Positions 1 to 26,408 of a stretch of 26,408 nucleotides of DNA are shown here, one piece after another. Within the stretch, counting starts at the first letter, position 1. Each line of letters begins with the position of its first letter. The DNA comes from a virus (Duplodnaviria > Heunggongvirae > Uroviricota > Caudoviricetes). The notes beneath the pieces were generated by a model. It had not been told where the DNA came from. It saw nothing but the letters and a program-made list of their open reading frames with translations, and made no database searches. A program made the translations under genes and the position numbers. The DNA lies in the IMG/VR virus record IMGVR_UViG_2690316273_000020; one strand, given 5' to 3'.

Positions 1-258
1 ATGCAAACCGTTATTTTTGGTCGTCCGGGTTGCCCTTACTGTGTGCGTGCAAAAGATCTGGCTGAGAAATTGAGCAATGAACGCGATGATTTCCAGTATC
101 AGTATGTAGATATTCGTGCGGAAGGGATCACTAAAGAAGATCTACAACAAAAGGCAGGTAAACCCGTAGAAACCGTGCCGCAGATTTTTGTCGATCAGCA
201 ACATATCGGCGGCTATACCGATTTTGCTGCATGGGCGAAAGAGAATCTGGACGCCTGA
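1..258 (+). CDS. grxA: Glutaredoxin 1
   Basis: 85-aa ORF with the CPYC active site (GRPGCPYCVRAKDL); near-identical to enterobacterial GrxA as I recall it. Synteny with ybjM and ybjL. Confidence 0.9.
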   Translation: MQTVIFGRPGCPYCVRAKDLAEKLSNERDDFQYQYVDIRAEGITKEDLQQKAGKPVETVPQIFVDQQHIGGYTDFAAWAKENLDA

Positions 259-287
259 TCGTCTGACAAGCCCTCGCGTTGAGGGCT

Positions 288-665
288 TTATTGATTTTTT
301 CTGTGCTGTGGTTTAAACAAACTACTGATAAATAAGAAACACAATGCCCCCAGCGCACACCAGAACACCGCACTTAATAACCATGCCAGCTCTTGCCAGA
401 ATGAGCGCGTCGGTGAAAAAAACAGCCGCATAATGAGCATCGAACAGGGTGCCGCCAGCATTGCGCCAAACAGAGGTTTCAGGACTTCTCTACGATGTGA
501 AAAGAAGCTGGCAACTGCACCAGGAAGAATGAAAAATAGCAAACCGATTTCAGGATGCCCGGCAGCCCGAAAAGCGCCTTTCATGTGCGTCGCCAGAAAA
601 AGACACACCACAATGAAGAGGACAAAACAGCAGATTGCCCCCGCCCAACGTTGTTTATGTTTCAC
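288..665 (-). CDS. ybjM: Inner-membrane protein YbjM
   Basis: 125-aa hydrophobic ORF starting MKHKQRWAGAICCFVLFIV; matches remembered E. coli YbjM and the conserved grxA-ybjM-ybjL neighbourhood. Confidence 0.8.
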   Translation of the reverse strand: MKHKQRWAGAICCFVLFIVVCLFLATHMKGAFRAAGHPEIGLLFFILPGAVASFFSHRREVLKPLFGAMLAAPCSMLIMRLFFSPTRSFWQELAWLLSAVFWCALGALCFLFISSLFKPQHRKNQ

Positions 666-934
666 TCGTTCCTCCTGACACTGCGTCTATCGAACACATT
701 TTTCGCCAGTGTGGCGTTCAGTAAGATAAAGCCGCTTCGCATTCCATGCTAATATAGGCCAACGCAATTCATATAGCCGTTGATACCTAATGTGATTACA
801 CTAGTAAAATATATTGTTACTTTACTATCGTTTAGGTGCGCTGAATGAATCTGCGCCCTGAATTCTGGTAAAAAACATTATCGTAAATTACCATTTCTTT
901 CAACAGCTTACTAGTAAACAAGAAGTTAGCCTCC

Positions 935-2620
935 GTGAATATAAACGTCGCCGAATTGTTAAATGGGAATTACATTCTGTTATTATTTGTGGTCCTCGCG
1001 CTTGGGCTATGTCTCGGGAAATTACGACTTGGTTCGATCCAACTAGGTAATTCCATTGGCGTTTTAGTCGTATCGCTGTTATTAGGCCAACAACATTTCA
1101 GCATTAACACCGACGCGCTTAATCTTGGCTTTATGCTGTTTATTTTCTGCGTCGGGGTCGAAGCCGGACCGAACTTTTTTTCCATTTTTTTTCGCGATGG
1201 GAAAAATTACCTAATGTTAGCACTGGTGATGGTTGGCAGTGCGCTGGTGATCGCCTTAGGGTTAGGTAAGCTGTTTGGCTGGGATATTGGCCTGACGGCC
1301 GGTATGTTAGCTGGCTCTATGACGTCGACACCGGTTCTGGTCGGTGCTGGCGATACACTGCGTCATTCCGGCATGGAAAGCAGGCAGCTCTCACTGGCAC
1401 TGGATAATCTGAGCCTCGGGTATGCCTTAACCTATTTAATCGGTCTGGTGAGTTTGATTGTTGGTGCGCGTTACTTGCCGAAATTGCAGCATCAGGACTT
1501 ACAGACCAGCGCCCAGCAAATCGCCCGCGAACGTGGCCTGGACACTGATGCCAACCGTAAGGTTTATTTACCGGTGATCCGCGCCTACCGCGTCGGCCCG
1601 GAGCTGGTGGCCTGGACCGACGGCAAAAATCTGCGTGAACTGGGTATTTATCGACAAACTGGCTGCTACATTGAACGTATTCGACGTAACGGGATTCTGG
1701 CGAATCCAGACGGTGATGCTGTGCTACAAATGGGCGATGAAATAGCGTTGGTAGGCTATCCCGACGCCCACGCACGACTCGATCCCAGCTTCCGTAACGG
1801 CAAAGAAGTTTTCGATCGTGACCTTCTCGACATGCGTATCGTCACTGAAGAAGTGGTCGTTAAAAACCATAACGCCGTGGGCAAACGTCTCGCACAACTG
1901 AAGTTGACCGATCACGGTTGCTTCCTTAACCGCGTCATTCGTAGCCAGATTGAGATGCCGATAGATGACAACGTCGTGCTTAACAAAGGTGACGTTTTAC
2001 AAGTCAGCGGCGATGCCCGTCGCGTAAAAACCATCGCCGATCGCATCGGCTTTATCTCGATTCACAGCCAGGTCACTGACTTGCTGGCATTCTGCGCCTT
2101 CTTTGTTATTGGGCTGATGATCGGGATGATCACCTTCCAGTTCAGCACATTCAGTTTCGGCATGGGGAACGCTGCCGGGTTGTTATTCGCCGGAATTATG
2201 CTGGGATTTATGCGCGCTAACCACCCGACCTTCGGTTACATTCCGCAGGGTGCATTAAGCATGGTGAAAGAGTTCGGCTTAATGGTGTTTATGGCAGGCG
2301 TTGGTCTGAGCGCCGGTAGCGGTATTAATAACGGCCTGGGCGCGATTGGCGGTCAGATGTTGATTGCCGGATTGATTGTCAGTCTTGTGCCAGTGGTTAT
2401 CTGTTTCTTGTTCGGTGCTTATGTATTGCGAATGAACCGCGCACTGTTGTTCGGCGCAATGATGGGCGCACGCACCTGCGCGCCGGCAATGGAGATCATC
2501 AGTGATACAGCTCGCAGTAACATCCCGGCGCTGGGCTATGCGGGCACCTATGCAATCGCCAACGTCCTGCTGACGCTGGCAGGGACAATCATCGTCATGG
2601 TATGGCCAGGATTAGGATAA
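935..2620 (+). CDS. ybjL: Putative transporter YbjL (AAE family, two RCK_C/TrkA-C-like domains)
   Basis: 561-aa ORF with N- and C-terminal multi-TM blocks and a soluble central region; length and neighbourhood match E. coli ybjL. Confidence 0.85.
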
Positions 2621-2855
2621 AACTGAAGTTGCCCTGAAAATGAAATTTTTTTGCACAACCGCAGAACTTTTCCGCAGGGCATCAGTCTTAATTAGTGCCA
2701 CTGCTTTTCTTTGATGTCCCCATTTTGTGGAGCCCATCAACCCCGCCATTTCGGTTCAAGGTTGATGGGTTTTTTGTTGCCTGAAATTTATGCCTTTTAA
2801 AATCATGATGTTAGAAGCACTGTTTTTTAACGATGGCGACAAATTGGCGGCAGCG
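2621..2855. other. Host-prophage junction; attR core expected in this interval
   Basis: Host ybjL stops at 2620 and phage ogr ends at 2856. In P2, attP lies immediately beyond ogr. The core cannot be pinpointed without the other prophage end. Confidence 0.4.
2733..2776 (+). terminator. Rho-independent terminator downstream of ybjL
   Basis: 10-bp perfect stem cccatcaacc (2733-2742) / ggttgatggg (2760-2769) followed by a T6 run (2770-2775). Confidence 0.6.
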
Positions 2856-3074
2856 TCAAAGAGAGAGCGCCACCTGTCCTGATTTCATTGGATGCGGCTG
2901 AACCGGATTTGACTCTTTTGGCGTTGCAATCGAACGAACAAAAGTTTCATGGGTAACAAAAGTATGGCTGCAGTTAATGTTCTGGCACTGGTTGTAACGC
3001 TCTTTGGTCAATGAAGATACCTGAAAACTGCTGCGAGTATGGGCGGCACTTCCACACAGTGGGCAAATCATCAT
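2856..3074 (-). CDS. ogr: Ogr/Delta-family zinc-finger late-gene activator
   Basis: MMICPLCGSAAHTRSS...CQNINCSHTF has the CxxC...CxxxxC pattern and length (72 aa from the MM start) of P2 Ogr. GGAG lies 9 nt upstream of the ATG at 3074; the longer ORF to 3107 begins with GTG. Confidence 0.8.
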   Translation of the reverse strand: MMICPLCGSAAHTRSSFQVSSLTKERYNQCQNINCSHTFVTHETFVRSIATPKESNPVQPHPMKSGQVALSL

Positions 3075-3164
3075 TTTTCGAGTTCTCCCCATTTTTGCTA
3101 AATTCACAATAATGATACCGCATTATTCCATTTTGAAAACTTAAAAGTTCTCCATTGCGAAGAA

Positions 3165-4265
3165 TCATTCCATTTCGAAATCATCAATCTTCACTTCAAG
3201 CTCCAGACTGGTCGTAAAACCGTTATCCGGGCTGACGGTATGTGTCAGAGTCGTAATGGTCCATTCCGCATCATCTATCGGCTGTTTAAAACCACTGACC
3301 TTCACAGGCATTTCCGTGTAGAGATCTGCCCGCCCTTCCGCCAGTTGTAGCGAGAATGACGCAACGCCGCGTTGCAGGCGTTCCCACTGCATTTTTGCCG
3401 CTCGTTCGGCGTTGCTCCGGTTGGCATAAGTGCGATTAAGTACCAGCACGTTTTCATCCGTCCCCACCAGGTAATCGCCCTGCTTCGCTTCCGGCTCTTT
3501 CTTCTGCTTCTTAGTCCTGTGCTTACGCTTCACCGTAGTGCTTTCTTTCTTCGCGGGTTCGCGGGTATGCAACCAGCTGGCAATTACCCCCGTGTAGGCT
3601 CCGCGATCTGCCAGGGTAAAGCGGTGACTGTCGCCGTCCTTGCGTGTGATAGTGATCACCGGCAGTGGTTTACCAGTGGCGCTTTTGCCCTGTCCCTGCC
3701 GGATGAATAACAGATTGCCATTTTTCACCGACGCGATGGCACCGTACTGGCGCGCCAGCCGCATCAGAAAACTGCCGTCACTCTCATTAGTCTGGTCTAT
3801 ATGCTCCACGGGCTTATCCGACAGGTCTTTACCCAGTGCCATCTTCAGCTTGTGACGCGCGGCTATTTCCTTCACCACTTCCCCGACAGTGGTCTTGTGC
3901 CACGATTTTTCACGGCGGGTATTCAGCGTTTCCCTAAAATCAGCACTTCGCGCCCGGATAGTCAGGCGATCCGGTGCGCCAGTGTGTTCAATCTCGTCCA
4001 CCGTGAATGCCCCTTTCGGGAAAAGCGGCTGCCCCTTCCAGCCCAGCGCCAGCGTAATGACCGCACCACGGCGCGGCAGCACGATTTTTCCGTCGGCGTC
4101 GTCCAGCTCCAGATCAAGCTGGTCCGCTTCAAAGCCCCGGTTATCCGTCAGCGTAAGCCCCATCAGGCGGTTGTCCAGCACAGTGGTGATATCCTTGCCT
4201 TCAATACTGATGCTGAATGCGGGAGTTTTGTTGCCTTTGTTAAGCAATTCAGAGCTGAAATTCAC
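3165..4265 (-). CDS. D: Tail protein D (late control gene D product)
   Basis: 366-aa ORF in the P2 gpD position next to ogr; sequence recognised as gpD-like. Confidence 0.88.
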   Translation of the reverse strand: MNFSSELLNKGNKTPAFSISIEGKDITTVLDNRLMGLTLTDNRGFEADQLDLELDDADGKIVLPRRGAVITLALGWKGQPLFPKGAFTVDEIEHTGAPDRLTIRARSADFRETLNTRREKSWHKTTVGEVVKEIAARHKLKMALGKDLSDKPVEHIDQTNESDGSFLMRLARQYGAIASVKNGNLLFIRQGQGKSATGKPLPVITITRKDGDSHRFTLADRGAYTGVIASWLHTREPAKKESTTVKRKHRTKKQKKEPEAKQGDYLVGTDENVLVLNRTYANRSNAERAAKMQWERLQRGVASFSLQLAEGRADLYTEMPVKVSGFKQPIDDAEWTITTLTHTVSPDNGFTTSLELEVKIDDFEME

Positions 4266-4747
4266 GACAGCAGCCCTCCCACCGTTTTACTGATATCGCT
4301 TAAGGCAGACGTTGCCGTATCCTGCAAATTATTCAGCTGCGCACTGAGATCACCGAACATATCGGACAGGGATTCATCCACCCGTTTGAGCGACAGGGTA
4401 AACTCAATCCGGCGCGGCATACCATCGCGGAAAAACTCCGTTTTAGTCTGATTCAGTCCCTCAATCACATACATGCCGTAAATCGTGCCGCTGCCTTCAA
4501 TCAGGGGCCATGCTTTTCCCTGTTCTGCCATCTGCTCCAGAGCCAGCAACGACAGCCTGCCGCCCGTTATCTCCGGCATAAGAACACCAGAAAGCGTCAG
4601 CATGTCGTTGTCCGGTCCCAGAAACTGCGTGGACGGACGACGGTTTACCCGGCTGTTTGCCGCATGTCGCCAGCTGCGTTGATACTGCAGTTCCTGATAC
4701 GGAACGGTGCGCAGCATAAACACGTACAATCCCAGCACCATCATCAT
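4262..4747 (-). CDS. U: Tail protein U
   Basis: 161-aa ORF; 4-nt overlap with D start; position and sequence match gpU. Confidence 0.88.
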   Translation of the reverse strand: MMMVLGLYVFMLRTVPYQELQYQRSWRHAANSRVNRRPSTQFLGPDNDMLTLSGVLMPEITGGRLSLLALEQMAEQGKAWPLIEGSGTIYGMYVIEGLNQTKTEFFRDGMPRRIEFTLSLKRVDESLSDMFGDLSAQLNNLQDTATSALSDISKTVGGLLS

Positions 4748-7700
4748 GCGTCGTATCCCCCCTGATCGCTGTAGTTACTCCTGGCTTTTGCCTTCAGCCT
4801 GCGTTCACGTTCATCAAGCTGGCGGGCCACCTCCCGCGCAATATCCTGCGCACTTTGTCCTGGCTGCGTCTGGATGATGATCTGCGTCGGTGCCTCAATC
4901 CTGTAAACGGGCGGCACAGTGGCTGCGCGACTCACAATTGCTTCTCCACCTTTCGCGGGAAGTGCCAAAGGGTGCAACGGTGGAAGCTCTGCTGGCGCGG
5001 CAGCAACGCCCATCATTCCGGCAACAACGGCAGCCAGTGCAGCTGTATTTCTCCGGCTGGTCACATTTGCCGGGCCGTTAACAATTTCCGGCCCGTTTTC
5101 ACCGACGATGCCAAACTGCCCGCGCGGGATATAGCCGCCGCTGTCATACATCCCCGCAAAGCCATATCCCCATGACGGAAAACCACCCGATGGCATCATC
5201 ACTTTACCGTCTGCATTCACCGTCGCAGGTTGCTGACGCGTCACGCTTTCCGGCAGTTTCGCCTTTGCAGCCTCTTTACTGACAATGCCGAGTTTCTCCA
5301 GCAACCAGGAAACGCCGGATTTCAGGGAGTCCAGCGGATGCATGACCATATTCAGCCCTTCCGCCAGTGCCTCCCCGAATCGTCGCCCCATTGCCGCTGC
5401 GCTCTGCAGTTCGGCAGAGGTCGACTTAACGGGCGTCAGCAGATCAGTAAACCAGCCCCACAGCGCCTGCACTTTGTCGCCAATCCACTGAAACACAGGC
5501 TTAAGTGGTTCGAATGCAGCACTGATAGGACCTGCCGCCGCTTTGAATCCTTCCACCACACCAGCGAGAAATGCGGTGATGGGTTGCCAGTATTTCCAGA
5601 CAACCAGCGCTACGCCCGCCAGTGCAGTAACCACAAGACCTATCGGACTGAGCAGAGCACCTAACAGACCAGATATGGCATACAGGGCAACGCGCAGCAT
5701 CGCCAGCGGACCGGATGCCAGTACTCGCAGCACCGCGCCTGCGGCAGCCAGTCCACCGCGTAGTGCTGCCAGTGGATTCATAAACATCATAGCAACAGCA
5801 CGTAAACCGGATAATCCAGACCGCAACAGTGCAACCGGCACACCTGCTACAGTTTTCAGGACATTCCCCGTCAGTGATGCGGTGCGGCGCAAAGACGACA
5901 ACGGCGCAGTAAGTAAACCCGCTGCGTTGCCCGATGAAGCAAGCCCGCGTCGCAGCAGTGCCAGTGGAGCGCCAGCTAACCAGGACAACGCGCTGCTGGT
6001 TCGTGTTACTGCTGCCGTAACGGAAGGTAACGTTTTGATACCCAGCACAGAGAATCCCAGACGGATGACTGCCAGCGGCCCCAGTACTGCAGCCAGCGCC
6101 ACCGCTAAGGTGCCGAGGCCTACGGTAACCGCAGCCACAACAGCCGCTACTTTCATCAGTGTGCCTGTCAGTTCCGGGTTAGCTTCCACCCAGCGGCGCA
6201 ACGCCCCCGTGATGCTTTTTACCGTGTACAGAATATCCATCAGCGGCTGGCGCAGCGTTTCGCCCAGGCTGCTGAAGGTGTTCTGCGCTCCGGTTTTGAC
6301 CAGCAACCACTGAGCGGAAAGTGAGTCTTTGTTGATGTCGGATTCTTTCTGCATGGAACCGAGCGCATCATTGCCCGCTGTCAGTTTTAGCTGGCGCTGC
6401 AGTTCCGGAAGGTTGTTTGCCAGTTTCGCTGCATCATCACCAAACTCTTTACCAAACAACATGGTCATGGCAGACAGACGCTTGTCCTGCGGCAGTGCGT
6501 TCACCTTCTCCAGCACACGCTGGATAGTTCCCATCGCATCCTTCGTCATCTGCTTTTCAATCACTTCAGGATTGAGTTTCAGCAGATTCATCCCTTCAAA
6601 GAAACTCTTGCTTTGCATGGTGGCAATGGACAATTCACGCACCATCGCGTTTGCTGCACTGGCTGCAACCTCCGGCGCAGCGCCCAGTGTCAGAAAGGTG
6701 GACCCCAGTGCCGCCGCTTTACGATAATCCAGACGGTCAGCCACACCGCCCAGACGTTGCATAACATCAATGATCTCCGCCCCTTTCGACATGGCGTTAT
6801 CATCCAGATAGTTCAGCGCATCGCCGAGCTGTTCAATATTGCGGGTAGGTATTTTGTAGAGCTGTGCGATTTTCCCCAGACTTTCTGACAGTTCATCCGC
6901 TGGCAGCTCAAAGGCTGTTGCCGCCTTTGCTGCCGTACTGGCGAAGGCCAGCAGGTCACGTTTCTGGTCTTCCCAGCTGTCGTCAGGGTTTGCGACGTTC
7001 ATGCGCGCACCACCTTCAACCAGTGCAGCGAAGTCCACCGCACCGTTTTCCATCGGCAACTGTTCGCTGGCAGCCTTGATGGCATCCTGCATTTCATAAA
7101 AACGTGCAGTGCGGTTACCATTATCGTCACGCAGACCATTGACCTGCTTTGCCACACCTTTCATGGCATCTTCCATGCTGGTATAGCTTTTTACTGCCGC
7201 CATCACTGGCGCACCCATTGCCAGCCCTGCAGCCGTGGTAGTGGCTCCGGCTCCTGCGATGCGATCGCGCACTTCAAGCCGTCTTGAGTATTGTTCTCTG
7301 GCAGCGTTCATCCGTGCCTGTTGTTCACCCAGACGTTTAAGTGCTTTTTGCTGGCCCTCCAGTGCCTGCCTTGTTTCTTCAGCATTTTTCTTAAGTTCTC
7401 GCTGGGCACTACTGAGTTGTCTGGTATCAATCCCTGATTCTTTAAGTGCCTGACGTTGTCTCTGGACCGCCCCCAACAAGCCGTTATAGGTCTGCTGAAG
7501 TTCCTGTACTCGTGTTTTGGCCTGACTGAATAACTTTGCCTGCGCGGCGGTTGGCCTGTTAGTGGCAGCAAATTGTGTGGCGAGTTTTGCCGCCTCTTCG
7601 CGGGCTGCGTTCAGGTTGTTGGCTGTTATGGCTAGTTGCGAGCGCGTCTTGCGAAATTCATCAATTCTGCCAGCCTGCTTATTCAGTTCTTTGAGGCTGT

Positions 7701-7821
7701 TTCGGGTATTCTGAATTGCGCCAGCCAGCTCTTTCGAACTGGCCTGTGCAGCACGGAATGGGCGGGTGAGTTTGTCAACCGCATTAAGAATGACCTGCAG
7801 GCGCAGGTTATTATCACTCAT
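4744..7821 (-). CDS. T: Tail tape-measure protein
   Basis: 1025-aa ORF with a coiled-coil-like N-terminus and an Ala/Leu/Gly-rich hydrophobic repeat block (LALLRRGL, VALLRSGL, LAALRGGL); position between E/E' and U. Confidence 0.9.
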   Translation of the reverse strand: MSDNNLRLQVILNAVDKLTRPFRAAQASSKELAGAIQNTRNSLKELNKQAGRIDEFRKTRSQLAITANNLNAAREEAAKLATQFAATNRPTAAQAKLFSQAKTRVQELQQTYNGLLGAVQRQRQALKESGIDTRQLSSAQRELKKNAEETRQALEGQQKALKRLGEQQARMNAAREQYSRRLEVRDRIAGAGATTTAAGLAMGAPVMAAVKSYTSMEDAMKGVAKQVNGLRDDNGNRTARFYEMQDAIKAASEQLPMENGAVDFAALVEGGARMNVANPDDSWEDQKRDLLAFASTAAKAATAFELPADELSESLGKIAQLYKIPTRNIEQLGDALNYLDDNAMSKGAEIIDVMQRLGGVADRLDYRKAAALGSTFLTLGAAPEVAASAANAMVRELSIATMQSKSFFEGMNLLKLNPEVIEKQMTKDAMGTIQRVLEKVNALPQDKRLSAMTMLFGKEFGDDAAKLANNLPELQRQLKLTAGNDALGSMQKESDINKDSLSAQWLLVKTGAQNTFSSLGETLRQPLMDILYTVKSITGALRRWVEANPELTGTLMKVAAVVAAVTVGLGTLAVALAAVLGPLAVIRLGFSVLGIKTLPSVTAAVTRTSSALSWLAGAPLALLRRGLASSGNAAGLLTAPLSSLRRTASLTGNVLKTVAGVPVALLRSGLSGLRAVAMMFMNPLAALRGGLAAAGAVLRVLASGPLAMLRVALYAISGLLGALLSPIGLVVTALAGVALVVWKYWQPITAFLAGVVEGFKAAAGPISAAFEPLKPVFQWIGDKVQALWGWFTDLLTPVKSTSAELQSAAAMGRRFGEALAEGLNMVMHPLDSLKSGVSWLLEKLGIVSKEAAKAKLPESVTRQQPATVNADGKVMMPSGGFPSWGYGFAGMYDSGGYIPRGQFGIVGENGPEIVNGPANVTSRRNTAALAAVVAGMMGVAAAPAELPPLHPLALPAKGGEAIVSRAATVPPVYRIEAPTQIIIQTQPGQSAQDIAREVARQLDERERRLKAKARSNYSDQGGYDA

Positions 7822-8250
7822 CGTTGGCCCCGCTTCTCTGAATCGCTTTATACCGCCATTCCAGCACTTCGGTCAGCGACATAACGTCAGTAACGGATGG
7901 CGGCCAGTGAAAGATGGTGGCGATATCAGCCACCAGATCGTCAACCGTCAGGCTGTCGGTAAACCGGCAAGCACCGACTTCTTCAACAAAAAAGTGACAA
8001 CCTCAACCGACATGGCAGTGAGATCTGCCGGGTCCATCTCTGCAATTTCCTGTGCAGTCAGTGCCGGACTGGAGATGCGGGGGATCACGGTCATCATCGC
8101 GTTCACATCCATATCCATAATGGCCTGCAGGCGTGTACCGCGCAGCGCACCGGACTGCGGTTTACGCAGCACAATTTCGGTAATTTCTGTTTTACCGCGC
8201 TTGATAGGGGTATCCAGTTGAATGGTCTTTTCAGTCTGCTTATCGCTCAT
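7814..8250 (-). CDS. E+E' fusion made by programmed -1 frameshift (slippery TTTTTTG on minus strand = plus 7987-7993)
   Basis: Hand translation: the zero frame ends ...VTFLLKKSVLAGLPTA at TGA 7948-7950. The -1 frame after the T6G run stays open to TGA at 7814-7816 and overlaps the T start by 8 nt, as in P2. Confidence 0.6.
7948..8250 (-). CDS. E: Tail assembly chaperone E
   Basis: 100-aa ORF MSDKQTEKTIQLDTPIKRG in the gpE position, upstream of T. Confidence 0.85.
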   Translation of the reverse strand: MSDKQTEKTIQLDTPIKRGKTEITEIVLRKPQSGALRGTRLQAIMDMDVNAMMTVIPRISSPALTAQEIAEMDPADLTAMSVEVVTFLLKKSVLAGLPTA

Positions 8251-8304
8251 TTTGTTGTCCTGTAAATTGGGTTCTGGCGCGGAATCCCGCGCCGTTCAGA
8301 TACA

Positions 8305-8820
8305 TCAGAGGCCGAGGGCGTTGCGGTGCGCTTCCATCAGGTCCACACCGTCCACAATTTCCACCATGTTGATAAGGTCCACTTCATAGAGCACCTCACC
8401 ATTGATGGTCAGCTTCGCGTAGCTGTTGGTACTGGTCACTTTGGTGGTGTTGCTTTCGCCCGTCTTCCACTCACCGGAATCCACTTCTTTGTGACGTCCA
8501 CGCACCACAAGCTCCACGGCCTGCACTTCCCCGGTATCGTCACGCTGGATAGAGCCGGTAAAGCGCAACTGGATGCCATCCACCGTGGCTTTGCCCATCT
8601 GCTTAAACAGCAGCAGTTCAGTACCACCAATGGAAAATTCTGTGTCCAGCGCACTGTCATCAAGCCCCAGATCCACATCCACTGCCCCCGGCATTCCGCC
8701 GCCGCGATACTTCTCATATTTGCGGGTGAATTTCGGCAGCGTCAGCGACTCAACGATCCCCTGCCAGTTGTTCCCGTCGTTAAACAGGTTCAGGTGTTTT
8801 AATTTGCGTGGTAAAGCCAT
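8305..8820 (-). CDS. FII: Tail tube protein FII
   Basis: 171-aa ORF MALPRKLKHLNLFNDGNNWQG, directly downstream of the sheath gene; gpFII-like. Confidence 0.9.
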   Translation of the reverse strand: MALPRKLKHLNLFNDGNNWQGIVESLTLPKFTRKYEKYRGGGMPGAVDVDLGLDDSALDTEFSIGGTELLLFKQMGKATVDGIQLRFTGSIQRDDTGEVQAVELVVRGRHKEVDSGEWKTGESNTTKVTSTNSYAKLTINGEVLYEVDLINMVEIVDGVDLMEAHRNALGL

Positions 8821-8829
8821 GTTGTCCCC

Positions 8830-10002
8830 TTACGCGCTGACCTGGCTGGCGAAATTCACCAGGTACTGATCGGTGATGCGCTGACGCAACATCAGATTTT
8901 CAAGTGGCGGCACTGGCGTGTAGTCGTAGTCGATGGTGAGTTTTCCGGCTTTCAGAGTGTCTTTGTCGTTCACCGACTCGTCCAGCCAGCAATCACCACC
9001 AATGAGATACCCCTGACTGACCAGGCTGCGCATTTTGGCGCGGATGCCCTCGATAATGTCGCGCGCCAGCGACGGGTTCAGCGGTTTGTCCACTGCCCAC
9101 ATGTGCGCTTCTGCCATTGTGTCCGTCAGCACCTGCGCCGTGCGGGTGTAGTTTTCGAAAGCAAAGAGCGGGTCATCACTCAGGCAGCGGGAACCCCAGA
9201 AGCGGAAACCGTCTTTACGCACAAGCGTGGTGACGTCGTTCTGGTTCAGCAGACCTGCATCGGTTGCCGGGTCCTGCAGATCCCAGAACACATCTGCAGA
9301 AATTCCGGTGACACCGTTCACGCCCACGTTGGACAGGCTTTTGTGCCACCCAGTCTGCTCATCAATTTTGGCACGCAGACCAAGCGCACGGGCGGTGGCA
9401 TATGCCGTTGCTTCGGCATTCAGCACCGTGTCCCAGCCAGTAAAGTCGGGCCAGATCAGCATTCCTTCGCGCTGGCTGAAGTTTTCACGGTAAGTGATCG
9501 CCTCCTGTACCGTCTTGCAGCCATACGCTGACAGGTAGGCAAACCCACGCAGGCTTTGCGCCACACTCAGCAACTCAGTCGCAACGGCTTTGTTATCGTG
9601 ACCTGGCACGCCGAGAATGCGCGGTTTAACGCCGAGCTGTGTCTGGGCAGATAACAGGGCTTTCATGCCTGTTTTTTTACCTTCAGCAGTCACTGCGCCG
9701 ATGATATTGGTCGTGGTTTCTTCTTCCGTTTCACCCTGCGGCACACGCACAACAACGGTCACGGGTTTTGCCTGGTCAGCGATGGCATCCAGCGAACGGG
9801 CCAGCGTGCCGGACTCACCCGCTTTACCGCTGGCAGTCAGCACATCAGTGATCAGCACGGGTTTATTAAGAGGAAACATTTTTGCATCGGCATCATCGCC
9901 CGTGCAGACCATGCCCACGATGGCGGTGCTCACCGTGGTAATGGATCGGGTACCTTCGTTGACTTCAACAACGCGCACCCCGTGGTGGTAATCCTGAGCC
10001 AT
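8830..10002 (-). CDS. FI: Contractile tail sheath protein FI
   Basis: 390-aa [24 protein letters not shown]; gpFI-like, followed by FII. Confidence 0.9.
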
Positions 10003-10078
10003 AGTGGCGAACCTCCTGATTGGATTAGGCTTCGCCCTATGTTGAAGTGATTGTGCCTGACAAACAGCTAAGCGCAGT

Positions 10079-10096
10079 TGTACCGTTATTCACACA
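10079..10096. promoter_or_regulatory. Candidate Ogr-dependent late promoter element (P_F-like): TGT-N12-ACA dyad
   Basis: tgtaccgttattcacaca is centred 85 nt upstream of the FI start codon. P2 late promoters carry a TGT-N12-ACA dyad around -55. Confidence 0.45.
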
Positions 10097-10144
10097 AAAT
10101 GACGGTATTTGTCTGCTTGCAGGGATAATCAAAATAATGCTGAT

Positions 10145-10711
10145 TCAGGGGGATTCATTACTCTTATTTGCCGGAAATTTTCTATAAATTGTGGAAACAC
10201 CCACATCAAAAATCAGTGCAATACGCTGTCTTGATTCTCTGGCCTCGAGTAAGCGTCCAATCTGTGCCCACTGTTCGGTGGTCAACTTAGGACGGCGTCC
10301 ACCTACTCTGCCTTTATCACGAGCTGCAGCCAGCCCCGCCCTGGTACGTTCAACTATCAGTTCGCGTTCCATTTCAGCCAGGGCCCCCATGACATGAAAA
10401 AAGAAACGGCCCATTGGGGTGCTGGTATCAATACTGTCAGTCAGGCTTCGGAAATTCACGCCACGCTGACGCAACTCTTCTATCAGCGTAACAAGATGCC
10501 GCATACTGCGCCCCAACCTGTCCAGCTTCCAGACAACCAGAGTGTCTCCTGCCGATAGTGTCCTGAGCAGTTTTTTAAGCCCCGGTCTGTCGGACTTAGT
10601 GCCACTGATTTTGTCCTCAAAAATCCGCTCACATCCCGCGCAGTTCAGTGCATTACGTTGCAAATCTGTGTTCTGGTCATTTGTTGACACGCGTACATAG
10701 CCAATAAGCAT
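10145..10711 (-). CDS. Serine recombinase, DNA invertase of the Hin/Gin/Cin/Pin family
   Basis: MLIGYVRVSTNDQNTDLQRNAL... is near-collinear with Mu Gin, including the catalytic Ser in YVRVSTNDQ and a C-terminal HTH. AAGGAG lies 6 nt upstream of the ATG at 10711. Confidence 0.9.
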   Translation of the reverse strand: MLIGYVRVSTNDQNTDLQRNALNCAGCERIFEDKISGTKSDRPGLKKLLRTLSAGDTLVVWKLDRLGRSMRHLVTLIEELRQRGVNFRSLTDSIDTSTPMGRFFFHVMGALAEMERELIVERTRAGLAAARDKGRVGGRRPKLTTEQWAQIGRLLEARESRQRIALIFDVGVSTIYRKFPANKSNESP

Positions 10712-10766
10712 GATCATCTCCTTGAATAAAAATCGGGGATGATGCCAGTTAGTCGTAATCGCTGCA

Positions 10767-10792
10767 TTTTCTTATACGTTGGTTTGGGAGAA
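10767..10792. repeat. Invertase crossover site (gix/hix-like), proximal to the invertase gene
   Basis: ttttcttatacgttggtttgggagaa is the reverse complement of 12625-12650 at 23 of 26 positions; half-site TTCTCCCAAACC resembles Gin/Hin half-sites. Confidence 0.65.
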
Positions 10793-11137
10793 GCGGCGAA
10801 AAGGGATGTGGGCACAGGAGATAATCAGATACCGGATATGGGAGCATTCGCTTCTGGTTCGGGATGGTTCAGGCTACCAGGTGGATATATTGTTCAGTTT
10901 GGCACTTTTTCAGGAAACACGACCCGCTTTATCAGTGGACACTTCCCTATACCATTCCCTAATCAGCCGATGGTTTCAGTCAGTGTTATGTCTGATGCCG
11001 TTCAGTCAGACCCGTCGAATCCTGCCCCGCAGGTTTTGTCTGTAAATTTTGAACATATCAGTAATTCAGCGTGGCGTGTGGCAACCAGTGATATCTCACA
11101 GCAATACAGATTCAGTTATATTTCGATAGGACGGTAG
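10793..11137 (+). CDS. Alternative tail-fibre C-terminal segment (no own start; fuses to constant H after inversion)
   Basis: The frame is open across the crossover site (..FLYVGLGEAAKRD..), mirroring ..LSYLGLGEGSALP.. at the H crossover. It ends at 11137 and is followed by its own tfa gene. Confidence 0.6.
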   Translation, partial: AAKRDVGTGDNQIPDMGAFASGSGWFRLPGGYIVQFGTFSGNTTRFISGHFPIPFPNQPMVSVSVMSDAVQSDPSNPAPQVLSVNFEHISNSAWRVATSDISQQYRFSYISIGR

Positions 11138-11139
11138 AA

Positions 11140-11580
11140 ATGCAGAAATATATTTTCAGTGCCGATAAAAATGCGTTTTTCCCTGTGGAGCTTAAAATCG
11201 CTTATCAGGAATCCGGCGAATGGCCCGGTGATGGAATCGAAATTGACGACACTGTTGCCGCCGAATTTATGAAGGAAGCACCAGAAGGAAAATACAGAGG
11301 TGTCATCGACGGAATGCCTGCATGGATTGATATTCCACCGCCAACTCATGAGGAACAAATTGCCGCAGCCGAACTGGAAAAGCAGCAATTGATTAATCAG
11401 GTCAACGAATACACACACAGTAAGCAATGGCCTGGTAAAGCGGCGATTGGTCGCCTGAAAGGTGAGGAACTGGCGCAATATAATTTGTGGCTGGATTATC
11501 TGGACGCACTGGAACTGGTCGATACTTCCAGTGCGCCAGATATTGAATGGCCTACGCCTCCGTCAGTTCAGGCCAGATGA
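11140..11580 (+). CDS. Alternative tail-fibre assembly chaperone (Tfa/U'-like)
   Basis: 146-aa ORF whose C-terminus (LDYLDALELVDTSSAPDIEWP) parallels that of G (LDYIDAVTATDTSTAPDVIWP). Convergent with G, overlapping by 29 nt. Confidence 0.75.
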   Translation: MQKYIFSADKNAFFPVELKIAYQESGEWPGDGIEIDDTVAAEFMKEAPEGKYRGVIDGMPAWIDIPPPTHEEQIAAAELEKQQLINQVNEYTHSKQWPGKAAIGRLKGEELAQYNLWLDYLDALELVDTSSAPDIEWPTPPSVQAR

Positions 11581-12157
11581 CATCCGGCGCCGTGCTGGTA
11601 TCTGTTGCCGTCACCGCGTCAATGTAATCCAGCGCAGCGTTAAGTCTGGCGGTTTCTGCCTGCGTCAGATTCCGTCCGGCCTGTAATTTCAGCTGAATCA
11701 GACCAATGGAAGCCATTGCAGCATCAATCAGTGACTGGCGCTGTGCTTCTGCCGCTTCTACTGCGGCGCTATGCTGTGCCTCAGTATCCGCCACCCATTT
11801 TTCACCATTCCATTTATCATATGGCGTTAACGGGGCGATAGTGGTTGTATTTTCAGGGTAATCACCCAGAGCGGTGATTTCTTTTGATTCTCCTGTTTCG
11901 GTGCTATAGACCGTTTCACCGCGATGGTCTGGCACATATTCCCATGAGTTTAAATCTGCCGAACGGCAGATTGCATAACCAGCTTTGTTTGAGCTCGGAG
12001 CATCTAAACAAGAACATACCGGGATACCGACACCGACAGCAAGATGTTCAGTTGATGTGGCAATATATTCCCGTGTTTCGCCATCATAATTATAAACGGT
12101 AACACTCCCCGCCTTTGTAGCAATAAGCTCACTATTTAATACAACTTTATTCATCAT
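11552..12157 (-). CDS. G: Tail-fibre assembly protein G (currently expressed orientation)
   Basis: 201-aa ORF immediately downstream of H with a 4-nt overlap; Tfa-family C-terminal motif. Confidence 0.85.
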   Translation of the reverse strand: MMNKVVLNSELIATKAGSVTVYNYDGETREYIATSTEHLAVGVGIPVCSCLDAPSSNKAGYAICRSADLNSWEYVPDHRGETVYSTETGESKEITALGDYPENTTTIAPLTPYDKWNGEKWVADTEAQHSAAVEAAEAQRQSLIDAAMASIGLIQLKLQAGRNLTQAETARLNAALDYIDAVTATDTSTAPDVIWPELTEA

Positions 12158-13686
12158 GCTGCCCTTACAATGTAGTTAAACGCGATATTTCTTGGACGGT
12201 TTTCAGATGCAGTTACAACTCCAGGAGCAGCACTGGCATCGAAGTCTATACCTTCAGCAATTTTGTCAGTGGCTGAAGTGTTTGTGACATAAGCACTTTG
12301 AACTCTTGATGCTACTTTAAGAGCACCAGCAGCGAAAGTAATCAAAGCACTGCTCGATCCAGGTCTGATATTAAATCCTCCAGTTATATTTCTTATTGCA
12401 TCCCCTTGAGATGATAACAAATCTCGACCAGCATCCACCCCGCGCCCATCATCCCAGCCGCGAATGAATTCACCGCGTAAATCAGGCAATTTATTTGTTG
12501 GATAAGCCTTTGCCAGTTCCGGGTATTCTTCTGCAGAAAAAGGCGCACCGTTGCATTTCAGCCAGCCTGTTGGCGGTGTGGCTGAAGGCCATGGAACAGG
12601 CACACCAACGGGTAATGCCGAACCTTCTCCCAAACCAAGGTATGAGAGAAGACCAGCGACATCCTTTCCACTCAAATTAGTCAGCGTATTGTCCAGCGGT
12701 TGTTTACCTGCCAGCGCATTAAGCATTGTCGTGGCAAAGTTCGGATCATTCCCCAGTGCCGCCGCCAGTTCGCTCAGTGTATCCAGTGCAGCAGGTGCAG
12801 ACCCCACCATTGCTGCAATTGCCGATTTCACAAAAGCCGTGGTGGCAATCTGTGTATTGTTAACCGACTGTGCGGCAGTGGGGGCTGTTGGCGTTCCGGT
12901 GAGTGCCGGACTTGACAGCGGCGCTTTCAGTGCCAGCGCATTGTTAATGGTGGTACTGAATTTCGGATCATTGTTAATGGCTGCGGCTAATTCTTTCAGC
13001 GTGTCCAGCGTGGCTGGCGCACCATTAATCAGGGCCGTCAGTGCCGCCTGAACAAACGCGGTGGTCGCAACCTGCGTGGTGTTATTCCCTGCCGCTGGCG
13101 TTGGCGCTTTTGGTGTCCCGGTAAACGTCGGACTTTCTTTCTGTGCATACTGTGAATGCGGGTCCGGTGCGGCAAGATGTTTTGCCATCTGATCATCCAC
13201 GTACACCTTCAGCTCCAGTACCTTGTCATCCACATACTTGCGGGTTGCCAGCACTACGGCAGGGTCGATTTTCAGGGTGATATTGTCCGTGCTGCTGGTA
13301 ATCAGCACCATGCGCACGGTCTGGGTACGCCCGCTGCCTTCAGCCAGTTGCGGTTTATAGCTTTCCGGGCAGTTCCCCACGGCAATCAATGCCCCTGACT
13401 CATCAAACAGGCCCACTTCACGTATCCACCAACCGCCCTCGTTTTCAGGGATCACCTGTTCAGCAATAATCTGGCTGCTGTTCTGCGGGTCGATATAGAG
13501 CATATTCAGCGCAGCCCGGCGTTTCTCATTTACCAGTGCCGTCTGCTTTGCGTCCGGCGTCGGCAATGCTCCGCCGCCATCGCCCACCGCCATATGGGTA
13601 ATTTTTAGCGGCACACCGAGCGCGGCGGCGCTGGCAAGTTTCGCCGCGCCAATATCCGTCAGCAGGGTATAAAATTTTGTGCTCAT
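12154..13686 (-). CDS. H: Tail fibre protein H (constant N-terminal part plus currently joined variable C-terminus)
   Basis: 510-aa ORF after I; the crossover site lies inside it at about codon 345, so the last about 165 aa sit within the invertible segment. Confidence 0.9.
   Translation of the reverse strand: MSTKFYTLLTDIGAAKLASAAALGVPLKITHMAVGDGGGALPTPDAKQTALVNEKRRAALNMLYIDPQNSSQIIAEQVIPENEGGWWIREVGLFDESGALIAVGNCPESYKPQLAEGSGRTQTVRMVLITSSTDNITLKIDPAVVLATRKYVDDKVLELKVYVDDQMAKHLAAPDPHSQYAQKESPTFTGTPKAPTPAAGNNTTQVATTAFVQAALTALINGAPATLDTLKELAAAINNDPKFSTTINNALALKAPLSSPALTGTPTAPTAAQSVNNTQIATTAFVKSAIAAMVGSAPAALDTLSELAAALGNDPNFATTMLNALAGKQPLDNTLTNLSGKDVAGLLSYLGLGEGSALPVGVPVPWPSATPPTGWLKCNGAPFSAEEYPELAKAYPTNKLPDLRGEFIRGWDDGRGVDAGRDLLSSQGDAIRNITGGFNIRPGSSSALITFAAGALKVASRVQSAYVTNTSATDKIAEGIDFDASAAPGVVTASENRPRNIAFNYIVRAA
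12625..12650. repeat. Invertase crossover site (gix/hix-like) inside H
   Basis: ttctcccaaaccaaggtatgagagaa is an inverted copy of 10767-10792 (23/26); it encodes LSYLGLGE in the H frame. Confidence 0.65.
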
Positions 13687-14288
13687 GGATTCACTCTCAT
13701 TGTGTCAATAACATGGACCGCCCCGCCTTCATGCGCGGTGCCACCGGAAATAATCGTTTCGTTGATATACGGATAGATCGTGATTTCTTCGCCAAGATAG
13801 CTGGCGGCTCCCACCCAATGCGGGCCGCTGGTCTGCAGATTGATGGACATGCCGATCATGTGGCGGCTACATGGTTTGGCATCGCTTATCAGTCGCTCAA
13901 GTTCCAGATAGGTATCTTCAGTGATGCCCTGGTCCTGCACGCCGATATCCAGGCGAAACGTGCCCGGTGCCTCTCCGGTTTGCCACCACTCAATAATGCG
14001 GATCAGAAAGCCGAACGGCTCCACCACCCGCCGCACGGCACTGGTGGTCCCTTTATGCTGATGAATATAAAAAGCATCCTTCACCACCTGGCGCTTGACG
14101 CTTTCTGTCCAGCCCTCGTCCCAGCGATCCACAGAGAACGCCCAGGCGAGATAAGGCAGGAAACTGACCGGACAGGTTGCCGGATTCCACAAGTCACGAA
14201 GCGGCACCTGCAGATCAGAAATCCCGCTGCAGGTTTGCGCCAGTCGGCGCTCCAGTGGTGTTGAACCCGGTGGCAGCAGACTATTCAT
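13683..14288 (-). CDS. I: Baseplate protein I
   Basis: 201-aa ORF with the gpI-like block RDLWNPATCP..LPYLAWAFSVDRWDE; 4-nt overlap with H. Confidence 0.85.
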   Translation of the reverse strand: MNSLLPPGSTPLERRLAQTCSGISDLQVPLRDLWNPATCPVSFLPYLAWAFSVDRWDEGWTESVKRQVVKDAFYIHQHKGTTSAVRRVVEPFGFLIRIIEWWQTGEAPGTFRLDIGVQDQGITEDTYLELERLISDAKPCSRHMIGMSINLQTSGPHWVGAASYLGEEITIYPYINETIISGGTAHEGGAVHVIDTMRVNP

Positions 14289-15189
14289 CCGTTCCTCCGT
14301 TGGTTACGCTCCACTGCGTACATGATGCCGCCTGTGCTTTGTTCAGGACCACATCCGCCAGAGGAGAAGCCAGCTCCACACGCTGCACACCCTCAACATG
14401 CAGGGCGGCAAAGATGGCGCTACGGCGAATATCCCGACCAAGACGCGTCTGACTGGCGATGTACTTCTGCAGGCTGGCTTTTGCCGCTGCCATTACCGGC
14501 TCTGCTTCCGGTCCCGGATAGAGAAAAATGGTGGCTTCCACGCGATACGGGATGATTTCTGCGCTGCGAACCGTAAGACGGTCAGCCACCGGGCGGACGT
14601 TCTCACTGTTCAGAGCTTTTTCCACCACGTCCAGCAGGTCTTTTTCTGCAGTTCCATCGCCTTCGCGGCTAAGGACTGTCAGCACCACCTCTGCAGGTGC
14701 CGGGCTGGTTGCACTGGCATCCGCCACCCGACCGTCGGCGCTTCGGGCATGAAATTCATAAGCTGCAGTTGGCCCCGCAACTGAAAGCCCTTCAAAGGCT
14801 GCAGGCACACGCAGGCGTAACGCTTCATCGCTTTCCATCACAGCTGCAACGGGCGGCACAGCGTCATTATCAGCAGGCGTCACCGTCAGGCGTTTCACGT
14901 TGTAGTTGGCAGCGAGCTGGTCAAGATCGCTGCCCATCGCGTAAGCCACCATCACAGCCTGCGCGGCTTCGTTAATGCGCTGGCGCAGAAGCAACTCACG
15001 GTAAGCGTTCTCCTGCAGCAATTTGGTGACGGGTTCAGATTCCAGTTTCAGCGTGCGGATCACTGCTTCCTGCTCATCTTTCGGATGAAGCGCAACAAAT
15101 TCGGCCTTGCGTTCGGCAAGCAGCGTCTCAAAGTCCGGCACATCCACAATCTGCGGCGCAGGCAACTGCGAAAGGTCAATCACTGCCAT
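14281..15189 (-). CDS. J: Baseplate assembly protein J
   Basis: gpJ-like. Start placed at MAVIDLSQLP (ATG 15187-15189) with AGGAG upstream; the ORF-track start at 15228 is likely upstream read-through. Confidence 0.85.
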   Translation of the reverse strand: MAVIDLSQLPAPQIVDVPDFETLLAERKAEFVALHPKDEQEAVIRTLKLESEPVTKLLQENAYRELLLRQRINEAAQAVMVAYAMGSDLDQLAANYNVKRLTVTPADNDAVPPVAAVMESDEALRLRVPAAFEGLSVAGPTAAYEFHARSADGRVADASATSPAPAEVVLTVLSREGDGTAEKDLLDVVEKALNSENVRPVADRLTVRSAEIIPYRVEATIFLYPGPEAEPVMAAAKASLQKYIASQTRLGRDIRRSAIFAALHVEGVQRVELASPLADVVLNKAQAASCTQWSVTNGGTDE

Positions 15190-15535
15190 TCTCTGCTCCT
15201 GTTGATACGGAAAGGGAAACAGGCACACCGTTATTACGCCGCCCGCTCAGCGCCACCACCATTGAACCGTCAAAATTGCTGTTGATGGTGATGGAATCCA
15301 GCGTCATCCGTGGCTCCCAGCGACTCAGCGCCACATACACTGCCGACATGACCTGCAGGCGTAATGCCGGATTTTGTGGCTGGTCTATCAGTGCCGACAG
15401 CAGGGAACCATATTCACGGCGAGCAATGCGGCTACCCTGCGGCGTCAGCAGAATGTCCCGCACCGACTGGCGCAGATGGTCAATATCAGTAATGGCTTTA
15501 CCGCTGGTATTGTTCATCCCGCTATAAAGCGTCAT
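15176..15535 (-). CDS. W: Baseplate wedge protein W
   Basis: 119-aa ORF between V and J; gpW-like. Confidence 0.85.
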   Translation of the reverse strand: MTLYSGMNNTSGKAITDIDHLRQSVRDILLTPQGSRIARREYGSLLSALIDQPQNPALRLQVMSAVYVALSRWEPRMTLDSITINSNFDGSMVVALSGRRNNGVPVSLSVSTGAENGSD

Positions 15536-16110
15536 ACCGGGCCTCCGGTTGTATCGCCGCCTTTCAGGACGCCAGTATGCTGATGCGCATCAACCACGAT
15601 CCCGTTAGAACTCATCGCTCCGCCGCCCTGGGTAACGCCACCATTGATCACCACTTCGCTGTTAATGCGCGTGCGGTCAGCCTCCAGTACAAACTCACTG
15701 GTTTTCATGGTGATGTTGTCAGCGGCCTCAATGACCATTGATTTGATGCCCCTGACATACCAGCGCCCGGTGGCGGGTTCATATTCAAACCAGCCACCGT
15801 CAGGATGTTCTGTCACGCAGGCGTCCGCCGACGTCGACGGTGGTGCGAACTGATTCGAATAGACAGCGGGCAGCGCAAAGGCAGTCTCCAGATTGCCGCC
15901 CAGACTCAGCAGCACCACCTGCTCACCTTCTGATGGTTTCCACCATGTGCGGGCATTACCCGCGCGCAGCGTCAGCCAGTTAATCCAGTTAGTTTCAAGG
16001 TCGCCCGTTTTCACCCGGCAAAGCCAGTTTGTCCTGTCCACTTCGGTGACTACCCCAGTGCGGATCAGGTTGGTGATAAGGCGCATGATTTCGGTTAATT
16101 GTGCGTTCAT
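15532..16110 (-). CDS. V: Baseplate spike protein V
   Basis: 192-aa ORF with an N-terminus resembling P2 gpV (MN...IRTG); 4-nt overlap with W. Confidence 0.85.
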   Translation of the reverse strand: MNAQLTEIMRLITNLIRTGVVTEVDRTNWLCRVKTGDLETNWINWLTLRAGNARTWWKPSEGEQVVLLSLGGNLETAFALPAVYSNQFAPPSTSADACVTEHPDGGWFEYEPATGRWYVRGIKSMVIEAADNITMKTSEFVLEADRTRINSEVVINGGVTQGGGAMSSNGIVVDAHQHTGVLKGGDTTGGPV

Positions 16111-16156
16111 AGGGAAAGGTTGCCATCAGGGGAAGAAAGGCGGCAGTGCTGCAACT

Positions 16157-16174
16157 TGTATCAGTGCTGATACA
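16157..16174. promoter_or_regulatory. Candidate Ogr-dependent late promoter element (P_V-like): TGT-N12-ACA within a perfect 9-2-9 palindrome
   Basis: ttgtatcagtgctgatacaa (16156-16175) lies in the S-V intergenic gap, centred 55 nt upstream of the V ATG. No U-tract follows on either strand, so it is not a terminator. Confidence 0.4.
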
Positions 16175-16178
16175 AAAA

Positions 16179-16625
16179 TCACCCCGCCAGCCATTGCAGA
16201 ATCATGTCGCGGGTCATTGCCTCAACATCATCATTTACACCCAGAAGGCGACGCTCTGCGTAACGGACCTCCGGTCCTTTGCGGCTGACGCGATCACGTA
16301 AGCCGTAGTGATGAACACGGGCAATGCGCTGTACCTTGCCTTCAAACTGCACGCTGGCAGAGTCGGCGCTGGCGGCAGTTTTCAGGTATTTTGTGGTGCG
16401 CAGCTTTGTAAACATCTGACGTTTGATGCGCCCCTTTTTGCTGCGTGCTGTTACCCTGCGCGGCTCATAACTGCTGCCATCAGGATTGCGCTGCATCCTG
16501 ATGTTCTGCTGCTGTGTCCGGCGCAGTTCCTGCGCCAGCTGGCGCATCATGCGGCTTCTTGCGGCTGGCTCCAGATTCGCCAATAATGCACTCAGCCAGT
16601 TGTCCACCTTCTGCAGTTCAGCCAC
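16179..16625 (-). CDS. S: Tail completion protein S
   Basis: 148-aa ORF; gpS-like; 8-nt overlap with R. Confidence 0.85.
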   Translation of the reverse strand: MAELQKVDNWLSALLANLEPAARSRMMRQLAQELRRTQQQNIRMQRNPDGSSYEPRRVTARSKKGRIKRQMFTKLRTTKYLKTAASADSASVQFEGKVQRIARVHHYGLRDRVSRKGPEVRYAERRLLGVNDDVEAMTRDMILQWLAG

Positions 16626-17049
16626 GTTTCACCGTCCACATTTCTTCAGGTTCATCAGGTTCCGCTACCGCTTCAACGTTCGACACACTGCCGTCAGTGC
16701 TGACTAGCACACGCTCCGTCAGTTGCAGGTTAAGGCTGATATCACAGACATCGTTGCGCAGAATATCCACCTCAAAGGTGAATAGCTTTTCCCGTAACGC
16801 CGGGTTATTGATGGCATCGGGCTGGTTATCCCGCAGCCACAGCAAAACCGGGGCCATCAGCAGATTCTGGTCGCCGCTGAAATCCTCAATCACCACGTTC
16901 AGGGTGTAGCGGTACTCCCATGACATGGAGCTGGCCCCCGTGGCAACCAGCGAACCGTTATCCACAAACAGATGCAGTTTGTCCGGGTTATTGCGGACAT
17001 AAGGCACCGCTTTATTGAGGGCGTGGCGCAGGGATTGTGGTTTGTTCAC
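16618..17049 (-). CDS. R: Tail completion protein R
   Basis: gpR-like. A GTG start at 17047-17049 (NKPQSLRHAL, compare P2 MLKPDSLRRAL) with AGGAG upstream is likely; the ORF track extends to 17070. Confidence 0.8.
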   Translation of the reverse strand: MNKPQSLRHALNKAVPYVRNNPDKLHLFVDNGSLVATGASSMSWEYRYTLNVVIEDFSGDQNLLMAPVLLWLRDNQPDAINNPALREKLFTFEVDILRNDVCDISLNLQLTERVLVSTDGSVSNVEAVAEPDEPEEMWTVKRG

Positions 17050-17302
17050 TGTTTCGCTCCTGACACGCAATAATCATGTCCACTTTGTCTGCACAGACCG
17101 CCCAGGCGGCCTCCGTTTCATCCAGCAATGCGTTCAGATCACCGTTAGTGCGCGGCGCTGTCTGATCCAGCCGACACGGCGTCACTCGCGGACAACCACT
17201 GACGGTAAGCTGCACCTCCGGTGAGTGCCGGACGTTCCCGCAGCCGGATAATGTCAGCAGGCAAAGGAGTATCAGCCCAGCGGCGTAAATCCTCGTTCTC
17301 AC
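17012..17302 (-). CDS. lysC: LysC, Rz1-like outer-membrane lipoprotein spanin
   Basis: 96-aa ORF in an alternate frame, starting inside lysB and running into R; signal peptide with lipobox LTLSGC. Confidence 0.7.
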   Translation of the reverse strand: MRTRIYAAGLILLCLLTLSGCGNVRHSPEVQLTVSGCPRVTPCRLDQTAPRTNGDLNALLDETEAAWAVCADKVDMIIACQERNSEQTTIPAPRPQ

Positions 17303-17573
17303 GTTTCAGTTCCTCGATCCGGCGTTGTCGTTGTCTCAGCTGTGCGCTGGTCTGTTCTGCTTCGGCATAGAGCCGCGCCTGCTCCCGGTTATTGGTTTCA
17401 GTCAGAATGGACAGGCTGATAAGCTGGCTGTTGCTCTTTGCCAGTGCCTGGCTTTTGCTCTGCAGCTCGTTTGCCTGCGTGCTGATGGTCTGGCTGGCAT
17501 CAGCCAGCCGCCACGTCTGCCAGCCCAGCGCCGCCAGTAATAACGCCAGCACAACCAGCAGCAACCGGTTCAT
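17145..17573 (-). CDS. lysB: LysB, Rz-like inner-membrane spanin
   Basis: 142 aa with an N-terminal TM helix (LLLVVLALLLAALGW) and a coiled-coil-rich periplasmic part; contains lysC. Confidence 0.8.
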   Translation of the reverse strand: MNRLLLVVLALLLAALGWQTWRLADASQTISTQANELQSKSQALAKSNSQLISLSILTETNNREQARLYAEAEQTSAQLRQRQRRIEELKRENEDLRRWADTPLPADIIRLRERPALTGGAAYRQWLSASDAVSAGSDSAAH

Positions 17574-17947
17574 GCTGCTACCTGTTGCGCCATCTGATTA
17601 CGGGTGATCCAGAAGGCAATAACGGTCAGCAGATAAAAGACCAGGGTAATAGCCCACCCCGTCCATGCGAGACTTACAACAATCAGCAATCGCATCACCC
17701 AACAGATAAATACATTTTCTTTTCGGGTAATTGTCTTCAGCAAAGATGTCCTTAACTCCTGCCAGAGCGGGCCATTCTGAATTAACGCAGCCAGTGCTAC
17801 CGGAATTACCGCCCATGTCAGCAAACAGGCTACCCAAACGCCGGACGCTGCCAGTACCGGAAAGATCCCCTGCGGATACACCATTGCTGCGATTAACAGC
17901 GCCATCCATAACATCAGAAACAGTCCGCTGATTAATTTCTTTTTCAT
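17570..17947 (-). CDS. lysA: LysA, multi-TM lysis-timing protein
   Basis: Start chosen at MKKKLISGLF (17947), directly after the K stop; about 4 predicted TM helices; position as in P2. Confidence 0.7.
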   Translation of the reverse strand: MKKKLISGLFLMLWMALLIAAMVYPQGIFPVLAASGVWVACLLTWAVIPVALAALIQNGPLWQELRTSLLKTITRKENVFICWVMRLLIVVSLAWTGWAITLVFYLLTVIAFWITRNQMAQQVAA

Positions 17948-17948
17948 T

Positions 17949-18461
17949 TCAGTTTGCTCCCTGTAAACACCAGGCCATCTCCCGCGCACGGCGGTTATCC
18001 AGCCCCTGATTAAACACACCTTTTACATAAACCCAGCGCGGCAACTGTCGGCACGCATCCGCCCAGCGCCGCTGATTGAGCAATTTCACCAGCGTGGAAC
18101 TACAGGCATTGCCCGTCCCCACGTTGAAGGCAAACGACACCGTAGCGTCATACACCTTCTGTGGTGGCTGTTGCTTCACACACCTTTCCAGTGCCCGCTC
18201 CACACGCAGCACGTTGGAGATCAGCCCTTCTGCTGCCTGTCGTTCCGTGATTGTTTTGCCGGGAATGACGCCCGACGTATTACCAATGCCGTCGGTCCAG
18301 ACACCCGCGCTGCACTGATACGGCTGCAGACGACAACCTTCGTAATCGGCAATCAGTTTCAGCCCTTCCACGGAGGTGTGAAGCTGCTGAAAACCCGGCA
18401 GCGTGGCAGCAATAGCCAGCACGGCCCCGACAAGGCAGCGTTTAACGATTGATGGATTCAT
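17949..18461 (-). CDS. K: Endolysin K, SAR-type lysozyme (P1 Lyz / P21 R21-like)
   Basis: N-terminal weakly hydrophobic Gly/Ala-rich SAR segment (CLVGAVLAIAATLPGF); Cys9, Glu41, Cys43, Cys50, Thr56 arranged as I recall for P1 Lyz; C-terminal blocks resemble R21 (FNVGTGN..STL, RQLPRW). Confidence 0.85.
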   Translation of the reverse strand: MNPSIVKRCLVGAVLAIAATLPGFQQLHTSVEGLKLIADYEGCRLQPYQCSAGVWTDGIGNTSGVIPGKTITERQAAEGLISNVLRVERALERCVKQQPPQKVYDATVSFAFNVGTGNACSSTLVKLLNQRRWADACRQLPRWVYVKGVFNQGLDNRRAREMAWCLQGAN

Positions 18462-18657
18462 AGTCCTCCCGCGAGATCTGCCCGTCGCGCAGAAGCTGGT
18501 AGGCTTTGTGTTTGTAGTACCAGTTGATAGCCAGCATCAGCACACCAATCATCAGGCCGCCCAGCGTTGAGGCATCCTTGATGGACAAATCGCCCAGCCA
18601 GGCCAGCACAACGGCGATGCAGTACGTGATAAAGGCGCTGATTCGCTCAAGCGTCAT
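18442..18657 (-). CDS. Y: Holin Y (two predicted TM domains; possibly a pinholin)
   Basis: 71-aa ORF with two hydrophobic segments and a charged C-terminus, immediately upstream of and overlapping K. Confidence 0.65.
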   Translation of the reverse strand: MTLERISAFITYCIAVVLAWLGDLSIKDASTLGGLMIGVLMLAINWYYKHKAYQLLRDGQISREDYESINR

Positions 18658-18660
18658 AAT

Positions 18661-18864
18661 TCAGTCCCATAGCTGGACGGTCTGCACGGTGGTGGTGGCC
18701 GGAATGTCCGGCAGCTCCACCTGCAGCCCGTGAGGTAAAAAGGGGCCATATTCGGCAAGCCCCGGATTTGCCTTCAGTACCTGCTCCGTGACACCCTGCG
18801 TGCGCCCGTAATGACGCCAGCAAAGCGCGTCCACCGTGTCATACTGATGCGCACGCACTTTCAT
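18661..18864 (-). CDS. X: Tail protein X
   Basis: 67-aa ORF between L and Y, the same length as P2 gpX. Confidence 0.8.
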   Translation of the reverse strand: MKVRAHQYDTVDALCWRHYGRTQGVTEQVLKANPGLAEYGPFLPHGLQVELPDIPATTTVQTVQLWD

Positions 18865-19391
18865 CAGATAAGCTCCACTGTACAGTGCGGCGCATCCTGC
18901 ACCCGGCTGATGGCCCAGCGGGCGTCACGCCACAAATCACCGCTGGATTCCGCCAGTTCCTCGCCTCGCTTCACACCGGATGCCGTGGCGTCATAGTCCT
19001 GGTATCGTTCGTTGAGCATGGCGCGTGCCCAGCAGTAAACCGCGTTGAAATAGTGCTGAATGCGCTCACTTTTCCCGTCCAGCTGTTCTGCCGGAACCTC
19101 TGCCAGCGAGGCATACCCCAGCATCTGCTGGCGTCTGCGAAACTCATACAGCTCTGCGTTGACCTCCGAAATTGCCGACAGCGCAACCTGCTTTAAACGC
19201 GGCTGCGTCACCGTGCCGTCAGTGCGCATCACGCTGCGAAACTCCGACAGGTCCACATCAGGCCAGAACGGTGTATTTCTGATGATTTCCGCCTGTTCCG
19301 GTGCCTGTTCTGGCGCAACAAACTTCATGCTGCTTTCTCCTGAAATAGAGGGCGGTGGACGGAGTTTTGATGTGGCTGTGCCTTTCGCCAC
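18864..19391 (-). CDS. L: Head completion / stabilisation protein L
   Basis: 175-aa ORF downstream of M; gpL-like (IRNTPFWPDVDL). Confidence 0.8.
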   Translation of the reverse strand: MAKGTATSKLRPPPSISGESSMKFVAPEQAPEQAEIIRNTPFWPDVDLSEFRSVMRTDGTVTQPRLKQVALSAISEVNAELYEFRRRQQMLGYASLAEVPAEQLDGKSERIQHYFNAVYCWARAMLNERYQDYDATASGVKRGEELAESSGDLWRDARWAISRVQDAPHCTVELI

Positions 19392-19423
19392 CCCGTGCCG
19401 CCCGTGCGCGGGGGCACGTTCTG

Positions 19424-20074
19424 TCAGCGGCTGTCATTGCGCAGTCTGCGCTCCAGCTGCTGTTTGTCTTTTTTCACGCCACAGCGGGGATCGAGCTGCA
19501 ACGCATGGTTGAGATGGTTAAGGGCGGAAGCCGGATTGCTTTCACTCAGGACAGCGCCAATCGCTTTATGCAGACGCGCCCGTGACTGGTCCGGCATATC
19601 CAGACCGTCTGTCAGCTCCAGCGTCTGCAGCAACAGATCGGCATCAAAGCCGGTGGCGGCAAGCATTGCGCTCTGCGCCGCGTCTGCCATTTCCTCTGCC
19701 AGCACGGTCTGCACATTGCGGTTACCCAGTGGCATCACCCAGCCATGACGCAGGGCATGACATCCGATCTCCAGCGCCCCGGCATAATCTCCGGCATCAA
19801 TGCGCCACAGCATCACGTACATCAGCACGTCATCCTGTTGAGTGCCTCCGGCAGCCAGGACGCCCTCTGCCCAGGCGGCGTACTTCGGCAGCAGCTCCAC
19901 CTTGATTTCCGCTTTTTTGACCGTGGACTGAACACCCTTGAGACGGCGGCGGTCTTCCGCCAGTTGCAGCAGCATCAGGTCATAGCCCGACGCGTGGAGA
20001 ACACTGCCGCCCTCGCGGGCGGCCTGTTCAGCCTGAACGCGCAGGCGATGCTGCCGTGCGGGACTCAGGCTCAT
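19424..20074 (-). CDS. M: Terminase endonuclease (small) subunit M
   Basis: 216-aa ORF directly after N; gpM-like. Confidence 0.85.
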   Translation of the reverse strand: MSLSPARQHRLRVQAEQAAREGGSVLHASGYDLMLLQLAEDRRRLKGVQSTVKKAEIKVELLPKYAAWAEGVLAAGGTQQDDVLMYVMLWRIDAGDYAGALEIGCHALRHGWVMPLGNRNVQTVLAEEMADAAQSAMLAATGFDADLLLQTLELTDGLDMPDQSRARLHKAIGAVLSESNPASALNHLNHALQLDPRCGVKKDKQQLERRLRNDSR

Positions 20075-20077
20075 GGA

Positions 20078-21136
20078 TTACGCTCCGGTTTCTGCTGCGG
20101 CGGCGCTGAAGTCGCCAATCTGGATGTTTTCCACAAGTGCGGCACAGCGGTAGTCCTCAACCACATAGGCTTCGTTAACGGATTCAAAGTTTTCAATCCG
20201 GTCACGTTTCGGGTTGTCGATAACTGAACGGCGGCGGGTGTCTTCCTGCCAGTAGATGGACAGGTTATCCAGACGGGTGATCAGCAGTGCATTCGGCGGG
20301 AAGAACGGTGCACGCACGGCCTGCAGGCCACCCATGCGTTTCTGACTGATGATCATATCGGCAGCCAGTTTTTCACTGTTTTCCTGCTCTTTGTTAACCA
20401 GCGGGAAATACTTGTCAGACAGCAGTTCACGCCCGCAAATCACCACCAGATCGTCATCGTCCTGGTAGACCACGTCGATAAGCTCATTGACGGCATCCAT
20501 CACCACGGCGTCCAGGTTGGCATATTCGCCACCTTTACCGACTTTCACCGCGCCCGGTGTGGTTTCACCGCCCATGGTGGTGCTGCCCATGACGTGATCC
20601 GGTGCATCCTCACGGATTTTCTGCAGCCAGCCTTTGTTCACATCCTGCAGCAGCGGGTTTTCGCTGCGGTTGGAGGTTTTCGCACGCTTCACGCCGTTAA
20701 AGCCGATCATGATGCGGTCCAGTGCCTGACGTTTCACGATGGCGTCACGGATACGCACCTGGAAATCCTGAAACTTCGCCCACAGGTCCAGCTTCGCGTA
20801 GGTCAGTACCGTGTCAAAGTTGGTCTGCTCGCATTTGTATTCCACATCGACCATCAGCGTAGGATCGACAGGTTCACGCTCTTTCGCGGTGGTGTCAGTG
20901 GTTCCGGCAATGGTGCTACCAACACCCAACCCCAGCAGCTGACCGGACTGCTCAGTCACTGGCGTGACGTTAATCAGCGTCAGGAAAGCGGCGGACTGCT
21001 GGATCTGGTCTTCCAGCGTCTGCTGTACAGACGGCTCCACGGTGAACTTGCTGGACAGTTCTTCAACTGCCACACCGTTCAGACGCGCCAGCTGCTGCAG
21101 GTAAGCGTTAAAAGCAAAGCGGGTATTCTTCTTCAC
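20078..21136 (-). CDS. N: Major capsid protein N
   Basis: 352-aa ORF with strong similarity to remembered P2 gpN (TRFAFNAYL..FTVEPSVQQ..). Confidence 0.9.
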   Translation of the reverse strand: MKKNTRFAFNAYLQQLARLNGVAVEELSSKFTVEPSVQQTLEDQIQQSAAFLTLINVTPVTEQSGQLLGLGVGSTIAGTTDTTAKEREPVDPTLMVDVEYKCEQTNFDTVLTYAKLDLWAKFQDFQVRIRDAIVKRQALDRIMIGFNGVKRAKTSNRSENPLLQDVNKGWLQKIREDAPDHVMGSTTMGGETTPGAVKVGKGGEYANLDAVVMDAVNELIDVVYQDDDDLVVICGRELLSDKYFPLVNKEQENSEKLAADMIISQKRMGGLQAVRAPFFPPNALLITRLDNLSIYWQEDTRRRSVIDNPKRDRIENFESVNEAYVVEDYRCAALVENIQIGDFSAAAAETGA

Positions 21137-21152
21137 CAGGTTTTGTGCTCCA

Positions 21153-21986
21153 TCAGCAATTGGTCAGAGTGTCAGCGGGGGCGTTACCGCCTGTTGCACG
21201 CTGGCGGTAGTCCTGGCGGCTGTCTTCATGACTCAGCTTATTCACCAGTTCGTTAAAGGCGGTCTGCTGTGCCTGCAGGGCAGTCTCCAGCTCAGACAGA
21301 CGTTCTTCCTGCTCAGACAGGGATTTTTCGGTGCGTGCGCTCAGGTTTTGCTGCTCAGTGGCGACCAACTCCACGGCCTTATGCACATCAGAGAACCGGG
21401 CATCGTCGGACTGCTCTTTTTTGGTGAACAGTGCCGTGACGCGGGCAAACAGGGACGGCTTGTCCTCCTGGATTTCTTCCAGTTCGATCACCGTTTCCTC
21501 TGCGGCGGTAAAGAGATTGGCGGGATTCTGCTTGCGGTTTGCCAGCGGGTTATGGGCTGCACTGGCGCTGAATGTCAGCATTTCAGTGCCCAGACTGGCA
21601 GGGTCATCAGTGGCAGCCAGGCCGACCAGGTAGGCTTTGCCCGTATCAGCAAACTTCGGACTGACTTCCATAGATGTGAATAATTTCTGGCCTTTTTTCA
21701 CCAGTTCCACCAGGGATTCCGTTGGCTCAACGTCGGCATACAGCGCCATCTTGCCTGCCAACGGACCTTCCGTGATTTCTTCAGCAAACAGCGCCGTCAC
21801 CTTGCCGTAGCGGTTAAAGGTGCTGTCCGGCAGATAAGACTTGATGTGCTCAAGGTTAATCAGCGCGGTATACACCGCCGGGTTGTAGCTGGCTGCCATC
21901 TGTTCCAGCCATTCACGCTGGATTTCGCGTCCGTCGGTGGTGGCACCTTCCACCCCGATGCGAAAACGCTTTGCTTTCACTGTCAT
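21153..21986 (-). CDS. O: Capsid scaffolding protein O
   Basis: 277-aa ORF, gpO-like (FRIGVEGATTDGR, YLVGLAATDDPASLGTE). Confidence 0.9.
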   Translation of the reverse strand: MTVKAKRFRIGVEGATTDGREIQREWLEQMAASYNPAVYTALINLEHIKSYLPDSTFNRYGKVTALFAEEITEGPLAGKMALYADVEPTESLVELVKKGQKLFTSMEVSPKFADTGKAYLVGLAATDDPASLGTEMLTFSASAAHNPLANRKQNPANLFTAAEETVIELEEIQEDKPSLFARVTALFTKKEQSDDARFSDVHKAVELVATEQQNLSARTEKSLSEQEERLSELETALQAQQTAFNELVNKLSHEDSRQDYRQRATGGNAPADTLTNC

Positions 21987-22064
21987 GAGCCGTGCTCCGT
22001 TAGAAAAAACTTACTGGAGCCTTATGGTTGCGGTGATGGGGGCAGTGAAACAATGCGCGGTATT

Positions 22065-22082
22065 TGTACCGACAACCACACA
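22065..22082. promoter_or_regulatory. Candidate Ogr-binding dyad TGT-N12-ACA in the divergent P/O late promoter region
   Basis: tgtaccgacaaccacaca is centred 87 nt upstream of the O start and 55 nt upstream of the P start. Confidence 0.4.
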
Positions 22083-22128
22083 AACCGCAGGCGGGGAAAG
22101 CCTTCATTCAAGGCTGTAGGTTTGTGCC

Positions 22129-23895
22129 ATGAACACCACACTGACACCCGCAGATCTCGATCCCCGTCGGCAGGCCATGCTGCTGTACTTTCAGGGATAC
22201 CGCGTCGCCCGCATTGCTGAAATGCTGGGCGAGAAAGTTGCAACTGTTCACAGCTGGAAAAAACGCGACAAGTGGGGTGACTATGGGCCGCTGGATCAGA
22301 TGCAGCTCACCACCGCCGCACGCTACTGCCAGCTCATTATGAAGGAGCACAAAGAAGGGAAAGATTTCAAAGAGATTGACCTGCTGGCGCGCCAGTCGGA
22401 GCGCCACGCGCGGATCGGCAAGTTTAACAATGGCGGCAACGAAGCCGATTTAAACCCTAACGTCGCCAACCGCAACAAAGGCCCACGCCGTCAGCCGGAA
22501 AAGAATGTTTTCACCGATGAACAGATTGAGAAGCTGGAAGAAATCTTCCATTCCTCCATGTTCAACTACCAGCGCCACTGGTGGGAAGCCGGAAAAACCA
22601 ACCGCATCCGCAACCTGCTGAAGTCACGCCAGATCGGCGCAACCTTCTATTTTGCCCGTGAAGCCCTGATTGACGCCCTGCTGACCGGACGTAACCAGAT
22701 TTTCCTTTCCGCCAGCAAGGCACAGGCCCACGTCTTTAAGCAGTACATCTTCGACTTCGCCAAAGAAGTGGAGGTGGAGCTGAAAGGTGATCCGATGGTG
22801 CTTCCTAACGGTGCCACGCTTTACTTCCTCGGCACCAATGCCCGCACTGCCCAGAGTTATCACGGCAACCTGTATCTGGATGAATATTTCTGGATACCGA
22901 AATTTCAGGAGCTGCGTAAAGTGGCTTCCGGTATGGCTATTCACAAAAAATGGCGACAAACCTATTTTTCCACGCCATCAAGCCTGACCCACAGTGCTTA
23001 TCCGTTCTGGTCCGGTGCGCTGTTCAACCGTGGACGCAACAAAGCCGACAAGGTGGACATCGACCTGTCCCACAGCAATCTGGCCCCCGGCCTGCTGTGC
23101 GCAGACGGGCAATACCGCCAGATAGTCACCGTGGAAGATGCGGTGCGCGGCGGCTGCAACCTGTTCGACCTTGACCAGTTGCGCATGGAGTACAGCCCGG
23201 ACGAATACCAGAACCTGCTGATGTGCGAGTTTGTGGACGATCTCGCGTCCGTGTTTCCGCTCAGCGAGCTGCAGGCGTGCATGGTGGACAGTTGGGAAGT
23301 CTGGACCGACTTTCATGCACTGGCCCTTCGCCCGTTTGGGTGGCGCGAAGTGTGGATCGGTTATGACCCGGCAAAAGGTACGCAGAACGGCGACAGCGCC
23401 GGATGCGTGGTGGTGGCACCGCCAGCCGTGCCGGGCGGTAAGTTCCGTATTCTTGAGCGCCACCAGTGGCGCGGGATGGACTTCCGCGCCCAGGCGGACG
23501 CCATCAAAAAACTGACCGAACAGTACAACGTGACATATATCGGCATCGACTCGACGGGTGTCGGTCACGGGGTTTACGAGAACGTGAAAGCGTTTTTTCC
23601 TGCCGTCCGGGAGTTTGTCTACAACCCCAACGTTAAAAATGCCCTGGTACTCAAGGCATACGACATTATCAGCCACCGCCGTCTGGAGTTTGACGCCGGG
23701 CACACCGACATTGCGCAGTCATTCATGGCAATCCGTCGCGCCACCACCGCCAGTGGCAACCGCCCGACCTATGAAGCCAGCCGCAGCGAAGAAGCCAGCC
23801 ACGCCGATCTGGCCTGGGCAACGATGCACGCACTGTTTAATGAACCGCTGCAGGGCGAGTCCGCCAATACAAGCAATATTGTGGAGATTTTTTGA
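22129..23895 (+). CDS. P: Terminase large (ATPase) subunit P
   Basis: 588-aa ORF transcribed divergently from O; gpP-like with an N-terminal HTH-like segment. Confidence 0.9.
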   Translation: MNTTLTPADLDPRRQAMLLYFQGYRVARIAEMLGEKVATVHSWKKRDKWGDYGPLDQMQLTTAARYCQLIMKEHKEGKDFKEIDLLARQSERHARIGKFNNGGNEADLNPNVANRNKGPRRQPEKNVFTDEQIEKLEEIFHSSMFNYQRHWWEAGKTNRIRNLLKSRQIGATFYFAREALIDALLTGRNQIFLSASKAQAHVFKQYIFDFAKEVEVELKGDPMVLPNGATLYFLGTNARTAQSYHGNLYLDEYFWIPKFQELRKVASGMAIHKKWRQTYFSTPSSLTHSAYPFWSGALFNRGRNKADKVDIDLSHSNLAPGLLCADGQYRQIVTVEDAVRGGCNLFDLDQLRMEYSPDEYQNLLMCEFVDDLASVFPLSELQACMVDSWEVWTDFHALALRPFGWREVWIGYDPAKGTQNGDSAGCVVVAPPAVPGGKFRILERHQWRGMDFRAQADAIKKLTEQYNVTYIGIDSTGVGHGVYENVKAFFPAVREFVYNPNVKNALVLKAYDIISHRRLEFDAGHTDIAQSFMAIRRATTASGNRPTYEASRSEEASHADLAWATMHALFNEPLQGESANTSNIVEIF

Positions 23896-24941
23896 TGGGA
23901 AAGAGTAAGAAAAACCGCGCTGCGGCGATGAATCACATCCAGCATAAAAGCCAGACTTCAGCCGAAGCATTCAGCTTCGGCGATCCCGTTCCTGTTCTGG
24001 ACCGCCGAGAATTACTGGACTATGTGGAATGCGTACAGATGGACCGTTGGTATGAGCCGCCCGTCAGCTTTGACGGACTGGCGCGCACCTTCCGCGCCGC
24101 CGTGCATCACAGTTCCCCGATTGCAGTAAAGTGCAACATTCTGACCAGTACCTATATCCCTCATCCGCTGCTCAGCCAGCAGGCTTTTTCGCGTTTTGTG
24201 CAGGACTATCTGGTATTTGGTAACGCCTACCTGGAGAAACGCACGAACCGCTTCGGTGAAGTTATCGCCCTTGAACCGACCCTGGCAAAATACACCCGAC
24301 GCGGATTAGACCTGGATACCTACTGGTTTGTGCAATACGGCATGACTACGCAGCCGTATCAGTTCACGAAAGGCAGCATTTTTCATCTGATGGAACCGGA
24401 CATCAACCAGGAGATCTACGGCCTGCCCGGTTATCTTTCTGCCATTCCGTCAGCCCTGCTCAACGAGTCCGCCACGCTGTTCCGCCGCAAGTATTACATT
24501 AACGGCAGTCATGCAGGCTTCATCATGTACATGACCGATGCAGCGCAGAACCAGGAGGATGTGAACAACCTCCGCAATGCGATGAAAAGCGCCAAAGGTC
24601 CTGGTAACTTCCGTAACCTGTTTATGTACTCGCCTAACGGTAAAAAGGACGGGCTTCAGATTATCCCGTTGTCAGAAGTGGCGGCGAAGGATGAGTTCCT
24701 GAATATCAAGAACGTGAGCCGGGACGACATGATGGCGGCGCATCGTGTGCCGCCACAAATGATGGGGATAATGCCTAATAATGTCGGGGGGTTTGGGGAT
24801 GTAGAAAAGGCAAGCCGTGTCTTTGTCCGCAACGAGTTGATACCTCTGCAGAAACGCCTACAGGAACTTAACAACTGGCTGGGCGATGAAGTTATACGTT
24901 TCGAGCCGTACACTTTAGATATTCAGAATGAAAAGAAATAA
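23892..24941 (+). CDS. Q: Portal protein Q
   Basis: 349-aa ORF overlapping the P stop by 4 nt; gpQ-like. Confidence 0.9.
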   Translation: MMGKSKKNRAAAMNHIQHKSQTSAEAFSFGDPVPVLDRRELLDYVECVQMDRWYEPPVSFDGLARTFRAAVHHSSPIAVKCNILTSTYIPHPLLSQQAFSRFVQDYLVFGNAYLEKRTNRFGEVIALEPTLAKYTRRGLDLDTYWFVQYGMTTQPYQFTKGSIFHLMEPDINQEIYGLPGYLSAIPSALLNESATLFRRKYYINGSHAGFIMYMTDAAQNQEDVNNLRNAMKSAKGPGNFRNLFMYSPNGKKDGLQIIPLSEVAAKDEFLNIKNVSRDDMMAAHRVPPQMMGIMPNNVGGFGDVEKASRVFVRNELIPLQKRLQELNNWLGDEVIRFEPYTLDIQNEKK

Positions 24942-24968
24942 AAGTTAGCGAATAAAAATCATTAGCAT

Positions 24969-24989
24969 AGGCCGCAAACTGAGCGGCCT
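24969..24989. terminator. Putative bidirectional hairpin terminator between Q and the convergent cargo ORF
   Basis: aggccgc-aaactga-gcggcct forms a 7-bp GC stem; U-tracts on both strands are weak. Confidence 0.4.
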
Positions 24990-24995
24990 TATTCA

Positions 24996-25265
24996 TTACC
25001 AATTTCTTTTTTCGGAGTTTAGCCAATCACCGCATGGATAATATCTTGACGCCCATTCACCTTGTAAACGAGCTACAAACAGAATATCGTTACTATCGAC
25101 CCTGGCTTGGAGTCCGTCACGCAGTTGAGTTGCGGTCAGCGTTGTATCTACTAACCAAAATGATTCAAGATATTTACAGTATGTAAATTGCTTTAGATAG
25201 TCAAAAACTTCATCGTAGTTTCTTCCCGGAGCCTTCAAGTCATAGGTTATACAATAAATAGCCAT
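24996..25265 (-). CDS. Hypothetical protein (89 aa), AT-rich cargo between Q and cos
   Basis: ATG start with GGAG 8 nt upstream; alternating hydrophobic pattern (IYCITYDL, NYDEVFDYLKQF, WLVDT, ILFVARL) suggests a small alpha/beta fold. No family recognised. Confidence 0.5.
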   Translation of the reverse strand: MAIYCITYDLKAPGRNYDEVFDYLKQFTYCKYLESFWLVDTTLTATQLRDGLQARVDSNDILFVARLQGEWASRYYPCGDWLNSEKRNW

Positions 25266-25268
25266 TCT

Positions 25269-25451
25269 CTAAGCTCCGCATTTTTTATCATTTGGGGAAC
25301 ATCTTAACCTGCGACATTTGCGGCAATACGATTGAGGGATCAGCCGCTCTCCTTCCATAGTTCTAAAACCAAACACTTCTTCAATTTTGTTCAAATCACC
25401 ACTTGCAATAACCCCACAGCAGGGGCAGACAGCCTCAATTTGAAATGCCAT
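25269..25451 (-). CDS. Hypothetical Cys-rich small protein (about 60 aa; possible zinc ribbon)
   Basis: Start MAFQIEAVCPCCG.. has GGAG 6 nt upstream; the ORF-track version begins with TTG at 25514. Cys cluster CPCC ... CRKCRRLRC; basic C-terminus. Confidence 0.45.
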   Translation of the reverse strand: MAFQIEAVCPCCGVIASGDLNKIEEVFGFRTMEGERLIPQSYCRKCRRLRCSPNDKKCGA

Positions 25452-25550
25452 GTCTATCTCCATTCCACATGTTGAATGTAGGGTAATACTTCCTTTCAAG
25501 CAAAAATGAGACAAGGATCTTGAAACCTAATTTAAACTTGCTTGCGCGCG

Positions 25551-25569
25551 CTCGTATCCCCGCCACGCC
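25551..25569. other. cos-like site (P2-family 19-nt cohesive-end sequence)
   Basis: The minus strand reads GGCGTGGCGGGGATACGAG; the first 13 nt match the remembered P2/186 cos ends (GGCG[A/T]GGCGGGGAAAGCA..). It is a GC-rich island in AT-rich DNA about 610 bp from the Q stop. Confidence 0.45.
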
Positions 25570-25618
25570 TGCCCGCTTTATGTAGTAGTTTTCATGCAGG
25601 TGCATGATCTACGCGAAA

Positions 25619-25638
25619 GCCCGCCAGTTCTGGCGGGC
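25619..25638 (-). terminator. Possible weak intrinsic terminator for the large cargo ORF
   Basis: 8-bp GC stem gcccgcca/tggcgggc followed on the minus strand by UUUCGCGU. Confidence 0.3.
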
Positions 25639-25685
25639 CCTAGCAAAACGATCCTCAAACGATCATGCGATCTCATGCAGCATAG

Positions 25686-26408
25686 TCATGCACGATCATT
25701 TGACTCAGCATCTGCTGCACGCTTGCTGCGCGAAGATGCACTTTTACTATCAATCTTTCGACAGTTCTTTCTATCCCTGGCTTCATTTTCTTTAAATTTG
25801 TTATATGTCTCAGTATCAAAAAACGAAATTGTTTCAACCTCATCTTTTGGTATGAGCACACGGAAATCTTCGATATTAAGCCGAGACATTCCACTTATCA
25901 CACCACTATCAAGATAATGTTGGTGATAGTTAGTCGTGATACTAATCGTTAGATCATCTTTATCCCGATATCCGCTTAACATCGGGAGAAGTTCAAGGTG
26001 CTCTGAAAGCCCGTTTTCTAACGCCGGACAAGTAACAAAACCAACATAGATTTTGCGAGACGACAGAGTTGCTATGATCGGAAACTGTCTTGCGGACGCT
26101 TCCATGAGTAATGATTCGAAAGCGTTATTACCCACAGCTTTAGCTAAGGCATCCCAGCGACGATCTCCACGTGATGTGCGTAACTTATTTCCAAAACCTG
26201 AAATCGCAGCGAGGACAATTGAAATCATAACCCATGCTATCTGTTTGATTTCATTTATTCTTTGAAGTTTGTCTTTCGATGAAGACAACATGCCATTAAA
26301 ACTGTCAGGTGTTAGATTCAAGGCATTAGCCAGCCAACGAAACCCTCCGCTGACGTTCAAAATAAAGGTGAAAAAACCGCTGTCACGAACGGTGCAATAG
26401 TGATCCAC
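25686..26408 (-). CDS. Hypothetical protein, 5'-truncated by the window edge (at least 240 aa visible), cargo in the old/tin-equivalent position
   Basis: Long ORF in AT-rich DNA running off the window; one predicted TM helix (IAWVMISIVLAAISGFG); low-complexity basic/acidic C-terminal tail. No motif I recognise. Confidence 0.6.
   Translation of the reverse strand: MDHYCTVRDSGFFTFILNVSGGFRWLANALNLTPDSFNGMLSSSKDKLQRINEIKQIAWVMISIVLAAISGFGNKLRTSRGDRRWDALAKAVGNNAFESLLMEASARQFPIIATLSSRKIYVGFVTCPALENGLSEHLELLPMLSGYRDKDDLTISITTNYHQHYLDSGVISGMSRLNIEDFRVLIPKDEVETISFFDTETYNKFKENEARDRKNCRKIDSKSASSRSKRAADAESNDRA

What the first reader, a model, noticed from the sequence alone, without database searches (positions are those of the whole stretch)
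10145..12650. Tail-fibre host-range switch: Gin/Hin-type invertase with an about 1.86 kb invertible segment
A serine invertase gene sits 56 bp from a 26-bp crossover site (10767-10792), which is an inverted copy (23/26) of a site inside H (12625-12650). The segment holds the current H C-terminus and G in one orientation and a start-less alternative fibre C-terminus and alternative tfa in the other. Both H-side junctions encode L(G)LGE in frame, so inversion would swap the receptor-binding domain and its chaperone, as in the Mu G segment. In P2 itself this position (G to FI) holds the Z/fun cargo; here the invertase occupies it instead.
Basis: partly seen in the sequence, partly recalled or inferred. 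Interest (0 to 1): 0.55.

Follow-up and report, generated by a model that had tools for sequence, protein, structure and literature searches.

The report
Invertible tail-fibre switch in P2-like prophage
This is a real but ordinary DNA-flipping switch that lets a P2-like prophage of E. coli alternate between two tail-fibre tips; the same switch is common in enterobacterial genomes and already described in the literature.

Summary
A 26-bp inverted repeat (10767-10792 and 12625-12650, 23/26) brackets a 1.86-kb segment next to an intact serine invertase gene (10145-10711, minus strand). In-silico inversion fuses the constant 354 residues of tail-fibre protein H in frame to the second tip.

New evidence:
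- The invertase is 86% identical to e14 PinE and 74-80% to Mu Gin.
- Its 5' coding region is homologous to the annotated P1 cin enhancer. It carries two Fis-core matches 48 bp apart, about 97 bp from the nearest crossover site.
- The crossover sites match the e14 and P1 sites and share the central AA dinucleotide.
- The exact predicted recombinant H' (468 aa) exists in public E. coli assemblies.
- Prophages 99-99.98% identical to this one occur in both orientations, with breakpoints inside the 26-bp sites.

This is a Pin/Gin-type (Din family) tail-fibre switch in the Z/fun hotspot of a P2-like prophage integrated beside rybB. Inversion has been shown experimentally in P2-like prophages of EPEC, and a preprint notes invertases in this hotspot.

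Three corrections:
- The closest relative is the e14 P segment, not Mu G.
- The invertase probably starts at the third codon of the ORF.
- The "start-less" tip has a conserved in-frame ATG just outside the segment.

Verdict: confirmed, already known, low interest.

The parts
10145..10711 (-). Serine DNA invertase gene (188 aa). The ORF extends to 10717, but the ATG at 10711 is the likely start.
   Evidence: Pfam Resolvase 8.8e-53 and HTH_7 1.4e-13. E 4e-92 to the Mu Gin structures 3uj3 and 4m6f. 85.6% identical to e14 PinE, 78% to P1 Cin, 74% to Mu Gin. Catalytic Ser9 and wild-type Met114 are present. AAGGAG lies 6 nt before the ATG at 10711. The exact 188-aa protein is in NCBI as 'recombinase family protein'.
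10622..10693 (.). Predicted recombinational enhancer inside the invertase 5' coding region (coding nt 19-90). Fis-core matches lie at 10675-10689 (site I) and 10627-10641 (site II), with centres 48 bp apart.
   Evidence: The interval is homologous to the annotated P1 cin enhancer, 56/72 identical. Matches to GNNYRNNWNNYRNNC sit at coding nt 23-37 (1 mismatch) and 71-85 (0 mismatches), conserved in position in the window, Mu gin, P1 cin and E. coli LR-33. Synonymous codon identity is 0.56 here against 0.42 in the rest of the gene. Fis binding was not tested.
10767..10792 (-). Invertase-proximal 26-bp crossover site, TTCTCCCAAACC AA CGTATAAGAAAA on the minus strand.
   Evidence: 23/26 identical to the pinE-proximal e14 site TTCTCCCAAACCAACGTTTATGAAAA. 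The collinear match to inverted relatives ends here.
12625..12650 (+). Distal 26-bp crossover site inside H, TTCTCCCAAACC AA GGTATGAGAGAA. It encodes ...YLGLGE... on the minus strand.
   Evidence: Breakpoints in relatives fall at 12624-12647.
10779..12638 (.). Invertible segment, about 1.86 kb measured between the central dinucleotides.
   Evidence: The in-silico inversion of this interval aligns to L010 as one ungapped 11,965-bp match at 99.3%. E. coli complete genomes hold 14 copies in the window orientation and 20 inverted at 80% coverage or more.
12639..13686 (-). Constant N-terminal part of tail-fibre gene H, outside the segment. Residues 1-354 are shared by both forms.
   Evidence: Pfam Phage_tail_fib 3.4e-65. 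Common prefix of 354 aa. Residues 184-340 are 80% identical to P1 S.
12154..12636 (-). Currently expressed variable C-terminus of H (tip A, Collar domain, StfE-like).
   Evidence: Pfam Collar 6e-15. 59% identical to e14 StfE.
11552..12157 (-). Tail-fibre assembly chaperone for tip A (TfaE-like). Its start overlaps the H stop codon.
   Evidence: Pfam Caudo_TAP 3.9e-31. 87.5% identical to e14 TfaE. The sequence shows the ATGATGA overlap.
10781..11137 (+). Alternative tip B (gp53-like C-terminal domain), not joined to H in this orientation. It is also readable as ORF 10739-11137 from an ATG outside the segment.
   Evidence: Pfam Gp53-like_C 3.1e-09. The fused form H' of 468 aa exists exactly in NCBI as HGX4381096.1. 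All 120 best relatives listed are about 96% identical or more, and nearly all are 468 aa.
11140..11580 (+). Tail-fibre assembly chaperone for tip B (TfaP-like). It converges on the other tfa gene and overlaps it by 29 bp.
   Evidence: Pfam Caudo_TAP 1.3e-33. 54% identical to e14 TfaP.

Best explanation
This is a two-state, Pin/Gin-type (Din family) site-specific inversion switch in the tail-fibre region of a P2-like prophage of E. coli.

Proposed mechanism:
1. The 188-aa serine invertase binds as dimers to the two 26-bp crossover sites.
2. With host Fis bound to the enhancer inside the invertase's own 5' coding region, it forms an invertasome.
3. It cuts at the central AA dinucleotide, rotates one pair of subunits by 180 degrees and religates, flipping 1.86 kb.

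The late V-W-J-I-H operon reads into the segment from the H side. Only the tip and chaperone that face H are therefore made as a full-length fibre: H (510 aa, Collar/StfE-like tip) with the TfaE-like chaperone, or H' (468 aa, gp53-like tip) with the TfaP-like chaperone. A lysogen population would thus release two kinds of virions, presumably with different receptor specificities (bet-hedging on host range).

Shown here: the anatomy, the homology, frame conservation, and natural occurrence of both orientations in near-identical prophages. Inferred: Fis dependence, the flipping rate in this strain, and the change in host range.
For: - **Sites.** They are real, unique in the window and not expected by chance. 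They share the central AA and match the e14 and P1 crossover sites.
- **Invertase.** It is intact, 74-86% identical to PinE, Cin and Gin, and the catalytic motifs are identical.
- **Enhancer.** The homologous region carries two Fis-core matches 48 bp apart. Site I lies 97.5 bp from the nearest site centre, against 96.5 bp in both Mu and e14, from the coordinates.
- **Frame.** Inversion keeps H in frame.
- **Recombinant protein.** The exact predicted H' is present in public E. coli assemblies.
- **Both orientations.** L009 (1 mismatch in 13.5 kb) has the window orientation. L010 (99.3%) and L011 (1 mismatch in a 3.9-kb flank) have the inverted one, with breakpoints inside the 26-bp sites. Among complete E. 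coli genomes both orientations are about equally common, 14 against 20.
- **Experiments on relatives.** Inversion has been demonstrated for the homologous e14 P segment and for P2-like prophages in EPEC (PMC12529663; PMC4272514).
Against: - No read-level data exist for this strain, so flipping in this particular lysogen is not shown.
- The Fis-site matches lie in strongly conserved coding sequence and the motif is degenerate, so they are weak on their own.
- The receptors of the two tips are unknown.
- No promoter for the invertase was identified by the consensus scan.
Confidence: 0.88

Rival explanations
1. The switch chiefly serves the host or lysogen rather than virion host range. The invertase-proximal ORF is a short leader outside the segment joined to whichever tip faces the invertase; at present this is ORF 10739-11137. 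It would be expressed as a free receptor-binding fragment that masks a surface receptor and blocks superinfecting phages, as reported for StfE2 of e14. This could act alongside the host-range switch.
For: The in-frame ATGATG at 10739 lies outside the segment, at the same position as the start of e14 stfE. It is kept in relatives in both orientations (gene calls). Kirigo et al. 2025 report that the equivalent e14 chimera blocks T2 adsorption (PMC12529663). The module here is the closest relative of the e14 P segment.
Against: No recognisable Shine-Dalgarno sequence or promoter precedes 10739. The prophage looks complete across the whole late region, so a virion function is the simpler reading. 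There were no PADLOC hits. The conserved ATG may only be the complement of an invertase promoter element.
Confidence: 0.1
2. The switch is a frozen relic. The parts are present, but the switch no longer flips in this prophage, for example because the invertase is not expressed or the three mismatches between the outer half-sites prevent recombination.
For: Direct flipping was not observed here. A sibling prophage at the same site in E. coli PA45B has a decayed segment with frameshifted genes.
Against: All genes are intact. The inner half-sites are identical, and the outer half-sites differ no more than those of the active e14 and P1 sites. Prophages with 1 mismatch in 3.9-13.5 kb occur in opposite orientations, which implies recent flipping.
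Confidence: 0.05
3. The opposite orientations in databases arise from RecA-mediated recombination between the short repeats or from assembly artefacts, not from the invertase.
For: Short-read assemblers can mis-orient a segment bounded by inverted repeats.
Against: The repeats are only 26-27 bp, shorter than read length and a poor RecA substrate. Both orientations are found in complete genomes. The sites conform to the invertase crossover sites. Inversion of the e14 homologue depends on Pin recombinases, since pinE mutants are locked in one orientation.
Confidence: 0.03

Closest known systems
e14 P segment with PinE (E. coli K-12 cryptic prophage)
   Same: Same order: constant fibre part, [tip, tfa, convergent tfa, tip], then an invertase reading away from the segment. 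Identities are PinE 85.6%, TfaE 87.5%, StfE 59% and TfaP 54%. The crossover sites are nearly the same. Segment size is 1797 bp against about 1860 bp. The 29-bp overlap of the two tfa genes is shared. The start codon of the invertase-proximal ORF lies outside the segment in both.
   Different: e14 is a defective lambdoid element with a truncated fibre gene. Here the module sits in an apparently complete P2-like late operon. Tip B (gp53-like) has no BLASTP match to the StfP C-terminus.
Mu G segment with Gin
   Same: Same logic and gene order: Sc-[Sv U U' Sv']-gin. The invertase is 74-80% identical. The enhancer lies in the invertase 5' coding region at the same distance from the nearest site.
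   Different: The G segment is 3 kb with longer tips. The gix sites differ more, with no match within 8 mismatches. The tfa proteins are only distantly related.
P1 C segment with Cin
   Same: Cin is 78% identical. The annotated enhancer is homologous. cixR matches the distal site at 21/26. The H constant part is 80% identical to part of P1 S.
   Different: cin points towards the segment from the other side. The segment is 4.2 kb.
Invertible tail-fibre loci of P2-like prophages and phages (EPEC E2348/69; phage records such as Klebsiella phage KP12 and Peduovirus magyaro; invertases noted in the Z/fun hotspot)
   Same: Same phage family and same position between the tfa gene and FI, with an invertase and two tfa genes. 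Coexisting orientations were shown by sequencing and PCR in EPEC (PMC4272514). The preprint 10.1101/2024.10.15.618418 notes a DNA invertase often in this hotspot, with inversion of adjacent genes.
   Different: One EPEC locus has three repeats and four states. This locus has two sites and two states. The particular pairing of tip A with this H is rare, in a cluster of 12 members.

Membership tests
Din family of serine DNA invertase systems (Gin/Hin/Cin/Pin) | Small serine recombinase with an N-terminal catalytic domain (nucleophilic Ser9/10) and a C-terminal helix-turn-helix domain. | tested here: met
   Pfam Resolvase plus HTH_7. Aligns end to end with the Gin structures at E 4e-92. The YVRVSTNDQ, VWKLDRLGRS and HVMGALAEMERELI motifs are identical to those of Gin, Cin and PinE.
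Din family of serine DNA invertase systems (Gin/Hin/Cin/Pin) | Two 26-bp imperfectly palindromic crossover sites in inverted orientation, with identical central dinucleotides. | tested here: met
   Sites at 10767-10792 and 12625-12650, 23/26, central AA in both, inner half-sites 12/12 identical. They match the e14 and P1 sites.
Din family of serine DNA invertase systems (Gin/Hin/Cin/Pin) | A cis-acting recombinational enhancer with two Fis sites 48 bp apart, at least about 90 bp from the nearest crossover site. | tested here: inconclusive
   At the sequence level the feature is present. The region is homologous to the annotated P1 enhancer (56/72), has two Fis-core matches with centres 48 bp apart, lies 97.5 bp from the site centre, and shows raised synonymous conservation. 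Fis binding and dependence cannot be tested here, and the coding constraint confounds the conservation.
Din family of serine DNA invertase systems (Gin/Hin/Cin/Pin) | The segment actually inverts. | tested here: met
   The evidence is comparative only. Near-identical prophages occur in both orientations with breakpoints in the sites. The exact recombinant protein is on record. Flipping within this strain is not testable with these tools.
Phage tail-fibre host-range switch (Mu G, P1 C, e14 P type) | A constant fibre N-terminus outside the segment. Two alternative C-termini inside it, each followed by its own tail-fibre assembly chaperone and both in frame after inversion. | tested here: met
Phage tail-fibre host-range switch (Mu G, P1 C, e14 P type) | The two orientations give virions with different receptor specificity or host range. 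| not testable with these tools
   The tips have unrelated folds by Pfam (Collar against gp53-like_C), which makes different receptors likely. No adsorption data are available.
P2-like (Peduoviridae) prophage | P2 late-gene order Q/P-O-N-M-L-X-Y-K-lysA-lysB-R-S-V-W-J-I-H-tfa-(cargo)-FI-FII-E-T-U-D-ogr. | tested here: met
   ORF map and Pfam hits for portal, terminase, sheath and gpD. Gene calls in L009. Comparison with P2. ogr and D are annotated in the relative PA45B.

The most novel reading that the evidence does not exclude
The invertase-proximal ORF is a conserved short leader starting at ATG 10739, outside the segment, joined to whichever tip is not attached to H. It may be expressed in the lysogen as a free receptor-binding fragment. 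The flip would then toggle virion host range and, at the same time, which surface receptor the lysogen masks against superinfecting phages, as claimed for StfE2 of e14 in 2025. That would extend a recombinase-activated defence from a cryptic element to widespread, intact P2-like prophages.
Probability: 0.08. Interest if true: 0.45.

Novelty: already known. Interest (0 to 1): 0.12.

Why it matters
It matters mainly for annotation and for practical phage work.
- Automated annotation labels the parts only as "recombinase family protein", "phage tail protein" and "gp53-like domain-containing protein".
- Either orientation may turn up in an assembly, so tail-fibre typing, host-range prediction and prophage comparison for P2-like elements should treat H and H' as two states of one gene.
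- It adds nothing new to the mechanism of Din-family inversion.
- The one open angle is whether the displaced tip is expressed and has a defence role.

Tried and rejected
- **Third crossover site.** I looked for one that would make this a multi-state shufflon like one EPEC locus. None was found within 3 mismatches of the 26-mer, nor with the 10-nt core.
- **Promoter and terminator scan of 9900-13900.** Promoter-like hits were at the chance level (5 found, 4.8 expected) and none lay upstream of the invertase. This says nothing useful about invertase expression.
- **NCBIfam.** Only sub-threshold hits for the invertase and none for the fibre parts.
- **PADLOC.** No defence-family hit for the invertase or the proximal ORF.
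- **Direct look-up of the recombinant protein's contig.** I reached it after a homology search that returned the same protein id.
- **Kutsukake 2006 (Fels-2 Fin).** The paper is not held, so Fels-2 is mentioned only through other papers' abstracts and reference lists.
- **P2 G homology.** Neither tfa has a BLASTP match to P2 G at E 1e-3, so calling the 201-aa gene "G" is correct by position only.
Full report
**Context.** The window is E. coli chromosome. grxA, ybjM and ybjL occupy 1-2620 at 99.8% identity to many E. coli genomes. The RybB sRNA lies at 2700-2778. It is followed directly by the late region of a P2-like prophage: ogr, D, U, T, E, FII, FI, then the finding, then H, I, J, W, V, S, R, the lysis genes, X, L, M, N, O, and P and Q on the other strand.

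**The observation.** The longest inverted repeat in 9500-13500 has arms at 10767-10793 and 12624-12650, 27 nt at 89%.
- As 26-mers the arms match 23/26.
- A consensus search allowing three mismatches finds only these two sites in the window, and none in 100 shuffles.
- Read in the same sense they are TTCTCCCAAACC-AA-CGTATAAGAAAA and TTCTCCCAAACC-AA-GGTATGAGAGAA.
- The inner half-sites are identical, the centre is AA in both, and the three differences are all in the outer half-sites.

Between the sites lie four coding units.
- On the minus strand: the last 156 codons of H (Collar domain) and a 201-aa Caudo_TAP protein whose start overlaps the H stop.
- On the plus strand: a gp53-like C-terminal domain and a 146-aa Caudo_TAP protein.
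- The two chaperone genes converge and overlap by 29 bp.

Inverting 10779-12638 in silico gives a 468-aa H'. It shares residues 1-354 with the 510-aa H and continues in frame into the gp53-like tip.

**The recombinase.** ORF 10145-10717 has Resolvase and HTH_7 domains. It aligns over its whole length with the crystallised Mu Gin at E 4e-92.
- Identity is 85.6% to e14 PinE, 78% to P1 Cin and 74% to Mu Gin.
- The catalytic serine motif YVRVSTNDQ and the oligomerisation-helix motif HVMGALAEMERELI are identical to these enzymes. Met114 is wild type; the crystallised Gin proteins carry Val at this position.
- No inactivating change is present.
- The likely start is the third codon, the ATG at 10711. 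It has AAGGAG 6 nt upstream and gives the 188-aa product annotated in relatives and present verbatim in NCBI.

**The enhancer.** The P1 record annotates the cin enhancer at coding nt 19-90.
- The same interval here (10693-10622) is 56/72 identical to it.
- It contains two matches to the Fis core GNNYRNNWNNYRNNC, at coding nt 23-37 (one mismatch) and 71-85 (no mismatch).
- These matches are conserved in position in the window, Mu gin, P1 cin and an E. coli relative.
- Their centres are 48 bp apart, the spacing known for the Hin, Gin and Cin enhancers. That figure rests on established knowledge (Johnson et al. 1987); the 15-bp core sites are described in PMC3798978.
- Site I lies 97.5 bp from the centre of the nearest crossover site, against 96.5 bp in both Mu and e14, computed from the coordinates.
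- Synonymous codon identity among four invertase genes is 0.56 in this interval against 0.42 elsewhere. The pairs are not independent, so this is modest support.
- The motif is degenerate and lies in conserved coding sequence. I therefore rate the enhancer as present by homology but untested for function.

**Does it flip?** Among 5,426 complete E. coli genomes, 14 hold at least 80% of the region in the window orientation. Twenty hold at least 80% of the in-silico inverted version.

In strain LR-33 the collinear match to the window stops at 10793 and resumes at 12624. The interior matches on the opposite strand from 10774 to 12641.

More directly, the exact predicted H' sequence is on record as HGX4381096.1 from E. 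coli.
- Assembly GCA_048120645.1 (L009) carries the prophage with 1 mismatch in 13.5 kb, in the window orientation.
- GCA_048120985.1 (L010) aligns to the in-silico inverted window as a single ungapped 11,965-bp match at 99.3%.
- A Logan contig (L011) has a flank with 1 mismatch in 3.9 kb joined to the inverted segment.

The breakpoints overlap the 26-bp sites in each case. This lineage has therefore flipped recently. Flipping in the sequenced strain itself cannot be shown without reads.

**What it is.** It is a Din-family invertible tail-fibre switch.
- The module is closest to the P segment of e14. It has the same gene order, the same 29-bp tfa overlap and near-identical crossover sites. TfaE is 87.5% identical, StfE 59% and TfaP 54%.
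- Gene order also matches Mu: Sc-[Sv U U' Sv']-gin.
- The H constant part is mosaic, with 157 residues 80% identical to P1 S.
- P2 itself has fun(Z) between G and FI. Here, and in many P2-like phage records, an invertase sits there.

**Mechanism (inferred from the family).**
1. Invertase dimers at the two sites synapse on the Fis-bound enhancer.
2. They cleave at the central AA, exchange strands by subunit rotation and religate.
3. Late transcription enters from the H side, so only the H-facing tip and its coupled chaperone form full-length fibres.
4. Lysogen populations therefore yield two virion types.

**Prior knowledge.**
- Goldberg et al. 2014 found coexisting orientations by sequencing and PCR in two P2-like prophages of EPEC (PMC4272514).
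- Egorov et al. 2024 state that a DNA invertase is often encoded in the Z/fun hotspot of P2-like phages, together with inversion of adjacent genes.
- Kirigo et al. 2025 measured PinE- and PinQ-driven inversion of the homologous e14 segment, whose repeats TTGGTTTGGGAGAAGG are essentially those found here.
- All 120 best relatives of H' listed are about 96% identical or more. Nearly all are 468 aa, and they come from E. coli, Salmonella, Klebsiella and Citrobacter.

The finding is therefore correct but already known.

**A residual open point.** ORF 10739-11137 starts at an ATGATG outside the segment, at the same place as e14 stfE. Kirigo et al. report that the equivalent e14 chimera, StfE2, blocks T2 adsorption. 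I found no ribosome-binding site or promoter for it and no PADLOC hit. A defence role for the displaced tip is not excluded, but I rate it at about 8-10%.

Noticed in passing
window 2700-2778 (+): A RybB sRNA gene (Rfam RF00110, 105 bits) lies just downstream of ybjL. The P2-like prophage (ogr, D and onward) begins right after it, so rybB or its 3' end appears to be the integration site. Several E. coli genomes carry a sibling prophage at the same place.
   Followed up: partly
window 10739-10780 (+): An in-frame ATGATG outside the invertible segment opens ORF 10739-11137 (leader MMPVSRNRCIFLYVGLGE). The same start position is seen for e14 stfE and in relatives in both orientations. Its complement is part of a motif, TGGCATCAT or TGGCATGAT, conserved upstream of the invertase genes of the window, e14 and Mu. 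That motif could be an extended -10 element of the invertase promoter.
   Followed up: partly
window 7291-7721 (-), N-terminal part of the tape-measure gene T: This patch fails to align by megablast to relatives that are otherwise 96-99% identical on both sides. It looks like a local mosaic replacement inside the tape-measure gene.
   Followed up: no
window 24996-26408 (-): Three unannotated minus-strand ORFs lie beyond the portal gene Q, at the position of the P2 old/tin cargo hotspot. One is 89 aa with a weak Cas2-like PADLOC hit (E 5e-4). One is 81 aa with two CxxC pairs. One is at least 240 aa, runs off the window and has no family hit.
   Followed up: partly
window 12670-13135 (H residues 184-340): The constant part of H is 80% identical over 157 residues to P1 tail-fibre protein S (residues 256-412). 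This is an example of the known mosaicism of tail-fibre genes between unrelated phages.
   Followed up: no
L005 22742-23926 (E. coli PA45B, same rybB site): A sibling prophage has an intact invertase but a decayed invertible segment. The tail-fibre fragment and both tfa genes are annotated as frameshifted or partial pseudogenes.
   Followed up: no

Follow-up and report, generated by a model that had tools for sequence, protein, structure and literature searches.

An IS100-split cargo gene in the gpA/cos/gpQ hotspot of a P2-like prophage and the intact two-gene membrane-protein cassette to which it belongs

Introduction

In P2-like phages, the region from gpA to gpQ has been validated as a hotspot of anti-phage systems (Rousset et al. 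2022, PMC9122126). In the prophage described here, an AT-rich gene lies beside cos, on the side where P2 itself carries old and tin, and its sequence recalls neither of them. This raises the question of what such a gene encodes, whether the copy found here can still work, and whether its family takes part in excluding other phages. Location alone is weak evidence for defence, since about a quarter of P2 hotspots hold non-defence cargo, such as partition systems, and about 2% hold a toxin (PMC9122126). In a 2026 study of the hotspots of P4, six of eight loci without a known function, chosen at random, were protective (PMC13586616).

The DNA analysed, referred to below as the window, is a stretch of 26,408 nt (IMG/VR virus record IMGVR_UViG_2690316273_000020). 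The original prediction, made from its letters, placed an unrecognised cargo gene of at least 240 codons at 25570-26408, with its N-terminus beyond the window and possibly with further genes of the same system to the right.

Prophage layout and the cos region

The window holds a P2-like prophage within an E. coli-type chromosomal segment, where it follows the host genes ybjM and ybjL in reverse orientation. Since these host genes flank the prophage end beside ogr, the attachment site lies within about 2620-2856. The main features outside the cargo gene are as follows.

288-2620: host genes ybjM and ybjL, adjoining the prophage end beside ogr
2856-3107: ogr, a P2-like prophage gene
Minus strand: tail, baseplate, lysis and head genes of the P2-like prophage
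22129-23895, plus strand: terminase P
23892-24941, plus strand: portal Q
24996-25265 and 25269-25451, minus strand: two small ORFs between Q and cos
25542-25693: conserved cos-flanking block, common to P2-like phages regardless of their cargo
25551-25569: cos, 19-nt cohesive end, reverse complement GGCGTGGCGGGGATACGAG

The cos 19-mer aligns with the annotated cosR of P2, GGCGAGGCGGGGAAAGCAC, and the cargo ORF therefore does lie to the right of cos, on the old/tin side, as had been proposed. By megablast, the block around cos is 92-95% identical to Fels-2 and to P2-like phages of E. coli and Klebsiella, in that stretch only, and identity with locus L001 (NZ_CP016404), which carries an intact copy of the cargo gene, begins at 25542. 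Variable sequence begins at about 25694, which places the stop of the cargo gene and its last two to three codons inside the conserved block. The predicted interval must accordingly be trimmed: it is cargo from about 25694 onwards, while 25570-25693 belongs to the cos-flanking block.

The same block contains a GC-rich hairpin (GCCCGCC-AGTTCT-GGCGGGC, 25619-25638), 48 nt 3' of the cargo-gene stop on the minus strand. It was not called by the terminator scan because only three T residues follow it, and it may be a packaging signal and not a site of transcription termination.

A second cargo pair lies on the other side of cos, between Q and cos (24996-25265 and 25269-25451, both minus strand, GC 0.41). 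One of its products, of 89 aa, belongs to phrog_1090 and weakly matches a Cas2-like PADLOC model (Cas2b, E 5e-4); the other, of 60 aa, carries the Cys pairs CPCC and CRKC, is zinc-ribbon-like and belongs to phrog_19700. The left pair and the right cargo gene occur together in none of 5,426 complete E. coli genomes (megablast).

The tail-fibre region has a feature of its own at 10145-12157, whose make-up suggests an invertible segment for host range, of the Mu G or P1 C type. It comprises a Hin/Cin-type serine invertase gene (10145-10717; Resolvase and HTH_7), an adjoining alternative tail-fibre C-terminus (10739-11137, Gp53-like_C) and tail-fibre assembly genes in opposite orientations (11140-11580, plus strand; 11552-12157, minus strand), with a local dip in GC to 0.45-0.48.

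A genuine cargo gene, interrupted by IS100

The minus-strand ORF is real. Its stop lies at 25686-25688, its frame is open to the last base of the window, and the fragment differs from the intact protein WP_021556032.1 by a single residue change, L164F. It is also as AT-rich as had been noted, with a GC content of 0.412 over 25686-26380 (GC3 0.35) against 0.55 for the structural genes at 3165-21986; only two of 515 sliding 695-nt windows are equally low. What did not survive is the length of at least 240 codons with an N-terminus beyond the window, as the window holds 230 genuine codons (51-280) and its last 28 nt belong to an insertion sequence.

25686-26380, minus strand: 3' part of the cargo gene, running from two bases of codon 50 through codons 51-280 to the stop
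26381-26408, plus strand: first 28 nt of the left terminal inverted repeat of IS100 (IS21 family), inside cargo codon 50

The last 28 nt of the window are TGTCACGAACGGTGCAATAGTGATCCAC, so that the window ends within IS100; these 28 nt of the left end are all of IS100 that it contains, and istA/istB and the right junction lie outside. Several comparisons agree on this junction. The best megablast matches among the 5,426 complete E. coli genomes, with up to 99.8% identity, all end at 26380, and the alignment with NZ_CP016404 shows perfect identity up to that base and complete divergence beyond it. Matches over 30/30 positions to a 30-nt query that covers the 28-nt IS end number 9,230, spread over the chromosomes and plasmids of 3,986 E. 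coli genomes. Two independent insertions (loci L002 and L003), which interrupt a tape-measure gene and a restriction endonuclease gene, carry this end too, with istA/istB 60 nt further on; RefSeq names these elements IS21-like element IS100. At its other end, the L002 element carries the corresponding inverted repeat, and the target is duplicated over 5 bp. The insertion point lies inside codon 50 (G/GC) of the 280-codon gene, and the first nine codons of the ORF as originally read (VDHYCTVRD) are thus IS sequence read in frame.

It is very improbable that the gene is intact, with its N-terminus merely past the window edge. The frame is indeed open to the last base of the window, but chance alone would leave nine codons free of stops in about two cases out of three, and the final 28 nt match the IS100 terminal repeat exactly and bear no relation to the intact gene at that position. 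An ORF that stays open to the edge of a window or contig can mark an IS junction and not a longer gene. The window end, just inside a multi-copy IS, appears to resemble a short-read contig break.

TM1 and most of TM2 are missing from the window copy. Because the insertion in codon 50 separates them, together with the promoter and the partner gene described below, from the rest of the gene, this copy is probably dead and most likely represents a non-functional pseudogene. The broken allele is exceptional, given that all 52 complete E. coli genomes with the cassette have it in intact form; an exact search of the GTDB species-representative genomes with a 50-mer spanning the gene/IS100 junction gave no match. 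The inactivation also makes this prophage the wrong copy for cloning.

At the junction, a hybrid sigma-70-like promoter can be drawn at 26386-26359 (minus strand), with GTGACA from the IS100 tip, a 16-nt spacer and TATTTT from the gene, aimed into the remnant, and the number of promoter-like sites in the 26359-26386 region equals the chance expectation. The first in-frame Met after it corresponds to residue 80 of the intact protein; a product starting there would retain TM3 and the Sm-like domain.

The intact two-gene cassette

In locus L001, the intact gene occupies 8146-8988 (minus strand, 843 nt) and encodes a 280-aa 'hypothetical protein', WP_021556032.1. A partner gene, 8988-9203 (216 nt), lies directly upstream and encodes the 71-aa protein WP_000094764.1; in E. 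coli the stop of this gene (TAA) and the start of the large one (ATG) overlap as TAATG. In the genome of this strain, E. coli 210221272, the cassette occupies NZ_CP016404 1602627-1603684. Further upstream in L001 are a DinI-like gene, a small hypothetical gene and replication gene A. The suggestion that a multi-gene system continues to the right is therefore borne out for intact loci, where a gene for 55-72 aa directly precedes the large one, but not for the window copy, whose partner, if present, would lie beyond the IS.

The intact cassette was found in 52 of the 5,426 complete E. coli genomes (about 1%), in 50 of them at 99% identity or more. Among sequenced phages it is carried only by the P2-like Klebsiella phage ST15-OXA48phi14.1, as two hypothetical proteins. 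The small partner gene is syntenic in all six loci checked, and across 40 loci from species-representative genomes a detectably homologous small ORF lies upstream in 28, while most of the remaining, more distant loci have a small ORF with a 'VVGRGT' motif.

The partner is modelled, with modest confidence (pLDDT 67), as a helix, a short hairpin and a long helix. It has no Pfam domain and no match above noise in PADLOC, NCBIfam or PDB sequence searches. The name 'multidrug ABC transporter ATPase', under which NCBI lists it, cannot be right for a protein of 71 aa without a matching domain; this mis-name has been propagated across many NCBI records of the partner (P0205, P0209, P0210 and others).

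Predicted architecture of the large protein

Predictions place the intact large protein in the inner membrane, anchored by three TM helices at its N-terminus, with a C-terminal domain of the Sm/LSm fold in the cytoplasm. In its AF2 model (mean pLDDT 79), TM helices at 2-19, 33-60 and 87-119 are followed by two short helices, a beta-barrel at 151-236 and a long C-terminal helix. The fragment at 25686-26380 encodes the end of TM2, the predicted periplasmic loop, TM3 and the cytoplasmic Sm-like domain. The latter two are placed as follows.

26193-26249, minus strand: TM3, residues 94-112, IKQIAWVMISIVLAAISGF, from hydropathy and the AF2 helix 87-119
25821-26123, minus strand: predicted cytoplasmic Sm/LSm-like domain, residues 136-236, an N-terminal helix and a bent beta-barrel

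TM3 is the helix that had been recognised in the original ORF. Small residues abound in it, and S103 and G111 are conserved in at least 90% of the family. With four basic residues in loop 1 and six past TM3, the charge pattern agrees with an N-out, C-in topology and a cytoplasmic barrel. The family alignment shows a conserved KRSxGWDAYF motif in the first cytoplasmic loop and TM2, and further on TLSSRKxYVG, LPLLSGYRDKDxLT...TNY..HY, DF...IP and SFFD..TY; TLSSRKxYVG and LPxLSGYRDKD are the family motifs carried by the Sm-like domain. Invariant positions include R29, Y36, K159, Y161, G163 and S185-G186-Y187-R188-D189.

The family and its relatives

A word-indexed search gave 57 clusters, nearly all from Gammaproteobacteria, without informative names or a Pfam domain. 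A profile search of 1.84 billion representatives gave 2,879 relatives at E <= 1e-3, and among the 150 relatives listed most are full length, at about 250 aa. Pfam DUF6338 (PF19865) was matched by six of 50 sampled relatives (best E 2.8e-7) and, weakly, by a closer family member (E 0.07), while the window protein and its E. coli orthologues gave no match to the DUF6338 model. On these sequence comparisons, the link between DUF6338 and the cargo protein is transitive only, and the cargo family appears to be a remote branch of a large uncharacterised membrane-protein superfamily that touches DUF6338. The link says nothing about mechanism, because DUF6338 itself is of no known function.

Searches for a name gave little else. 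Pfam, NCBIfam and PDB sequence searches with the fragment and the intact protein returned nothing above noise, and PADLOC-DB v2.0.0 gave no match beyond noise, at E 0.14, for the fragment, the full-length protein or the partner. The Pfam and PADLOC searches that had been suggested as a check thus assign the cargo protein to no named family or defence model. In PHROGs it matches only the unknown-function families phrog_3630 and phrog_9843. In a BFVD fold search, the one full-length match was weak and pointed to an uncharacterised siphovirus protein (E 2.4e-4); the others were short and fell on viral proteins that mostly lack a name. A core phage function such as replication or integration, which would have spoken against cargo, was matched in none of the Pfam, PADLOC, NCBIfam, PDB and PHROGs searches.

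Relation to known systems

P2 Old and Tin occupy the same slot, from gene A to cosR, and like the cargo gene they are accessory, AT-rich and non-essential. They differ in orientation, as the cargo gene is transcribed towards cos and P2 old-tin away from it. A pattern scan of the cargo ORF found no Walker A, HEPN Rx4-6H, YxDD or HNH pattern, in agreement with the original reading. An OLD-family nuclease was rejected, with no GxxxxGK[ST] or TOPRIM motif, no Pfam or PADLOC match and an hhalign probability of 0.2%, and so was a homologue of P2 Tin (NP_046797), for which the family profile reached 0.3%. The gene is variable, horizontally acquired cargo of the gpA-cos-gpQ hotspot, as had been proposed, and is related to neither Old nor Tin (hhalign <1%). 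We conclude that it is a genuine accessory 'moron' gene of this hotspot, previously unannotated here.

The likeness to Sm proteins lies in the fold. In the model, the cargo domain has the N-terminal helix and the strongly bent, five-stranded antiparallel beta-barrel that define the Sm fold, and its pV.ITLkSrKvYVG motif registers with the Sm1 motif of an archaeal Sm protein, at a score that is not significant. Sequence homology with Sm, LSm or Hfq proteins was rejected at hhalign <1% against A. fulgidus Sm1 and E. coli Hfq, and the family members searched gave no LSM/Hfq Pfam match. Sm-like domains typically assemble as six- or seven-membered rings. Unlike Sm, LSm and Hfq proteins, the cargo domain is fused to three TM helices, and the canonical Sm2 'RG' RNA-binding loop was not identified in it.

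The overall layout, three TM helices followed by an Sm-like beta domain, resembles that of MscS, in which it assembles as a heptamer. Homology with MscS was nevertheless rejected (MS_channel PF00924, hhalign 0.2%; no Pfam match in 41 + 50 members).

The closest known systems are catalogued ones. The pair WP_000094764 and WP_021556032 in Table S5A of Rousset et al. is the identical cassette, in the gpA-gpQ hotspot and unbroken by IS100, entered as 'hypothetical + hypothetical' and sometimes beside a SieB-family gene (PMC9122126). Table S5B holds at least two diverged relatives, without Pfam domain or function and flagged '2 TM': system 43, a single protein with 93 occurrences, and system 57, with 75 occurrences (PMC9122126). 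These are diverged members of the superfamily in the gpA-gpQ hotspot, sharing the motifs SRKxY[VI]G / KKTYVG and SGYRDKD, and system 57 likewise has a small 'VVGRG'-type partner ('VEVVGRGAI'). In the accessible part of that source, neither the cassette nor systems 43 and 57 were found among the tested systems (PMC9122126). The systems Bandua, Aernus, Toga, Reve, Crouga and Hailong (PMC13586616) have architectures unrelated to the cassette. Literature searches on the cassette accessions, the phrog ids, DUF6338 in defence and Sm-like anti-phage membrane proteins found nothing relevant.

Mobility and neighbours of the cassette

The cassette is mobile as a unit and turns up in accessory slots of temperate phages unrelated to one another. 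It occupies P2-type hotspots in E. coli and Shewanella, lies between tail genes K and J in a lambda-like prophage of Enterobacter, follows hok/gef in the early region of a lambdoid E. coli prophage, and sits inside the tail module of an Aeromonas siphophage; in all contexts examined, a homologous small gene directly precedes the large one.

The two nearest large ORFs on each side were surveyed with Pfam at 36 loci. The commonest neighbour families were Phage_GPA (11), REP_ORF2-G2P (nine, an overlapping model) and portal (seven), followed by terminase, D12 methylase and integrase, and RelE-family genes were also present. Several loci adjoin known defence genes (PD-Lambda-4_A, bSEFIR, PDC-M55C, PD-Lambda-2_B and PD-Lambda-5_B).

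In Pectobacterium (L004-L006, 5372-6819), a DinI gene, the partner and the 3TM-Sm gene stand together between genes for a mechanosensitive channel and an MFS transporter, and phage genes are absent within 6 kb. The trio may have been left behind by a P2-type hotspot, or may move independently as a three-gene unit.

Proposed function and its alternatives

The best explanation of the locus, which we hold with moderate confidence, is that the window carries a P2-hotspot moron gene split by IS100 and that the intact cassette is a phage-exclusion or abortive-infection membrane module. We infer the anti-phage role from the location. Extrapolating from the fold, the Sm-like domains would form a hexameric or heptameric ring beneath the membrane and thereby bundle 18-21 TM helices into a pore-like assembly reminiscent of MscS. 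Such an assembly might be a gated pore, or a plug at the site of DNA entry, and the small partner might keep it inactive or serve as its sensor. A cue from an infecting phage would then release the assembly, so that the membrane is compromised or DNA entry is blocked.

Three other functions must be weighed against this one. The cassette could be a toxin-antitoxin or prophage-addiction pair, in which the membrane protein is the toxin, the small protein a labile antitoxin, conceivably AbrB/MazE-like, and any anti-phage activity absent or secondary. The gene order, with a small gene first and a larger membrane protein second, tightly coupled by the TAATG overlap, is what such a pair would show; the position directly after the hok/gef toxin gene in one lambdoid prophage, the RelE-family genes among the neighbours and the IS-inactivated copy, which fits a costly gene, point the same way. 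All 52 copies in complete E. coli genomes are intact, so that no recurrent inactivation is visible, and the partner belongs to no recognisable DNA-binding or antitoxin family; abortive infection and toxin-antitoxin functions are, moreover, not mutually exclusive. We consider addiction as the main function unlikely. Much the same weight is given to pure superinfection exclusion, in which DNA entry is blocked at the inner membrane and the host is spared, as with P22 SieA, T4 Imm and HK97 gp15. A predicted inner-membrane protein of temperate phages at moron sites, including tail-gene modules, would suit this role, as would the company of a SieB-family gene in some of the P2 hotspots catalogued in PMC9122126. 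Against it stand the large, highly conserved domain, predicted to be Sm-like and cytoplasmic, and the obligate cytoplasmic partner, and searches of the sequence libraries found no homology to Sie families. Known entry blockers are mostly small membrane proteins without comparable domains, which also counts against this reading.

Less probable still is a lysogenic conversion unrelated to phages, in which a stress-responsive or mechanosensitive-like channel, or an RNA-binding membrane regulator, benefits the host. The 3TM and Sm-like barrel layout recalls the MscS core, the Pectobacterium cassette lies between host genes outside any recognisable prophage, and P2 hotspots do hold non-defence cargo (PMC9122126). 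Yet the protein has no sequence relationship to MscS, the commonest neighbours are phage replication, portal, terminase and integrase genes, and the cassette is patchy, at about 1% of complete E. coli genomes. In our best judgement, abortive infection or exclusion by a membrane assembly therefore ranks above addiction, a pure entry block and a benefit unrelated to phages.

The membrane-module reading can be taken further, to a proposal that we regard as doubtful. The intact cassette would be an unrecognised anti-phage class, a membrane-anchored Sm-like ring that reaches an MscS-like architecture from an unrelated sequence family, gated by its partner and possibly sensing a phage RNA or nucleotide signal, and the DUF6338-related superfamily of about 2,900 clusters would consist of membrane defence effectors.

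Significance

The interest of this locus, which we rate as moderate, rests on the family and not on the window copy, and the cassette has already been catalogued as hypothetical. If the intact cassette excludes phages, a widespread superfamily of DUF6338-linked membrane proteins would gain a function, and an explanation would be at hand for three recurrent P2-hotspot entries now listed as 'hypothetical'. The known effector architectures of bacterial immunity would then include a membrane-tethered Sm-like ring.

What the first reader, a model, noticed from the sequence alone, without database searches (positions are those of the whole stretch)
25590..25700. Dense cluster of GATC sites and TCATGCA repeats beside cos
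Five GATC sites fall within 92 bp (25606, 25650, 25661, 25669, 25694), where about 0.4 would be expected by chance. They are embedded in repeated (GA)TCATGC(A) units, including an inverted pair catgca-gg-tgcatg at 25594-25607. The cluster lies in the 3' end and downstream region of the large cargo ORF, 40-130 bp from the cos-like sequence. Clustered Dam sites are known to control phage P1 pac cleavage and SeqA binding; this could analogously couple packaging or cargo expression to methylation state, or be iterated binding sites for a regulator.
Basis: partly seen in the sequence, partly recalled or inferred. Interest (0 to 1): 0.5.

Follow-up and report, generated by a model that had tools for sequence, protein, structure and literature searches.

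The report
Extended cos packaging site of P2-like prophage
The GATC/TCATGCA cluster is real, but it is the conserved outer part of the DNA-packaging (cos) site of a P2/Fels-2-type prophage: the ATGCA repeats are what is conserved, and most of the Dam sites are lineage-specific passengers.

Summary
There are five GATC sites in 92 bp, and five (T)CATGCA units, one pair of them inverted.

The cluster lies inside a ~150-bp block (window ~25545-25693). That block stays 88-95% identical in Fels-2, SopEPhi, RE2010 and Klebsiella/Yersinia P2-like phages, while the DNA on both sides of it is unrelated. It starts at the cohesive-end sequence (25552-25570), and two deposited linear phage genomes end at the position matching window 25570.

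Across 120 viral contigs sharing the cos core, plus P2, P4 and 75 P4-like satellites, the invariant feature is ATGC(A) at fixed offsets from the core: +37 (half of an inverted pair), +109, +119 and +132. P2 and P4 have no GATC here. 48 of 49 distinct satellite flanks have none, and 21 of 40 sequence clusters have none.

Of the window's five GATCs:
- two (25650, 25661; 11 bp apart) are near-invariant in the Fels-2-type lineage;
- two (25606, 25669) vary;
- one (25694) lies outside the block, in cargo-specific DNA.

Best reading: these are cosB-like recognition repeats for the P2-type terminase. Dam control like that of P1 pac is not supported as a general mechanism. It remains a low-probability possibility for the conserved GATC pair.

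The parts
25545..25693 (.). Conserved extended cos block of a P2/Fels-2-type prophage. The flanks on both sides are hypervariable.
   Evidence: [quoted passage not shown] Alignments of 120 loci show the same edges.
25552..25570 (-). Predicted 19-nt cohesive-end sequence (cosN). On the minus strand it reads GGCGTGGCGGGGATACGAG.
   Evidence: It aligns with P2 cosL GGCGAGGCGGGGAAAGCAC, annotated in NC_001895, matching 14 of 19 positions. The linear genome records of Salmonella phage SEN8 and Erwinia phage EtG end at the position matching window 25570. It differs at one position from the Smp131 cohesive end quoted in PMC3931495.
25592..25607 (.). cosN-proximal inverted repeat TCATGCA-GG-TGCATGA. 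It contains the ATGC at offset +37.
   Evidence: I8. ATGC at +37 is present in 120/120 loci and in P2 and P4. Arm conservation is 0.94-0.99 against 0.35 for the 2-nt spacer. The spacer varies freely: CC 40, GG 20, GT 20.
25606..25609 (.). GATC no. 1, not conserved. It is formed by the GA at the end of TGCATGA plus a variable TC.
   Evidence: Weighted conservation of the TC is 0.38. Most relatives read TGCATGACA. The site is present in 25 of 56 members of the window's own cluster.
25619..25638 (.). GC-rich palindrome or hairpin: GCCCGCCAG-TT-CTGGCGGGC.
   Evidence: I2. A hairpin-forming segment with dG <= -8 is found at this position in 34 of 40 cluster representatives, with different stem sequences. 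P2 has none. A T-run follows on the minus strand in only 5 of 40. The window copy does not pass the terminator scan.
25646..25664 (.). Direct repeat AAACGATC x2, 11 bp apart. It carries the two conserved GATC sites (25650-25653 and 25661-25664).
   Evidence: D5. Both GATCs have weighted conservation 1.0 over 71 distinct sequences, against 0.65-0.71 for the adjacent columns. The pair is present in 6 of 40 clusters that are less than 80% identical to each other. It is absent from P2, P4 and the satellites.
25663..25692 (+). Three distal direct repeats: TCATGCG (25663), TCATGCA (25673) and TCATGCA (25686), spaced 10 and 13 bp.
   Evidence: ATGC lies at offsets +109/+119/+132 in 111, 109 and 90 of 120 loci. 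The offsets are 109/119/131 in P2, 109/119/132 in P4 and 108/118/131 in the window. Spacing is (10, 13) in 91 of 120 loci. The same arrangement is seen in 49 distinct P4-like satellite flanks.
25669..25672 (.). GATC no. 4, not conserved.
   Evidence: Weighted conservation is 0.56. Relatives read GATT, AATC, GTTT or GGAT here.
25694..25697 (.). GATC no. 5. It lies outside the conserved block, in the last codons of the cargo ORF (GAT CGT GCA TGA).
   Evidence: It is shared only by loci with the same cargo: L013, L067 and the E. coli hits at 99.7%. Fels-2 lacks it.
25686..26408 (-). Cargo ORF of unknown function. It is partial here and 280 aa in E. coli relatives. Its stop codon lies in the last cos repeat.
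   Evidence: No Pfam, NCBIfam or PADLOC match. Its position matches the P2 cos-proximal defence hotspot described in PMC9122126.
19424..20074 (-). Small terminase subunit gpM, the candidate binder of the repeats.
   Evidence: Pfam PF05944 Phage_term_smal, E = 9e-40.
22129..23895 (+). Large terminase subunit gpP, with an N-terminal helix-turn-helix (HTH)-like domain.
   Evidence: Pfam PF03237, PF17289 and PF06056 (residues 11-68), with a weak Sigma70_r4/HTH_23 match.
23892..24941 (+). Portal protein gpQ.
   Evidence: Pfam PF04860. Its position relative to cos is the same as in P2 and Fels-2.

Best explanation
The cluster is the outer part of the cos packaging site of a P2-family (Fels-2/Felsduovirus-type) prophage. 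The site runs from the 19-nt cohesive-end sequence (25552-25570) for about 125 bp towards the cargo side.

Its layout is:
- an inverted pair of (T)CATGCA half-sites, 22-37 bp from the nick;
- a GC-rich palindrome;
- three direct (T)CATGCA repeats 93-122 bp from the nick, spaced 10 and 13 bp apart.

Shown: this layout, with the same base-pair offsets, is kept in P2, Fels-2, more than 100 other P2-like contigs and P4-like satellites. The satellites share nothing with their helper phages except cos.

Inferred: the repeats are the docking sites (a cosB-like module) for the P2-type terminase, meaning the small subunit gpM and possibly the N-terminal HTH of gpP. Docking there would position the nuclease on cosN and start packaging from this end.

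The GATC density is largely a by-product. GATC arises easily where TCATGC is preceded by GA or TGCATGA is followed by TC. Three of the five sites are not conserved.

The two conserved GATCs (25650, 25661) belong to a lineage-specific AAACGATC x2 element between the palindrome and the first distal repeat. Its role is unknown. It could be an extra recognition element for this lineage's terminase, or a methylation-sensitive site.
For: 1. Conservation island. 25542-25694 is 88-95% identical in phages of four genera with unrelated flanks, and is present in 1274 of 5426 complete E. coli genomes.
2. It is a real cos. There is homology to annotated P2 cosL/cosR. The SEN8 and EtG genome records end at the position matching window 25570. 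gpM, gpP and gpQ lie directly upstream.
3. Fixed architecture. ATGC lies at +37/+109/+119/+132 in 120/111/109/90 of 120 loci, and in P2, P4 and Fels-2, although the intervening sequence is unalignable between lineages.
4. P4-like satellites keep the same four elements: 7 in the first sample and 75 more, giving 49 distinct flanks. P2 and P4 share only the cos region (PMC9122126).
5. Among 40 cluster representatives, TGCA, ATGC and CATG are the most enriched 4-mers (8.1x, 7.5x, 5.6x). GATC is only 2.8x enriched and is absent from 21 clusters.
6. Per-column conservation is 0.93-1.0 for the proximal pair and the first two distal repeat units (0.60 for the third, 25686-92, whose scored region was cut at 25691) and for two of the GATCs, and 0.38-0.56 for the other two GATCs scored.
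7. Longer cos flanks beyond the 55-bp core raised P2 cosmid transduction about 1e4-fold (PMC9594776).
Against: - No binding or cleavage data exist for this sequence, so gpM as the binder is inferred by analogy with lambda Nu1 and cosB.
- P2 has only half of the proximal palindrome and no GC hairpin, so those two elements cannot be essential for every terminase of the family.
- The two invariant GATCs are not explained by the ATGCA model. The GATCC at 25650 in particular overlaps no ATGCA unit.
- gpM type and flank type co-vary only as expected from common descent. That is not independent evidence for recognition.
- I could not read Ziermann & Calendar 1990, which mapped the functional limits of P2 and P4 cos.
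Confidence: 0.75

Rival explanations
1. Methylation-coupled packaging. The clustered Dam sites make cos cleavage or terminase binding depend on the methylation state, as at P1 pac. Alternatively they recruit SeqA to newly replicated, hemimethylated cos DNA.
For: - Two GATCs 11 bp apart (25650, 25661) are near-invariant in 71 distinct Fels-2-type flanks, while the neighbouring columns vary. They recur in 6 clusters that are less than 80% identical to each other.
- Other lineages carry GATCC pairs about 10 bp apart at a different position, offsets 29/39.
- GATC is 2.8x enriched in cos flanks at the cluster level.
- Most prophages of this lineage encode a Dam-family methylase next to gpA (TIGR00571, 323 bits).
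Against: - P2 and P4 cos flanks have no GATC.
- 48 of 49 distinct satellite flanks have none, and 21 of 40 clusters have none.
- Three of the window's five sites are not conserved.
- The GATC pair occurs without a phage Dam (L006, L007, L022, L089, L111, L116). A phage Dam occurs without the pair (L058, L059, L077, L113).
- The repeat unit is TCATGC, not the TGATCA/G hexamer of P1 pac, and this terminase is cos-type, not headful.
- No literature linking Dam to P2-family cos was found.
Confidence: 0.1
2. The region is the 3' end of the cargo gene, with a transcription terminator and regulatory repeats. The hairpin at 25619-25638 would terminate minus-strand transcription coming from the cargo and early operon, and the repeats would belong to that 3' UTR.
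For: - The cargo ORF stops at 25686 and the hairpin lies 48 bp downstream on the minus strand.
- In most Fels-2-type relatives the stem is followed on the minus strand by TTTTG.
- Some other lineages have a clear minus-strand terminator at this position: L047, L060, L002.
- A terminator near the cos of a 186-related prophage is mentioned in a reference title, Dodd & Egan 1996.
Against: - The block is identical next to many unrelated cargo genes and in satellites, so it does not belong to any one cargo.
- The window copy fails the terminator scan.
- Only 5 of 40 representatives have a T-run after the stem, and P2 has no hairpin.
- This reading explains neither the ATGCA repeats nor their fixed offsets from cosN.
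- A terminator role for the hairpin is compatible with the cos reading rather than an alternative to it.
Confidence: 0.1
3. The region holds iterated operator sites for a phage or host regulator, such as Ogr/Delta, Cox, the immunity repressor or IHF, controlling the cargo or late genes.
For: Short repeats at helical-turn spacing, together with an inverted pair, are typical of operators.
Against: - The elements are conserved in P4-like satellites, whose regulators are unrelated to those of P2.
- They are conserved independently of what is encoded on either side.
- No sigma-70-like promoter is found in 25200-26000.
- The repeats keep a fixed distance from the cos nick, not from any gene.
Confidence: 0.04

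Closest known systems
cos site of phages P2 and P4 (the 55-bp core of Ziermann & Calendar 1990; P2 terminase gpM/gpP)
   Same: - A homologous 19-nt cohesive-end sequence and core.
- The same position, between portal gene Q and the cargo and replication-gene side.
- The same ATGCA elements at +37/+109/+119/+131-132.
- The same terminase families.
   Different: - The cohesive end differs at 5 of 19 positions, and the unit is TCATGC rather than (A/C)ATGCA.
- The window has a full proximal palindrome and a strong GC hairpin, both lacking in P2.
- It has an AAACGATC x2 element with two conserved GATCs that P2 and P4 lack.
- The papers I could read describe only the 55-bp core. The three distal repeats lie outside that core.
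Fels-2 / SopEPhi / RE2010 (Felsduovirus) cos region
   Same: The whole 150-bp block is 88-92% identical. Four of the five GATC sites sit at the same positions in Fels-2. The block lies in an unannotated intergenic gap between two cargo genes.
   Different: The cargo genes on both sides differ. There is a 1-nt deletion in the A-run before 25650. The fifth GATC is specific to this cargo.
Lambda cosB (R3-I1-R2-R1 sites bound by gpNu1, with IHF)
   Same: The logic is the same: a nick site, then a proximal small-terminase site, an intervening element, and distal iterated sites, all on one side of cosN within about 130 bp.
   Different: There is no sequence similarity. The small terminase belongs to a different family (PF05944, not Nu1). 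No IHF site was identified. Binding has not been demonstrated.
Phage P1 pac site (hexamer repeats containing GATC; Dam methylation needed for cleavage)
   Same: Several GATC sites lie in short repeats next to a packaging cleavage site, and the phage lineage often encodes its own Dam.
   Different: This is a cos-type rather than headful system. The repeat unit is TCATGC, and GATC is present in only part of the units. Most GATCs are not conserved, and closely related cos sites work with none (P2, P4).

Membership tests
P2-family cos site | GC-rich 19-nt cohesive-end sequence homologous to GGCGAGGCGGGGAAAGCAC within a conserved core | tested here: met
   25552-25570 on the minus strand reads GGCGTGGCGGGGATACGAG, 14/19 identical to P2. 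The 20-nt core TCCCCGCCACGCCTGCCCGC was found exactly in at least 120 viral contigs.
P2-family cos site | Location next to portal gene Q and the terminase genes P and M, with the replication gene A and cargo on the other side | tested here: met
   gpM, gpP and gpQ were identified by Pfam. The related prophage L124 and Fels-2 have cargo, DinI and gpA to the right of the block.
P2-family cos site | Mature virion DNA ends at this sequence | tested here: inconclusive
   The records of the related linear phage genomes SEN8 and EtG end at the position matching window 25570. The ends of this prophage's own virion DNA cannot be determined with these tools.
P2-family cos site | ATGCA elements at fixed offsets (+37, +109, +119, +131/132), as in P2 and P4. 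This criterion was derived here and is not a published one. | tested here: met
   Window offsets are 37/108/118/131.
P2-family cos site | Sufficient in cis for packaging by the cognate terminase | not testable with these tools
   This needs a cosmid transduction assay.
P1 pac-type Dam-dependent packaging site | GATC is an integral, conserved part of every repeat unit | tested here: not met
   The unit is TCATGC. Only one unit (25661-25668) contains a conserved GATC. The sites at 25606 and 25669 have conservation 0.38 and 0.56.
P1 pac-type Dam-dependent packaging site | GATC sites conserved in related packaging sites | tested here: not met
   There are none in P2 or P4. 48 of 49 satellite flanks and 21 of 40 clusters have none.
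P1 pac-type Dam-dependent packaging site | Cleavage depends on adenine methylation | not testable with these tools
   This needs dam- hosts or in vitro cleavage of methylated against unmethylated DNA.
SeqA-binding GATC cluster | At least two GATC sites on the same helical face within about 30 bp | tested here: met
   25650 and 25661 are 11 bp apart and conserved within the lineage. This is a weak criterion, met by many sequences.
SeqA-binding GATC cluster | Prolonged hemimethylation or SeqA occupancy in vivo | not testable with these tools
   This needs methylation profiling or SeqA ChIP.
Lambda-type cosB | R-site sequences bound by a Nu1-family small terminase, plus an IHF site | tested here: not met
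   The small terminase is PF05944, not the Nu1 family. I saw no sequence resemblance to the lambda R sites and did not identify an IHF consensus in 25571-25693, by inspection. The relation is 'works like', not membership.

The most novel reading that the evidence does not exclude
In the Fels-2-type branch of the P2 family, the invariant pair of GATC sites 11 bp apart (25650, 25661), between the cos hairpin and the first distal terminase repeat, is a methylation sensor. SeqA, or the terminase itself, would distinguish hemimethylated (just replicated) cos DNA from fully methylated cos DNA, with the phage's own Dam speeding the transition. Packaging would then be timed relative to replication. 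This would be a cos-type counterpart of P1 pac control that P2 and P4 lack.
Probability: 0.1. Interest if true: 0.6.

Novelty: new member of a known kind. Interest (0 to 1): 0.27.

Why it matters
For this window the result mainly settles annotation. The odd repeat and GATC cluster is the functional cos flank of the prophage. It belongs neither to the cargo gene nor to a new regulatory device.

Two points have some wider use:
- The comparison defines, at base-pair resolution, a family-wide cos architecture: a proximal inverted ATGCA pair plus three distal ATGCA repeats at fixed offsets. It extends well beyond the 55-bp core usually quoted. This is relevant to the design of P2/P4 cosmids and transducing particles, and to finding the exact boundaries of the two defence-gene hotspots that flank cos.
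- It isolates one small element, the conserved GATC pair of the Fels-2 lineage, that the terminase-repeat model does not explain. That element can be tested directly for dependence on Dam or SeqA.

Tried and rejected
1. Phage-encoded Dam as a correlate of the GATC pair. Most Fels-2-type loci have both (30), but at least 6 loci have the pair without Dam and 4 have Dam without the pair. I rejected an obligate link.
2. Co-variation of gpM with flank type. gpM at 80% identity or more goes with the Fels-2-type flank, and gpM at about 50% identity with other flanks. This is simple co-descent of a linked module and gives no independent evidence for recognition.
3. The hairpin as a canonical intrinsic terminator. 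The window copy fails the scan, and only 5 of 40 representatives have a T-run. My tail calculation is crude, because the MFE folds over-extend the stems. I kept this only as a possible secondary role.
4. Known RNA family. Rfam gave only chance-level hits outside the cluster.
5. Function of the cargo and of the small ORFs left of cos. Pfam and NCBIfam gave nothing, and PADLOC nothing convincing (only a weak Cas2-like hit, E = 5e-4, for the 89-aa ORF 24996-25265).
6. Finding the same prophage, with both flanks, in complete E. coli genomes. No record covers both sides of cos, which is consistent with independent turnover of the two hotspots.
7. Literature. Ziermann & Calendar 1990 is not held. 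The papers that are held quote only the 55-bp core. No paper links Dam or GATC to P2-family cos. The Salmonella Dam/prophage paper does not concern Fels-2.
8. GATC enrichment in pooled loci (1.93 against 0.38 per 140 nt) is inflated by relatedness. After clustering at 80% identity it drops to 2.8x, with most clusters having none.

Full report
**What is there.** The window holds host genes at its left end: a glutaredoxin at 1-258 and an Asp-Al_Ex/TrkA_C permease at 935-2620. A P2-like prophage follows. It contains ogr (2856-3107), gpD (3165-4265), the small terminase gpM (19424-20074, PF05944), the large terminase gpP (22129-23895) and the portal gpQ (23892-24941). After Q come two small minus-strand ORFs, then the region in question. 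After that comes a minus-strand ORF (25686-26408) that runs off the window.

- GATC lies at 25606, 25650, 25661, 25669 and 25694.
- TCATGC lies at 25592, 25663, 25673 and 25686, with an inverted copy at 25602.
- The inverted pair TCATGCA-GG-TGCATGA spans 25592-25607, and a 9-bp GC stem spans 25619-25638.
- The GATC clustering alone is modestly significant: at least 5 sites in 92 bp somewhere in the window in 2.3% of random placements.
- The TCATGC clustering is very significant, about 7e-6 after scan correction.

**It is the cos site.** blastn against phage genomes shows that window 25542-25694 is a sharply bounded island. It is 88-95% identical in Fels-2, RE2010, SopEPhi and many Klebsiella, Yersinia and E. 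coli P2-like phages, while the DNA on both sides does not match. The block occurs in 1274 of 5426 complete E. coli genomes.

The minus strand of 25552-25570 reads GGCGTGGCGGGGATACGAG, the homologue of the annotated P2 cohesive end GGCGAGGCGGGGAAAGCAC. The deposited linear genomes of phages SEN8 and EtG end at the position matching window 25570. In Fels-2 the block lies in the unannotated gap between two cargo genes, downstream of Q.

The two variable regions beside the block match published descriptions. One is the P2 defence hotspot between gpA and gpQ, directly adjacent to cos (PMC9122126). The other is a second insertion site between cosL and Q (PMC5694545).

**What is conserved inside the block.** I scanned IMG/VR for the 20-nt cos core only, which does not bias the flank. 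This gave 120 loci.
- 63 distinct sequences align with the window along the whole block.
- 57 share only the core and a set of short elements.
- Measured from the first base of the core, ATGC is found at +37 in 120/120 loci, at +109 in 111, at +119 in 109 and at +132 in 90.
- The three distal units have spacing (10, 13) in 91 of 120 loci.
- P2 has ATGC at 37/109/119/131, P4 at 37/109/119/132, Fels-2 at 37/109/119/132 and the window at 37/108/118/131.
- Between these elements the sequences of different lineages cannot be aligned, yet the distances are kept. That is the signature of a protein-DNA architecture.

P4-like satellites keep all four elements. They must be packaged by the helper's terminase, and they share only cos with P2. 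This holds for 7 satellites in the first sample and for 75 further loci found through Psu, which give 49 distinct flanks.

Among 40 representatives of clusters at 80% identity, the most enriched 4-mers are TGCA (8.1x), ATGC (7.5x) and CATG (5.6x). In the proximal palindrome the arms are conserved (0.94-0.99) and the 2-nt spacer is free (0.35; CC 40, GG 20, GT 20). This is as expected for a dimeric binding site.

**What happens to the GATCs.** P2 and P4 have no GATC in the 150 nt after the core. 48 of 49 distinct satellite flanks have none, and 21 of 40 clusters have none. Within the Fels-2-type lineage and related clusters (71 distinct sequences, position-weighted), the five sites fare as follows.

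| Site | Weighted conservation | Note |
|---|---|---|
| 25606 | 0.38 (its TC) | Most relatives read TGCATGACA |
| 25650 | 1.0 | Adjacent spacer columns 0.65-0.71 |
| 25661 | 1.0 | Adjacent spacer columns 0.65-0.71 |
| 25669 | 0.56 | Variable |
| 25694 | not scored | Beyond the end of homology; shared only by loci with the same cargo |

The sites at 25606 and 25661 arise where GA abuts a TCATGC unit. At such a junction a GATC needs only two specific bases.

So the five-site cluster is not a conserved unit. It consists of a conserved pair (AAACGATC x2, 11 bp apart, D5) plus three incidental sites. The pair is a genuine, unexplained island of conservation. It recurs in 6 clusters that are less than 80% identical to each other, sometimes as the palindrome GATCC-N5-GGATC.

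**Tests of the Dam idea.** A related E. coli prophage with the same cargo encodes a Dam-family methylase (TIGR00571, 323 bits) next to gpA. Across the loci, 30 have both the GATC pair and this Dam. However, at least 6 have the pair without Dam, and 4 have Dam without the pair. The association is therefore lineage co-occurrence and not obligate coupling. In any case the enterobacterial hosts supply Dam. I found no literature linking Dam to P2-family cos. The P1 pac analogy fails on the defining features that can be tested here: GATC is not part of each repeat unit, and it is not conserved in related functional sites.

**Mechanism.**
- Shown: the region is part of a cos site, and its ATGCA elements are the family-wide invariant at fixed distances from the nick.
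- Inferred: the elements are binding sites for the P2-type terminase. This means the small subunit gpM (PF05944) and possibly the HTH-like N-terminus of gpP (PF06056).
- The arrangement is analogous to lambda cosB: a proximal site, an intervening structural element and distal iterated sites.
- This fits the report that cos flanks longer than the 55-bp core raise P2 cosmid transduction about 1e4-fold (PMC9594776).
- gpM type tracks flank type, but only as expected from linkage.

The GC hairpin has lineage-specific stems at a fixed position and is absent from P2. It looks like a minus-strand terminator in only some lineages. It may stop read-through into cosN, but that is secondary.

**Comparison and novelty.** This is a member of the known P2-family cos sites, closest to Fels-2. 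The papers I could read describe only the 55-bp core. The primary mapping paper (Ziermann & Calendar 1990) is not held, so I cannot say whether the three distal repeats were already noted. From memory, which is unverified, its functional cos extended to roughly 125 bp, and that would include them.

The finding is therefore an ordinary, already explained kind of feature, with one small open point: the conserved GATC pair.

**Verdict.** The interest score is 0.27.

Noticed in passing
window 24950-25545 and 25694-26408: The conserved cos block is flanked on both sides by hypervariable DNA. In the alignments of 120 loci the left flank (between Q and cos) is as variable as the right, cargo flank. 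No complete E. coli genome has the window's combination of both flanks.
   Followed up: partly
window 25686-25688: The stop codon (TGA) of the minus-strand cargo ORF is supplied by the last conserved TCATGCA cos repeat. The cargo insertion boundary lies within a few bases of the end of the cos block (about 25693).
   Followed up: no
window 24996-25265 (-) and 25269-25514 (-): Two small ORFs lie between Q and cos. The 89-aa one has a weak Cas2-like PADLOC match (E = 5e-4, 17.9 bits). The other, read from the ATG at 25451, encodes a peptide of about 60 aa with CxxC...CxxC, like a zinc ribbon. Neither has a Pfam or NCBIfam match.
   Followed up: partly
L124 10471-11328 (E. coli NZ_CP016404 prophage with the same cargo); many of L001-L120: Fels-2-type prophages usually encode a Dam-family DNA adenine methylase (TIGR00571, 323 bits) directly upstream of the replication endonuclease gpA. 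The window ends before this position, so it is unknown whether this prophage has one.
   Followed up: partly
L125-L204 (P4-like satellites), cos core: Satellites with nearly identical cos flanks carry either the P2-type (…CCGCCTCGCC…) or the 186/Fels-2-type (…CCGCCACGCC…) cohesive-end sequence. This suggests recombination within cos, or tolerance of either end by helper terminases.
   Followed up: no
window 25599-25600 and 25628-25630; alignment: The spacer of the proximal palindrome alternates between GG and CC. The hairpin centre alternates between GTTC and GAAC among close relatives. In both cases the centre of a palindrome is replaced by its reverse complement, as expected from hairpin-mediated template switching or inversion.
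   Followed up: partly
window 55-257: A second loose GATC cluster (55, 126, 139, 193, 257; 5 sites in 206 bp) lies in the host glutaredoxin gene at the left end of the window, outside the prophage.
   Followed up: no
L016, L026, L039, L049, L100 (offsets +29 and +39 from the cos core): Some P2/186-type lineages have two GATCC motifs 10 bp apart between the proximal palindrome and the hairpin, for example TGATCCACTGTGATCCAC. This is a different position from the Fels-2-type pair. GATC is followed by C in 20 of 37 cases among the cluster representatives.
   Followed up: partly
L123 (P4) 11496-11540: In P4 the second and third distal ATGCA units form an inverted repeat (GCCATGCA...TGCATGGC) followed by a T-rich tract just after psu. 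The cos repeats may therefore double as the psu terminator.
   Followed up: no
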